64,000 nucleotides of DNA from Kofleriaceae bacterium (lineage in GTDB: Bacteria > Myxococcota_A > Polyangia > Haliangiales > Haliangiaceae). The position numbers and the translations under genes are program-made. Numbering within the stretch: the first letter of the stretch is position 1; each line of letters starts with the position of its first letter. The stretch lies in the NCBI GenBank assembly GCA_965215005.1, contig CBDCCZ010000004.1, positions 192,001-256,000 on the forward strand, in the 5' to 3' direction. This document shows positions 1 through 64,000 of this stretch, piece after piece. A model generated the notes under the pieces. That model saw only the letters and a list, made by a program, of their open reading frames with translations. It made no database searches and had not been told where the DNA came from.

Positions 1-51
1 CGGAATCGGCTCGGCATTCGAGCTGCGACTGCCGGCCGTGCACCAACGAGC

Positions 52-1011
52 ATGAGTGAGCGAGTTCCATTTTCGATCCTCACCGGCTTTCTCGGAGCCG
101 GCAAGACCACGACTCTCAACCGGCTGCTTTCCGCGCCGCAGGGGCGGCGCATCGCCGTATTGGTCAACGAGCTCGGACGCATCGCTATCGACTCGAAGCT
201 GATCTTGTCACGGGGCGGCGATGTCTTGGAGCTCGCCGGCGGCTGCGTCTGCTGCAAGGTCGACCTCAAGAACGACCTCTGGGACGGCATCGTCGACATC
301 GTGCGGCGCGCGCAGCCGGATAACGTAGTGCTCGAGACCACTGGAATCGCCGAGCCTGCGGCCATTTTGGCCGGTCTAGATCGTTTGCCCGCCGAGTACC
401 GCCAGCGAATTCGCGAGGCCGGCGTGATTTGCGTGGTCGATGCAGATGCCGGTAGCGAGCAGCTCGATCGCCGCGAGGAGGCCAGGGCGCAGATCGAGCA
501 CGCCGACCGGTTGCTGTTGACCAAGCTCGACATCGCCGGCCCGCAGACCGTCGAGCGGTTGCATCAGCGGCTCGATGCGCTCAATGCGCATGCCGAGCGG
601 GCCAGTTTTCCAGCTGGCGATGACGGCACTGCGGCGCTCACGCCTTGGCTCCTGGAGGTGCGCAGCCGCGGCCGCGCGCATCATCGCGAGCACGTTCACC
701 GCGACGGCCAGCTGGTAGCGGTGAGCCTCATCGCTGATGAGCCGCTGGTGGCGGAGCGGTTGCTCGCGTTGGTCGAGCGGCATCGCGGCCAATTGCTGCG
801 CGTGAAGGGTTTCGTCGAGGTAGCCGGCGAGCGTCGTCGCGGGTTTCTCGAGCTGGCGGGCGCGCGCGTCGAGCTGCGATTTGGTCATCCGTGGGGCCGC
901 GATGAGCGACGCACCGAGTTGGTGATGATCGGCGAGGCGCTCGACGAGCCCGCGCTGCGTCGCCAACTGTGGGCGTGTCGCGCCGGTGGCGAAGAAGGCG
1001 TGCCGTTCTGA
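52..1011 (+). CDS. CobW/COG0523 family G3E GTPase (metallochaperone)
   Basis: Walker A GFLGAGKTT, VLVNE, GGCVCC metal motif, LETTGIAEP, C-terminal LLRVKG...ELVMIG (CobW_C-like). Confidence 0.9.
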   Translation: MSERVPFSILTGFLGAGKTTTLNRLLSAPQGRRIAVLVNELGRIAIDSKLILSRGGDVLELAGGCVCCKVDLKNDLWDGIVDIVRRAQPDNVVLETTGIAEPAAILAGLDRLPAEYRQRIREAGVICVVDADAGSEQLDRREEARAQIEHADRLLLTKLDIAGPQTVERLHQRLDALNAHAERASFPAGDDGTAALTPWLLEVRSRGRAHHREHVHRDGQLVAVSLIADEPLVAERLLALVERHRGQLLRVKGFVEVAGERRRGFLELAGARVELRFGHPWGRDERRTELVMIGEALDEPALRRQLWACRAGGEEGVPF

Positions 1012-1070
1012 GCTGGATGTGGCGCTGCCCCTCGAGGGGCTCGATGCGCTGGCGAGACTGGGCGTGGCGC

Positions 1071-1444
1071 TCAGGTGGGCTGGCTGAGCAGTCGCTCGAC
1101 GTTGTGAACCAGCACCTCGCGGAGGAACGGCTTGATGACGTACTCATCGGCGCCGGATTCCTGGCCTCGCTGGGCATCCTCGACGCTCACGTACGCGGCG
1201 GTCATCATCACCACCGGAATGTGCTTGGTGGCTTCATGCGCCTTGAGCTGCCGGCACACCTCAAACCCGTCCATTTGCGGCAGGTTGAGGTCGAGAATGA
1301 TGACATCGGGCGGCGCTGCCGTGGCGCGCTGCAGCCCTTCGCGGCCATCTCTGGCGCTGTCGACCTGATGACCGCGCGCCTCCATGATCTTGACAACGAC
1401 GCGGACGATATCGGCTCGTCGTCGACGACCAGTATCTTCGCCAT
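1071..1444 (-). CDS. Single-domain response regulator (receiver), split by a 1-bp frameshift near 1413
   Basis: MAKILVVDDEP (ATG 1444) in one frame continues as DIVRVVVKIMEARGH...PDVIILDLNLPQMDG...YVIKPF in another; adding one C restores a full receiver domain. Confidence 0.85.
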
Positions 1445-1499
1445 GCTTTCCCCTTGCGGCTTTGCCTTGGTTTGATTCACGACTCGCGTCGTCAAACCA

Positions 1500-2099
1500 C
1501 TACGCGTCTTTCAAGGACCGCAGGCAGGTTTGCGCGACGCCGCTGTTCCAGTCGCGCTTGTTGACAAAGTAGTGCTGGATGCGGCCCATCTTATCGATGA
1601 CAAAGCTCTCTGGGACTGCCTTGATGCCATAGCTCTGCGCGACGGGGCCGAGGTTCTCACCCTCTTGGGGAGGATCGATCAGGATGTTGAGCGGAGAGCC
1701 ATTCGGAAAGTCCTTGCGAACGTCGCTGAAGTCAGGGTCGGAGGCGATGGCAAGCACCACGAAGTCGTCATCTTGCAGCTTCTTGGCCATCGTTTCCATG
1801 CTCGGCTTCTCCGCCTTGCAGACGGTGCACCAGCTGGCCCAGAAATTCAGAAACACCACTTTGCCGCGGAAGTCGGAGAGGTGGACCTTGTTGCCATTGT
1901 GGTCATAAACCTCGAAGTCCGGCGCGACAGCAGGTAGCGAGCCAATCGCCGGATTTTCGGGCGTTGGCTGCAGCCCACGACACGCTGCAACGACTTCTCG
2001 GGCCGCGGCGGGCTGGATCAGACGCAAATACTGCACGGCCAGAAGACCGCAAAGTCCCGTCACTACGACGATAGCGAGGAGTTTTTTGGTGGAGATCAT
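1500..2099 (-). CDS. TlpA/ResA-family thiol-disulfide oxidoreductase with N-terminal membrane anchor
   Basis: LSDFRGKVVFLNFWASWCTVC (CxxC), cis-Pro VPESFVID. Confidence 0.9.
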   Translation of the reverse strand: MISTKKLLAIVVVTGLCGLLAVQYLRLIQPAAAREVVAACRGLQPTPENPAIGSLPAVAPDFEVYDHNGNKVHLSDFRGKVVFLNFWASWCTVCKAEKPSMETMAKKLQDDDFVVLAIASDPDFSDVRKDFPNGSPLNILIDPPQEGENLGPVAQSYGIKAVPESFVIDKMGRIQHYFVNKRDWNSGVAQTCLRSLKDA

Positions 2100-2167
2100 G
2101 GCGGCGCGATCCTTGAAAGCCGGCGAAGGGTCGAGCTTAGCGCATCATCCGTTATGCTTCCACGCTC

Positions 2168-3001
2168 ATGTCCCTCCGCGGATCCTTGCAAACTATGGGG
2201 GTCGATGACCTCCTGGACTGGATCGATCGCCGCATGGTGTCGGGGCAGCTCACGCTTGGTCGCCCCGCAGTTACCCGAACCTTCAGCATCGATGCCGGCT
2301 ATCTCACCGGCGCAGGCTCGAGCGCACCCCGCGAGCACCTGGGACATCTCTTGATTCGCCGCGGTCACCTCGATGACCAGGCCGTGGACCGCGCGCGCGC
2401 AGTCCAGGCGAAGACGGGGGTACTGCTTGGACGGGTGCTGCTCGACAGCGGCGCGGTCACCGAGGCGGTACTGCGCCGGGTTCTGGAGGAGAAGATCGCC
2501 GGAGCCGTCTTCGACGCGCTGTCGTGGACCGAAGGCAGTTTTCAGCTCGACCGCGTAACGCCGGTGCCGACCACGGGCTACGAAATCGCCGTGCATCTGC
2601 GCGCCGTGCTCGACGAAGGATTGCGCAGGCGTGCAGCGCGCGCGGCGGCAACGCCGGCTATCACGGATGACGGTGGTCGCACGCAGGCGTTCGAGCGCGC
2701 CCGGCAGGCGTGGGCAGTCGCACCCGACGATGCTGCGGCGCGCGCCGCATTCGACGCCGCTGAGCGCGCGCTGATGGCGCAACTGTCGCGGGACCTGCTA
2801 ACAGAGTTTCGGGTGCCAAGATTACTCAAGAGCCCTGCCGAGCTCGAGGCGCTCGAGCTATCGGAATCCGAGCGCTACCTGGTGAGCCGCGTCGACGGGC
2901 GCTGGGATTTGTTATCGCTAATCCGAGTGGTTCCCTTGCGCGCGCCGGAGACGCTCATCACCTTCAAACGTTTGGCCGATCGCGGCATCCTCTCTCTCTG
3001 A
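2168..3001 (+). CDS. DUF4388 (PatA N-terminal-like) domain protein
   Basis: MSLRGSL...DLLDWI...SGQLTL, LGHLLI / LGRVLL repeats, WTEGSFQL. Confidence 0.75.
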   Translation: MSLRGSLQTMGVDDLLDWIDRRMVSGQLTLGRPAVTRTFSIDAGYLTGAGSSAPREHLGHLLIRRGHLDDQAVDRARAVQAKTGVLLGRVLLDSGAVTEAVLRRVLEEKIAGAVFDALSWTEGSFQLDRVTPVPTTGYEIAVHLRAVLDEGLRRRAARAAATPAITDDGGRTQAFERARQAWAVAPDDAAARAAFDAAERALMAQLSRDLLTEFRVPRLLKSPAELEALELSESERYLVSRVDGRWDLLSLIRVVPLRAPETLITFKRLADRGILSL

Positions 3002-3015
3002 AGCGAGACCTCATC

Positions 3016-3804
3016 GTGGACCAGTTCGATACCCGCAGCGCCTCCCTCGAGAGATTCCGTCTCTTGCCACGCAGCGGCATCGGCGTCGACGGTACGTGCC
3101 TCATCATCGCTCCGCCTGGCAATCCGGTAATTCGGCTGGACGCGCGTTTGCTCGACCGCGTGGATCTGATTGGTCAGTCGCCGGTGAGCGCGCTGGCGGT
3201 CTCAGGATTGGCGGTTGCGGGCGCGGTCGCTGGGCTGTTATCGCTGATCCCCGGCGGCTTTTTCACCGGCGCCGGCCTCGGCTATCTTGCTTATGAACGG
3301 CTCAGCGAAGCGCGCCAACGGCATCTATCCCGCGATCTGCTGCTGGTGCTCGGTGAGCTCGAGGTCGCACTTCATGTCGCGGATGGACCGGCGGCGGCCA
3401 AGCGCATCTCCGAGGAGCTCTCGCCGTACACCCGCGAGGCACCCATCACGCGCGCCGATGTATATCAGGACGCGCGTAGACGGCTCGAGGCGCAGTCGCA
3501 AGGGCGCAGCCTCGAAGCGGCGCGCAAGGAGCTCGAGCGTGGACTATTGGTCGGCTCCGACGTCGTTCACGTCGCTGGCGAGTTTCTGCAGGTCGGCTCC
3601 GTCGCGTTTCGCATCGATGAGGTGCAAGAGTACGCGCACCGGGGCGCCAACTTGCCGCTTCCAGGGGGGCGATTGCTGCAAGCGGCAGTAGGGCTTCTGG
3701 TCGTGGCGGCGCAAGAACGCGCTCGCTCCGGTGAGGACACCGCGGCGTTATCCGCTCGCATCGCGGCTTACGAAGCGTGGTCGGGACAGCTGGCGGGGCG
3801 ATAA
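3016..3804 (+). CDS. Hypothetical membrane protein
   Basis: 262-aa ORF 14 bp after the upstream gene, central hydrophobic hairpin; no family recognised. Confidence 0.65.
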   Translation: MDQFDTRSASLERFRLLPRSGIGVDGTCLIIAPPGNPVIRLDARLLDRVDLIGQSPVSALAVSGLAVAGAVAGLLSLIPGGFFTGAGLGYLAYERLSEARQRHLSRDLLLVLGELEVALHVADGPAAAKRISEELSPYTREAPITRADVYQDARRRLEAQSQGRSLEAARKELERGLLVGSDVVHVAGEFLQVGSVAFRIDEVQEYAHRGANLPLPGGRLLQAAVGLLVVAAQERARSGEDTAALSARIAAYEAWSGQLAGR

Positions 3805-3899
3805 GCGCGCGGTTGCCGCAGCGGCAGCCGTAGAGCGGCGCAAGCGAGCCGACCCGCGCAAGGCGAGCGGGGCAATCCGCGAGACCGACGACCTGGCGA

Positions 3900-3923
3900 C
3901 GTCGTCTCGGGATGGAGACGACG
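3900..3923. terminator. Stem-loop between convergent genes (possible terminator)
   Basis: cgtcgtctc-gggatg-gagacgacg inverted repeat; no U-tract. Confidence 0.35.
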
Positions 3924-3947
3924 GCAGGCGTAGGCAGCGCTACTGCG

Positions 3948-4388
3948 TTACTCGGCAGGCTCTTCGGCGGCCGGGATCTCGGCAGGCTCTTCGGCGGCCG
4001 GCATCTCGGCGGCGGGCTCGGTCGGCGGCGGCACCACGGCGGGTGCGTCTTGACGCGACTCGTTGATCAACTTCTCGCAGGTGGCCATGTCCTCTTCGGA
4101 CTTGGCGGTCGCAGCGCACGTGATTGCTTCCTGCGACCAATTCTTCTCTTTGCACTCTTTGACGGCCTCTTTCTCGGCCTCGGCGAGCATGGGCTCGGCC
4201 ATCTTCTTCATCTCTTCGGGCACGTCCTTGCCGGCGAGCTCTTTCTTGGCGAGCTCGATGAGGTTCTTGCCGACGTCTTCGCACGTAGCCTCGCTGCTAC
4301 CGTCTTTCTTGCAGCCGGCGACGGCTGTGGTGGAAAGCAGGGCGGCGATGAGGAAGATTGAAACTCTGTTGAACACGGAAACCTCCAT
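3948..4388 (-). CDS. Hypothetical lipoprotein with acidic Pro/Ala/Glu C-terminal repeats
   Basis: Lipobox VAGC, Cys-containing helical core, PAAEEPAE x2 encoded by a ~27-bp direct repeat at ~3951-4010. Confidence 0.75.
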   Translation of the reverse strand: MEVSVFNRVSIFLIAALLSTTAVAGCKKDGSSEATCEDVGKNLIELAKKELAGKDVPEEMKKMAEPMLAEAEKEAVKECKEKNWSQEAITCAATAKSEEDMATCEKLINESRQDAPAVVPPPTEPAAEMPAAEEPAEIPAAEEPAE

Positions 4389-4588
4389 CGAGTGGAATCG
4401 AGGGTCGAGTTAACCGCAATCACGCCACCTTTGCTAGCGGCGCTCGGTGAATTTGCCGGTTGCTGGCCACGGCAACCTCGGCTGCTGGCGGCGTCCGCGC
4501 TCGTTTCCTCGGGCATCGGAAGCGCGTATGGTGCCGCCTGCGCGCATGAGGCGGCGGTGACATCCGCGTGTAAACCTCGCGCAGGCCC

Positions 4589-6838
4589 ATGACCGAGACC
4601 CCGCAGAACCGCACGCCACTGGCGCTCCACGCCGCAGCGATGGCGGTGGTAGTCACGCTGTTCTATGCGGCGATCATTGCCCGCGGTGAGACGTTGGCGA
4701 GCGGCGACAGGCTCACCCGTACCCTCGCCGCATTTGCGCACGTCGGTGACGCTGCTGCCGCTGGCCGCATCGCAGAGTGGTGGAGCAGCGTGTCGCTAGG
4801 CATCCCGTTTGCGGCCGACATGGCGCACGCGGCGTGGTATCCGCTCGCCTGGTTGGCCGCGCTGCTGCCAGCACCGATTGGCCTCGATGTCTTTGCCCTG
4901 CTGCACGTGTGGCTCGCCGCGGTTGGTGTGAGCGTTTTGTCCCAACAGCTTGGCGCCGATATCCGCGGCGCAATCACCGCCGGCGGTGCCGCAGTGCTCG
5001 CTGCGCCGATGGTCGGGCTTGCGGCTAGCGGCTTGACGATCGCCTCGCTTGCGTGGCTGCCGTGGATCGCCTGCGCCGCTGCGCGTTTGGCCGTCGCCCA
5101 ACCGGGCTGGCAGCGCCTCGACCGGCTCCTGCTCTTGGCAGCCGCGCATGCGGTGCAGCTCTACGCTGGTGCGTGGACGTTCGTCGCTCCAGCGGTGTCG
5201 CTCTCGCTCGTGGTCGTGGTCTACAGCCGCTCGCCGATCGAGTCGCTGCGGCGGATGACGGCGTGGCTAGTGGCGATGGTTCTGGCGACTCTCGCGGCAG
5301 CTCCGGTTTGGATCGCGGCGTGGGCCATGGCCCGCCCGCTTGCGGAGCCGCCCCGTGGCTTTGCCGGCTGGTCTGCCGTGGTGTTGCCGGTGTCGTCGAG
5401 CCAGCTCGTGGGATTGCACGTGGGGCTAGCGGTGCTGCTGTTGACCGCGCTCGCCCTCGCCAAGAGCGGCACGGCGCGGCGGTGGTGGGCAGTGGTGGTG
5501 GTGCTAGCGGCTGTCGCTGCGCTGGTGCCGCCAGCGTGGCTGGTGCAAGCGATGCCGGGCGAGCGGCAGGTCGATCCGCAAACGGTTTGGCTCGCCTCGG
5601 CGCTGCTCATTTGCATTGCGCTGGCGGGCACTGGGCTCACGTGCGGAGCGCTGGGACTTTCGCGCCGCTGGACGTGGATGGGCGCTGCAGCGCTGCTGGT
5701 CGCGATTGCGGCCAGCGTGTGGCAGGGGGAATTTGCACTGCCAGCTCACGTGCTCGTGGCGATCGGTTTCTCGCTCGGCGGCGCGGCGCTCATGTGGACC
5801 TGTCTTGCCTGCGCGCGCCGGTCGTCCCGCCGCTCCTGGGCCGTGCCGCTAGCGGCGGCTTCGCTGGTGGTATCGCTGTGGCCGGCGGCGACCCAGTGGC
5901 GGCGCACGGTGGGGCGGCAGCTCATCGCGCAGCCGCCGCAGGTGCTCGACACGATCGCACGCGCTGCCGCCGCACGCGCTGCCGCGCGCCCGCGGGTGCA
6001 TCGTCCCGCCCGGCTGCCCGGCGACGCGGCCTCGCCCGAGCCCACCGATGGGCCCAATGATGAGCTCGATGACGAGGCCGAAATCCTGGCCTCATGGGTT
6101 CGCCATCGACACAATGCATTGGCAGAAGTCAGTGCCACTCGCTTTGGCGTTGACTACTTTACCGGTGCCGACGGCGAGCTCGCTGCGTTGGTGCGTGACG
6201 CGGCGGTCTCGGTGGAGCGGGTGCTGGATCTCTTCGCGGTCGATTACGTGCTCGTTCCAGCGAGCGTGGCGCTGCCGGGGGGGCGGCCGGTGGTTGGCCG
6301 AACTCCTGATGACGAGCTGGTGTTGGTTGAAAACGAGCTGCGCCGGCCGCGCGCGTTCGTCACCTCGCGCTGGCGCGGACATGCGAGCGTGGCGAGTGCG
6401 CGGCGGGCGCTGCTGGGTGCTGGCGCGGTTGCGGCTCCGCTCCGTCTCAGCGAGATCCAACTCGAGCTAGGCCGCGAGGGCGAGGCGTTGACACCGCCAG
6501 CGACGCCCGCGCCCCTGCAGGCCTGTGCGGTCGAGGAGCCCACGGATGAGCGCGTGGTGCTCCGCTGCCATGCCGCCGCCGCGGGCTACGTCGTGCTCCT
6601 CGATGCCTTTGCGCCGGGGTGGAGCGCGCTCGTCGACGGCATTCCAACCCCGATTACCCGCGCCGAGACGTTGGCGCGCGCGGTGAAAGTCGGTGCGGGC
6701 GAGCATGTCATTGAGATGCGCTACCGCCTCCCGGGCGTGCGACTCGGCGCGGCGGTGGCGCTTCTAGCGTGGCTCAACCTGATCGCGTTAGGCGCACTGG
6801 CGCGATGGCGCCAACGTGCCGCTTTCGCCTCCGCCTGA
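4589..6838 (+). CDS. YfhO-like multi-pass membrane protein (putative GT-C glycosyltransferase)
   Basis: Many TM segments; C-terminal GYVVLLDAFAPGWSALVDG...RAVKVGAGEHVIEMRY typical of YfhO. Confidence 0.75.
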   Translation: MTETPQNRTPLALHAAAMAVVVTLFYAAIIARGETLASGDRLTRTLAAFAHVGDAAAAGRIAEWWSSVSLGIPFAADMAHAAWYPLAWLAALLPAPIGLDVFALLHVWLAAVGVSVLSQQLGADIRGAITAGGAAVLAAPMVGLAASGLTIASLAWLPWIACAAARLAVAQPGWQRLDRLLLLAAAHAVQLYAGAWTFVAPAVSLSLVVVVYSRSPIESLRRMTAWLVAMVLATLAAAPVWIAAWAMARPLAEPPRGFAGWSAVVLPVSSSQLVGLHVGLAVLLLTALALAKSGTARRWWAVVVVLAAVAALVPPAWLVQAMPGERQVDPQTVWLASALLICIALAGTGLTCGALGLSRRWTWMGAAALLVAIAASVWQGEFALPAHVLVAIGFSLGGAALMWTCLACARRSSRRSWAVPLAAASLVVSLWPAATQWRRTVGRQLIAQPPQVLDTIARAAAARAAARPRVHRPARLPGDAASPEPTDGPNDELDDEAEILASWVRHRHNALAEVSATRFGVDYFTGADGELAALVRDAAVSVERVLDLFAVDYVLVPASVALPGGRPVVGRTPDDELVLVENELRRPRAFVTSRWRGHASVASARRALLGAGAVAAPLRLSEIQLELGREGEALTPPATPAPLQACAVEEPTDERVVLRCHAAAAGYVVLLDAFAPGWSALVDGIPTPITRAETLARAVKVGAGEHVIEMRYRLPGVRLGAAVALLAWLNLIALGALARWRQRAAFASA

Positions 6839-6858
6839 GAGGTCGAGAGGCAATCGCG

Positions 6859-7689
6859 TTACGGCACCAGCGCCGTGCCGCACGTGCCGGGCGCTTCGAG
6901 CTCAGCAAGCAGTTGACCGGCGCCAATGCCACCAACGATGTGCACGGCGCCGACCTCGCCGCTCTCGAGCACTCGAATCGACTCCTCGAGCTTGGGAATC
7001 ATGCCTCCTTGCACGGTTCCGTCGGCGATGGCCGCGCGCGCGTCAGCGGCAGTCATGCGCGGGATGCGACTCTGCGGATCATCCTTGTCGCGCAGCACGC
7101 CCGGTGCGCCGGTGACCAGCACCAAATGCGCCGCGTGAAGCACCTTGGCTGCTTGATTGGCAACGATGTCGGCGTTGATGTTGAGGATGTTGCCGTGCTC
7201 ATCGCCGGCCAAGCACGCCAGCACCGGCACGTAGCCGTTGCCGAGCAGTAGCTCGAGGAGCTCGACGTTAAAGCCAGTGACGTCACCGACGTGGCCAAAG
7301 TCGATGGGCTCCGGTCCGCCGCCAGCAACCACGCGCGGCGGCCGCTTGCTGCCGGCGATGACCCGCGCGCTGCCGCCATGCAGCCCAACGGGCCGGCAGC
7401 CGGTTGCCAACAGCGCGGCGCACAGGTCGATGTTGACCTTGCCACCGACCATCATCTTCATGACGTCGAGAGTATCGGCATCGGTGATGCGACGGCCGGC
7501 GACGACGTTGGGCTGCTGGCCGAGCTGTTTTTGCAGCGCGGTGGCCTGCGGCCCGCCGCCGTGAATCAGAAGTACCCGGGCTCCGCGTTGCGTCGCGGTG
7601 GCAACATCGGCGGCAACCGCGGCAAGCACGGGGCTGGTGAGAATGTCGCCGCCGACTTTAATGATAGTAAGCGCCGCGTTCGAGCTCAC
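6859..7689 (-). CDS. argB: Acetylglutamate kinase
   Basis: IIKVGG, IHGGGPQ, GRRITD, NINAD, GGMIPKL motifs; follows argC. Confidence 0.93.
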
Positions 7690-8749
7690 GGCCAGCTCCC
7701 AGCGTCGCGAAGGGAGGCGGTCTCGTCGAGGCCAAGGACCAGGTTCATGTTCTGGATGGCCTGGCCGGCGCCGCCTTTAATCAGATTGTCGAGCGCCGAG
7801 AAACAGGCGACGGTGCGGCGGGCCGCGAGCTGCCGCGCCGAGCGCGAAGCCGACCTCGACATAGTTCGAGCCGGCGACCGCGGCGACCTGCGGGAGTCGG
7901 TGTTTGGGCCTGCGCACGAACGGCTCATCGGCGAAGGCGGCATCGTACAACGCAGCTAGTTGCAGCTCATCGACGGTGGCGTCGACCTCGATGAAGGCGG
8001 TGGCGAAGATGCCGCGCACCAGCGGCGCCGACACCGGAACGAAACGGACCTCGACGTCCTGCGCGCCCGCCGCGGTTAGCGTCTCGAGAATCTCGGGCAG
8101 ATGTTGATGCGTGAGCGGCTTGTAGGTGCTCAAGTTGCCGGCGCGTACCGGGTGATGCGGTGCCGGGCTTGGGCGCCGCACCCGAGCCGGAGGATCCGGT
8201 GATGGCGTTGACGTGCACCGTGGTGCCGCTGAGTAGGCCGCCTTTCGCGAGCGGCAACAGGCCAAGCTCGATGGTCGTGGCAAAGCAGCCGGGCGAGGCC
8301 ACGTACTGCGCTTCTCGAATGGCGACCCGGTTGAGCTCCGGCAACCCGTACACGAAGCGCTCCATGAGCTCGGGGCATGGGTGCTTGGTCTCGTAAGAGC
8401 GCTCGTACGAGGCAACATCGCGGAGGCGAAAGTCGCCGGACATGTCGACGACCTTGATACCGAGCTCGACCAGCTCGGGCACTTTGGCAGCCGTCACCTT
8501 GTGAGGGAGCGCGAGCAGCGCGATGTCGCAGTCCTGGGCGGCGACTCGTGGCGGTACGTCTTCGAAGCGCAACTCGGTGAGGTCGGTGAGGTTTGGGTGG
8601 GCTGCCCAAAGCGGCTCACCGACAAAGTCGATGGAGGCGACTCGAGCGACCTCGACGTCGGGATGAATCAATAGGCGGCGCAGCATCTCACCAGCGCCGT
8701 AACCGCTGCCGCCGATGATCGCGGCGCGCTTCTTGGGAGAAGAGCTCAT
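7686..8749 (-). CDS. argC: N-acetyl-gamma-glutamyl-phosphate reductase, interrupted by two +1 frameshifts (~8160, ~7821)
   Basis: [33 protein letters not shown] in frame 1; HQHLPEI...PLVRGIF in frame 2; [17 protein letters not shown] in frame 3. Confidence 0.92.
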
Positions 8750-8984
8750 GGGCTCTTGTACCGAAGTCCGGCGCCAGGGGCGAGCGCTGCTCGTGCCGAT
8801 TGCAGCCTGTGGCTTCGGGTCTGGGCGGCGGGCGAGGACGTCGGCGGAAGTCCAGCGAGACGCGGGCGGCGAGGCGTGCACGATCAAGTCGTGGTCCTCG
8901 GACGCTCGCGAAGCCGCTGCCGCCTACGAGGAATACCGCAGGAGGCGGCAGCGGATCGTCAGAGGCCGCGCCTGCGTCGGCGCT

Positions 8985-9215
8985 TCATTCGGCGCGAATT
9001 TTCTCTTTGAGGGTCGAGAAGCCGATGTCGAGGCGCTTGGCAGCGCGCTGCCGGTCCTCGTCCGAGCGTCGAATGATGAACTCGACGTAGGCGCGTTCGA
9101 ACTCGCGGCGAGCGCGGCGCAGCGTCCACGGCCGCTTGGCGTTGCTCAGCGTGTTCACAAGGGCTTCGACTTCGGTTTTGAACTGCGAATCGTGGGTCTT
9201 CGTCTGGCGCGGCAT
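8985..9215 (-). CDS. Small stand-alone Fis-type HTH DNA-binding protein
   Basis: TLRRARREFERAYV...QRAAKRLDIGFSTLKEK resembles the HTH_8 tail of NtrC/Fis; GGAGG RBS before ATG 9215. Confidence 0.75.
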   Translation of the reverse strand: MPRQTKTHDSQFKTEVEALVNTLSNAKRPWTLRRARREFERAYVEFIIRRSDEDRQRAAKRLDIGFSTLKEKIRAE

Positions 9216-9716
9216 GACCACCTCCGGTTCTTAACTCTCTCTGGAATTAGCAATCTAGGCAACGATTATCTGGCTGGTAGAAGAAAAACCAGCCTCGTGG
9301 TTGGCAGCGAAAAACTGGCTTCGACCGCGATCTGTCGGCGAACGAAGGCGGCATGACGGCGTGCTGCTCGCCGCCGTCTCGCGGCGAGCTTTGTAGGTCA
9401 ACCTATCGACTTACTTGGGGTTCTTAGCGTGTGCAGAATGCTGTCTAGGGACGGTCGCGCGGCCGCCACCGAAGGAACCCGAGGTGCTCGGCGGTGACGA
9501 GTGGTCCGATGGCTGAGATTTCGGCGTTCGGCGCCGGCCGGTTTCCTGGCTATCACCTCGAGGAAACAACTGTAAGGCCTATCGCAGCAGATACTGCAAG
9601 GCGCCTACGTTACGCGCGCAATTGTAGGCCGCACCGCAACACGCGCTGCTGCTCGCCGATTCTGCTTCGAGAGCTGGAAGAGCCGCGTTCGGCGGCGCCG
9701 CCCGTGCTTCGGGCTT

Positions 9717-12700
9717 TCAGTCGGAGTCGGGCTCGAGGCTTAGCGAGATGCCTTCGCGCCAGCCGATCTCCGCGGCCAGCTTGCTGGCCAGCCGCATGCC
9801 ATCTTCGCTCTCTTGGACGCGCACCGCCGGCTCGGTGTCGGGACGCCGACGAGTCGATTGCGCCGAGTGGATGAGCAATTCAGCGGTGGAGCGGCGATCG
9901 CCTAGCGCGTTCATTTGGTCAATAGCGCTGGAGCGGTGGCGTAGCGCCCGCGTTGGATCGCCGAGCTCCTCATAGATCTGCCCGAGCAGCGCCGATAGCC
10001 GCCCCAGGCCCCGGCTCGAGTCGGCTCGTTTCGCGGCCTCGAGTGCATCGTGGGCCAGGCGCCGCGCATCTTCCAAGCGGCCGCCGCGCACGTAGCGCTC
10101 GGCCAGGCGCAGTCCCAGATACCAGCTCAGTCGCGGCGCGCTGCGCGAACGCAACCCCTCACCCATGGTGATGACGTCGATGGCTTCGGCGAGCTCTTCA
10201 GTGGCCGCGGCGGTGCGTCCGACGCGGTCCATCGCCGCCGCGAGGTCGAGGTAGGCGGTGCATAGGAACTCACGATCCCCTAGCCGCATCGCGATGCCAA
10301 CCGCGTGCTCGAGCTCTTCGATGGCGCGGCGACCATCGCCGCCGGTGAGGTGCACGCCACCGCGAATTCGCGCTGCTGTGGCCCGTTGCGCATCGCTTTG
10401 CTGCAGCCGAGCGGCCTCATCGAGGAGCTCGACCACCGCGGCGGTTTGGCCACCGATGCGCAGCAGATCCGCAAGCCGCAGCAAGGCATCGATGAGACGC
10501 GGCGTGCCTTGCGGCTCGTGCGCGAGCTGGCGTGCGAGCTCGAGCGCGCGGCGATACCAGCTGGTGGCGCCGGCGTCGTCGAAGCGGCGCACCGCGTCGT
10601 CACCGGCCTCGATGTAGAGCGAATAGGCGTGGCGCAGCTCGCCGCCATGCTCGGCGTGATGCCCGAGCACGCCCACCGGCGCGTGGCCCGCGAGAATTTC
10701 ACCCGCGCGACGGTGCAGCTGCCGGCGGACATCGGCGGGGGTGCACGCGCCGGCTACGTCGGCAACCAGCTCGCTGGGAATGGTGAGCTCGCTGGCGTCG
10801 ACCACGAGAAGGCCGGTCCAGTCGCGGGACTCGAGCTCATCGGAGGCTCCTTCGACGCACGCTTCGACCACCCACCGCGGCGCGACCGTTCCGTGGATGG
10901 CTACCGCCTGCAGCAGGCGGCGAGTGCGCGACGGCAAGCGGTTGATGCGCAGCGAAACCAGATCGACGAGCAGCGACGGCGCGGTAGAAGGACTGTTGCC
11001 CATGCTGATCCAGCCGGCGAGCTGCTCGACAGCCGATGGCGAGCCGCCGGTGATCGAGTGCACCGCGAGCGCGGTGGGGAGCTGCTTTTCTGGCCCCACG
11101 AGCGCCGCTGCGAGATCGCGAGCATCTTGCGGGCTGAGCGGCTCGAGCTGCAGCACCGACGAGGTTGGAGGCGCCTGCGCATCGCTGCTGGAGGTTACGA
11201 TGAGGGCGATCGCGCTGCCATCGGCGGCCTCGGCCAGCGAGCGCAGGAGCTTGCGGCTCGGCTGATCGAACTCGTCGACATCGGCAAACGCCAGCACCGC
11301 GCGCGGAAAGCGCCGCTGTATCGACAACAACGTGCGCAGAGTGGCAGCGTGGGCTTCCCGCCGGCGCACCGCTAGCTCGAGATCGCGCGGTCGCTCGGCA
11401 ATGCCAAAGACCTCGGCCAGGCCGGGCACGTCGCGATCGGGAAGGCCGCAGCGCGCTACCGCGGCGGTGAGGGTCTCGATGGTTGGCGGGCTTGGCAGGT
11501 CGAGCACGGCCTCGAGTAGCGTGAGAATCGGATACCACGGCGTACAAAGACCACTGGGGTCGGCCGCCGCGATGAACACGGCGGCGCTGCGAGCCGCGGC
11601 GCGCGAGGCCTCGAGCACCAGGCGCGCCTTGCCGATGCCGCGCGGGCCGATGATCGCCATGCTCGAGCCAGGCAGGGCGCCGCGGCAAAACGCGGTGACC
11701 CGAGCGAGCTCGACGTCGCGGCCGATGAGAACGTGGGCCGCGGCGCTGAGCTCGCAGGTGAGGCGAGTCGAGCGGCGGGTGGTGAGCGCGACTTCGCGAG
11801 TGAGCGAGCGGCTGCCAGCGGCAAGCGGCACGGGAGCGCGGCGTTTGACCGGCGCTGGTTGCGCGGCAGGACGCTGCACGCCGGTGGCGGCCAGCAAGTG
11901 CTCGCGCATCTCCCGGGCGCTTGGCGGTCGCGCTTGCGGCGACTTCTCCAGCGCCCACAGCACCACCTCTCCCAGCGTTGGCGGGCAGGTGGGAATCACC
12001 TCGTGGGGCGCGCTTGGCGTGAGCTCGAGGTGCCCTTCGAGCACGGCCGGCACCGCGGCGCCCGCAAATGGCGTGCGGCCGACGATCATCTCGTAGAGGA
12101 GCACCCCTACGGCATACAGATCGGTCGCGGGGGTGACCGGTTCGCCGCGAATTTGTTCGGGCGCCATGTATTCCGGCGTGCCGACGATGCGACTGCCCGG
12201 CTGCACGGCATCGAACGCGCGCGCCAAGCCAAAGTCGATGACTTTGGCAAAGTCATCGCCGTCGCGCAGACGCTCGACGATGACGTTGTCGCTGGTGAGG
12301 TCGCAATGAACGACGCCGCAGGCATGAGCCTCGGCGAGGGCGGAAAGCACCTGGGCGGTGAGCGCCACGATGCGTTGTGGCGACAGCGGCTGCGCTTCGA
12401 TGAGGCTCGCGAGCGTTTGGCCACGCAAGTGCTCCATCACCAAGAACGGCACTTCCTCGTCGGTCACGCCAAAGTCGTAGACCGCGACCGCGTGGGGATG
12501 ATTGATGCGACTTGCCGACTTTGCCTCGTTGCGAAACCGCTGCACCGCGTTTGAAGACAGCTCGGGACGCAACAGCTTGACCGCCACCGAGCGGCCGAGA
12601 TCGAGCTGCTCTGCCTGATAGACGTACCCCATGCCGCCGCTGCCCAGAAGCCGCAGCAGACGATACTTGTCGGCCAGCGTGGTGCCTGCGAGCGCCTCGA

Positions 12701-12722
12701 GGTGGTGCGTGGTCGTCTTCAT
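9717..12722 (-). CDS. Ser/Thr protein kinase fused to AAA_16-like ATPase and TPR repeats
   Basis: LGSGGMGYVY, VAVKLL, HCDLTSDN, DFGLA, GTPEYMAPEQ; then LIGRDVEL, GPRGIGKARL; helical TPR-like C-terminus. Confidence 0.9.
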   Translation of the reverse strand: MKTTTHHLEALAGTTLADKYRLLRLLGSGGMGYVYQAEQLDLGRSVAVKLLRPELSSNAVQRFRNEAKSASRINHPHAVAVYDFGVTDEEVPFLVMEHLRGQTLASLIEAQPLSPQRIVALTAQVLSALAEAHACGVVHCDLTSDNVIVERLRDGDDFAKVIDFGLARAFDAVQPGSRIVGTPEYMAPEQIRGEPVTPATDLYAVGVLLYEMIVGRTPFAGAAVPAVLEGHLELTPSAPHEVIPTCPPTLGEVVLWALEKSPQARPPSAREMREHLLAATGVQRPAAQPAPVKRRAPVPLAAGSRSLTREVALTTRRSTRLTCELSAAAHVLIGRDVELARVTAFCRGALPGSSMAIIGPRGIGKARLVLEASRAAARSAAVFIAAADPSGLCTPWYPILTLLEAVLDLPSPPTIETLTAAVARCGLPDRDVPGLAEVFGIAERPRDLELAVRRREAHAATLRTLLSIQRRFPRAVLAFADVDEFDQPSRKLLRSLAEAADGSAIALIVTSSSDAQAPPTSSVLQLEPLSPQDARDLAAALVGPEKQLPTALAVHSITGGSPSAVEQLAGWISMGNSPSTAPSLLVDLVSLRINRLPSRTRRLLQAVAIHGTVAPRWVVEACVEGASDELESRDWTGLLVVDASELTIPSELVADVAGACTPADVRRQLHRRAGEILAGHAPVGVLGHHAEHGGELRHAYSLYIEAGDDAVRRFDDAGATSWYRRALELARQLAHEPQGTPRLIDALLRLADLLRIGGQTAAVVELLDEAARLQQSDAQRATAARIRGGVHLTGGDGRRAIEELEHAVGIAMRLGDREFLCTAYLDLAAAMDRVGRTAAATEELAEAIDVITMGEGLRSRSAPRLSWYLGLRLAERYVRGGRLEDARRLAHDALEAAKRADSSRGLGRLSALLGQIYEELGDPTRALRHRSSAIDQMNALGDRRSTAELLIHSAQSTRRRPDTEPAVRVQESEDGMRLASKLAAEIGWREGISLSLEPDSD

Positions 12723-12828
12723 GGGCGGACGTCGGCCCAGCCGCCGACTCGTGAATGTACTACGCGTCGTCGTCGGCGGCACGAATAGCTGGGGCTGTCG
12801 GTGCAGGTGCGTTCGGCGGCGCGTCGAG

Positions 12829-15012
12829 CTAGCGCGCCGGCTCGCGTTGCATCACCGCCGACACCGCGCCGACGCTCAGCGGTTTTTGCAGCTCCAAGCG
12901 AGCTCGACCCGCGGCGGTGCGGCTGCCGGCGCTGGTGATGATGACGAGCCGGTTTTCCAGCTCCGGTGCTATCGCCGCGAGACGTGCTTCGAATGCACCG
13001 CTATCGACCTCGGATACCGAGGCATCGCAAAACAGCAGGTCGAAGGGCGGCTCGCTGGCGAGGATCGTAAGTGCCGCGTGAGAGGTGCTGGCGATGGTGA
13101 GGTCGTGACCGCGAAGCGCCTCTTGCAGCGGCTGAAGCGTCCAGGTTTCATCCTCGACGAGGAGGATGCGCCGCGGGGGCTGGCGCTCGCTGGCGGTTGC
13201 GGTGCTCAGCGGTAGCCTCACGGTGAAAGTGCAGCCGCCGCTGTCGCCGTTTTGAGCGCTGATGGTGCCGCCCAGGTCGGTGACGATGCTGTGGCACACC
13301 GATAACCCGAGGCCACTGCCTTTGCCGGTGGCCTTGGTGGAGAAGAACGGATCGAAGATCTTGTCGATCGTGTCCTCGGCGATGCCGGGGCCGGTGTCGC
13401 GGAAGCGGATGGCGGTCTCATTGCCCTCGCGCGCGGTGCTGATGTCGAGGCGCCCACCGCCGCCGTCTTCGGTCATTGCTTGCGCGGCGTTGACGATGAG
13501 ATTTAGGAAGACTTGCCCGAGGCGGCCGCGTACCGCTTCGACGTCGAAGTTAGCGCGATAGAAAAGCCGCACCACGACTTTGCGCCGCAGCTGGTTCCAC
13601 GCCATACGCAGCGTGGAGTCGAGAACCTCGCACACGTCCACTGCTGTAGTCTCGAGCTGCTCATCGCCGCGGGCAAAGGTGCTGAGCTGGCGGACGATCT
13701 GGCGCACGCGCTCGGCGCCGTCGCGCGTATCGCTGAGGGCGGCGACGATTTCTTCGGTGACGTCGTTGGCGGGCAAGAGCTCGCGCAGCTCTTCGGAGAC
13801 GAAGGCGAGGTTGGCAGTCATGTACGCCAGCGGATTGTTGATCTCGTGGCCAATACCGGCGGCGAGCGCACCGAGTGAGGCGAGGCGATCGGTCTGGAGC
13901 AGCTTGGCCTGCAGGCGTTTGCGTTCGGTGAGGTCGCGGCCGATGGCGACCACCGCGAGCTCGCCATCGAACACCACCGGCAACATCCGCACCTCGAGCA
14001 TGATTGGGCTGCCGTCTTTGCGGGTCATGCGGTGCTCAGCGGTGACCACCGCGCCATCGCCCAGCACCGCGCGGATGTGGCCGCCAATCGCGGGGCGATC
14101 TTCGGCGGGCACCAAGTCCAGCAATGGACGGCCCATGAGCGCTTTGGGCGCCTCGTAACCAAGTAGTCGCGCGACGGCTGCGTTGACGTAGACCAAGCGG
14201 CCAAAACGATGAACCAACACCGCGTCAGGAGAGCTCTCGATGAGCGAGCGGAAGCTCTGCTGCGAGCGGTGCTGCGCCTCCAGCGCTCGATGCGACGCGG
14301 TGATATCGGCAAGCACCAACACCAGCCCGGCGACCTCGCCCGCACGGCGCAGCACCGGATCGATGTTGCACTCGAAGATGCGCTCGCCAATGCGGGTTTC
14401 GCCGCGAAACGCGGTTCCTTGCAGGCCGGCGCGCACCGGCTCGAGAAGGCCCGGCTCGTCTTCGAAGAGGTCGAAGAAAGACAGATCCAGCACCTGCCGT
14501 GACGACAGCCCCAGCGCCTCGAGGCCCTTGCCCTCGGCGAGTCGAATCGCGCCGCTGGCGTCGAGATAGGCCACCACGAGCGAGGTATTCGATACCACCA
14601 GGTGCAGGCGCGAGAGCTGCGCCTCGAGCTGTCTCTCGCGCCGTTTTTGCGGCTCGAGGTCGAGCGCGATCCAGTCGATGTAGAGGGCCTCCTGCTCGCG
14701 ACGCGCGGACAGCGACACCAGCAGCCATCGCAGTCCGTGCTCGCTGGCCACGCGAAGCTCGAGGGAAACTGGCTCGAGCGTTCGCACGAGCTCCGGCAGG
14801 GCACGCGCCAGCTCAACGCGGCAGGGCGCGGTGATGCGAGCGAGCATTGCCATTGGACTGACGCAGGCAGCGGCGGTGGCGATTCCGAGCAGCGCTTCGC
14901 AGGGCCCGGCGAGGGCCACGATGCGGGGCAGACCGGCCGCCGGCACCAGAACGCTGCCGACGATGCCAGCGCCTGGCCCGGCGATCGGCATCCTCGCTGC
15001 ACCCTCGTCCAC
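12829..15012 (-). CDS. Hybrid sensor histidine kinase (PAS domains, HisKA, HATPase, receiver)
   Basis: H-box [11 protein letters not shown]-box LNLIVNA, DTGPGI, FFSTK, GSGLGL; C-terminal ILLVEDE...LFCD...KP. Confidence 0.92.
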
Positions 15013-15052
15013 GGTTGGCTATGGTAACAGCTTCACGGGAGAAATCGCGCCG

Positions 15053-15370
15053 ATGACGGATGACACCGATGACGAGGCTTGGCAGCCTGATGAGGTGCTC
15101 GAGGTCGAGTTGACCGATGTGCTCGACCTGCACACGTTCGCTCCGCGACAGGTGAAGGACTTGGTGATGGACTATCTCGAGGCATGTTGGGCGCAGGGCT
15201 TTGCGCAGGTACGCATCATTCACGGCAAGGGCCGCGGCACCTTGCGGCGGACAGTACACGCGGTGTGCGACCGTCATCCAGCGGTTCGCGAGTATCAGCT
15301 CGCCGGGGTGCAAGCCGGTGGTTGGGGCGCAACACTGGTGCGACTGCACGAGCCAAAGGAGCGCGCGTGA
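15053..15370 (+). CDS. Smr/MutS2 C-terminal domain protein
   Basis: [27 protein letters not shown]. Confidence 0.9.
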
Positions 15371-16023
15371 GACGCCATGCGCCGGCCGCGGAGCGCAACC
15401 GCGAGCCCATCGCGGCGGTGCTCGCAGAGGTGCTGCCGGCTTCCGGCACGGTGCTCGAGATCGCCTCGGGAAGCGGCCAGCACGTGGCGCATTTCGCCGA
15501 GCGATTTCCTCACCTCACATGGCAACCGAGCGACGTTACGCAGGAGGCGCTCGAGAGCGTGCGCGGCTGGCAAACGGCGCGCAACGTGCTCGAGCCGGTG
15601 CAGCTGGATGCGGCAGCGGATGAGTGGCCGGTGGCGGCGGCAGACGCAATCGTCTGCATCAACATGATCCACATCGCGCCGTGGGCAGCCTGCCAAGGGC
15701 TGTTTCGCGGCGCTGAGCGCCTTCTGTCCAAGCAGGCGCCACTGGAGGTTGACGACGTGAGTCGTGAGCCACGGGCGGCGCAACCATCGCATCCGCGCCA
15801 CCAACGCGACGGCGTGTTGGTGCTCTACGGGCCGTTCTTCGAGGATAGCGAGCCGGCACCGAGCAACGCCGCGTTCGATCAATCGCTGCGGCAGCGCAAC
15901 CACGCGTGGGGCGTGCGGCGTTTACAAGACGTACGCGCGTTGGGGCTCGAGCATGGCTTCGAGCTTTCGCGCCGGGTCGAGATGCCAGCCAACAATTTGA
16001 CCGTGGTGTTTACGCGGGTGTGA
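15367..16023 (+). CDS. DUF938 family SAM-dependent methyltransferase
   Basis: [42 protein letters not shown]. Confidence 0.9.
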
Positions 16024-16027
16024 GCGC

Positions 16028-16879
16028 TCAGCCGGGCCAATCGCCGGCATCGGGAACCAGCGGCACGATGCGCGCGTAGAGCTCGGGCGGGCAACGGTTT
16101 CGCAGGATGTCGACGACCTGGCGCGGCTTGTAAATCTGGCTGAAGTGCATCAGCACGAGGTGCTGATTGCGAAAGGCGTCGGCTTTGGCGATGAGCTCAT
16201 CGAGGTGGATGTGACAGCCGGCGTGGCTGGTCTCGAGAGACTTTCGCTCGTCCAAAAAGGTGCATTCGAGGATCAAGACGCGGCTGGTCAAGATGCTCGG
16301 CTCGGTCTCGAGCACGCGCGCCAACGTGTCGGTGGCGTAGGCGAGCTCGAGGTGTTCTACGCACTCGAAGAGAGGTTCGCCGGCGCGGCGACGGCGGCCG
16401 ATTTCTTCGCCGGGTAGATCGCGAAACTCGGGCTTGAGCTTGTCGACGCGGCGGAATAGCTGGTAGCCGAGCGAGGGAACCGGGTGAAACGTGCGAAATG
16501 CGCGGACCCACAAGTCGGCGCGGAGCTGGAGCTCGCTGCCGGGTTCCATGGGAACGGCGTCGATGTCGAGATCGTAGCGCTGGAGCTGGGCGAGGTGCTC
16601 GAGCGCGGCCTTGAGCTGGCGACTGGTCTGCGCTGGCAACAGCACGCGCAGCGGCGCGGTCTTGCCGGCGAGGGCGCGAATACCAAGGAAGCTCGGCAGC
16701 GCGCCGACGTGGTCGACGTGGCAGTGACTGAGCAGCAGGGTGTTGGCGCCGACGAACGAGCGAGGGGCGATGCCCATGTCGAAGACGACGTCGAGCTCGG
16801 GCACAGCAAGGCAGGTATAGACGCCGCCGACCGAGACGCCGCGAATGGTGTAGGGACCAGCGGTTACCGAGGTGAGCAC
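16028..16879 (-). CDS. RNase Z-like metallo-beta-lactamase fold hydrolase
   Basis: SHCHVDH (HxHxDH), [21 protein letters not shown]. Confidence 0.85.
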
Positions 16880-16897
16880 GCAACCATGATAGCGAGC

Positions 16898-18397
16898 TCA
16901 GCCGCGGGTGCTGCGTGGCGAGCGCCGCCGCAGCACCGCCAGGAGTCCCAAGAGCAGCAGGCCCGCGCCGGCATTGGGGGTGGCGCTGACGCCGCAGCCC
17001 CCGGTGAGGGTGGAGGCGGAGTCGGCGTCCGCGGCGCCGGCGGCGGGCCAGCACACCGCGGAGTCGCCGGTAGCGATGCAGTCGAAACCCAGGGGACACG
17101 AGGCGGGATCGCCGCTGATGCAGCGGTCGACGCAGCGGTCGTCGAGTCCATCGGAGGCGCAGAGACCGCTTTGGCAGTCGGCGGAGTCGGTGCAGCGTTG
17201 GCCGAGGCCGCGATCGCCGCCGCCGGTGTCGCCGCCGCCGGTGTCGTTGCCGCCGCCGGTGTCGCCACCGCCGGTGTCGTTGTCGCCACCGCCTCCGGTG
17301 TCGCCGCCGCCGGTGTCGGTCGCGTCGCGCACCGTCACGGTAATCGCGGCTTGGCCATACTGCGCGCTGTCCCACGCGCGAACCTCGACGTTGTGACTTC
17401 CCGGAGCGAGCCGACCGCCGGCGGTGAGTGAGAAGGGCGCAGCCTCGTCGACGCCTTGCAACATGCCATCGATGTACAGCTCCACCTTGAGCACAGCGGT
17501 GTCATCGTTGGCCTCGACATTGACGGTGAACCCCGCTTCGACCGTTGCCCCCGCGACCGGTGCGGTGATGCGCACCATCGGTGGCGTGGTGTCAGCAGCA
17601 GGCGCGGGCCCCACGCGCTCGAGCAGCATCTGCACCGAGTTTTGCGTGCTGCCAAAGCACTGGCATTCCCGCGGTCCATCGCGTTCGCCGCACGGCGCGT
17701 CTACGTCTTGAAAGCGTTTCGCGCCGCAGCCGAAGAGATAGGTCATGGGGTCTGCGCAGAGGTACTCGTGGTCGAGCCCAAAGCTGTGCGCCACCTCTTG
17801 CGCGGTGGTCTCGCAGATGGCTTGGACATTGTTTCGATAGACCTCCGCGAAGGTGAAGACGATGGAGCGCGGAATGGTGCTGCAGTTGGACGTGAACGGC
17901 GACACGCCACCGACGCCCGATGGCAACCCGAGGACCTCGGGCCGCGAAGCGACCACGGCCTCGATATGATCGACGTCGCCCGGGTCGACGTCGGTGACCA
18001 CCGTATGAAAGGGCGCAAATTGCTCGCGTACGCAAGCGACCACCTGATTCCAGGTCGCATCGCTGGTGTTCCATCGCGGGATCTGGACCGGCGACTGGAT
18101 GATGCTCGAGCGATTACGCGCCGAGTCATTGAAGCCGGGGGTGAGGGTGATGCCGCCGCGACTCAAGTAGATGACGGTTGGCTCGCCCGATAGCGTGGAC
18201 TGCGAGACATCCTCGGTTGGGTGCAGGTCATCGAGCGCCGGCGGAATGACGAAGTACATGGTTTGCGGGCGCTCGCCCGGCGCCGCGGGCTGCCCAACGC
18301 TCTCGAGCGTGTATGGCTGCTCGCCAAACGTTGGCTCGGCGTCGGTGCACGCGGTCAAGGCCAGCGTGAATATCGCGATCATTTGCAGCGCGTGCAT
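16898..18397 (-). CDS. Secreted metzincin-like/Ig-like (Big) surface protein with MYXO-CTERM
   Basis: Signal/lipobox LTAC, QEVAHSFGLDH...DPMTY, DTTPPMVRITAP Ig domain, GGGDT repeats, Cys-rich module, GGCGV...LLLLGLLAVLRRR tail; GGAGG RBS. Confidence 0.8.
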   Translation of the reverse strand: MHALQMIAIFTLALTACTDAEPTFGEQPYTLESVGQPAAPGERPQTMYFVIPPALDDLHPTEDVSQSTLSGEPTVIYLSRGGITLTPGFNDSARNRSSIIQSPVQIPRWNTSDATWNQVVACVREQFAPFHTVVTDVDPGDVDHIEAVVASRPEVLGLPSGVGGVSPFTSNCSTIPRSIVFTFAEVYRNNVQAICETTAQEVAHSFGLDHEYLCADPMTYLFGCGAKRFQDVDAPCGERDGPRECQCFGSTQNSVQMLLERVGPAPAADTTPPMVRITAPVAGATVEAGFTVNVEANDDTAVLKVELYIDGMLQGVDEAAPFSLTAGGRLAPGSHNVEVRAWDSAQYGQAAITVTVRDATDTGGGDTGGGGDNDTGGGDTGGGNDTGGGDTGGGDRGLGQRCTDSADCQSGLCASDGLDDRCVDRCISGDPASCPLGFDCIATGDSAVCWPAAGAADADSASTLTGGCGVSATPNAGAGLLLLGLLAVLRRRSPRSTRG

Positions 18398-18431
18398 CGT
18401 AGAGCCTCCCCAGGCGATGCCGCGACGTTCA

Positions 18432-18446
18432 TCACGTATCGTGCCA
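18432..18446 (-). promoter_or_regulatory. Possible sigma54 promoter for the MYXO-CTERM gene
   Basis: Minus strand TGGCACG-ATAC-GTGA: consensus -24 box, but -12 is GA rather than GC. Confidence 0.35.
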
Positions 18447-18583
18447 GGCACCCAGGACGCGCCGCCGCCGCAAATCGAGGACATTGTTTCCTTATTCGCC
18501 GGGGCGTCACGCCCCAATCTGGCCAGACCGGCGATGCTGGCAGTTCGCACCCGCGCTCGCTTCGGCAGCGAAGGGGCGACAAG

Positions 18584-19276
18584 TCACCGCACCCGTAGGG
18601 GCACCTTGCGCCACCCGACGCCGCCGCGGCCATCGCGCACGACCACGAACAGCCACGCGTCCTTTGCGGGTGCATCGTCGGCAATGACGAGCGTGGCGGG
18701 GTTGAAGATGTAGCGCTCGATCTCGCCCGCGGTCACGTACCAGGCGTAGCTGAGGTCATCGGCGCTGGATTCGACGTCGACCATCAGCGCGGTGCTGCTG
18801 CCTGCCTCCACCTCGAGACCGGCATCGTCTGCGAGAACCTCACCGTCGGCAGTGATCGACGTGATCGTGGGGTTGGTCAGCGGGAGCTCGCCGATGGCGA
18901 CCACTTTGAGCGCCACCAGCTCCTGACTCTGCGCGGCGAAGGTGGCTTGTATCGTGGCAAACGCCGGCGTTTCGGCCACGGCAGCCGGCGCTCGATACAG
19001 CACGCGCCCATCCACGCGCTCGATTGAGCCAAGGCGCGGCTGTGTTGGATCGCTTGCCACAACCTCCCACTGCACCTGGGGATCGGCGAGCTCGCCGTCG
19101 GCATCGGCGATGAGAACCTCGAGCTCGGTGCTGGCACCGGGAGCTACCGCCGGTTGCGCGGCGCGAATCGCGAGGATCTGGGTACGACTGAGGTCGGCGG
19201 GGGTTGCGAAGTCATCACACGCGCCGAGCAGCGCCGCGGCGATGACGAGGGCAGGGGCGATGAGGCGAACGTCCAT
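18584..19276 (-). CDS. Hypothetical lipoprotein (beta-rich)
   Basis: Lipobox LGAC, ILAIRA..P motif, C-terminal VVVRDGRGG. Confidence 0.7.
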   Translation of the reverse strand: MDVRLIAPALVIAAALLGACDDFATPADLSRTQILAIRAAQPAVAPGASTELEVLIADADGELADPQVQWEVVASDPTQPRLGSIERVDGRVLYRAPAAVAETPAFATIQATFAAQSQELVALKVVAIGELPLTNPTITSITADGEVLADDAGLEVEAGSSTALMVDVESSADDLSYAWYVTAGEIERYIFNPATLVIADDAPAKDAWLFVVVRDGRGGVGWRKVPLRVR

Positions 19277-19374
19277 AGCGCGCCCAGTATAGGGCCGCAC
19301 GCGCCATTGGCCGCAGCGGCAGGCGCGGTTCCCGTGTCAGTTGGGCGCGGCAAGGGTGTACCATCGCGCTCCCC

Positions 19375-20763
19375 ATGCTGCTCAACGTGCTGCTGGCGGT
19401 GCTGGCCGTCCTGATCGTGACGACGCTGATCTTGCCGACCACGCGGCGGATGTGGGCGTTTGGCCTCAATTTGACCAAGTACGCCGGATTGTGGCTTCTC
19501 GAGGTGACGCGGCTGCGGCGGGTGCTGCTGCAGTGGCAGGGGCGGCGCTACACCCCGCTCACGCTGCCGCGCCTGTTGCGCCTCTTCAGCGAAGACATGG
19601 GCCCAACGTTCATCAAGTTCGGGCAGATCGTCGCGTCGTCGGCGGGGATGTTCCCGCAGCGTTACGTCGACGAGTTCAAGAAGTGTCTCGACCGGGTGCG
19701 CCCGTTTTCATTCGGCGAGGTCGAGCGCATCATTGAGGACGAGCTGGGAGCCGCCAAGGCCGCTGAGCTGCGCGAGGTCTCGATAGCACCGCTGGCGAGC
19801 GCCTCCATCGCCCAGGTGCACACGGCGATCCTTGCCAGCGGCGCCGAGGTGGTGATCAAGGTGCAGCGGCCTGGGATCGACGTGCGCACCGCCGCAGATA
19901 TGAAGATCATGCGCTTCACTGCAGTGGTCGTCGACAAGCTGGTCAAAGACGCCAGCTTGATCAACCCGGTTGGCATCGTCGAAGACTTCACCGCTACGCT
20001 GCAAGAAGAGCTCGATTTCCGTCGCGAAGCCGAGAATCTCGACCGCTTCAACCAGATTATGGAGGAGCTAGGACACGAGAAGATCCGCGCGCCGGTGCCA
20101 TGTTGGGACTACACCACGCGCCGCGTGCTGGTGATGGAACGTTTTTATGGGCTGCGGGTGGACGATACCGAGGCGATCTTGGCGCGCGACGTCGACGCCG
20201 AAGCAGCGCTCGTGAGCGGCCTGCGGGCGTGGTTTCAGTGCGTGATCTTTTACGGATTCTTCCATGGCGATGTGCACGCCGGAAACCTGATGGTGCTCGA
20301 TGACGGGGACCTCGGCTTCCTCGACTTCGGCATTGTCGGCCGGTTCGATGATGCCCAGCGTTGGCTGGTCACCGACTACATCGTGGCGTTCTCTACGGGC
20401 AACTATCGGCGCCTGGCAGAGGTGATTTGCGAAATGGGCGGCACGCCGCCGGGGCTCGACATGGACGCGTTCGTCGCGGATCTCAAGGAGACCTACTCGC
20501 CCATGCTGTCGCTTTCGTTTGGGCAGATGAACTACGGCGACTTCTTGCCGGCGATCCAGCGGACCGCCTCGCGACACCGCATGCGGATGCCTAAAGAGTT
20601 CGTGCTCATCACCAAGCAAATGCTCTATTTCGACCGCTACGCCAAAGCCCTGGCTCCCAACCTCAACATCTTCAAAGACCCGCGGCTGATCATGAGCATG
20701 ATGATGGACATCCAAAAAGTTCGCAGCTCGATGGGGCCGCGCGACGGTGGCGAAGCCGCGTAG
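19375..20763 (+). CDS. ABC1/UbiB family atypical protein kinase
   Basis: GPTFIKFGQ, PLASASIAQVH, VIKVQRPG, ELDFRREA, FFHGDVHAGN, LDFGIVG. Confidence 0.92.
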   Translation: MLLNVLLAVLAVLIVTTLILPTTRRMWAFGLNLTKYAGLWLLEVTRLRRVLLQWQGRRYTPLTLPRLLRLFSEDMGPTFIKFGQIVASSAGMFPQRYVDEFKKCLDRVRPFSFGEVERIIEDELGAAKAAELREVSIAPLASASIAQVHTAILASGAEVVIKVQRPGIDVRTAADMKIMRFTAVVVDKLVKDASLINPVGIVEDFTATLQEELDFRREAENLDRFNQIMEELGHEKIRAPVPCWDYTTRRVLVMERFYGLRVDDTEAILARDVDAEAALVSGLRAWFQCVIFYGFFHGDVHAGNLMVLDDGDLGFLDFGIVGRFDDAQRWLVTDYIVAFSTGNYRRLAEVICEMGGTPPGLDMDAFVADLKETYSPMLSLSFGQMNYGDFLPAIQRTASRHRMRMPKEFVLITKQMLYFDRYAKALAPNLNIFKDPRLIMSMMMDIQKVRSSMGPRDGGEAA

Positions 20764-20842
20764 CAGTTCGTTGTCGCGCATCTGCTTCCGCAGCAAAGGG
20801 ATTGATTGCGGCGAATCGGGATTGCGAGGTTGATCGGTCGTC

Positions 20843-22198
20843 ATGTCGTCCGTCGTTGACGCCGCAGGCGTTCGCTGGCGTCAGCGAGTGCCACAGATCA
20901 TGAGCCTCGGGCTGCCGATCATCGGCGGGATGGTCTCGCAGAACATCCTCAACATCGTAGACACGTTGATGGTGAGCCGGCTCGGTCCCGAGGCGGTTGC
21001 AGCGGTTGGCATCGGTTCATTCGTCAATTTTCTCGCCGCAGCGTTCATCACCGGGCTCTCGACCGGGGTGCAAGCGATTGCCGCGCGGCGCAAAGGCGAA
21101 GGCCGCGAAGGTGAGATGGCGGTGCCGCTCAACGGCGGTCTGCTGATGGCAACAGTGCTAGGCGTGCCCCTTGCGATCGCGTGCATCGCCGCGATGCCGG
21201 TGCTGTTTCCGCTGCTCAACGGGCAAACCGCGGTGATCGCTTTGGCGGTTCCGTACATCCAAGTGCGCCTGTTGTCGATGCCAGCGGTGGGGGCCAACTT
21301 CGCGTTTCGCGGCTACTGGAATGGCGTCAACAAATCACGACTGTACTTGCGGACGTTGGTGGTGATGCACGTCTGCAACGTGGTGTTCAACTACGCGTTC
21401 ATCTTCGGCGAGCTCGGTGCCCCGGCGCTGGGAGCAACCGGGGCGGGCTTGGGCACAACGCTTTCCACCTTTATCGGCACGGCGTATTACGTGCATCTTG
21501 GTCGCCGGCACGCGCGCGTGGCCGGCTTCCTCCACGGCATCCCCGCGTGGAGCACGCTGCAGCGCATGATCAAGCTATCACTGCCTTCGGGGGTACAGCA
21601 GCTGTTCTTCGCCGCAGGCATGACAGCGCTGTTTTCGATTGTTGGTCGCGTCGGCACCGCGGAGCTGGCTGCTGCCAACGTGCTCATTCAAATCACGTTG
21701 GTGGCGCTGCTTCCCGGATTGGCCCTGGGATTGGCGGCTGCGTCGCTGGTAGGGCAAGCGCTGGGCCGCGGCGACGTCGCAGACGCCGAGCGCTGGGGGT
21801 GGGATGTGGTGCGGATAGCGATGGTCATCATGGGGGCGTTGGGCCTGCCGATGTTGCTATTGCCGCAGTCGCTCTTGTCGGCCTTCTTCTCCAGCGAACC
21901 AGCGGTGATGGCCGTGGCGGTGACACCGCTGCGGCTAGTGGGCGCCTTCATGATCTTCGATGCCCTCGGCATGGTGCTGCTCAACGCGCTGATGGGCAGC
22001 GGTGCGACCCGGCTGGCGATGGTGGTTTCGATCGCGACCCAGTGGGGATTGTTCCTGCCAGTCGCGTATCTGGTGGGGCCGGTGCTCGAGCAAGGGCTGC
22101 TCGGCATCTGGATCGCCAACATCGGCTATCGCGCGTTGCTGGCGGTCACGGTGGCGTATCTATGGCGATCGCGGCGCTGGGCAGCCGTAGAAGTTTGA
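20843..22198 (+). CDS. MATE family efflux transporter
   Basis: About 12 TM segments, NIVDTLMVSRLG..AVAAVG, LGATGAGLGT, SLVGQALG. Confidence 0.92.
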   Translation: MSSVVDAAGVRWRQRVPQIMSLGLPIIGGMVSQNILNIVDTLMVSRLGPEAVAAVGIGSFVNFLAAAFITGLSTGVQAIAARRKGEGREGEMAVPLNGGLLMATVLGVPLAIACIAAMPVLFPLLNGQTAVIALAVPYIQVRLLSMPAVGANFAFRGYWNGVNKSRLYLRTLVVMHVCNVVFNYAFIFGELGAPALGATGAGLGTTLSTFIGTAYYVHLGRRHARVAGFLHGIPAWSTLQRMIKLSLPSGVQQLFFAAGMTALFSIVGRVGTAELAAANVLIQITLVALLPGLALGLAAASLVGQALGRGDVADAERWGWDVVRIAMVIMGALGLPMLLLPQSLLSAFFSSEPAVMAVAVTPLRLVGAFMIFDALGMVLLNALMGSGATRLAMVVSIATQWGLFLPVAYLVGPVLEQGLLGIWIANIGYRALLAVTVAYLWRSRRWAAVEV

Positions 22199-22271
22199 GA
22201 TCTCGATGTATTGCCGGCGCGAAGCCCGCTAATGCCGTTACTGCTTTCATAGATGAAATTCTGATCCCACA

Positions 22272-23255
22272 TCATGAATCCGACGTCTCCGGCGACCGGG
22301 TTGGAGGGCTGGAACGCTGATGGGGCGCTGTGAAATCGATGATCGGGCCCATTGGCACGATTCGGTGTGGGTTGATGGTTTCGTGGCTGGCGAAGTAGTG
22401 GTGCTTGATGTGGTCGAAGCGGCAGGTTTGGGCGATTTCATCGGTTTGGTAGACATCGCGCACGAACCCCCAGAGGTGAGGGTAGTCGACGATGCGCCTC
22501 ACGTTGCACTTGAAGTGGGTGTAGTAGACGTTATCGAAGCGGACCAAGGTCGTGAACAGGCAGATGTCGGCGGCGGTGAGCTCGTCCCCGCACAAGAACC
22601 GCTGCTTGCCAAGCAACTCTTCGAGGAGGTCCAGGCGCCGGAACAGCGCAGACACGGCTTCCTCGTAGGCGCCCTGTTTGGTCGCAAAGCCCGCCCGATA
22701 GACCCCGTTGTTGACCGGCTCGTAGTTAGCATCGATCATCTCGAGGATCTCCTCGGCGCGGTCTTCGGGCAGTAGCCGCCGGGTGCTGTCACCAAGGCTT
22801 GCGAGCGGGCCATCGAGCATCTGGATGAGCTCACGAGACTCATTGCAGACGATGGTTTCGCGTTGGCGGTCCCACAGCACAGGCACCGTGACGCGCCCGG
22901 TATAGTCGCTTCGCGCGGCGGCATAGACCTCGCGGAGAAAGCGGCGGTTGGCCACTCGGTCGCCGGTGGCGCCGTCGAAGTCGCTGGCGAAGGTCCAGCC
23001 ATCATCGCCCATGAACGGATGCACCACCGAGACTTCAATGGCGTCCTCCAGGCGGTGCAGCGCGCGCATGATGAGCGTGCGATGCGCCCATGGACACGCG
23101 TAGCTCACGTAGAGGTGATAGCGCCCCGCCGCTGGCGGATGCGCACCATCGGCGGCGATTTGCTCGCGAAATTGCGTCTCGGGTCGAACGAAGCGGCCCT
23201 CGTCATCGGGTTGGTACCACTGCGTCGTCCACTTGCCATTGACCATGCGTCCCAT
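22272..23255 (-). CDS. Glutathionyl-hydroquinone reductase (YqjG/omega-class GST)
   Basis: GRYHLYVSYACPWAHR, TVPVLWD, NNGVYRAGFA, LVRFD. Confidence 0.92.
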   Translation of the reverse strand: MGRMVNGKWTTQWYQPDDEGRFVRPETQFREQIAADGAHPPAAGRYHLYVSYACPWAHRTLIMRALHRLEDAIEVSVVHPFMGDDGWTFASDFDGATGDRVANRRFLREVYAAARSDYTGRVTVPVLWDRQRETIVCNESRELIQMLDGPLASLGDSTRRLLPEDRAEEILEMIDANYEPVNNGVYRAGFATKQGAYEEAVSALFRRLDLLEELLGKQRFLCGDELTAADICLFTTLVRFDNVYYTHFKCNVRRIVDYPHLWGFVRDVYQTDEIAQTCRFDHIKHHYFASHETINPHRIVPMGPIIDFTAPHQRSSPPTRSPETSDS

Positions 23256-23267
23256 AGGTTCACTGTA

Positions 23268-23720
23268 ATGGGCATAGGCCGGTTGTCATATGGCTTCCGC
23301 GGCGGCTTGCTCGCCTTGGCAGGACTCATCGCCGCATGCGGCGCTGCTCCCGCGGCACCTGCTGCGGGCACCGACCGACTGCCCTCGCTCGTCGCTCCGG
23401 CAATGGAAGCTCGGGCCAGCGATTTTGCCGGCAGCTGTGCGTGGGGGCGAGGCCCAGGTAGCGCGGATGACTATCGGAGTCAGGTGCGCGTGCGCGTTCC
23501 GTCTGCGCCGGTGTTTGCCACGCCGCGTCTCGGCGGCTGGAATGAGCAACCGATCGGGCTTGTGCGCCGCGGCGCCACCCTATGGGCGAGCGGTCCTCTG
23601 CAACATGGCCGCTACGACTTTGGCCTCGCGTTCGCCATCTTGGTGCGCGGCGTTCACGGGCGAGTATGCCGCGGCTACGTGCGCGCAGCGGAGGTCGAGG
23701 TGCAACTTCAAGCTCGATGA
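23268..23720 (+). CDS. Hypothetical lipoprotein
   Basis: Lipobox IAAC after a hydrophobic stretch; fills the gap between neighbouring genes. Confidence 0.55.
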   Translation: MGIGRLSYGFRGGLLALAGLIAACGAAPAAPAAGTDRLPSLVAPAMEARASDFAGSCAWGRGPGSADDYRSQVRVRVPSAPVFATPRLGGWNEQPIGLVRRGATLWASGPLQHGRYDFGLAFAILVRGVHGRVCRGYVRAAEVEVQLQAR

Positions 23721-23729
23721 CGCTGGAGC

Positions 23730-24086
23730 TCAGTCCTCGAGCTTGGAGTACTTGATCGCGCGGCCGCGAACGCGGTCGGCAGGATATTTGGCCGCGTTCT
23801 TGGCCATCTTATCGTGCACCGCCTGCTCGAGGTCCACATCGAGCACGTCGGCAAGGCGCAGCACGTAAACCAGGACATCGGCGAGCTCATCGCGGATCGC
23901 TTCGGCCGTGGATGCATCGCTCATCACCGCCTGCGAAGCCGCTGGCTCGAGCCACTGAAAGTGCTCGATGAGCTCGCCGACCTCGCCGGACAGCGCCATC
24001 ACGAGGTTCTTGGGGGTGTGGAAGCGCTGCCACTGCCGGTCGGCGACGAAGCGGCGGATCAGCTGCTGCAACTCATCTACGTTCAT
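23730..24086 (-). CDS. MazG-like nucleotide pyrophosphohydrolase (dCTP pyrophosphatase type)
   Basis: WQRFHTPKNL, EVGELIE, DELADV, KMAKNAAKYP. Confidence 0.92.
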   Translation of the reverse strand: MNVDELQQLIRRFVADRQWQRFHTPKNLVMALSGEVGELIEHFQWLEPAASQAVMSDASTAEAIRDELADVLVYVLRLADVLDVDLEQAVHDKMAKNAAKYPADRVRGRAIKYSKLED

Positions 24087-24138
24087 GCGGCTCCGAGGCT
24101 GGCGCGGCGGAGCCGAGACGGTAAGCTCGCCAGCAGCC

Positions 24139-24645
24139 ATGCGCAACCTCTCCTCCGCGGACGGTCTTCGAGGCGCGTGCCTCGTGCTCTTTGCCTTCGT
24201 GTTGCTAGGCTGCTCCGCCGGCGGCAACCGCGCCGGCGAGCGGGTCAAACAGCCAGCAGCCCCGCCGACGGCAGCTGCGCCCACGGCAGGCAGCGCAGAC
24301 GCCGTCGGCGGGGCGCGTTTACCAACCGGCGGCGTCGCCTGCACTGACCCCTCTTGCGTCTATCACGCTGGCGCTGGCGCCTACTTCACGTGCCTAAGCT
24401 TTGGCGACGGCTCGTGCTTTCACTATGGCCGCGCGTGTGCACCGCAAGACAGCTGCATGCTCGAGCAAGCCAGCGGTCGATATCGGCAATGCACGGAGCT
24501 CCAAGAGAGTCGCTGCGCGCGCTTCGGCGAGGTCTGCGAGCCTGCCAAGCGCTGTTATTACAACAGCGCCGACCGTCGCCACCACGTCTGCGAGGAAGCG
24601 CGCGACGGCGCGTGCATCCGCTACGGCGCCGCCTGCGAGCCCTGA
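24139..24645 (+). CDS. Cys-rich lipoprotein with three tandem 4-Cys repeats
   Basis: Lipobox LLGC; three copies of C-x11-C-x7-C-x2-[YF]G-x2-C-x-P. Confidence 0.75.
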   Translation: MRNLSSADGLRGACLVLFAFVLLGCSAGGNRAGERVKQPAAPPTAAAPTAGSADAVGGARLPTGGVACTDPSCVYHAGAGAYFTCLSFGDGSCFHYGRACAPQDSCMLEQASGRYRQCTELQESRCARFGEVCEPAKRCYYNSADRRHHVCEEARDGACIRYGAACEP

Positions 24646-24739
24646 GCTCCTCGCCTTCACTCGCCAAGGAAGACCGTAGAAGGCAACACCGGATAGCAAC
24701 GCGCAGTTCGAGCACTTCAACGACAAGGCTCGGGACTGA

Positions 24740-25150
24740 ATTCGACGCCAAGAAGAAGGAGCTGCTCGGCAACTTCAAAAACGGGGGCGCGAGTGGCAGC
24801 CGCGAGGCGAGCCCGAACTGGTGGACACTCATGACTTCCCGTCCGACGCTATCGGCAAGGCGATTCCGTACGGCATCTACGACATTGGTGGCAACGACGG
24901 ATTGGTGAGCGTTGGCGTCGACCATGACACGCCGATGTTCGCGTCACCTCGATTGCGGCGTGGGGAACAAGTTGGCGTCAGGTGATGCCCCCAACGCACA
25001 GGAGATCCTCATCACCGCTGATGCGGGCGGCAGCAACAGCTATCGCTCACCTGTTTGGAAGCAGCAGCTCCAACGCCTCGCGGATACGCTCTACCTCGCG
25101 ATAGACACAAGTCACTTCCCGCCGGGGAACAGCAAGTGGAACAACTGGGC
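24740..25150 (+). pseudogene. Degraded ISAzo13-family transposase fragment (multiple frameshifts, truncated at both ends)
   Basis: DAKKKELLGNFKNGG, HDFPSDAIGKAIPYGIYD...VSVGVDHDT and LITADAGGSN..R..VWKQQLQ...HFPPGNSKWN found in different frames. Confidence 0.85.
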
Positions 25151-25206
25151 GCCGGCTGCGACGGGCAAGATGTCAGACGATCGTGCTAATTTTCTGCCGA
25201 TTCAAG

Positions 25207-25866
25207 ATGACGGGCACGAAGATCAGAAGGAAGACTCGGAAAAAGCGACACCGGCAGGAAGCGTTCGTGTTTCGCACCTGGGGCGGCAAGCGGGAGGGTG
25301 CTGGGCGCAAGCCGACGGGCAAGCGCGCCGGGGTGTCTCACGCGCCGCGTGCGCGCATCCGCCGCACCACGCCGGTGCACGTCACGCTTCGCATGGCGCC
25401 GCATGTCTACAATCTGCGCAGCAGGCGGTCGTTCCGGGTCATACAGCAGGCCCTGCTTGCCGCTAGCAATCACCTGGGCACCAAGATTCTCGAGTTCTCG
25501 GTGCAGGGCAATCACGTGCATCTGCTCGCCGAGACGCGGGACGATGGCGCGCTCTCTCGCGCGATGAAGGGCCTGTCGGTGCGGCTCGCCCGCGGCCTCA
25601 ACAAGATGATGGGCAAGCGCGGCCCGGTACTCGGCGACCGCTACCACGCTCACGTGCTGCGAACGCCCACCGAGGTGGTGCGCGTCCGCGAGTACATCAA
25701 GCGCAACTACCGCAAGCACGCCGCCGAGCGCGGACACAAGCTACCCTCGGGCTTCGTCGATCCATATTCGTCGTCGGCGCGCGGACTGCGACGCAAGCTC
25801 GGGCTACCGGCGGCTGGCTGGCTCGCGAGCCACGGCGCCCCCGCCATGGAAGAAGACACGACGTAA
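25207..25866 (+). mobile_element. RAYT/IS200-like (Y1) HUH tyrosine transposase
   Basis: WGGKREGAGRKP, PVHVTLR, FSVQGNHVHLL (HUH), DRYHAHVL, YIKRN catalytic Tyr. Confidence 0.85.
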
Positions 25867-25929
25867 CTCGATTTGCAGTCGCATCAGGAGCTGTTCGACG
25901 ACACCACCGGCACGTCTGGCGAACATGCC

Positions 25930-26380
25930 GAGCAAGGCTCGCTCGCGCTCGTGCGGCCGACTGAAGGCACGCTCGGCGCCGTGCGGCGGCGAAGGCGCGC
26001 TCGCGCGGCGTACGTCCTCGAAGGCGCAAACATCCGCGAAGGCGGGCTCGTGCGCGTGCAGCCAATCGGAAGCGCTCCTGCGGCGTGACAGCCGCACCGC
26101 AGGAGCGCTCCTGCGGTGTGCGGGCGACTGAGTGCGTGCTCCCGCGCCGGGCGGCTGACCGACCTCGCGCTCCCGCGTCGCTTGGGTTCGGCCGACCGAA
26201 GGCGGGCTCGTGCGCGTGCAGCCGACCGCAGGCACGTTCCCAAAGCCGCTCGTGGCTAGTATGACCGACTGACGGCGCGTACATGCGCGAAGACGCGCTC
26301 CTGCCCGTGGTGCAGCCGACCGGAGGCGAGCGCCGCCCCGAATGCGCGCGCCTACGCCGCAGCCGCCGTAGGCGCGTACA
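25930..26380. repeat. Field of degenerate ~30-bp repeats and palindromes downstream of the RAYT (REP-like)
   Basis: 27-bp exact duplicate cgaaggcgggctcgtgcgcgtgcagcc at 26037 and 26197; perfect 24-bp palindrome 26095-26118; 10-bp stem hairpin 26347-26376. Confidence 0.75.
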
Positions 26381-26463
26381 CTCACCAATGCACGCTCCTG
26401 AGCCCACCAGCGTCATCCATGCTGCGCACTGGTCGACCGACCAACTTTCTAATTTCTAGAACC

Positions 26464-27453
26464 CTACGGATTGCCCATCTCGATGCTCATTTGCATCTCG
26501 GTGTTCACCAGCTGCTCTTGCCCTTGCGCGCTCACCTTCATCGTGTAGGCGCTGGTGAGCTGCATCTTCGACTCGGGCGCTAGCTCATCGAGATTCAACT
26601 TCACAGTACCTTTGCCCTTCGACTCGAGCGACACCAGCTCGGCGGCGGCGCCGGTCGGCATTCCCGGCAGCGCAACCTTTTGCGGCTCGGCACTTTGCTC
26701 CATCACGACCGCTAACGTGCCTTCGTCGCCGTGCAGCTCGACCAGCTCGTAGGTCAACGCCTGGTCGATCTTCATCGCGTTCTGCTCGACGGTTTGCGAG
26801 ACCTTCCAACGCGCGCCTACGCCCACCGGCTCTTCCGGAAGAGGCGAGGCGAGTTGATCCATCCCCTGCATCGATGACTCCATCATCGAGCGCGTCTCCG
26901 CCGAAAGGCCGGGAGGCATTTCCATGGTCATCTCGCGATTGAATCCGCGCGAATCGACCACGACGGTGCCCTTCATGCCGTGCGCTTGCTCGAGTGCTTG
27001 CCTGGTCATGGTCACCACCTGCTCTTGCACGCCTTCCTTGGCTTCGACCTTCGAGCCGGTGAGCTCGAAGCTATAACGCGCCGCGTCCTCGCCGATCTTC
27101 TCCAGCAGCTGGATGTCCATGAGCAGGGTCATGGTGGGCAGCGCCATCGGCGTGCCCATCGCGGTAACCGAGGTGTTCATGGTGAGAAACATCCGTTCTT
27201 GAGCGTCGGCGGGGAGCTTGTAGCGCAGCTTGACGCGCGGCTCGGCGCCTGCTGAGAGCAGCTCGATCCGCGGCGGCTCGCCTTTGCGGGCCTCCTTCGG
27301 CGCCTCCGCTGGTGCTTCCGCGGTCTCGACAGCGGGCTCGGTGGTTGGCTCGTCGCCTGCGGCGGGCTCTGGCGCGTCTTTCTTGCAACCGACCGCCACC
27401 GCCATCACGGCGGCGAGCATCAGCGACCATAGGATTCGATATGGGGGGTGCAT
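26464..27453 (-). CDS. Lipoprotein, DUF6263-like
   Basis: Lipobox AVGC, LLSAGAEPRVKLRY, PLPEEPVGVGARW. Confidence 0.7.
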   Translation of the reverse strand: MHPPYRILWSLMLAAVMAVAVGCKKDAPEPAAGDEPTTEPAVETAEAPAEAPKEARKGEPPRIELLSAGAEPRVKLRYKLPADAQERMFLTMNTSVTAMGTPMALPTMTLLMDIQLLEKIGEDAARYSFELTGSKVEAKEGVQEQVVTMTRQALEQAHGMKGTVVVDSRGFNREMTMEMPPGLSAETRSMMESSMQGMDQLASPLPEEPVGVGARWKVSQTVEQNAMKIDQALTYELVELHGDEGTLAVVMEQSAEPQKVALPGMPTGAAAELVSLESKGKGTVKLNLDELAPESKMQLTSAYTMKVSAQGQEQLVNTEMQMSIEMGNP

Positions 27454-27528
27454 GCGGCGGATGATACGCCGGGGGTGGGCTCTGGAGTGGTCGCTGCAAC
27501 CTGTTGAAACCACTAGGCGGCGGCGAAA

Positions 27529-27585
27529 TTGGAAACGATTTTCAACTTTGCTCTTGCTCCCGCTCGAATTGAATATTAATTTCAA
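27529..27585 (+). promoter_or_regulatory. Two Fur-box-like inverted repeats upstream of bfd-bfr
   Basis: TTGGAAACGATTTTCAA (27529-27545) and TTGAATATTAATTTCAA (27569-27585), AT-rich islands in GC-rich DNA, 40 bp apart. Confidence 0.75.
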
Positions 27586-27592
27586 ATTCACG

Positions 27593-27844
27593 ATGATCGT
27601 GTGCCTCTGCAAAGCCGTCACCGAGTGCGACATCGCCTCCGCCGTCGATGACGGCGCTCGTTCTGTGCAAGAGGTGGCCCGCGCCTGCAACGGCGCTGGC
27701 ACCGACTGCGGAACCTGTAGCGAGTTCATCGCCGAGTTGATCATCGACCTTGCTGGCGACGTAAATGACTCGGCTGACCTCGATCGCGCGTCCAACGGTC
27801 TGATACCGTGCGAGCGACTCACGCAATCGAGAGAAGCGGCATGA
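27593..27844 (+). CDS. bfd: Bacterioferritin-associated ferredoxin (2Fe-2S)
   Basis: [10 protein letters not shown]...GTDCGTC; overlaps the bfr start (ATGA). Confidence 0.9.
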
Positions 27845-28314
27845 AGGGCAACGACAAAATAATCGCGCTTTTGAACGAGCTCCTTACCAACGAGCTCACG
27901 GCCATCAACCAGTACTTCATCCACGCGAAGATGTGCCGGAACTGGGGTCTTGAGAGTCTCGCCAAGAAGGTCTGGGACGAATCGATCGATGAGATGAAGC
28001 ACGCAGACCGCGTCATCGATCGAATCCTCTACTTCGATGGGGTTCCCAACCTGCAGAAGCTGCACAAGCTCACTGTCGGGCAGACCGTAGGCGAGCAGTT
28101 CAGCCTCGACCTCGCGATGGAAAAGAAGAACATCGCGTTTCTCAACGAGAACATCGAAGTCTGCCGCAGCGCCGGAGATCATGGCTCGATGGAGCTCATG
28201 CTCCACATCCTCGAGGCCGAGGAAGAGCACGCTGAGTGGCTGGAAACACAGCTCTCGCTGATCGAGCGCGTCGGCGAAGCGCACTACATGGCTCAGCAGA
28301 TCCGGCCGAGCTGA
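27841..28314 (+). CDS. bfr: Bacterioferritin
   Basis: [42 protein letters not shown]. Confidence 0.96.
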
Positions 28315-28444
28315 TCCCTCCGCGGCATGGTAGCTGTCGCGGCCGAGCCCACGATAGCTGCCGAGAAGGTTCCCGTGTGCCGCCGCGATCTTGGCACTGC
28401 CGGGTCGCCGCGGCGTGGCCGCTAAGGCCTCTGCGCTGCACGGC

Positions 28445-28556
28445 CAGTGAAGGCGGCGATCGTCGTGTAGTGAAGGCGGCGATCGTCGTGCAGTGAAGGC
28501 GGCGATCGTCGTGCAGTGAAGGCGGCGATCGTCGTGCAGTGAAGGCGGCGTTCGTC
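28445..28556 (+). repeat. 23-bp tandem repeat, ~4.9 copies
   Basis: Unit cagtgaaggcggcgatcgtcgtg at 28445, 28468, 28491, 28514 and partial at 28537; no spacers. Confidence 0.95.
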
Positions 28557-28592
28557 ATTTCGCGGCCGGTCGCATGCTGCTACACCCACGGG

Positions 28593-29459
28593 GTGAACCG
28601 CTGCAGCGTTTTTTGCCTCGTGGGTGTCGCGTCGGCCTGTGCGACCGACACCCGCGTCGATACCATCGTCTACGACGCGCGCTTCGACACTGGCGCGATG
28701 GATCTGCACGCACCCGCCGAAGCTGCCTCTACAGCGCGCCCGGCGATCCTGCTGATCCACGGCGGGGGCTGGTTTTTTGGCAACCGCAGCGAGATGACGG
28801 CGGCGGCGGAACGTTTCGCGAGCGCCGGCTACGTGGTGGCCAATATCGATTATCGGTTGGTTCCCGAGGGGCGATTTCCCGCGGCGGTGCAAGACGTGTT
28901 TTGCGCGCTGGCGTATCTGCGCGCCCACGCCGACGAGCTAATGATCGACCCGTCGCGCATTGCCGCCATCGGCTACTCGGCCGGCGCGCATCTAGCGGCA
29001 ATGACCGGCGTCGCCGCCGAGGACCCAGAGCTGCAAGACGAGGCGTGCCCGTGGGGCAGGACTGAACGAGTTGCCGCCGTCGTCAGCGGCGCCGGCGCGA
29101 TGCAGCTCGCAGTGTTGCGCGATGTCACTGCGCGTGAGTTTCTCGGCGTGTCGTACGACGAAGATCCGGGGCGGTGGAGTCAAGCCTCGCCGATCTCGCA
29201 CGTTGGTGAGAGCGAGCCGCCATTTCTATTCGTTCATGCCGAGCACGACTTGGTCGTCGATCTCAACCAATCGGAGGCGATGCAAGGAGCGCTCGAGGCC
29301 GCGGGCAATCAAGCGTGGCTGCTCAGGCTCGAAGGTGGCGGGCACGTCTTAAGCGACGGCGGCGGGCTCGGATACGAGCAGCTCGAGTTCGCGCTCTACA
29401 CCCTCGAAGGGTGGCTCGCGAGCATGGATTTTCTCGCCCAAACGGTGGGGCGACCATGA
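28593..29459 (+). CDS. HSL-like alpha/beta hydrolase (esterase/lipase), probable lipoprotein
   Basis: HGGGW, DYRL, GYSAG nucleophile elbow, HDLVV, GGGH. Confidence 0.88.
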   Translation: MNRCSVFCLVGVASACATDTRVDTIVYDARFDTGAMDLHAPAEAASTARPAILLIHGGGWFFGNRSEMTAAAERFASAGYVVANIDYRLVPEGRFPAAVQDVFCALAYLRAHADELMIDPSRIAAIGYSAGAHLAAMTGVAAEDPELQDEACPWGRTERVAAVVSGAGAMQLAVLRDVTAREFLGVSYDEDPGRWSQASPISHVGESEPPFLFVHAEHDLVVDLNQSEAMQGALEAAGNQAWLLRLEGGGHVLSDGGGLGYEQLEFALYTLEGWLASMDFLAQTVGRP

Positions 29460-30178
29460 TCTGGCGGGTCGTGCTGCTGCTCGTGGTTCACGGCCTGGGT
29501 CGTGAGCCACAAGTAAAACAACAATCGCTACGGGAGACGCCGAAGTGGGCCCCCGAGCAGCGGCAAAACGCGCGCGGCGTCGCATCAGCCGAGTCGGCAA
29601 CGGCAACGCCGGCTGAGCAGTGGCCCGAGCTGCCATGGCCTGCGGCGGTCGCGCCGGTAGCACCGGCTACAGCGGCCACTGCCTCCACCGCAGAAGCCAT
29701 ACCGGAGCGAACCAAGCCGCCGACGGAGGTGCCGCCGCTGGTGATTTCGCTGCCGCTCGGCGCGCTGTCTTGGCGAGCCATCGCGCTGCAGCTCGAGCGC
29801 GGTGTTCGCCCGGCCACCAGCGCGATCGCTACCCTCGGCTATCGCGATGGTGCCGGGGGTGACTACGACTCGGTGACGTACGCTATCGGCGCGGAGCTGC
29901 GCTTTTGGCATCGGCCAAGTGCTCGAGGCTGGTTTCTTGGCCCCCGCGTCGAGCTCACGAACGTGCAGCTGCGCATGAGTATGTCCGGGCGTGGGCTCGG
30001 CAGCGTGTGGCGTGTCAGTGAAGGCGTGGTCGGCGGGTATCGCTTCTTAGTCGGTGCTCACCTCGAGCTGACCTCGAGCGTGGGTATTGCGCTGCGCCAC
30101 GATCTGCCGCATAGCGGGCTCGCGGCGGCCGCCAAGCTCACCCCGTTGCTTGGCGGCACGATTGGCTGGAGGTTTTGA
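29456..30178 (+). CDS. Putative outer-membrane beta-barrel protein (DUF3575-like)
   Basis: Signal-like N-terminus, amphipathic beta strands (GAELRFW, GWFLGPR), C-terminal IGWRF. Confidence 0.65.
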   Translation: MIWRVVLLLVVHGLGREPQVKQQSLRETPKWAPEQRQNARGVASAESATATPAEQWPELPWPAAVAPVAPATAATASTAEAIPERTKPPTEVPPLVISLPLGALSWRAIALQLERGVRPATSAIATLGYRDGAGGDYDSVTYAIGAELRFWHRPSARGWFLGPRVELTNVQLRMSMSGRGLGSVWRVSEGVVGGYRFLVGAHLELTSSVGIALRHDLPHSGLAAAAKLTPLLGGTIGWRF

Positions 30179-30188
30179 TCAACGCTGA

Positions 30189-32081
30189 TTAGTCGCGGTA
30201 GTAGCAGACTTCGCCGCCGCCTTCGGTTGCTTCGCAAACGCGCTGCATCGGCTGTGCTTCGCCGTGGCCTTCGAGGCGCGGTTGTCGCCATGGACCGGCT
30301 GGCGACCCGGGATTTGAGACGACGCTGGCATCCATGGCGGGGTTGAACGTGCGGTTTTCTTCGACACCCATCTGCTCATTCAGGCGATCGCGAGCGTTGG
30401 GGGCCGAGTGCACTTGGTGCTCGGTGTCGCGGGTGTTGTCGTTGGGCAACGTCGTGCGCGGCACGTCACGGCGCGACAGGCCGGTGCTCACGACGTCTCC
30501 TTCGGAAGGCGCGATCACCACGTTGGCACCTTGCTCTTGGGCTACCTGTACGTTGCACTTTTCGACGTGCGACGCTGCGGGCTGTAAGACCGTGATCTGG
30601 TCACCTTCGCCGAGCTCTTCAGAGACCTGGACCGCTTCCGAGCCTTGACTATGGCCACTAACATTAAAGTCGGCGTCGGGATCCTGGGCGCGCCGGGTTC
30701 GGACGTAATGGTCTAGGAAGCGGCCATCGTCGGTCCTTGGGCAGTGGTCGACGGCGGCGATAGCATTGGCCCCGTTGTTGGCCCAGTCGTTGCGGAAGCC
30801 GGTGGTCGTGCCGCTGGTGTGGCAGTGATAGACGCCGTCCTGCTTGAAGCACATGGTCTTGCCAGTACGAGACACCGCGCGATCGGTCGAGTCTTCGGGA
30901 AAGACGTATTCTTTCTCGTTGGCGCGCGGTCCCCAGATGACGCTCGCCGCGCGGTTGACGGGATGCGCTTGGCCGTCGTACTCGACGGTGCGTCGTACCC
31001 CGCGCGTCGGTTGCTCGTAGGTGCGATTGATACGAGCGGTCGGCGGCCCGTTTGATTCGATGACCGGGACGTTCTCGGTAGAAGCCACCAGCACCGGCTG
31101 CTCTCCACCGGTGTAGCCTAGACCTTCGCTCGGAGCGCTCGCGACCGTGCCATTGCCGCCGGCGCAAGCGACCAAGGTCCCGTCGTCCGCCGATGCCTTG
31201 CGCTGGCGAATGTTGCGCCCTTCACAGGATCTGGCCTCGGCTTGAATGCAGCGGCGAAATTGATTGGTGAGCTGCGCGTTGATGGTCTGCTCATGATGCT
31301 CATTGGCGCCGCCAAAGCAGTAGTCGCGCTTGGAGCGAGCCTTGATGCACTGCTTGAGCTGGGCGAACCGCGCGACATTGTCTGCGCAGCTCGCGTTTTC
31401 ATCGCAGGCGAGCAAGTCGTCGCAGTCGGCGCCACCGACGCCGCGCGGGCCGTGAACCTGCCGTGCGCGCCGCAAAAATTCTTCGGGGGAGCAGCGATTG
31501 GCCGCGGCGAGCTCAGCCGCGAAGTCTGCGCCAATGCCAGCGTTCTCATAGTCTTCTTGCGTGTACGCCAGCGTCTGACCACCACCCAATCCATCGAGAA
31601 CCCAGTCGCGAAATCGCTGCAGCTGATTGCCGGTCGCTTCGGCGGCCGACGAGATGGCTGCGACGAACGTCCCAGTCTCGCAGGTCAAGTTTCCGACGAT
31701 CGCGCCGCCCACCGCGCCAATGGCCGCGCCCCCGGCCGCGGAAACAGTGCAGAACGCGCGGCCGCCGGCATCGAAGGTGCACATCTCGCGGTTAATCTCG
31801 TAGCTCGCTGCGGCGCCGCCGGCGGTTGTAGTCAACATGCAAACGCCGCGGTCGCGCAGGTAGTCGAACAGCCCGGCACACATGGTTGGCGCGGGCACGG
31901 AGCTCTCGATGCTGGCCACCTGCCACTCGGGCACCAGACTCTTAATCGCGTGGCCGGTGACGTGCTTGTGATAGCCGAGATAGGTCGTGCCCACCACCGC
32001 GCCAATGCCGGCTATGACCGCCACGCCAGTGGCGGACACCGTGCCCCGCATACCACCCCATGGTTTTCGTCGTTCGCTCAT
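30189..32081 (-). CDS. Candidate polymorphic toxin: prepilin-like leader, Ntox16-like domain and GHSQG alpha/beta-hydrolase domain
   Basis: MRG|TVSATGVAVIAGIGAVVG leader; aa197-278 CSPEE...C...C...SC...CIKAR...CFGGANEHH...C; aa476-480 GHSQG, GDVV, VHS; last gene of the Tad operon. Confidence 0.6.
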   Translation of the reverse strand: MSERRKPWGGMRGTVSATGVAVIAGIGAVVGTTYLGYHKHVTGHAIKSLVPEWQVASIESSVPAPTMCAGLFDYLRDRGVCMLTTTAGGAAASYEINREMCTFDAGGRAFCTVSAAGGAAIGAVGGAIVGNLTCETGTFVAAISSAAEATGNQLQRFRDWVLDGLGGGQTLAYTQEDYENAGIGADFAAELAAANRCSPEEFLRRARQVHGPRGVGGADCDDLLACDENASCADNVARFAQLKQCIKARSKRDYCFGGANEHHEQTINAQLTNQFRRCIQAEARSCEGRNIRQRKASADDGTLVACAGGNGTVASAPSEGLGYTGGEQPVLVASTENVPVIESNGPPTARINRTYEQPTRGVRRTVEYDGQAHPVNRAASVIWGPRANEKEYVFPEDSTDRAVSRTGKTMCFKQDGVYHCHTSGTTTGFRNDWANNGANAIAAVDHCPRTDDGRFLDHYVRTRRAQDPDADFNVSGHSQGSEAVQVSEELGEGDQITVLQPAASHVEKCNVQVAQEQGANVVIAPSEGDVVSTGLSRRDVPRTTLPNDNTRDTEHQVHSAPNARDRLNEQMGVEENRTFNPAMDASVVSNPGSPAGPWRQPRLEGHGEAQPMQRVCEATEGGGEVCYYRD

Positions 32082-32824
32082 CGGTCATCCTTTCTTGCCT
32101 TAGAGGCACGTGGTGCTTTCTCTGCTTCTAGCTCAGCGCGAATCTCGGCGGCGATGGTGTCGTAGAGCTCGCGGCCAGGGCCTTCGAGCTCGCCGCGCTG
32201 CTCGCCGGCCATGAGCTCACGAACGAGCTCGTCATCGACTTGCTGGTTGATTCGCTCGTCGACCTCGAGGTCTGCGTCACCGTCGAGCTCGTCGTCTTCA
32301 TCGAAGCTTCGAGCGGCGACTGCCCCAGGCAGCGACGGGCGGCTCGGCGTCATGCAGCGGGTGATGTCTTGATAGCGCCGCGCCTCATCGAGGCAGCGCA
32401 TCAGCGCCTCGGGCATGGCTTGGGCGCGAGCGCAGAATCGCTCGCCGAATCCGTCGAGGACGGTTTCAGTGTCGATGGCGGTCATCGCTTTGGCCTGCTC
32501 GAGCGAGGCCGCCAGTGCTGCCCGCTCACGTGCCGGCTGCGCAGCAATCATTCGCTCGAGCTCGCCGATGTCGTCGGTGTCTTCCTCTTGCAGTCGCTTG
32601 GCAAGCGTCTGCAGCCGCGCTCGGCAGCGCGCGTTGCGGTCGTCGATTGCCACTGCCGGGGGTGCGCTGGCCACGCGCGGATCATCGACGGCTCGCAGCG
32701 CAGGCGTTGGTGCCACGGCAGGCCGCGAAGCCGGCGCGCTCGCCGCCGTCGTCTGCGCCGGCTCCGGCGCCTCGCTCCGGCACGCAGACGGCACCAGCAG
32801 AATGCATAGCAGCAGGTGTTTCAT
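32078..32824 (-). CDS. Hypothetical helical lipoprotein (candidate immunity protein)
   Basis: Lipobox-like PSAC; 4-bp overlaps with the upstream CpaF and the downstream toxin-like gene. Confidence 0.6.
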   Translation of the reverse strand: MKHLLLCILLVPSACRSEAPEPAQTTAASAPASRPAVAPTPALRAVDDPRVASAPPAVAIDDRNARCRARLQTLAKRLQEEDTDDIGELERMIAAQPARERAALAASLEQAKAMTAIDTETVLDGFGERFCARAQAMPEALMRCLDEARRYQDITRCMTPSRPSLPGAVAARSFDEDDELDGDADLEVDERINQQVDDELVRELMAGEQRGELEGPGRELYDTIAAEIRAELEAEKAPRASKARKDDR

Positions 32825-33933
32825 CGGCTGAGCTCCTCGGGATGCAGGCGATGCGCTGCTTCGATCACCGCCGGCGGTAAGCGCACGCCGCTGGTGAGCA
32901 GCGCTTCGGTGCAGCTCGGCAGCAGGCCGGTTGGCTCAAAGACACTGCCGTGATCGGTCCAGCGGCGGCGAAACAAGTCGCGAAACCGATAGCCTTTGCC
33001 TTCGTCGTAGCCGCAGACCTCGGAGATTCCGGTCACGCAGCGAAATCCTTCGCTGGTGCGCCCGCTGTGAACCACGACGTCGATCGCCGAGGCGACCTGC
33101 GAGCGGAGTGCGTACAACGGCAGACGGACGTCGCTCATGAGCGCCATGGTCTCGAGCCGATTGACGGTGTCGAGGGTATGGGTGGCGTGCACCGTAGACA
33201 TGCAGCCGCCATGGCCGGAGGTCATCGCTTGGATGAGGTCGAGCGACTCGCCGCCGCGGATCTCGCCCACGACGATGCGATCGGGCCGCAGCCGCAACGT
33301 TGCGCGGAACAAATCGCGGATGGTGACGATGCCGCGCCCACGCTCATCGCCGGGTTGCGCTTCTAAATGCACCACGTGGGTTTGCTGGAGCTGGAGCTCT
33401 CGCGAGTCTTCGATGACCACGATGCGCTCGCTCGGCGCAGCGAACGATGACAGCGCGTTGAGGAGAGACGTTTTTCCCGAGGCGGTTCCGCCGGCGACGA
33501 TGATGTTTTGCTTGGCGAGCACCAACGCGCGCAGTGTTTCCGCGGCATCGCGGGTGAGCGAGCCGAGCTCAATCAGTCGCTCGATGGTGAGCGTGTTGCG
33601 GAAGAACCGGCGAATCGCGATGTTGGGACCATCGGGGGCGGCCGGTGGAATGATGGCTTCGACGCGGGAGCCATCGGGCAGATGCGCCTCGAGGATCGGC
33701 CGCTGCTCATCGAAGTGCCGGCCGACGTATTGCGCCAGATTCCGCAGCGCCGCGAGCAGCTGCTCACGCCCGGCGAAGCGAACGGGAACCCGCTCGATGC
33801 GTCCGGCGCGCTCGACGTAGACCAAGTCGGGGCCATTGATCATCACCTCGGCAACCGTGTCGTCTTCCAAATACGGCCGGATCGGCCCAAAGAAGCCAAG
33901 CAGCGTTTCCTCGAAGATCTCGCGTGGAATCAT
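32821..33933 (-). CDS. cpaF: Second CpaF/TadA-family pilus ATPase (short form)
   Basis: EVMING, LPDGSRV, IAIRRF, GGTASGKT, IEDSREL, LRLRPDRIVVGEIRG, SGHGGCMSTVHA. Confidence 0.92.
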   Translation of the reverse strand: MIPREIFEETLLGFFGPIRPYLEDDTVAEVMINGPDLVYVERAGRIERVPVRFAGREQLLAALRNLAQYVGRHFDEQRPILEAHLPDGSRVEAIIPPAAPDGPNIAIRRFFRNTLTIERLIELGSLTRDAAETLRALVLAKQNIIVAGGTASGKTSLLNALSSFAAPSERIVVIEDSRELQLQQTHVVHLEAQPGDERGRGIVTIRDLFRATLRLRPDRIVVGEIRGGESLDLIQAMTSGHGGCMSTVHATHTLDTVNRLETMALMSDVRLPLYALRSQVASAIDVVVHSGRTSEGFRCVTGISEVCGYDEGKGYRFRDLFRRRWTDHGSVFEPTGLLPSCTEALLTSGVRLPPAVIEAAHRLHPEELSR

Positions 33934-34496
33934 GGTTGCCTCCGCTCGTCGCGTTCATCGGCTCGCTGCCGCGCTAAGTAACGACGCGCTTCCTTGGCGC
34001 GTTCGCCTTCGGGTTCGCGCCGCAAATAGGCGCGGAAGTAGCGTTTGGTGCGCTTGGCATCGCCTTCGCCGTCGCGAGCAGCCAGCGCCAATAGGTAGTA
34101 CGGCGCAGCGACGCTCGGTCGCTCTTGGATCAGGATCGAGAGCTGCTCCTCGGCGCGTCGATATTGCTCCAGAGCCAAATGCAGCGTGGCGATCAAATAG
34201 CGCAATCGCCAGTCGTCTGGCGCGTCGAGAAGGCGGGCCCGAGCGTGGAGCAGCGCTGCCTCATAGCGCTCGGCGTCGAGGCACAGGATGATCAGCTGCT
34301 GGAACGTGTGCTCGGGTCGATAGCCGCCGGCGAGCGCCAGCGCCAGATACTGCTCGCCCCGGACCGAGTCGCCGCGTTGAGCGGCGGTGATGCCGCGCTC
34401 ATAGAACTCGGCGCTGGAGGTTTGAGGCGCCGCAGGCGGGGGCGCATGCGCAGCGCATCCTGCGAGTAGCAGCACGGCGATGGAAATAGCCCTCAT
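33930..34496 (-). CDS. TPR lipoprotein (TadD/pilotin-like)
   Basis: Lipobox LAGC followed by TPR-like helices; inside the Tad operon. Confidence 0.7.
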   Translation of the reverse strand: MRAISIAVLLLAGCAAHAPPPAAPQTSSAEFYERGITAAQRGDSVRGEQYLALALAGGYRPEHTFQQLIILCLDAERYEAALLHARARLLDAPDDWRLRYLIATLHLALEQYRRAEEQLSILIQERPSVAAPYYLLALAARDGEGDAKRTKRYFRAYLRREPEGERAKEARRYLARQRADERDERRQP

Positions 34497-35365
34497 AAGG
34501 TGTTTTGCTCCTTCTTCGCGGCTTCTTCGCGCGTCTGCGCGTAGCGCTCGAGCTGCACCAACCAGCTCTGATAGGAGCCGCCGACATGGGCTACGAACCG
34601 CTGCATTTGGCGCGAGGCACTCATTACTCGCTTCCATTGCTTGGTGTCGCGTAGGTGCTCGAGCTCCATTCGCTGCAGCAGATAGTCATCGGCAATGCGT
34701 GCTTCGAGCTCCTCGCGCGCCATTCCGGTGCGCTTGGCTGCGTCACTGTCGTTGGCGGCTAGATAGCAGCGCTCGGCCGCGTGCAGCATCGAAACCGCGC
34801 CAATGCCATCCTCTACGGAAAATAGATAGCGTTCCGCCTTGGCGCGACCACGCTGTTCGAGATCGCGGCCGCGATCGACCGCATGCTCGGGATCGGGACA
34901 TTGCGCCGGCAGCGATTCGAATAGCGCCGGTGGTGGAGCGTCGGTGCTCGGTACCTCATCTTGCTCATCGCCGAGTAGCATCGCGGCCGAGCCCATCACT
35001 AAGAGCACGGTGAAGAGCAGCTGGCGGTTCTTCTTGTTGCCCTTGCGCGAGCGAGCTTCGGCCGCCGGCGCCTGCTCGCGCAGCCGCAGGCAAATCGAGC
35101 CAACGTCGATCTCGCTGCCCCAAGGAATGAGCTCATTGGCCAAGACGCGACCGATCAAGGTCGGCGCGACCGGCGCATCCCGCGCCGGCGACACCCACAC
35201 CCCCGCCCGTCGCGGTGCCAGCAAGAGGTGCATCGGCGCGATCTCAGGAGCCTCTTTGATGACTACGTCGGCGCTCGGCGAGCTGCCCACGACCACGTGT
35301 GCCCCTTCAGGCTCGTAGCTGCGGGTTTGGCCATTTGCGAGGATGAGCTCGATGAACATCGACAT
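34493..35365 (-). CDS. Degenerate FHA-domain membrane protein
   Basis: VVVGSSPSADVVI...IAPMHLLL...EIDVGSICL (FHA-like), one TM, helical C-terminus. Confidence 0.65.
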   Translation of the reverse strand: MSMFIELILANGQTRSYEPEGAHVVVGSSPSADVVIKEAPEIAPMHLLLAPRRAGVWVSPARDAPVAPTLIGRVLANELIPWGSEIDVGSICLRLREQAPAAEARSRKGNKKNRQLLFTVLLVMGSAAMLLGDEQDEVPSTDAPPPALFESLPAQCPDPEHAVDRGRDLEQRGRAKAERYLFSVEDGIGAVSMLHAAERCYLAANDSDAAKRTGMAREELEARIADDYLLQRMELEHLRDTKQWKRVMSASRQMQRFVAHVGGSYQSWLVQLERYAQTREEAAKKEQNTL

Positions 35366-35373
35366 CTCCGTAG

Positions 35374-36267
35374 CTAGAGCCCCATGCTCTGGGTGCGTAG
35401 AATTAGCGGACCGGCGATGATGACGAAGGTGGCCAGCAGCAGCAGCGTGAGCGGAATGAGCATCTTCATCGCCGCCTTCACCGCCGCCTCTTCGGCGTGC
35501 AAGCTGGCGCGCGCGCGCATCATCTCGGCCTGAATCGCCAACACGTCGCGTAGCGGCGTGCCCTTGTCTTCGGACTGCATCACTGCAGCGGAAAAGTCGC
35601 GGACGGCTTCGAGCGGGACGCGCTCGGCCAAAAGGCGCAGCGCTGCAGCACGGCTGTGGCCGAGCTCCATGCGGCGCAGCATCAGCCCCAGCTCTTCGCG
35701 CATTGGCGCCTCACGAGTCGGCCAGCGTGCGATTACATCGGCGACCGCGGCGGTGAAGGTCATGCCGGCGCTCATCGCCAGCGAGATGATGTCGATGGTG
35801 ATCGGCAAGTCGCGCTTGATCTCGCGCCGACGCGTCGCCGTTGCATCGATGATGAGGTTGTAGGGCATGAAGACGCCGACAATGGCGAACACGGCGATCA
35901 CGAACATCGGCACGCTACCGGTTGCGACCAGTGCCATGCCGAAGGCGGCGCCGAAGAACGCGCCTAACAAGCACGAGGCAAACCACTCGTCTGCAGATAG
36001 ACCTAAGTGATCGCCGGCTTGCACCAGACGCTGCTGCGCGCGGCGACGCATGCCTCCGAGCGGCAGGTGGGCAATCCAGCTGGCGATCTTGCGGATGACC
36101 GGCTCGAGGGTGCGAAACATGCCGCGTTCTTGCATCGCGCGATGCCGCTTATAACCGCGCAGCCCGAGGTCGGGCGCCGGCAGCACCACGGACTGTCCCA
36201 GCGCGAGAGCCGTGAAGGCCAGCGAGCTAGCGACGAGCAGGATTCCAGCGTATGCGAGCGCTTCCAT
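35374..36267 (-). CDS. tadC: TadC-like inner-membrane platform protein (T2SSF)
   Basis: LPITIDIISLAMSAG, ELGHSRAAALR, QSEDKGTPL, KMLIPL. Confidence 0.85.
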   Translation of the reverse strand: MEALAYAGILLVASSLAFTALALGQSVVLPAPDLGLRGYKRHRAMQERGMFRTLEPVIRKIASWIAHLPLGGMRRRAQQRLVQAGDHLGLSADEWFASCLLGAFFGAAFGMALVATGSVPMFVIAVFAIVGVFMPYNLIIDATATRRREIKRDLPITIDIISLAMSAGMTFTAAVADVIARWPTREAPMREELGLMLRRMELGHSRAAALRLLAERVPLEAVRDFSAAVMQSEDKGTPLRDVLAIQAEMMRARASLHAEEAAVKAAMKMLIPLTLLLLATFVIIAGPLILRTQSMGL

Positions 36268-36274
36268 GGGTTCC

Positions 36275-37129
36275 TTAGAAGTCCACGTCGAGAATGTTGC
36301 GCGCCATGATCAGCGACATCACCCAGGCGCAGCCGGCCAGCGCCATGAGACCGTAGCCAACGCTGCCGGACTCGAGCATTGGCTCGAAGTAGGTCGGGTC
36401 CATCTTGTTGAGGAAATAGATCAGCAGCGGCGGTCCCAGCGCCAAGCAGATGAGCTGCATGCGCGCCATGGCCGTTTGCTTGCGCAACACCGCCTGCAGG
36501 CGGAGAATCTCGCGCAGTGACGCAGCCGTCTTCTTGAGCAGAGACGGCAGCTCACCGCCGGTTTCGCGGCCAATCAAAATGATGGTGACCACCGAGCCGA
36601 ATAGATTCGAGCCGATGCGGTTGCCCATCGCCCGCAACGCCTCTTCCATGGGCGCGCCGATGCGCAGCTCTTTCACCAGTCGATCGAGCTCACGGCCGAG
36701 GTGACCGCGGGTGAGGTCGGCGGTGTAGCGGAACGCTTCCGGTAGCGAGCCGGTCACCGCCAGCATGTTGGCCATCATCAACAGCCAGCTGTTTAGCTGC
36801 TCCTCGATGAGCTTGACGCGCCGCTTGCGCTGGAACGCCAGCCACAGGCGTGGGCCGATGATGCCAAGCGGGATGAACACCAGCAGTCGCAGGTCGACGT
36901 AGTAGCCGAGCACCGCACCGCCGACGATGGCCGCCAGCTGCGCCAACGCCATGTCGGTGCCACGGGCATCGAGCGTGAGTGCTTGCGCCGAGTCGTTCAA
37001 GCCGCCGGTGTAGCGTCCCCACAGCCGACCCACGCCGCCGCGCTGGCGGGTCGCCGCGTAGGAGGCGACGCCGAGCCCCGCGGCAAGCACCGCCGCACCC
37101 ACGTACGCCACCAGATCGATCTGGTTCAT
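36275..37129 (-). CDS. tadB: TadB-like inner-membrane platform protein (T2SSF)
   Basis: GSLPEAF, ELRIGAPMEEAL, RETGGEL, ARMQ, PTYFEPM. Confidence 0.85.
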   Translation of the reverse strand: MNQIDLVAYVGAAVLAAGLGVASYAATRQRGGVGRLWGRYTGGLNDSAQALTLDARGTDMALAQLAAIVGGAVLGYYVDLRLLVFIPLGIIGPRLWLAFQRKRRVKLIEEQLNSWLLMMANMLAVTGSLPEAFRYTADLTRGHLGRELDRLVKELRIGAPMEEALRAMGNRIGSNLFGSVVTIILIGRETGGELPSLLKKTAASLREILRLQAVLRKQTAMARMQLICLALGPPLLIYFLNKMDPTYFEPMLESGSVGYGLMALAGCAWVMSLIMARNILDVDF

Positions 37130-38733
37130 AACGCCGGCTCCCCGGGCCGCACGAGGCCCATCGTGTAGAAATCCCCCAGATAGCTCGGCAGGTGACCAGA
37201 AGCGTAGAATTCGCCTTTCACCTCGCCATTGGGACCGGTTGAGGTTCGGCGAAATCCGAAGATCTCCCGCACCTGAATCTCGCCATCGTCATCGAGAGCG
37301 ATGACCTCAGAGACGCCGGTGATGCGTCGCGAGCCATCCGACATCCGCGATTGCTGCACGATCACGTCGATGGAGCCGGCGATTTGCTCGCGGATGGCGC
37401 GCGCCGGAATATCGACCCCGGCCATGAGGGCGAGCGTCTCGATGCGCTTCATCGCCTCGCGCGGGCTGTTGGCGTGGGTGGTGGTGAGCGAGCCATCGTG
37501 GCCGGTGTTCATCGCCTGGAGCATGTCTAGCGCTTCGGCGCCACGACACTCGCCGACGATGATGCGGTCGGGTCGCATACGCATCGCGTTCTTCACCAAA
37601 TCGCGAATGGTGATCTCACCGCGGCCCTCCATGTTGGGCGGTCGACTCTCGAGCGAGACCACGTGCGCCTGGCGGAGTTGGAGCTCAGCGGCATCTTCGA
37701 TGGTGACGATGCGCTCGCGCTCGGGAATCGCGCTCGAAAGGATGTTCAGCAGCGTCGTCTTGCCGCTGCCGGTGCCGCCCGACACCAAGATGTTCTTCTT
37801 TGCGAGCACCGAGCGCGACAGAAAACGCATGATCGCCGGCGTGACGCTGCCAAAGCGAACCAAGTCCTCGGCGGTGAGGGGGGTGTCGCTGAATTTTCGA
37901 ATCGTGACGCAGGCGCCGCGAATCGCGAGCGGTCGAATCACTGCATTGACGCGCGAGCCATCGGGCAGGCGCGCATCGAGCATTGGCGCCGATTCATCGA
38001 TGCGCCGGCCCAGAGGCGCGACGATTCGCTCGATGATGGCCCGGACCGACTCCTCATCGGTGAAGCGACTGCCCGTGAGCTCGATACGACCGCGGCGCTC
38101 GACGTAGATGGTGTGCGGATCGACCACCATGATCTCACTCACCTCGGGCATCGCGAGCAGATCTTCCAGCGGCCCGAGGCCGATCGCTTCGTGGGTGAGC
38201 TCTTCGACCAAGCGCTCGGCATCGGTGCCGACCGGCAGCTGAACGCGGTAGCGAGCAACGATGTGTTTGAGAGCAACTTCGACTTTGGCGCGCAGCAGGT
38301 GGTCGTTCATGCGGCTGCGCTCGAGGCGCACCAAGTCGAGGTGATCGAGGAGCTCGCGGTGGATCGCTCGGCGTGCGGCAACCCCGACATCGCTGTTCTG
38401 CGACGTGGGAGCTCCAGCGACGAGCTGTAAACGGAGTCGAAACGGGCCGATGACGATGGGCGCGGCGGGATCGAGGGCTACGGTGTCGCCAACGATGGCG
38501 CGTGAGCCAACCACAGTGCCTATGCCAGATAGATCGGTGAGCCGCAGCTGCTCGCCGTGGAGCTCGAGGCGCGCGTGAGTGGCAGCAACCTCGGACGAAT
38601 CGAGGCAGAGCTCGCAGCTCGAGTCGCGGCCGATCGTGATTGCCTGCGAAAACGGCCCCACCTCGCGAACCGGAGTCCCTGGTCCGTGTACGAACAGGCG
38701 AATCGCGAGGTTCTTACGCGCCGGAGCGGTCAT
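37126..38733 (-). CDS. cpaF: CpaF/TadA pilus ATPase with N-terminal FHA domain
   Basis: ITIGRDSSC...HARL (FHA); GLGPLEDLL, GRRIDESAPMLDARLPDGSRVN, GGTGSGKTT, RMRPDRIIVGECRG, NTGHDGSLTTTHAN. Confidence 0.95.
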   Translation of the reverse strand: MTAPARKNLAIRLFVHGPGTPVREVGPFSQAITIGRDSSCELCLDSSEVAATHARLELHGEQLRLTDLSGIGTVVGSRAIVGDTVALDPAAPIVIGPFRLRLQLVAGAPTSQNSDVGVAARRAIHRELLDHLDLVRLERSRMNDHLLRAKVEVALKHIVARYRVQLPVGTDAERLVEELTHEAIGLGPLEDLLAMPEVSEIMVVDPHTIYVERRGRIELTGSRFTDEESVRAIIERIVAPLGRRIDESAPMLDARLPDGSRVNAVIRPLAIRGACVTIRKFSDTPLTAEDLVRFGSVTPAIMRFLSRSVLAKKNILVSGGTGSGKTTLLNILSSAIPERERIVTIEDAAELQLRQAHVVSLESRPPNMEGRGEITIRDLVKNAMRMRPDRIIVGECRGAEALDMLQAMNTGHDGSLTTTHANSPREAMKRIETLALMAGVDIPARAIREQIAGSIDVIVQQSRMSDGSRRITGVSEVIALDDDGEIQVREIFGFRRTSTGPNGEVKGEFYASGHLPSYLGDFYTMGLVRPGEPAL

Positions 38734-39887
38734 CGCGTCTCCCTGGTTCTGGCGCGGCGCGAGGGCGCCGGCTTGGCGGCGGGCGCCGGCTTGGCGGCGG
38801 CCGGGCGCGCTTCGCGAGCGCTATCGTCGCCGAGCGAGTCGAGGAGCCGAGGACCTCCCGGCTCGTCGTAACCACGATAGACGTTAAAGGCTTCGCGAAC
38901 GCGATCGCGAACCTCGAGCGGCAAGGCGCCGACCATACTCGGCACCACGAAGACAACGTTTTGAATGTTCTCTTCGCGCTTGCTCTTGATGCCGAACAGG
39001 TAGCCGAGTACCGGAATGTCGCTGAGCAGCCAGATTCCGGTTTGGGAGTCGCTGACCTCGTCGGCATAGAGCCCCGCGAGTGCCAGCGACTGGCCGAGCT
39101 CCAGGTTGACGACGGTATTGACGTTGGAGGTCGTACGGCCGGGCAAGCCGTCGGTGCTTGCTGCGGTCAAGCTTGCGACCTCGGCTTTGATGGTGAGCTC
39201 GATGCGGCCGGTGGCGTCGTCGTAGATGGCGCGGGTGGAGATGCTGGTGCCAAACGGGATCTTCTCGATGCCTACCGCCAGGCCGCTGCCGACGCGAAAG
39301 TTGCTCTCGCCGCCGCTCTCGTAGCTGCCTTCGCCGCCGTTGGCGACGACGACCCGCGCGTGCCGCATGATCTTGGCCCAGCCGCGATCACGCGCAAAAT
39401 CGAGGCGCGGCAGGATCTCGCTCTGCACGGTCACGCGGGTGCGATCGGGCGCCGCTGAATCGGTGACGAAGTCAGTGGAGACGCGCGCATCGAGGGAGGT
39501 TGGCAAGCTAAGGCCGAGCTGGCGCCCGTAACCATTCGAGAGCTGCACGAAATAGAAGTCGAGGCGGATGTTGCGGCGGGCGCGAATGCGCGAGACGGTG
39601 ATGCGGTAGGGAATCTTGCGGCCGTCTTGCATGATGATGAGCATCGAGGTCGTGCCCGGCGACAGCCCCAAGATCACCACTTCCCGTTGATCCTCGGTAA
39701 CCCGCACATCGGCGATGCCAGGTGCGCCCATGGAGATGGTGTCGATGCCCTCGCCATTGATGGATTTCTGGCCTCCCGGCTCGAGCTGTATCTCGCGCTC
39801 GTTCTGTGCAGGCGCCGGAGCTGACCACACGAGCGCCAACATCAGTATCCATGCCACCCGCCGCACCGCCCGAAGCGGAGCGCTCAA
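38730..39887 (-). CDS. cpaC: Tad secretin (RcpA/CpaC family)
   Basis: Signal peptide, GIADVRV...VILGLSPGTTS (pilus N-domain), LELGQSLALAGL, LSDIPVLGYLF. Confidence 0.88.
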   Translation of the reverse strand: MSAPLRAVRRVAWILMLALVWSAPAPAQNEREIQLEPGGQKSINGEGIDTISMGAPGIADVRVTEDQREVVILGLSPGTTSMLIIMQDGRKIPYRITVSRIRARRNIRLDFYFVQLSNGYGRQLGLSLPTSLDARVSTDFVTDSAAPDRTRVTVQSEILPRLDFARDRGWAKIMRHARVVVANGGEGSYESGGESNFRVGSGLAVGIEKIPFGTSISTRAIYDDATGRIELTIKAEVASLTAASTDGLPGRTTSNVNTVVNLELGQSLALAGLYADEVSDSQTGIWLLSDIPVLGYLFGIKSKREENIQNVVFVVPSMVGALPLEVRDRVREAFNVYRGYDEPGGPRLLDSLGDDSAREARPAAAKPAPAAKPAPSRRARTRETR

Positions 39888-40810
39888 CGAGAGCCTCCGC
39901 GGCGCCTGCGCCGCTCTTTGCGTTCTTTGCGCTCTTTGCGCTCTTCCTCATCACTGCGTGCGCGCTGCTCGTCGTCAGCGGCATCGTCTCCTCGCGTGGC
40001 GCTCTGCTGGTCGGCCGGCTCGTCGCTACCCTTGGCACTCTGCAGCGCCTTGCGCGCGGCTTCTTGCGCCGCCGACTCCTCTGAGCCGGTCATCGCCAGT
40101 CGTGGGAACGCGGTGGTGGTGGTAGCGCCTGGCAGGTCGTCGACCAGCCGAATATCATCGGGATTGCGCAGTGCGAGCGTGATGGCCCCGCGGTCGGATG
40201 CCAGCGTGAGCTCCTGGGCCTGCTGAATGTCCACTGCCAGACTCACCGTGGTCATCGCGCTGCTACCGGACGCGCGTCCCGCCGCGCCGCCGATGTCATC
40301 GCCAACCGCCAAGATCAAGAGGTTCTGCGCGAGCGGGACCGTCATCCGATCGCCGGTGACAGCGCTCGTAGCAGTCAAGAAGGCATCGACGCGGTCACCC
40401 GGGCGAAGCAGCCCGCTAAACGCCGACTGCCGCGTCGCTGGAATCGAGACCGCGCGCATGCCCACTCGCACCAGGCCCGCGAGGTTGCGCGATTCGCTGG
40501 TCGTGGTCGCGAGATCTGACCACAGGAGTGCTTCGCTCGGCTGCAGCGAGCTGCCGAGCCGGACGCCGATGATGCTTCTGGCTTCGGCCGCACGGATGTG
40601 ACGACGCTCTACGAAGGCCTCGGGGATTTCTCGGGTGGCGATGTGCTCGGGCCGAAGCCGCGTTCCGATAGGCAGATCGGCGGTGCTTACCACCACCGGC
40701 ACCCGATTGCCGCCGAGCGCGTTCTCCTCGAAGCGCTGCTTGTAGAGCACCAGCATGGCCGCTCCAACGAGCGACAACATGGCGGCGACGATGAATGCTC
40801 CTTTTTGCAT
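39884..40810 (-). CDS. cpaB: Flp pilus assembly protein CpaB/RcpC
   Basis: SAF domain VVVSTADLPIG, GMRAVSI, GLLRPGDRVD, LALRNPDD. Confidence 0.93.
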   Translation of the reverse strand: MQKGAFIVAAMLSLVGAAMLVLYKQRFEENALGGNRVPVVVSTADLPIGTRLRPEHIATREIPEAFVERRHIRAAEARSIIGVRLGSSLQPSEALLWSDLATTTSESRNLAGLVRVGMRAVSIPATRQSAFSGLLRPGDRVDAFLTATSAVTGDRMTVPLAQNLLILAVGDDIGGAAGRASGSSAMTTVSLAVDIQQAQELTLASDRGAITLALRNPDDIRLVDDLPGATTTTAFPRLAMTGSEESAAQEAARKALQSAKGSDEPADQQSATRGDDAADDEQRARSDEEERKERKERKERRRRRGGSR

Positions 40811-40817
40811 GCGTCTC

Positions 40818-41807
40818 CTACGGCGCGAGCTCGCGGGCCCGCGCGATCATTCGTTCGAAGTGGCCAGCGTCATCGGCGACGATGGCGGTAGCGATGCGGC
40901 CTTGATGCTCGAACAACACCACGAAGGCCATCGCACCATTGCGAGTCACGAGCAGTGAGGTCTCGGTGCTGTTTAGCTTCTCGCTGGCGTTCCAGCTCAC
41001 CTGCCAGCCGTGGGCGACGAGCAGTTTTTCGTAACCCTGGCGCTGCGCGGCAAGAGAGCCGTTGGCGCCGGTGTAGAGCGTCATGCCGTAGGAGGTGCCC
41101 TTCTCGAACACCGACAGCACTCGATTCGAGCCTTGCGGGCGCGGCAGTGCGGTGGCATCGGCGCCTGGCACATCACCGGCGATGGGAAACATTTGATCGA
41201 CGTCCATGTCCGCGGCATAGAGGCCAGCGAAGTGGGTGCGATCGCCGCGGCGCTCGGCGTAGACGTAGCGAAATCCGCCCAAGGCGCCGACGTCGCCATC
41301 GCGCAAGAACTGCTGAATCGCGGCGAGTGACTCACTCGGGCTCGACAGATCCACGCCGGTGAGGACGCAGGTGGCGAAGCCGCGGTCGCCATCTTGCGCG
41401 ATGAGCGAACGACCTGGAGGTGGCTCGCCATCGAACAGCGGCGCCAGCCTTTCATCACTGCCGGCGCCATCGCAGCGCGCCGCAAACGAGCTCAGCAGCG
41501 TCTCCACCGCATCGTCGGTGGTGCCAGTGGACAACAGAATCTCAGCGCCGTTGAATGAAACGGTGCGCGGCAGCTCTTGCGTGATCGCCCCCTGATACGC
41601 CAATAGGCGGGTTCCGAGGGTGAAGCTGCCTTCGTAGGCATGCGCGGCGATGGGCCCGCGAAGGCCGTGGACGGTGAGCGCGGCAGCCGCGAGAATGGTG
41701 AGGGCAAGTGCTGCCTTGCGCAGCGACTGCAAGGCTTGCGCGGCAAGCTGCCGCGGCGGCGGCAATTCTCCGCGTCGCCAGCGAAATAATAGCCGAATCA
41801 AGGACAC
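40818..41807 (-). CDS. Hypothetical membrane-anchored protein in the Tad operon
   Basis: 329-aa ORF with N-terminal TM, between tadE and cpaB; no family recognised. Confidence 0.7.
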   Translation of the reverse strand: MSLIRLLFRWRRGELPPPRQLAAQALQSLRKAALALTILAAAALTVHGLRGPIAAHAYEGSFTLGTRLLAYQGAITQELPRTVSFNGAEILLSTGTTDDAVETLLSSFAARCDGAGSDERLAPLFDGEPPPGRSLIAQDGDRGFATCVLTGVDLSSPSESLAAIQQFLRDGDVGALGGFRYVYAERRGDRTHFAGLYAADMDVDQMFPIAGDVPGADATALPRPQGSNRVLSVFEKGTSYGMTLYTGANGSLAAQRQGYEKLLVAHGWQVSWNASEKLNSTETSLLVTRNGAMAFVVLFEHQGRIATAIVADDAGHFERMIARARELAP

Positions 41808-42331
41808 CAGCTACCTCCGTACCAGCGCGACGGCATCAGTGCCTCGCAGATCGGGCGGAACAGGATCGGAAACGTCCAGTCGGCCTTGCGCGCGTTGCAC
41901 ATCATCGCGTGCTGACCGCCGACCTCGACGCTGCCGCCGAACAGCGCGGGGCGCGGAACACGCGCCTTGCGTCGCATTTCGAACGTTTGCCCATGTAGCG
42001 ATGCAAGCTCGGGCGCCAGGATGGGAATCCGCTGCGCGATGGTGTCGAACTTGCCAGCGGCAGCAGCGCGTAGCGCGCCGTCGCTCATCACCGTCGGTCC
42101 TTGCTGCTGAACATCGCACTGCGGCGGCAGCTGCTCGCAACCGCTCGTGGCGTAGAACCACGCGCAGCTGCGGATGCGCTCTTGGTTCTCCAGCTCGACC
42201 ACGTTGAAGCCGGCGACGTACATGCCGAGCAGCCACAGCGACACGAACACCGGAAACACCACCAGCATCTCGATGAACAGCGACCCGCGCTGCTCCGAGA
42301 AGATCGACTTATAAGTCCTGCGCGTGCGCAT
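41798..42331 (-). CDS. TadE-like minor pilin
   Basis: EQRG|SLFIE-MLVVFPVF prepilin motif with E5. Confidence 0.8.
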   Translation of the reverse strand: MRTRRTYKSIFSEQRGSLFIEMLVVFPVFVSLWLLGMYVAGFNVVELENQERIRSCAWFYATSGCEQLPPQCDVQQQGPTVMSDGALRAAAAGKFDTIAQRIPILAPELASLHGQTFEMRRKARVPRPALFGGSVEVGGQHAMMCNARKADWTFPILFRPICEALMPSRWYGGSWCP

Positions 42332-42332
42332 A

Positions 42333-43529
42333 TCAGTGAACGATCAGCTCCTCACTGCGCTCGATGGCATCGCGGATGTCGGCGCACGAGACGCCGGTGC
42401 CGCTGTTTGCGCACTCGCGGCTCATCACGTCCGGCGTGGTCTCACGGAACCGCCGGAATCGCGCGCGCCACTGCATTTGCCACAGCATCTGTGCCTGCTC
42501 GGCGTTGCCATCGAAGTAGTACTCGGCCTGCGCAAATCCAACTCGGCTGAGAATCTTGCGCAGCGCCGCGGTGCGGCCGCCGTTCTCGTTGCGCCCCCAC
42601 GCAGCCAGCCGCACCGCGCGATCGAGGTCGTCGCCGATGGTCTCGCCCACCGCGTAGAAGCGCAGTTGATAGGGCTCGCTGCCGAGCGGATCGGTGACGC
42701 GACGGCCGGGCACCTGCGCCAAGCACGCCGGCCAAAACCGCTCGCGCGCGACCTTCCAGGCTTTCTCGCGGGGCCACGGCCCGATCCCGATCGGCGTCCA
42801 AACCTTGAGGTAGGGCGAGTGCCAGACGGTGGGAATCGTGTCGGTTTCCCACGCCTGCTTCTTTAGGATCGGACGGGTGCTGATCCGACCCCACAGCGAC
42901 GCATCGGGCTCGACGCGCGCGCAGAACTCTTCAATCGGCTCGTCCTCGGTTGGCGTCTTGCCTTTCGGCACCAAGAAGCCGCCTTCGATGCCGTCTCGCT
43001 GCGCGGCCAGACCCGCTGCTTGCGCTTCGGCGAGCTGGCCGAGCTGATTCTCAATCGCGCTTTGCGCGCGGTCGGTGGCCTCCATGGTGTCGGTGAGAGC
43101 CGAGCCGTTGGCCAACACCGCGGCTTCGATACCGATCACGGCCAGCGGAAGCCGCATCGGCCCCCACAGGATGCGTCGCAGCTTGCGTTTGATTCGGCAG
43201 ATAAAGTTAAAGCCGCAGACTTTCGCGAGCTTGCGGTTGATGTAGTCGATGGTCTCGACAGCCGCCCATGCCACCGCCGCCATCGATGCCACCAGTGCAA
43301 CCGTGGCGAGCTTGACGATGTTGAGCAGTGCCAGAAGGTTCATGCCGCGGGCATGCATCACCGCGGCGGCGTAGGCTCCGGTGTCAGAGGCATCGCGCAG
43401 TCGGTCACCATGGCGAATCGCTTCGCCGATCCCGGTTAGGTAATAGAGGACGCCAACGAGCAGCAGCGAGACGAAGATCGTCATGATCAACACCGCGCCG
43501 CGCGTATCGCGCGAAAGCTCAGTACGCAT
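42333..43529 (-). CDS. TadG-like minor (tip) pilin
   Basis: DTRG|AVLIM hydrophobic helix, LRDASDTGAYAAA..ARGMN motif, AQAEYYFD...WRARFRRF C-terminus. Confidence 0.8.
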   Translation of the reverse strand: MRTELSRDTRGAVLIMTIFVSLLLVGVLYYLTGIGEAIRHGDRLRDASDTGAYAAAVMHARGMNLLALLNIVKLATVALVASMAAVAWAAVETIDYINRKLAKVCGFNFICRIKRKLRRILWGPMRLPLAVIGIEAAVLANGSALTDTMEATDRAQSAIENQLGQLAEAQAAGLAAQRDGIEGGFLVPKGKTPTEDEPIEEFCARVEPDASLWGRISTRPILKKQAWETDTIPTVWHSPYLKVWTPIGIGPWPREKAWKVARERFWPACLAQVPGRRVTDPLGSEPYQLRFYAVGETIGDDLDRAVRLAAWGRNENGGRTAALRKILSRVGFAQAEYYFDGNAEQAQMLWQMQWRARFRRFRETTPDVMSRECANSGTGVSCADIRDAIERSEELIVH

Positions 43530-44115
43530 AGCTCGCCCCCTGGTTTGGCAGCGCGGCCTCGTCGGTGAGCAGCAAGTGGCCCGCGCCGCCCCGCCATCTG
43601 CACATGATGCGGCGGGCGATGGGGACGACGCAGCGAAACCGATATTCGACCGCGACCTTGACCGTATCGCCCGGGCCGAAGCGGCCGCTGGCGCCGGGAA
43701 AGGTGATGCGGACGCGATCTTGTAGATCACGCGCCGGCGCGAGCAAGCCAGGCAGCGGCGTATTGGGTTGAGGCGCCGCAACCGCGTTGTAGAGGGTGTA
43801 GAGGCCGGGAACCTGCGCCGGGCTGCAGGTGGCTACGAGGGCAACGGCAGCGGCTTTCTCGATCGCCGCGAAGCGCTGGTTGCCCGAGGAGACATCGCCG
43901 CGCTCGGCACCGCCGTAAAACTGCGGATCGTCGTCGAGCACCACGACAGCGGCGCGCACCGCCGCAGATGCAGCGTGCGCAATCCCGAGCTTGCCGACGT
44001 ACGCGAGTGCCGACTGAGCGACACAGAACGTGAAGATCAGGAACAGCGGAGCGACGATGAGGAGCTCGACGAGCAGCGAGCCCCTCTGGTCGCGATATGC
44101 GGTGCGGCTATTCAC
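43519..44115 (-). CDS. TadE-like minor pilin
   Basis: DQRG|SLLVE-LLIVAPLF, HAASAAVRAA, VKVAVEYRFRCVVP. Confidence 0.85.
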   Translation of the reverse strand: MNSRTAYRDQRGSLLVELLIVAPLFLIFTFCVAQSALAYVGKLGIAHAASAAVRAAVVVLDDDPQFYGGAERGDVSSGNQRFAAIEKAAAVALVATCSPAQVPGLYTLYNAVAAPQPNTPLPGLLAPARDLQDRVRITFPGASGRFGPGDTVKVAVEYRFRCVVPIARRIMCRWRGGAGHLLLTDEAALPNQGASYAY

Positions 44116-44612
44116 ACCATCCACAACGCCAATAGGCTGCCGACCAAGATCGACGGCCCGAGGCGCATTTCGGTCATTTCGGTCCGCGCGACCGGTTTGC
44201 GACGCGAGCGCGGCATGACCAGGTTTAGGGTTACTCGACCCATGTTCGCGAATGCCTGCCCGAGGCGCCGTTCGCGAGCCAGCCAAACGATCGCCCACGC
44301 CGCGCTCACGAGCAGGCTCATCACCAGCATCTCCATGCCCAGCGAGACGCCGTGCAGCGCGCCGAGCGCCGCAAACAGCTTGACGTCCCCGCCGCCCATC
44401 CCATCCATGCGGAACATCAGGTAGGGCACGAGCCCGACTCCGATGATCCCCAAGACGCTGAAGATCAGCCCTTGTGACCCGTGCTGCCACCAAAACAGCA
44501 CCGGTGCCAATGCGATAGCAGGCAAGGTGAGCCAGTTGGGAATCTCACCGCGCCGCCAGTCGGTAAAGGCAGCGACGCTCACGAGGACGATCGTTGTGAC
44601 TAGCACCCACAT
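44112..44612 (-). CDS. cpaA: Prepilin peptidase (A24, CpaA/TadV)
   Basis: TDWRRGEIPNWL, GMGGGDVKLFAALG (two catalytic Asp). Confidence 0.93.
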   Translation of the reverse strand: MWVLVTTIVLVSVAAFTDWRRGEIPNWLTLPAIALAPVLFWWQHGSQGLIFSVLGIIGVGLVPYLMFRMDGMGGGDVKLFAALGALHGVSLGMEMLVMSLLVSAAWAIVWLARERRLGQAFANMGRVTLNLVMPRSRRKPVARTEMTEMRLGPSILVGSLLALWMV

Positions 44613-44623
44613 GAGAATCTTGC

Positions 44624-44866
44624 CTACGGCTCTGACTGCTCGGGGGTCGGCAGCGTGGTCTGCACGCCTTCGATCGCGTTGCCTTCTTCGCCGAACTTGG
44701 CTTTGGTCTTGTCGCCTAGGTACTTGGCGCCAAAGATGACGACGAATACGAAGATGGCGACGATGAGCAGGACCTCGAAGAATTCGATGCCTCGCTGATC
44801 TGCCAGAAGGCTCTTGCGCTTCTGCGCATCGCCGCCGAGAAGAATGTCTTTGATCCGTTGCTTCAT
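44624..44866 (-). CDS. flp: Flp-family major pilin
   Basis: DQRG|IEFFE-VLLIVAIF...LG; 80 aa; GGAG RBS. Confidence 0.8.
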   Translation of the reverse strand: MKQRIKDILLGGDAQKRKSLLADQRGIEFFEVLLIVAIFVFVVIFGAKYLGDKTKAKFGEEGNAIEGVQTTLPTPEQSEP

Positions 44867-44936
44867 GACTGAGGGCTCCTAATTGCGTCTCGTGGTTAGC
44901 GGGCCGTTTGCGAGTTCATGGCGATATGTGCAGCTC

Positions 44937-45119
44937 CTAGGGGAACGGCCCAGCGAGAGCAAGCTGCGCATACCGAAACGCGCGCAGGAGCGGAAAGCCG
45001 AGCTGAATCGCAGCGCCGGCGATCGGAAACGCAAAGAACGCCACGATGAGCACGTACTCCACGTAGACCACTCCCCGCGCATCGCGACACGCTGCAGTCC
45101 AATCTTGCTCCTCACGCAC
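44937..45119 (-). CDS. Flp-like small pilin
   Basis: DARG|VVYVEY (G-x4-EY Flp motif) followed by a hydrophobic helix; 60 aa. Confidence 0.75.
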   Translation of the reverse strand: MREEQDWTAACRDARGVVYVEYVLIVAFFAFPIAGAAIQLGFPLLRAFRYAQLALAGPFP

Positions 45120-45132
45120 GAGTCACCCCTGG

Positions 45133-45148
45133 TGCAGCACCCGTACCA
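45133..45148 (-). promoter_or_regulatory. sigma54 (-24/-12) promoter of the Tad operon
   Basis: Minus strand TGGTACG-GGTG-CTGCA (GG-N10-GC). Confidence 0.7.
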
Positions 45149-45333
45149 TTGGCTACGCTCGCTGCTAAGCGAGCGGGAACAGTGGAACTGTGTGGCAATC
45201 GGTCCAGTGCGATAAGCGGCTGCTTTACACGAACGATCGCTCAGCGGTTTACGTAAAGGTCAGAGTTGATCAATCTGGTCTAGCCACAAGTCGTGGGAGC
45301 CCCTCATTAAAGGGCTTTGAAGCTTCGCGAAGG

Positions 45334-45349
45334 CGGCACGCGCTTCGCA
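45334..45349 (+). promoter_or_regulatory. sigma54 (-24/-12) promoter of the divergent FHA/lipoprotein genes
   Basis: CGGCACG-CGCT-TCGCA (GG-N10-GC). Confidence 0.6.
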
Positions 45350-45362
45350 CGGTGAATCGCGC

Positions 45363-46310
45363 GTGAAGCCGCAAAAGGATGAGCTGGCGTGGCCGAGTCA
45401 CTTCGCCGTCGACTCCGATGTCACCGTCGTAGACGGCCTCGGTCCACAGGATCGAGCGTCAACGGCATCCATACTCGCGCTCGAAGCGACGTGCGAGCTG
45501 CAACGTGTCGAGGCGGTGGATGACCGCGGCAATCACTTCTCCGCCGCCCTCGGTCTTCGCGACCGCGCCATCCTCATTGGCTCGTCGGCATCATGTCGTT
45601 GGCGTCTCGAGCAAGATGGTGTCGAAAGTGAGCATTTGGAGCTGGTGTGGGAGCAGGGCGGACTTTGGCTGAACGCGCGAGCGCCGGTTCTGGTCGCTGG
45701 GCGGAGCGTGATCGGCTGGGAGCCGCTGCGCGAGCACGAGGTTGTGCTGGGCTCTGCCAAGCTCACTCTCAATGCTTCGAGTAAGGATGCACTGCCCGAG
45801 GTCCTCGCCGCCGAAGCGCCTAGCACGGCGCCGCAAGCGCCAGGGCTCGATGCCGATCTCGCGGAGCGCTTTGCGTTGCCGCCGGAAGACGAGAACGATG
45901 GCAGCGCCGCGCGGCCACCACTGCTTCGCCGCAAGCTCCTCGGTGCGCCGGTCTCGGCGTGGCTCGTGGTCTCCCTGGCGCTCATCACCGCGGCTTACGC
46001 GCTCACCACTGCCGATTGGCTGGATCGGGTGACTCGACCCCCGCGCGCGGTTCGGGTGCTGCCGACCGAGGTCACCGCCGGCGACGTCGACGCGAAGCCA
46101 ACGACACCGACGCGTGCTGTCGAACGCGCTGAGGTTCGACAAGCGGCCGAGCTGTTGGCGCAGCGCGACTTGGGTGCCGCACTCGCGGCCTATACCGAGC
46201 TCGCCGAAGCCGCCGGCCCGACGAGTCCCTACGCGATCTTTGCAGAGCTGCTCGGCCGTCTCTGCGCACCTGGCACCATGGGAGCTGGACCATGCACCGC
46301 AGCGCCTTGA
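45363..46310 (+). CDS. Degenerate FHA-domain membrane protein
   Basis: ILIGSSASCRWRL..DGVESEHLEL...VVLGSAKL (FHA-like), one TM, TPR-like tail. Confidence 0.65.
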   Translation: MKPQKDELAWPSHFAVDSDVTVVDGLGPQDRASTASILALEATCELQRVEAVDDRGNHFSAALGLRDRAILIGSSASCRWRLEQDGVESEHLELVWEQGGLWLNARAPVLVAGRSVIGWEPLREHEVVLGSAKLTLNASSKDALPEVLAAEAPSTAPQAPGLDADLAERFALPPEDENDGSAARPPLLRRKLLGAPVSAWLVVSLALITAAYALTTADWLDRVTRPPRAVRVLPTEVTAGDVDAKPTTPTRAVERAEVRQAAELLAQRDLGAALAAYTELAEAAGPTSPYAIFAELLGRLCAPGTMGAGPCTAAP

Positions 46311-47149
46311 TTCTCCTCGTCCCAACCTTCTTCGCGACCAGCTGCGGCGCGATGAGTCGCGGCGGTACCGAGGCGGTGACCGCAACGTTGGTGGTATCTG
46401 CCGTGCGTGACGACGGCGTTGCCGTCGCGGGGGCCTCAGTATTCGTCGGCGACACGCCGCTCGGCAAGACCAGCGCCGCGGGCGGCTTGGCGCTCGAGCT
46501 CAGCGGCGCCGAGGGCGACCGCTTTGCCATCGGTGCCAGCTGCCCCGATCCGCTGCGACTGGTGGCGCAGTCGCTGCCGGAAATCGTGTTGAGCGAGATC
46601 CGCGGGTATGGCGCCGAGCCAGCGCAGCTCGAGCTAGTGGTGACGTGCCAGCGACCGCGACGCAGCGTGGCGGTGCTGGTGCGTGCGCGCGGTGAGATTC
46701 TCGAGCTCAAGGAGAAGCGCGCCAAACGCCGCGGCAAAGAGCTTCGCACCACCGTCACGGAGGTGGAGGAGCTACCGCTGGTGGATGTATCGGTGTTGCT
46801 CAATGGGCAGCTTTTGGCCAAGACCGACGCCGATGGGCTGGCGCACTTGGCGTTCGAGGTGAGTCCGAGCACGAGCTTCGAGCTCACGCTCGACACCGCC
46901 AGTGCTGGCTACGAGGAGCTCGTTCCGCACAATCCCACGGCAACGTTCGATGTTCGCGAGAGCGACGAGCTGTATGTTTTCGATCAGGTGCTGCGCGATC
47001 GTCGCTATGTTGCCGATCTGCCGCCGGCACCCAAGCCGCGCCGGGTTCGGCGCAGTCGTCCCGACGCAGAGCCGGAGCCGGAGCAGCACCGCATCAAGAT
47101 CCTTCGCGGCGGGATCGATTCCGGCGTGCATACGATGCGGCCGAAATGA
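46292..47149 (+). CDS. Hypothetical lipoprotein (PEGA/carboxypeptidase-regulatory-like beta repeats)
   Basis: Lipobox ATSC; two V.V....LGKT..G repeats. Confidence 0.65.
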   Translation: MHRSALILLVPTFFATSCGAMSRGGTEAVTATLVVSAVRDDGVAVAGASVFVGDTPLGKTSAAGGLALELSGAEGDRFAIGASCPDPLRLVAQSLPEIVLSEIRGYGAEPAQLELVVTCQRPRRSVAVLVRARGEILELKEKRAKRRGKELRTTVTEVEELPLVDVSVLLNGQLLAKTDADGLAHLAFEVSPSTSFELTLDTASAGYEELVPHNPTATFDVRESDELYVFDQVLRDRRYVADLPPAPKPRRVRRSRPDAEPEPEQHRIKILRGGIDSGVHTMRPK

Positions 47150-47160
47150 CCGAAGCGCGG

Positions 47161-48879
47161 CTACTTTCGCGGTCGCGGAATGCCGTAGGCGTCGAGGCGC
47201 TTGGCAAGCGTGACCCGCGAGATGCCGAGCATTCGAGCGGCTTTGGTCTGATTGCCGCCGGTCTCGCGCAGGGCCTCGATGATGCGTTGGCGCGGGTCGT
47301 CGCTGTGCGTCGGGCTATCGGCGATGCCCTCGTAAGGCCGCTGACCGCTGTCGCTGCGGCTGAGACGGTCGAGCGGCAAGTGCTCTTCGCAAATGGGTTG
47401 CTCGCCTGCCAACAGCACCGCGCGCTCGATCGCATTGCGCAGCTCGCGCACATTGCCTGGCCAAGCGTGACTCGCCAGCGCTTGCAGGGCTTCGGGGGTG
47501 AGCGAGGGCTTCGAGGTATGGCCGAGCTCGCGGGCGCACGCGCTCGCGAAGCTGCGCGCCAGCGGCTCGATTTCGCAGACTCGATCGCGCAGCGGCGGGA
47601 CCCAGATAGTGGCCGCTGCGATGCGATAGAACAGATCCTCGCGGAAGGCGCCGCGGGCGACCTCTTCTTCGAGATCGCGATTGGTCGCGGCGACGAAGCG
47701 AACGTCGATCTCCCGCGGCCTCACCGCGCCAACGCGCATGACGGTGCCGTCTTCGAGGCAGCGCAACAGCTTGGCCTGGGCCGACTGCGACAGCTCGCCG
47801 ACCTCGTCGAGGAACACGGTGCCGCCATGCGCCGACTCGAGCAGGCCCGCCTTGGTAGCGTTGGCGCCGGTGAAGGCGCCTTTTTCGTGACCAAACAGCT
47901 CGCTCTCGAGGAGCGTGTGCGAGAACGCGGCGCAGTTGAGGCGCAAGAACGGCTTATCAGCGCGCGGCGACAGCCGGTGAATGGCCTCGGCAACGCTTTC
48001 CTTGCCAACCCCGGTTTCGCCGTGAATGAGCACGCTAATGGTGCCTTTGGCCATCCGACCCGCCAGCCGATACACGTCCTCCATGACGGGATCGGCGACG
48101 ATGACGCCAGTGGAAAGCGAATCAGTGGTGGTAGGCAGCTCGTCGCCAGCGGCCGCATCCATGGCCGGGGAGTGCTCGGCAACGATACGCAACTTTGCAT
48201 CGGCGCGGCTGAAGCGGTCGCGCAGCTCTCGCACCGCCTCGTCCACGGCGGTGAAGGGCGCGCCAACCGACAGTGCCCGAACGTCCCGCGAGCCGAATCG
48301 GGCCACCGCGACGCACGCCGGGATGTGAGGCAGCAGGAGCACGCGGGCGGTATCGAGCTCGAGCGGGCCATCGGTGGCGCGCAGATGAATCACCGTGACG
48401 TCGGCGGCGGCTTCTTCTTCGATGGCAACGCGAGTACGACGCTCGAGCTCGCCGATGGTGACGGTCTCGACGACGTCGGCTTGGCGCGGGCTCAAGCTCA
48501 CTCCGAGCAGCGAGCCGATGCGCAGCAGTTGATCACAGCGCAGAACGCGCGCCTGGCGCGGCTCGAGGCGCTCGCCATCGACCCAGGTGCCGTTGCGGCT
48601 GCCGAGGTCGACGAGGCGAACCTCGTGCTCATCGAAGGTGAGCAAGCAGTGCTGGCGAGACACCGATACATCGGCGAGCGAGACGTCTGCGGCGCTGCCG
48701 CGACCAATGGTGAGCTCGCCGTGCGTCGGCAACGGAATCGTCTGAAGGCCCCAGCGGCGCACGATGGAGAGCGCCGAGGGGCGAACGTCGAACGTCTCGT
48801 CGTTGGCCGCGGCGGCGAGCTCCCCGGGAACGGTGTTGGTGTCCTCGGAGCTACTGAGGCCTTCGCTGGCGCGGCTCAT
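47161..48879 (-). CDS. FHA-domain sigma54-dependent transcriptional activator (EBP)
   Basis: IGRG...SRQH...SRNGT (canonical FHA), GETGVGKE, ESELFGHEKGAFTGA, LDEVGE, WPGNVREL, C-terminal HTH. Confidence 0.95.
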   Translation of the reverse strand: MSRASEGLSSSEDTNTVPGELAAAANDETFDVRPSALSIVRRWGLQTIPLPTHGELTIGRGSAADVSLADVSVSRQHCLLTFDEHEVRLVDLGSRNGTWVDGERLEPRQARVLRCDQLLRIGSLLGVSLSPRQADVVETVTIGELERRTRVAIEEEAAADVTVIHLRATDGPLELDTARVLLLPHIPACVAVARFGSRDVRALSVGAPFTAVDEAVRELRDRFSRADAKLRIVAEHSPAMDAAAGDELPTTTDSLSTGVIVADPVMEDVYRLAGRMAKGTISVLIHGETGVGKESVAEAIHRLSPRADKPFLRLNCAAFSHTLLESELFGHEKGAFTGANATKAGLLESAHGGTVFLDEVGELSQSAQAKLLRCLEDGTVMRVGAVRPREIDVRFVAATNRDLEEEVARGAFREDLFYRIAAATIWVPPLRDRVCEIEPLARSFASACARELGHTSKPSLTPEALQALASHAWPGNVRELRNAIERAVLLAGEQPICEEHLPLDRLSRSDSGQRPYEGIADSPTHSDDPRQRIIEALRETGGNQTKAARMLGISRVTLAKRLDAYGIPRPRK

Positions 48880-49174
48880 GCGTTGCTGTCCCTCATCACT
48901 TCATGAATCCCGGCAAGGCCTGCGGGTGAATCGAGAACCGCCGCGGAGGGCGGGATCCTTCACCCCGTGAGTTCGAGTATAGACGAGCTCTCCGCGACTC
49001 TTAAACGCAAAGCGACGGGATTGCCGAAGCTGCAGGGAAAGCGCGACGTTATCGCAGAAGCACTGTGAGCGCCGGCGCCCCGACGCTCAGAAGAAGTCTG
49101 GGATGTTGTGTCAAATTGGTGGTTAGCGCATGGCGGCGTGGTGACGACGGGGCGCGTGACGCGGCGCGTTTTGT

Positions 49175-50581
49175 TCAACGCGATGCGTGTGCGGCAAGCG
49201 TTTGCGCAACGCACGAGGTGAGCTTCTTGGCGTAGGGAACATCGAGGAATTCGTTGGGGCCGTGCGCATTCGAGGCCGGTCCGAGCACACCCGTGATGAG
49301 GAACTGCGCGGCTGGGAATTTGGCGCCAAGCATGCCCATGAACGGTATCGAGCCGCCTTCGCCCATGTACACCGCCGGCTTGCCGAAGTAGGTGCTGGAA
49401 GCATCATCGAGGGCACGTTCGAGCCATGGCGCGAGCGCCGGAGCGTTCCATCCCGCTGCGCCTTCGGCATGGGTGAGGCGGACGCGAGCGTTGTATGGAG
49501 GATCCTTCTCGAGGAGCGTTTTGACGGTGGCGATGGCATCGGATGCAGCCACGCCGGGCGGCAGTCGCAAGCTCAGCTTCACCGAGGTGAGCGGGCGCAT
49601 CACGTTGCCGGCATCGCCCAGCGCCGGCATTCCATCGACGCCAGTGATGGCGAGGGCGGGACGCCAGGTGCGGCTCAGGACCAGCTCCGCGAGATCGCGG
49701 CTGACCGGCTGCACGCCCTCGTGAAATGGGAACTGCGTGTAGACCACCTCGCCGAGGACCTCGGCAACGCGCGCGGCTTGCTCAATGCGCTGGCGCGGAA
49801 TCTCGACCGCGAGCTCGTCGGGAACGATGCGGCCGGTCGCGGGGTCTTCGAGGCGGCTCAGGACCTGGCGCAAGACTCGGAAGCTCGAGGCGACGATGCC
49901 GCTCGCATCGCCGGAGTGGACGCCTTCGCGGAGGAGCTCGACGCTCAAATTGGCGGTGACGATGCCGCGCAGGGACGTCGTTGACCATAGTTGATCGTAG
50001 TTGCCGGCACCGGAGTCGAGGCAGACGATGAGGCTCGGAGTGCCGATGCGATCCGCGAGATGATCGATATACGGCGGCAAGTCGTAGCTGCCGCTCTCTT
50101 CACAGGCCTCGATGAGCAGGACGCAGCGGGCATGAGGCAGCCCTTGCTCTGCCAGCGCGGCGATCGCGGTGAGCGAGGCAAACAACGCGTAGCCGTCGTC
50201 GGCGCCGCCGCGACCATAGAGGCGGCCGTTCTCATAGACCGGCGTCCATGGACCTTTGCCGGCAGCCCAGCCGACCATCTCGGGTTGTTTATCGAGATGG
50301 CCGTAGAGAAGCACCGTGTCGTCGACGCTGCCGGGAATCTCGATGTAGATGAGCGGCGTGCGCCCCGCCAGCCGCACGACCTCGAGTTCCATGCCGGGCA
50401 GTGCATGGGCTCGCGCCCACGACACGAACAGCTCCACGGCGCGCTCCATGTGACCGTGCTCGGCCCACGCCGGATCGAACGCCGGCGACTTGTTGGGAAT
50501 GCGGATGTAATCGATGAGCGTCGGGACGATGGTCTCGTCCCACACCCGCTCGACGAAGTTGCGGGTTTTGGCAGCTTCCAT
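49175..50581 (-). CDS. M20 family metallopeptidase/dipeptidase
   Basis: YGHLDKQP, LYGRGGADDG, EACEESGS, GGSIPF, NAHGPNE. Confidence 0.92.
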   Translation of the reverse strand: MEAAKTRNFVERVWDETIVPTLIDYIRIPNKSPAFDPAWAEHGHMERAVELFVSWARAHALPGMELEVVRLAGRTPLIYIEIPGSVDDTVLLYGHLDKQPEMVGWAAGKGPWTPVYENGRLYGRGGADDGYALFASLTAIAALAEQGLPHARCVLLIEACEESGSYDLPPYIDHLADRIGTPSLIVCLDSGAGNYDQLWSTTSLRGIVTANLSVELLREGVHSGDASGIVASSFRVLRQVLSRLEDPATGRIVPDELAVEIPRQRIEQAARVAEVLGEVVYTQFPFHEGVQPVSRDLAELVLSRTWRPALAITGVDGMPALGDAGNVMRPLTSVKLSLRLPPGVAASDAIATVKTLLEKDPPYNARVRLTHAEGAAGWNAPALAPWLERALDDASSTYFGKPAVYMGEGGSIPFMGMLGAKFPAAQFLITGVLGPASNAHGPNEFLDVPYAKKLTSCVAQTLAAHASR

Positions 50582-50753
50582 GGCAGGGAGCCTACTTCAG
50601 CGGCGCCCGCCAACCCAGCCTTGCGAGCCCCGTCGAGCAACCTTGTCGGCTACCTCCCGGTCGATCGGGCGGGACCTCGCCGCTTGCCAGATGGTCATGC
50701 GTGACCAACATTTCCTAGCAGCTGCGTATAGTGACCACGTCATGCTGATTCGT

Positions 50754-51089
<336 letters not shown>

Positions 51090-51144
51090 GTCGGCGCAGT
51101 GCGTCGCTCGCGTGGGGGCTCCTGATCACGATCGGTAGGAAACA

Positions 51145-53442
<2,298 letters not shown>

Positions 53443-53491
53443 GCGCGGTGCTCCCGCGGCGCTGCGCCGGGCAACGGGCGGTGCGCGGGAG

Positions 53492-53508
53492 CCGGCACGA
53501 TGGGTGCG
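53492..53508 (+). promoter_or_regulatory. Possible sigma54 promoter
   Basis: CCGGCACG-ATGG-GTGCG (GG-N10-GC) ~80 bp upstream of the DUF2267 gene. Confidence 0.4.
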
Positions 53509-53589
53509 ATGTTTGCAAACTGCTAGCAATTCAGGGGCGCAGGGGCCGGCTAGCGATCGGCTCCTGCGCGAACCTAGGAGGGCCAGCGC

Positions 53590-53997
53590 ATGAACTTCGA
53601 CACCTTCATCGAGCTCGTTCAACGGCGAGCTGGCATCGGCAGTACGGCCGAAGCGTACGAGATCATCGAGGCCACGTTCTTGGCTTTGGGCGGCTGTCTC
53701 AATGATAGCGAGGCCAAAAAACTGGCCTCACAGCTGCCCAAGGAGCTCGCCGACGTGCTGCGTGACGGCGATGAAGGGCTTGAGTATACGAGCCTGAGGG
53801 AGTTGTTCGAGACCATCGCACGGCGTGCCGGTATACAAGCAGGCGCAGCCGAAGCGGGTGCCCGCGCGGTCATGAGCGTGCTCGAAGACGCGATGGCTGG
53901 TGAGCCTATCGAGCAGCTGCGCGCCGCCTTGCCGCACAATTTCTCCGTGCTGTTCCAGGGCGGCAAAGCACCGACTGCGCATCCGCCGGCGGTGTGA
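53590..53997 (+). CDS. DUF2267 family protein
   Basis: FIELVQRRAG...EAKKLASQLPKEL...ARAVMSVL...LRAALP; AGGAGG RBS. Confidence 0.85.
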   Translation: MNFDTFIELVQRRAGIGSTAEAYEIIEATFLALGGCLNDSEAKKLASQLPKELADVLRDGDEGLEYTSLRELFETIARRAGIQAGAAEAGARAVMSVLEDAMAGEPIEQLRAALPHNFSVLFQGGKAPTAHPPAV

Positions 53998-54136
53998 GCT
54001 CCGCGCGCGGTCGCAGCGGGACCCGAACCGAGACAAGCATGGCTGCGCGTGCGGTCGCAGCCAGCGTGCTCGCACAGGCGCAACGTCGCAGCGGGGGCCT
54101 GCTTCGCCGTGGGGTGACCAGCTCTTGAGAGCAGCC

Positions 54137-55101
54137 TCAGGGGATCAGCAACACCTTGCCGCGGCTCTTGCGCGATTCGAGGTGGTAATGCGCGGCTGCC
54201 GCGTCTGTCAGGGCATAACGGCTGTCGATTCGAACGTGCAAGCTGCCGTTCATGACCATGGCGAAGAGCTCGCTTGCGCGGGTGCGGCGCTGGTTTGCAT
54301 CGGTCAGATAGGACCAAAGATCGCCGCCGACCAGCGCCTGTGAAGCGTCCATCAAGCTGCGCGGGTCGACGGCGGCCGGGTTACCGCCTGCCATGCCAAA
54401 GAACACCACGGTGCCGGTTTGCTTGGTTGCCGCAAGGCTTGCCGCTAGCGTGCTTCCAACGCTGTCGTAGGCCACGTCGCATCCACGTCCGCTGGTGGCG
54501 CTCTTCACCCGCTGCACCCAGTCGTCGCTGTACAAAATGACCTCGTCGGCGCCCGCGTCGTAGGCGGCTTTGGCTTTTTCGGCGGCTGAGGTCACGCCGA
54601 TGACGCGCGCCCCCTGCGCGACCGCCAGCTGGATCAACAGCTGGCCCACACCTCCGGCCGCGGCGTGGATGAGGACGCACTCGCCGCTCCTGATGAGGTG
54701 ACTGTCGCGGGCCAGGTACTGGGCGTGAGGCCCTGCAGAAGCAGGGCGGCGGCGGTCTCCAGCGGAACCTCGCTAGGCACCGGGACGAGATGGTCGCTCG
54801 GCGCGACTACGAGCTCTGCGTTGGCGCGTGGGACATCGGCAAATGCGACCCTATCGCCGGGGGCGAATTCTGTGACCGCGGGGCCGACTGCGTGGACGAT
54901 GCCAGCCGCTTCGTATCCCAAGATGAACGGAGGCGCATCGACCAAGTGATAGTCGCCGCGTCGCCGATAGATATCCGCATAGTTCATCCCGATGGCAGCG
55001 GTCTTGACGATCACCTGGTCGCCCGTGGCCACTGGATCGGGCAGCTCGGTGAGCCGTAAGACGTCGGGGCTTCCAAACGCGGAGAAAGCGATAGCGCGCA
55101 T
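54137..55101 (-). CDS. NADPH:quinone oxidoreductase (MDR/zeta-crystallin), 1-bp frameshift near 54724
   Basis: FGSPDVL, GMNYAD, LGYEAAG, LLQGLT then (other frame) AQYL..HAAAGGVGQLL, YDSVG, GKVLL. Confidence 0.9.
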
Positions 55102-55241
55102 GGGCGCCATAGTTAGCGGCGAGCAAGAAGAGGTCAACCCCGCGCTTCCCCGGCGCAGGGTCGCTTCGCCGCGCACCGCTTAGGCCTCAGGGGCGGTCGC
55201 TAGCGCTGCGAGTGTGGCTTCTGCTAGCGCTAGCGGAAAGC

Positions 55242-56558
55242 TCAGCGGCAGGTGCCGGTGCGTAAAAGCGGTTCTAAGGCATCCGCTGCGCTGGGGCGGC
55301 CGAAGCGGAAGCCCTGCAGCTCGCGGCATCCTTGGCGACAGAGAATGTCTGCCTGCGCAGCGGTCTCGACCCCTTCGGCGATCGTTCGTATCCCTAGGCT
55401 CTGGGCCATCGACAGCATCGCAGCGACGATGGCGCGGTCGCGCTCGCTGCGGGTGAGATCGGCAACGAACGAGCGATCGATCTTGAGAGCGTCGACGGGG
55501 AGCTCGCGCAGGTAACGGAACGTGGCGTAGCCGGTGCCGAAGTCGTCGATCGCAAGACCCACCCCCATGGCCGCGAGAGCGTCAAACGTGGCGCGCGTGC
55601 ACTCGTCGACGGACAAGATGCTGGTTTCTGTGAGCTCGAGCTCGAGCGCGTCGGCTCGTACGTCGGCAGCGGCTAGCGTTCGCGCGACGAACCCCGCAAG
55701 CTCGGGATCGCGAAACTCGCGGGCGTTGACGTTGACGGCCACGCGTACGGGCGGAAGTCCGGCGCGGCGCCACGTTGCGAGCTGCTCGAGAGCGGTGCGC
55801 AGCACCCACTGGCCGAGCGGCAGCACGAGTCCATTGTCTTCGGCGGCTTCGAGAAATTCAGCGGGGCTGGCGAGGTGCTTTGGGGTTTGTTGCCAGCGCA
55901 GCAGCGCCTCCACACCGGTAATGCGGCCGGAGCGGGCGTCGACCTGCGGCTGGTAGTGCAGCCGCAGCTCCTCGTTATCAATGGCGCGGCGCAGTCGATT
56001 GCCGAGCAGCAAGCGCTCTTTTGCGCGGGCGTTCATGTCGTGCGAATAGACGCGAAGGATGCCGCGTCCCGCCTCCTTGGCGGTGTACATGGCGGCGTCG
56101 GCGTTGGCCATCAGAGTATCGGCAGTGCGACCGTGAAGAGGTGCCACCGCCGCGCCGATGCTGGCGCTCAGACTCAGCTCGTGACCGTGCAGACGCAGCG
56201 GTCGCGCCACCGCTAACAGGGCGCTCTGCGCGGTCATCGTCATGACCGCCAGCGCCTGATCGTGATCGTCAAGGCCTTCGAGGAGAATCGCAAAGTCGTC
56301 GCCGCCGAGTCGCGATACGCGAGCGGAACCGCGAAATCGCCGCTCGAGTCGTTGCGAGACCATATCGAGCAGCTCATCTGCGGCCGCGTGACCAAACGAG
56401 TCGTTGATGGTCTTGAAGCGATCGAGATCGAAATACAGCAACCCGACGAGGCGACCAGCGGCAGCAGCACTGGCGAGCGCACAGTCTAGTCGCGTGCGAA
56501 AGCGCTGCCGGCTCGGCAGCGACGGTGCGGCGTCACTGTGGCGCTCCCGCGGTTTCAT
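55242..56558 (-). CDS. GGDEF-EAL domain protein (c-di-GMP metabolism)
   Basis: DLDRFKTINDSFGH, RLGGDDF, YQPQ, VEALLRW, ELTET, DDFGTGY, LKIDRSF, AEGVE, QGF; start uncertain. Confidence 0.92.
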   Translation of the reverse strand: MKPRERHSDAAPSLPSRQRFRTRLDCALASAAAAGRLVGLLYFDLDRFKTINDSFGHAAADELLDMVSQRLERRFRGSARVSRLGGDDFAILLEGLDDHDQALAVMTMTAQSALLAVARPLRLHGHELSLSASIGAAVAPLHGRTADTLMANADAAMYTAKEAGRGILRVYSHDMNARAKERLLLGNRLRRAIDNEELRLHYQPQVDARSGRITGVEALLRWQQTPKHLASPAEFLEAAEDNGLVLPLGQWVLRTALEQLATWRRAGLPPVRVAVNVNAREFRDPELAGFVARTLAAADVRADALELELTETSILSVDECTRATFDALAAMGVGLAIDDFGTGYATFRYLRELPVDALKIDRSFVADLTRSERDRAIVAAMLSMAQSLGIRTIAEGVETAAQADILCRQGCRELQGFRFGRPSAADALEPLLRTGTCR

Positions 56559-56853
56559 GAGAGGACCGAATACGTGCATCCTGAACGCCGGAAGTCTCTC
56601 GCATCCGTACCATCGTGAGAATCCCCACGTCGGGGTGACGCTCGCCGCGACCCAAACGCCACCCTCCGGTGCCCATGCGCGCGGCGATCTACATGAGCTC
56701 GGCGCCAACGCCGTCGCGAGTTAGCGCGCACCGTTCGCAGCGCCAGCGAAGCGACGGCGCTGCACGAGGACCAGCGAAAGCTCGGCCAAGAAGAGCGCCC
56801 TGCGGGAGCTGCTCCGACGACCATAGGTTTTGCGCCGGCCCTCGCACGGGCGA

Positions 56854-57258
56854 TCAGCTCGGTGCCGAAGCCAGCATGGCGCTGCAGCTCTTTTCGCAGG
56901 TGCGACACGCCTCTGCGCAGAGCTTGCAGTGTTCGTGCTTGCCGGCATGCTGCTCACATTCGCTTGCGCATCGGCGCACGGCGGTGATGCAGGCCTCGAG
57001 CTGCGCCTTTATCAGTGTCCAATCGGGCTGGGTCTGGCGGCTCAGCACTCGACCGGTGGCTTGGCAGATGTCTGCGCAGTCGAGGTCAGTGTTGATGCAG
57101 TAGCGCAGCTCGGCCACCATTTCCTCGGCTAAACAGGCATCAGCGCAGGCCGTACAGGCTGCAGCACAGTCAAAGCAAGCTTGGATGCAGTTTGCCAGCG
57201 CAGAGGAGGCTTGGCCGCCTTTGTTTGGGTGAGTCTTGATCATCGATTCCATTTGCAT
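56854..57258 (-). CDS. Four-helix bundle copper-storage protein (DUF326/Csp3-like)
   Basis: Regularly spaced Cys: CIQACFDCAAACTACADACL, DLDCADIC, HEHCKLCAEACRTCEKSC. Confidence 0.9.
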   Translation of the reverse strand: MQMESMIKTHPNKGGQASSALANCIQACFDCAAACTACADACLAEEMVAELRYCINTDLDCADICQATGRVLSRQTQPDWTLIKAQLEACITAVRRCASECEQHAGKHEHCKLCAEACRTCEKSCSAMLASAPS

Positions 57259-57440
57259 TGCTCGGTCCTTTTCGATTTGTTGCAGCGCAACGTGCCCACG
57301 CGGCACGAAACGTCGAGACAGCAGTGGAGCGCGGCGTCACATCGATGCTGCGCAGCGCGGCGGAGGAACATTCCGTAACGTGTGCCGCTGGAGCGGCACC
57401 TTCAATGGTCGCGAGTCCGCGACGCGGCTGTATTCAATTC

Positions 57441-57695
57441 CTAACCGCAACAACATCTGCGCTGGGCTGTCTTGGCGCTGACGGAAGCTGCGTAGCCGGC
57501 CTCGTCGACAGCGGCGATGAGCTGTGCGACCTCGAGCTCGCCGTCGTACGTGACGACCGCGCTGCCTCGCTGCACGTCCATTTGCACCGCGCGAACACCG
57601 GAAATTGCACGCAGTGCGTCACTCACGTGGCGCTCGCACGCGCCGCAGCTCATTCCGCTCACCTCGAGCGCAATCGTAGAAGAAGTCGTCGTCAT
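57441..57695 (-). CDS. copZ: HMA-domain copper chaperone (CopZ-like)
   Basis: [17 protein letters not shown]-terminal CCCG. Confidence 0.88.
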
Positions 57696-57737
57696 GGATG
57701 CCTCCGTGCCGGCTCGACTGCCGGCCTTCACTCCCAC

Positions 57738-57800
57738 GACGCAGCACGCGCCAAACGATTACAGCTCCGTTTGCTGTAATCGCAGAGGGCCCGTTGCGTC
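57738..57800. promoter_or_regulatory. Back-to-back ECF-type promoters TGTAA-N17-CGTC
   Basis: Minus 57763-57738 TGTAAtcgtttggcgcgtgctgCGTC; plus 57775-57800 TGTAAtcgcagagggcccgttgCGTC. Confidence 0.75.
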
Positions 57801-57813
57801 GACAGGAGTACCC

Positions 57814-60162
57814 ATGCCATCTGCCGAAGCCAAGCCCGCCGCCAGCTATCAGACCTACGAGCCCTCGTTGACCGGCATGAGCTGCGCCGTGTGCGTTCGC
57901 CGTATCGAACGTGCGCTCGATGCCGTCCCTGGGGTCGAAGCTGCAAGCGTCAACTTTGCCACCGGCCGCGCGACGGTTCATTATGACGCTACGCGCACCG
58001 CGCCGGCCGAGCTCGCCGCTGCCGTAGAGCGCGCGGGCTATGGGGTGGCACCAGCGCCGCAGGAGTCCGTGACGCCTTCCGTGGCGTCTCCGCATGCGGA
58101 CGCGGAAGAACAACGTGCGCTGCGCCGCGACTTCCTCATTGCCCTCGTCTTCACCGCGCCGCTGCTGGTCCTCGCGATGAGCCATGGCGCGTTGGTGAGC
58201 ACCGACAACCGCGCCATGCGCTTCTTGCAGCTCATTCTGGCGACGGGGGTGGTTTTGGGGCCAGGCCGCCGCTTCTTAGCACCAGGATGGCAGGCGCTGC
58301 GTCGCCTCAGCCCCGACATGAACTCTCTCATTGCGATTGGCGCGCTCGCGGCGTGGGGGTATTCGACGGTCGCGGTCCTTCTTCCCGAGGTGTTTCCGAG
58401 TGGTCAGCACGATCCCCCGCACCTGTACTTCGAAGCCGCCGCCGCCATCCTCACGTTCGTCACCTTGGGCAGGCTTCTCGAGGCCGGCGCCCGCCGTCGT
58501 CTGCGCGATGCAGTAGAGGGACTGGTCGCGTTGGTACCGCCGCGGGCGCGACGAGTCACGTCGCAGGGGGAGGAGGAGGTTCCCGTCGCGGTGCTGGCGG
58601 TGGGGGACCAAATCGTGGTGCGGCCCGGTGAGCGCATCGCCGCCGACGGAGTGGTCGTAGAAGGTGGCTCGACGGTGGATGAAGCGATGTTGACCGGTGA
58701 GAGCATGCCGGTCGCAAAGCGCGCAGGCGATTCCGTGTACGGGGGCACCCTCAATCACGCCGGCGCCCTCACCATCGAGCTCGAGCGCACCGGCAGCGCC
58801 ACCGCGCTCGCTCAAATCATCGACGCAGTGGAGGCCGCACAGGGCTCGCGCCCGCCGATCGCACGACTCGCCGATCAGGTGAGCGCCTACTTCGTGCCGA
58901 TCGTCGTTGCCGTCGCCGCCCTCGCTGCTGCGGCGTGGTTGCTCTTCGATCCCAGTGGCGCTGGTCTGGCGGTTGCGGTGGAGCGCTTCGTCGCGGTCTT
59001 GGTTATCGCTTGCCCGTGCGCCCTCGGATTGGCTACGCCGGCAGCGGTGGCGGTTGGCACCGGGCGCGGCGCTGAGCTCGGCGCGCTTTTCAAGGGCGGC
59101 GCGGTTCTCGAGGCGGCCAGTCGGGTCGACACGGTGTTTCTCGACAAGACCGGCACCATCACCGAAGGAGCGCCGCAGGTCACCGACCTCGTCGCAGTTG
59201 GTAGGCGATCCGAGGCTGAAATTCTGGCTATAGCTGCTGCCGTGGAGCACAAGAGTGAGCATCCGCTCGCGGCTGCAATCACGCGGGCGGCTCGCGAGCG
59301 TGGTGTTCTATGGTCAAGCTCGGCGCACGGGTTTGCTGCCACGGCCGGTGGCGGAGTCGGCGCGGTGATCGACGGCCAGCGTGTGCGCGTCGGCTCGAGC
59401 TCGTGGCTCGGCGAAGCGGGCATCGACACAACCGCCGCCGAAGACCTAGCGGACGCGCTTGCGCGGCAGGGACGAACGCCGGTGTTGGTGGCGGTGGATG
59501 CGGCCGTGGTTGGCATCATCGCTATCGCCGATCGGCCCGCCCGAGGCGCCGCCGCGGTTGTGGCGGCGTTGGCTGCTCTGGGCGTCGAGGTAGCGATGGT
59601 CACCGGCGATCGCCAGGATACCGCTCGGGCCATCGCCGACGAGGTCGGCATCGCCACGGTTTACGCGGAGATGCGCCCCGAAGCCAAGGCGGCGCTCGTC
59701 GCCCAAGCGCAGCGCGGGGGCAAGCGAGTTGCCATGGTAGGCGACGGCATCAACGATGCGCCGGCGCTGGCCACCGCTGACGTCGGCATCGCCATCGGCA
59801 GCGGGACCGACATTGCCGTGGCGGCCGCCGACGTGTCGCTGCTCGGGGGCACCCTCGATGCCCTGCCGCAAGCCCTGCGGCTGGCGCGCCGCTCGATGAG
59901 GATCATCCGCCAGAACTTGTTCTGGGCGTTTGCCTACAACGTCGTCGGCATCCCGCTCGCCGCTGGCGCGCTTTATCCGTGGACCGGCTGGCTGTTGTCG
60001 CCGCTGTTTGCGAGCGCTGCGATGTCGCTCTCGTCGGTCTCGGTGCTGGTGAACTCGCTGCGCCTGCGGCGGTTCGAGCGCAACAAGCCGCCGCATCACT
60101 CGCAAGGCGGGCGGCGCGTTGCCAACGCGCGCGAGTCGTGGAAGGCTACCGCAGGTGAGTGA
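57814..60162 (+). CDS. copA: Cu(I)-translocating P1B-type ATPase
   Basis: [38 protein letters not shown] and MSLSS TM ligands. Confidence 0.95.
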
Positions 60163-60757
60163 GCACGATCTGGCCTCGAGTTGCCGCTCAGACGCCGCGG
60201 ACGCGGAAGAGCCGAGTATCGCGCTGCACGAGGCGACGTTGCAGCTGCTCGCCCACCGCCGCGAGTTTCTCACCTTCGTCGAGCGGCGCGTCGGCGACCG
60301 CGTTGTCGCCGAGGAGATCTTGCAGGATGCGTTCGTGCGCGGCTTACAGAAGTTGCCGAGCGTGCGCGAGACCGTGATCGGCTGGTTCTATCGTCTCCTA
60401 CGCAATGCACTCATCGATCACCAGCGTCGTGCGGCAGTGGCTGCGCGGCGTCTCGATGCGTTCGCGTCCGAACAGACTCTGCACGACACCGACACCGAGC
60501 TCTACGGTGCCGTGTGCACTTGCGTGTCGGCGCTCGCCGCGGAGCTCAAGCCCGAGTATGCCGAGGCGCTGCAGCGAATCGAGGTCGACGGTGTGTCGGT
60601 CAAGGATTACGCCGCGGAAGCAGGTATCACTGCCGGCAATGCAGGTGTGCGCATCTTCCGCGCCCGCCGCGGGCTCGGCAAGCAGGTGCAGCTCGTCTGC
60701 GGCCGCTGCGCTACTCATGGTTGCAACGACTGCACGTGCCGACCGCCAAGCCGGTGA
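60155..60757 (+). CDS. CorE-like metal-responsive ECF sigma factor
   Basis: [17 protein letters not shown] (sigma2), CTC linker, sigma4, C-terminal Cys-rich [14 protein letters not shown]. Confidence 0.85.
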
Positions 60758-60804
60758 CATCGCGGCTTCCTCTCGCACGTCCATCCGTTGCAGAAGCGCT
60801 GCGC

Positions 60805-61470
60805 TCAGAGAGAGGCCACCTGCTCGCGCACCCATGCGCGCACCGCAGGGGCGACGCGGCGGTCGCGATAATGCTCGATACATTCCGACTCGCGTCCGCG
60901 CACGACCCGACGACCCACGAGCGGCCCCTCATGCTCGGTTACGATCGTCGCGTGGTCGCTGTCCTCGCCGATCGCGTAGATCACCAGCACCCAATCGCGT
61001 TGCTTGCCGAGCTCGTGGGCGGTCGCCGTATTGGAGAACATCACGGTGAGGTCCCATCGGTCGCACTGGCTGCTCCATACCGGCAGCCACGCATGCTGCT
61101 CGGGATTGAAGCGCCGCGGCGCAACGAGCGGCAGCGCACGCCGTGCGACCAACTCCCGGTAGTTACCATCGAGTTCGAGGAGCTGGCCGACAGACGGCCG
61201 CGCCAGCTGCGCTGCCGATAATCGCGGCGGCGTGAGAGCGGTCTCGAGCTGACGCCTCAGCCTTGCGATGCGGCGCTTGCCAAACCCTGGGAGGCGCGCC
61301 AGCTGCCCGTCACGCCCCTCCATCGCCGCGCACTCCAGCGCCTCTAGAGTCGTGATTCCCAAGCGATCGACGATGCGCCGCGCCAGTGTCGGGCCTAGCC
61401 CCGGAATTGTCGTGAATCGGCGCAGCGCTCGTTCTCGCTGTGGCCTGCGAGACTCGTGCTGAGGATGCAT
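60805..61470 (-). CDS. Helix-hairpin-helix DNA-binding protein (PolX-like HhH motifs plus conserved C-terminal domain)
   Basis: IPGLGPTLA and LPGFGKRR HhH motifs; APRRFNP...WLP, FSNTATAHELG..DWV, RVVRGRE.EC. Confidence 0.75.
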   Translation of the reverse strand: MHPQHESRRPQRERALRRFTTIPGLGPTLARRIVDRLGITTLEALECAAMEGRDGQLARLPGFGKRRIARLRRQLETALTPPRLSAAQLARPSVGQLLELDGNYRELVARRALPLVAPRRFNPEQHAWLPVWSSQCDRWDLTVMFSNTATAHELGKQRDWVLVIYAIGEDSDHATIVTEHEGPLVGRRVVRGRESECIEHYRDRRVAPAVRAWVREQVASL

Positions 61471-61603
61471 ACGTGAACATTTTGCACAATGAATGCCAAG
61501 GTCACTGCAGCACCCACTGGACCATAGAGCTCGCCGAGCAGGCCCCGCGGCCGGACGCCTGGGGCGGCCACGCGCGGTGACCGCCTCCGGCGTGGCTTTC
61601 AAG

Positions 61604-62362
61604 TCACTGGAATTCGAACTGGAAGTTGCCGAGGTCTACGAGCTCGTTGCCGACGTTCAGGATCGCCTGCCGCGGCATCGACTGCCCGAGCACCTCCTCA
61701 CGGTTGCCGCGATCCTCGAGGACGCTCACCACGACCTCGTAGTCGCCGAGAGGTAGCGGGCTCGTGATTCCCTCGCGAGCCTCGCAGTCGAAGATGTCGT
61801 CAATGCCGGTGCCGCTTGGGCCCACGAGCGTCGCCAGGATGGAGACCGCGTCGGCGCCCGCGTTCGCGCAATCGATCGGTTGCTGGGTGGCAGCGTCGAG
61901 AAGCGTCCACGTCGCAGCGAGATAGGCCTCGCTCGTGAGGATGTCGAAGGGGACCGCCACGACCTCGCCTGGGCTGTTCAGCGAGACCACCTCAGAGAAC
62001 GACTGCGCGTATAGCGTATCGGCGACCTCGGGGGCATCGATGATCTCGACGTACACGGTGTAGTCGCCGAGCGGCAGTGGATCGGTGCGCCCGATGCCGG
62101 CGGAGCAGTCGAACAAGTCCACCGTATCAACGTTCGCGCTGTTCACAGCCACCACTCTAACCGTCGAACCCGGGCAGACGTTGGGCATGAGGTTCCAACT
62201 GACCTCGAGAGCCGCTTCGGATCGACCAGGGTTAGGCGTGGGCGTGGGATTGGGCGTCGGCTCGCGCACCACGTTGTCGTCATCGCTGTCGCTGCTGAAG
62301 AAACAGCCACCGCTCGGCAAGAGCAACAGGGCCAGAGCACCGTAAGCAAACCTTCGAATCAT
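61604..62362 (-). CDS. Hypothetical lipoprotein with internal domain duplication
   Basis: Lipobox GGC, PTPNPTP linker, two W...FDC..G..T.PLPLGDY.V repeats. Confidence 0.75.
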   Translation of the reverse strand: MIRRFAYGALALLLLPSGGCFFSSDSDDDNVVREPTPNPTPTPNPGRSEAALEVSWNLMPNVCPGSTVRVVAVNSANVDTVDLFDCSAGIGRTDPLPLGDYTVYVEIIDAPEVADTLYAQSFSEVVSLNSPGEVVAVPFDILTSEAYLAATWTLLDAATQQPIDCANAGADAVSILATLVGPSGTGIDDIFDCEAREGITSPLPLGDYEVVVSVLEDRGNREEVLGQSMPRQAILNVGNELVDLGNFQFEFQ

Positions 62363-62517
62363 GCGTCATCCTCCGTAAGCAGAAGCTCGTATTGTGGGAG
62401 GGTGACCCGCTGGCGGCAACGATTTGACACCGTCGCTCGTGCGATGAACGTCACGAAGCAGCGGAAACTCTGCGATTGTTGGACACTTTACTGCGACAGC
62501 TTTGGTGGAGCTCGCGG

Positions 62518-64000
<1,483 letters not shown>

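Follow-up and report, generated by a model that had tools for sequence, protein, structure and literature searches.

A Kil-like Tad pilus operon ending in a toxin-like protein with a prepilin-like head

The last gene of a Tad pilus operon from a Kofleriaceae bacterium encodes a toxin-like cargo behind a prepilin-like head, and we favor, with moderate confidence, the reading that toxins are exported as pilin fusions via a Kil-like pilus. Such pili likely carry weapons inside their own subunits, because the terminal protein combines a pilin-like front with a swappable cargo and because relatives have pilin-headed toxins. The initial annotation of the window, the whole 64,000-nucleotide stretch that was analyzed, had described the terminal gene as a toxin-like cargo gene belonging to a Tad system of the Kil kind; the modular anatomy of the protein, the occurrence of one head with many cargoes and the linkage to Tad genes bear this out. 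Its further proposal of delivery by the Tad pilus is supported in part; the likely route, fusion to a prepilin-like head, had been missed.

All 17 co-oriented genes of the operon are present on the minus strand, with the spacing previously described: all eight 4-bp stop/start overlaps are found, the two pilin genes are 70 bp apart, and the remaining seven junctions range from -11 to +11 bp. Judging by this spacing, the 17 genes are probably co-transcribed. No terminator-like or sigma-70-like site was found on the minus strand between the second ATPase gene (cpaF2) and the last gene, and terminators over the entire region are at chance level (9, versus 10.7 in shuffles). A public contig is identical to the window over 29500-34500 (0 differences) and may be the window's own source. 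By its gene content this is an operon for a Tad pilus with two ATPases, in which all Tad/Flp (type IVc) parts are represented: Flp pilin, A24 peptidase, CpaB, secretin, CpaF, TadB/TadC and TadE-type minor pilins. Two Flp-type pilins come first, one of 60 aa with a G/xxxxE motif (44937..45119) and one of 80 aa, the candidate major pilin (44624..44866). Pfam matches of these pilins lie below cut-off (Flp_Fap E 0.004 for pilin 1; Flp1_like E 0.007) and are backed by an HMM of short Flp pilins, against which pilin 1 scores 24 bits and pilin 2, with the HMM built without it, 55 bits. They are followed by a CpaA/TadV prepilin peptidase (44112..44612; Peptidase_A24 E 3e-18) and by three minor pilins (41798..44115) predicted to form a pilus tip trio, TadE (43519-44115; TadE E 8.5e-5), TadG-like (42333-43529) and TadE/F-like (41798-42331), which have RG/ leaders by sequence and a profile similarity to Flp heads of 64-95%. 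A conserved 329-aa gene without a Pfam family (40818..41807), whose homologs occupy the same position in several operons, precedes CpaB (39884-40810; RcpC and SAF in Pfam), the CpaC secretin (38730-39887; Secretin and T2SS-T3SS_pil_N in Pfam) and an FHA-fused CpaF ATPase of KilF-like architecture (37126..38733; FHA 32-96 and T2SSE in Pfam). The TadB and TadC inner-membrane platform (35374..37129; T2SSF twice), an FHA-like protein (34493-35365; weak Yop-YscD_cpl match), a TPR lipoprotein that is a possible pilotin (33930-34496; weak TPR match) and cpaF2 (32821..33933; T2SSE E 3e-56) complete the machinery; among 401 genomes of the class, 130 contain a match to the second CpaF at E<=1e-100. The last two genes, for a 248-aa protein with a lipoprotein-like signal (32078..32824; Cys15 in an atypical lipobox, judged by eye) and for the 630-aa terminal protein, have no meaningful match in Pfam or NCBIfam. 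On the plus strand, a divergent FHA-like gene (45363-46310) and a lipoprotein-like gene (46292-47149) are probably part of the system, because homologs of this pair come after cpaF2 in many related operons.

We compared the operon to the Kil system of Myxococcus xanthus. Both have a Tad core with Flp pilins and a trio of the TadE/F/G type, an ATPase fused to FHA and additional FHA proteins, as far as the available parts of two Kil papers describe them (PMC8460266; PMC12075869), and both hosts are myxobacterial. The FHA-ATPase fusion was reported for KilF in the portion of text at hand (Seef 2021, PMC8460266). In the window, a single compact operon encodes two ATPases and a TPR lipoprotein, whereas Kil has a single ATPase and no TadD according to the accessible text of PMC8460266. 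Besides the operon's two CpaF genes, a third FHA-CpaF is encoded elsewhere in the same genome, on contig C18. The killing toxin of Kil is left unnamed in the available sections of the 2021 and 2025 papers (PMC8460266; Herrou 2025, PMC12075869), in contrast to the candidate effectors here, which are fused to pilin heads. The locus and its relatives may thus provide named candidate toxins and a concrete route, effectors built as pilin subunits, for Kil-type killing. If true, this would be a toxin source for Tad-based killing without need of T3SS*. No partner needleless T3SS* was found in this genome (92.8% complete), because its sole FHIPEP match lies 12-16 kb from flagellin genes; we rejected it as T3SS*, and it is probably flagellar FlhA.

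Four modules make up the 630-aa terminal protein, which is encoded on the minus strand: a head resembling prepilins, then a glycine-zipper segment, an Ntox16-like domain and, last, a predicted lipase with a Ser-Asp-His triad. The head (residues 1-55; 31917..32081), defined by alignments A1 and A2 and by hhalign, has a basic leader, an RG/ site at Gly13 and a hydrophobic helix, after which comes a conserved YLGYHK...LVPEW motif. It was found in 0 of 146 other genomes in an order-wide search. Scores of cargo heads against alignment A3 are circular, because A3 pooled them with pilins; an HMM of short Flp pilins only, together with hhalign controls, was used in its place. Against that HMM the window head alone reaches 0.9 bits, and Glu+5, invariant in 19/19 short pilins, is missing from every window-type head in A2. 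These two features would fit an alternative in which the degenerate head is not cleaved and serves only to anchor the protein in the inner membrane or to signal its export, with the gene sitting at the operon end as a passenger and its product staying periplasmic or exiting by another route. This seems quite improbable to us: a Gly precedes the hydrophobic stretch in 10 of the 11 aligned heads (the eleventh starts beyond the Gly), the operon's own TadG also lacks Glu+5, and the head profile matches pilins, not other anchors, hhalign giving 81-90% for short Flp pilins, 66% for TadG heads and <=2% for lipoprotein and other membrane N-termini. We thus take the window head to be a divergent pilin without Glu+5, linked to pilins through profile comparison only.

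The genomic context of the head bears on the same alternative. Among the nine window-type heads with known context, four are far from Tad genes, as a passenger could be, whereas five are at Tad loci (the window, L015, L016 twice and L020, the L016 operon being read as far as the FHA-ATPase) and there occupy two different operon positions. The initial annotation had proposed checking whether the last operon position is variable and enriched in toxin domains, and the position proved not to be generally variable: pilin-headed cargo occurs within three genes after cpaF2 in only 4 of 49 homologous operons, and about 43 of the 49 run on into an FHA-like gene instead, again as expected of a passenger. 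(L012 was left out of this count, because it is without other Tad genes, and L034 is a duplicate of L015.)

Behind the head, a glycine-zipper-like hydrophobic segment at about residues 105-135 (31677..31769), seen from sequence and hydropathy, is common to P0007, P0011, P0015 and P0016. The next domain is Cys-rich (residues 172-290; 31212..31568) and was assigned as Ntox16-like indirectly, via relatives: close relatives score below cut-off against Ntox16 (E 1e-4 to 0.04), and alignment A5, which includes one above-cut-off Ntox16 member, contains an invariant R and [DNE]xxH, the Ntox16 motif as given in the consulted part of PMC3482391. Ntox16 is itself a predicted toxin, for which our literature search yielded one paper. 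The window protein itself, and likewise its own genome, gave no match to Pfam PF15523 (Ntox16), and this part had no usable match in the ESM Atlas. The C-terminal portion (about residues 345-604; 30270..31049) is by motif and fold a predicted lipase-type alpha/beta hydrolase, with a GxSxG nucleophile and a triad in Ser-Asp-His order (Ser478-Asp529-His558) that is invariant in 8/8 sequences. Its structure model (pLDDT 69) gave nothing at E<=0.001 in Foldseek, the best match being the T6SS lipase effector 9cys (E 1.6e-3, 14% identity), and aligned with phospholipase A1 in VIA-align (Z 9.0, rmsd 5.8, 224 aligned). Such fold matches are modest (Z 8-9), and housekeeping lipases score about equally well; searching the PDB by sequence with the lipase alignment gave at best E 0.16, and some of the weak matches were lipases. 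The domain thus resembles T6SS Tle effectors in its Ser-Asp-His lipase fold but differs from them in its head, in its low identity and in the weakness of the match. The terminal protein has 20 cysteines and no HINT domain.

Elsewhere at least six different cargoes are attached to the window-type head: an Ntox16-like tail only (P0007), a lipase tail only (P0002), a deaminase-like tail (P0015, P0016 and an own-genome paralog on contig C60), a beta-rich tail (P0024, P0025, P0017, P0026) and two unclassified tails (L018, L019). Tails of these heads are also found behind lipoprotein-like signals (several of P0003-P0013). At the sequence level, a constant N-terminus with variable C-termini and with tails shared with other heads is the pattern of polymorphic toxins. 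In L019 we noted what we take to be a colicin-M-like motif, which we dropped as it has no Pfam support.

In related Polyangia, clear Flp or TadE heads occur on proteins in which a pre-toxin HINT domain (PT-HINT) is joined to Ntox16, HNH or Ntox21. In genome G015, a gene for a Flp head, PT-HINT and above-cut-off Ntox16 overlaps cpaF2 by 4 bp and is followed by DUF6714, and a second gene encodes Flp-HINT-HNH and is followed by DUF4265. G367 has, behind its peptidase gene, a TadE fusion to PT-HINT and Ntox21, with CdiI_N following it. An immunity-type gene thus comes after three HINT-bearing pilin-headed genes, two of which are inside Tad operons, and the HNH, Ntox16, Ntox21 and Scabin-like domains on pilin heads are all above cut-off. 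Flp heads were present on 11 of 14 PT-HINT proteins examined from five genomes, four of them pre-selected (21-34 bits against the short-Flp-only HMM); in a sample of 301 genomes taken without selection, another 26 loci with PT-HINT yielded one TadE head and one weak Flp-like head, and for the others, many of them RHS-sized, a pilin head was not seen within 1.5 kb. CpaB was found in 5/5 genomes checked that have orphan Flp-cargo genes. No immunity candidate was seen beside four Flp-HINT genes (L091, L092, L094, L097), next to the lipase and Ntox16-like genes of L016, or next to four orphans with window-type heads. The latter two results would suit a protein used for feeding or adhesion, a surface enzyme or tip module with a pilin head that hydrolyzes lipids at contact, with no killing and no immunity needed. 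That the window protein is without HINT and that its lipase family includes stand-alone lipoprotein-like members point the same way, yet we consider this reading unlikely given the above-cut-off toxin domains and immunity-type genes of the relatives, and given the own-genome paralog, whose tail shows a CAE/PCxxC motif and, weakly, the fold of a deaminase (pLDDT 55, Z 5.4, without Foldseek support).

The 248-aa lipoprotein and the terminal protein had been proposed to be a dedicated effector/immunity pair. The homologous operons of G015 and G367 do contain toxin and immunity genes, but we found no clear tie between the window lipoprotein and immunity. Tli lipoproteins neutralise Tle lipases, and neutralisation of the terminal toxin by the upstream lipoprotein would be compatible with the pilin-fusion reading. 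Its gene is coupled to the terminal gene by a 4-bp overlap, lipoprotein-like genes come after two Flp-metallopeptidase genes (L093, L101), and the beta-rich cargoes of L015 and L020 are homologous and each has a homologous exported partner (26% and 36% identity). Against this, no lipoprotein lies alongside the gene in L016 that encodes the nearest lipase homolog behind this head, and no lipoprotein homolog was detected near any other copy of either cargo domain or elsewhere in the order (146 other genomes). The window lipoprotein is thus possibly the cognate partner of the terminal protein, and we regard an immunity role as doubtful. It had no usable match in the ESM Atlas; a 202-aa gene after cpaF2 in G006 and G031 was rejected as a relative (BLASTP E 0.15). 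A complex prediction for lipase domain and lipoprotein scored 0.01, which is no usable answer and was counted neither way.

Counted against export as a pilin fusion were the low single-sequence score of the head, the missing Ntox16 match, the modest folds, the small number of operons with pilin-headed cargo, the unselected HINT sample and the missing immunity candidates. In the pilin-fusion reading, the terminal protein would be inserted into the membrane by Sec, its head would be cleaved after Gly13 by the operon's own prepilin peptidase, and the 20-cysteine cargo would fold in the periplasm. It would be incorporated near the pilus tip as a minor pilin and pass through the secretin, and the pilus would present the predicted lipase and the Ntox16-like domain to a touched cell, whose membrane would be damaged. 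In HINT-bearing relatives the toxin may be freed by self-cleavage; the window protein may act while tethered or after proteolysis.

Like the polymorphic toxin systems described in the available text of PMC3482391 (Zhang 2012), these proteins have a constant trafficking head and a variable tail, and the relatives share PT-HINT, Ntox16, Ntox21 or HNH domains and downstream immunity genes. Unlike in those systems, the trafficking domain is a Tad prepilin; the words 'pilin', 'pilus' and 'Flp' are absent from the portion of PMC3482391 consulted, which lists Ntox16 with T2SS, T6SS and PVC and with no immunity gene. The architecture also recalls modular minor pilins (KilN, TadG, S. sanguinis PilB/PilC), in which a pilin helix bears extra domains at the tip, and the pilus-dependent effector export of V. 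cholerae TcpB-TcpF (both in the accessible part of PMC12075869). In that text, however, the extra domains of minor pilins are adhesive or without assigned function, whereas the heads here are joined to exchangeable enzyme and toxin domains; TcpF docks non-covalently, and window-type cargo is covalently fused to the head. For a Flp-pilin-toxin architecture we found one passing mention in print and no description as a system: the available text of a 2025 J Biol Chem paper (PMC12605009) lists Flp pilins among toxin-domain fusion partners (Flp-pilin-ARC), as an extracellular or anchoring element, with no Tad locus, route or myxobacterial family. We judge it evenly balanced whether polymorphic toxins are exported by Tad pili, a route not described so far, with pilin fusions in predatory Polyangia, assembly into a Kil-like pilus and release by HINT self-cleavage at or inside prey; if true, Tad pili would join the export routes of polymorphic toxins. 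The cargo classes named on Flp or TadE heads in this connection are nucleases, deaminases, lipases, peptidases and ADP-ribosyltransferase-like domains.

The 17 co-oriented genes claimed by the initial annotation were all found on the minus strand (45119 to 30189), and its eight 4-bp overlaps and 70-bp gap between the two pilins were verified, with the remaining junctions at -11 to +11 bp. The underlying observation is confirmed, and the interpretation built on it, a self-contained Tad operon ending in a toxin-like cargo with a dedicated lipoprotein partner, is partly supported and sharpened below. By Pfam the operon holds a complete Tad set with two CpaF ATPases, the first of them fused to FHA; the gene for the second is called cpaF2 here. 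A scan of the window found no terminator-like site on the coding strand from cpaF2 to the last two genes, encoding a 248-aa lipoprotein and the 630-aa terminal protein, and these are probably co-transcribed with the operon. A BD-FAE-type esterase gene (28539-29459) and a DUF3575-like gene (29456-30178) are convergent with the operon end. Elsewhere in the same genome, a third FHA-CpaF ATPase of 727 aa stands alone on contig C18 (L002:10111-12294), away from other Tad genes.

The terminal protein begins with a head (residues 1-55) composed of a basic leader, RG, a hydrophobic helix and a motif with 13 invariant positions across 11 aligned sequences. In profile comparison the head reached 81-90% with a set of 19 short Flp pilins, 88% with Flp heads that bear cargo, 66% with TadG heads, and 27% and under 5% with the remaining three pilin sets. 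For eight N-termini used as controls (those of two lipoproteins, TadB, TadC, CpaA, CpaB, CpaC and the 329-aa gene product) the value was 2% or less. Glu+5 is missing from the head, and the window sequence taken singly reaches only 0.9 bits against the short-Flp HMM; the TadG-like pilin of this operon likewise has no Glu+5. On the profile comparison, we read the head as a divergent Tad prepilin. That the protein is instead a passenger with a membrane anchor appears quite improbable to us.

The terminal gene has no Pfam family. A search of 1.84 billion representatives returned 23 matches, which partition its product into modules. A glycine-zipper-like segment (about residues 105-135) is followed by a Cys-rich domain (residues 172-290). 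Ntox16 is matched by 6 of 22 scanned relatives, every match lying below cut-off, and the window protein itself has no match in a Pfam scan or a PF15523 profile search of its genome. An alignment of the Cys-rich domain that includes one above-cut-off Ntox16 member has an invariant R and a [DNE]xxH motif, given as the Ntox16 conserved motif in the portion of Zhang 2012 (PMC3482391) consulted. Residues 345-604 contain GHSQG, and Ser478, Asp529 and His558 are invariant in 8/8 sequences. The model of this region (pLDDT 69) resembles lipases: the top Foldseek match is 9cys, a T6SS lipase effector (E 1.6e-3; nothing at E<=0.001), and VIA-align returns phospholipase A1 (Z 9.0, rmsd 5.8, 224 aligned) and feruloyl esterase (Z 8.9). 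We predict a lipase-type hydrolase. That the terminal protein as a whole is a feeding or adhesion module, and not a toxin, seems unlikely.

We compared what follows cpaF2 in homologous operons. CpaF2 is matched at E<=1e-100 in 130 of 401 genomes of the class. Our set, not a random sample, comprised 10 loci and 40 of the top-scoring further matches. With L015 (identical to G400:C25) included, L012 left out and L034, a duplicate, merged, it came to 49 operons. The proposed variable last position holds only for a minority: a pilin-headed cargo lies at most three genes after cpaF2 in 4/49 operons (G006 and G031, of one genus, G015 and G400), about 43 run on into an FHA-like or low-complexity gene, and two show neither outcome. 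A gene of the lipoprotein-like type frequently comes next; these assignments were made by BLAST or by eye. In the window, an FHA-like and a lipoprotein-like gene instead stand divergently upstream of the operon (45363-47149), and their homologs come after cpaF2 in many relatives. Beyond this pair lies a convergent FHA + sigma-54 activator gene (47161-48879, minus strand); L003, L004, L019 and L171 have similar activators close to genes for Tad components or cargo. In one genus (L003:12848-14597 and 16978-18924, L025), cpaF2 is followed by two or three genes with Flp heads. Their products are a cargo of 246 aa rich in Cys, a short pilin with a membrane tail and, from the opposite strand, a 545-aa cargo; no tail has a Pfam match.

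The window-type head also occurs on other cargoes. A paralog in the same genome (G000:C60:35827-37062; L001:5828-7063) has a head 58% identical to the window's, but its tail differs, is deaminase-like and shows CAE and PCxxC motifs. Its model is weak, the closest match being blasticidin S deaminase (Z 5.4), and no immunity candidate was found among its neighbours. Nine genes with this head have a known context: five sit at Tad loci (the window, L015, L020 and two tandem genes in L016) and four are orphans (C60, L017, L018 and L019). L015 repeats the window order of cpaF2, lipoprotein and cargo, with an unrelated cargo. The L016 pair, in the divergent FHA operon, carries the window's two domains, Ntox16-like and lipase, each on its own head. 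The family is rare, with ten proteins in a 5.8-billion search and none in 146 other genomes of the order. A minority reading makes the 248-aa lipoprotein the immunity partner of the terminal protein. Cognate pairing in general is favoured by L015 and L020, where both the cargo (26% identity) and a partner with an export signal (36%) are shared, though in differing gene orders, but the lipoprotein itself has no family, no homolog in the 146 genomes and no counterpart beside the L016 lipase.

Other relatives carry pilin-headed toxins. In G367:C1 (L190:700-2678), a TadE-PT-HINT-Ntox21 gene is followed by CdiI_N inside a Tad operon. The two have the prepilin peptidase gene before them and a TadG-like gene after them, and form the clearest predicted toxin-immunity pair found. 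G015 encodes an Flp-PT-HINT-Ntox16 protein (26.4 bits; cut-off 25) whose gene overlaps cpaF2 by 4 bp and precedes DUF6714, and at a second locus Flp-PT-HINT-HNH precedes DUF4265; from their positions, both DUF proteins may serve as immunity. In other Flp-headed proteins, HINT is joined to a Scabin-like, papain-fold or unclassified tail; some have no HINT and carry a metallopeptidase-like tail. In five genomes, four of them chosen for having one such gene, 14 of 15 PT-HINT matches were examined and 11 had Flp heads (G232 6/6, G015 2/2, G394 2/3, G376 1/1, own genome 0/2). The six G232 tails (L158, L162, L165, L168, L169, L170) all differ; L158 seems out of frame past the HINT, and one of the six genes is about 5 kb from the Tad operon of G232. 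In the own genome, two polymorphic toxins are of the RHS-HINT type, each about 2400 aa long (G000:C27:15523 and C24:14014). In an unselected sample, PT-HINT occurs in 36/301 genomes, and 26 new loci (one per genome, 1.5-kb flanks) gave one TadE head and one weak Flp-like head. The pilin-headed toxin family is real but patchy. CpaB is present in 5/5 checked genomes with orphan Flp-cargo genes. The proteins of a separate class, seen in several families (L096, L100, L104, L109, L144, L145, L151, L153), join an Flp head through a Gly-rich linker to a transmembrane helix at the C-terminus, and may be pilins tethered at both ends.

Architecture, modularity and Tad linkage are directly observed, and we consider it rather probable that the putative toxin is exported as a pilin fusion through the Tad pilus. 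From general type IV pilin biology, the head would drive Sec insertion, CpaA would cleave after Gly13, the protein (20 Cys) would fold in the periplasm with disulfides, and it would be assembled as a minor pilin and leave via the secretin where cells touch. The predicted lipase would then hit membrane lipids of the target, the glycine zipper may aid entry of the Ntox16-like domain, and in HINT-bearing relatives self-cleavage would free the tail. Literature searches, mostly of open-access text, returned no account of polymorphic toxins being exported by Tad pili, and none of the myxobacterial family described here. One mention in the part of PMC12605009 consulted names Flp pilins among domains fused to ARC toxin, so the bare Flp-pilin-toxin architecture is already in print. 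In the sections of PMC8460266 and PMC12075869 consulted, the Kil toxin is left unnamed, and Tip4 is proposed as a toxin carrier or binder. Both Kil and the window system are FHA-ATPase Tad machines in a myxobacterium; we keep them apart because the window operon has two ATPases and no T3SS* was found in its genome, where the sole FHIPEP match lies near flagellins. The window system combines known kinds, a Tad/Kil-like pilus and a polymorphic toxin. The same genome carries, roughly 100 kb away from this operon, a flagellar cluster with an FlhA-type protein and five flagellin-family genes (G000:C4:109437-125719).
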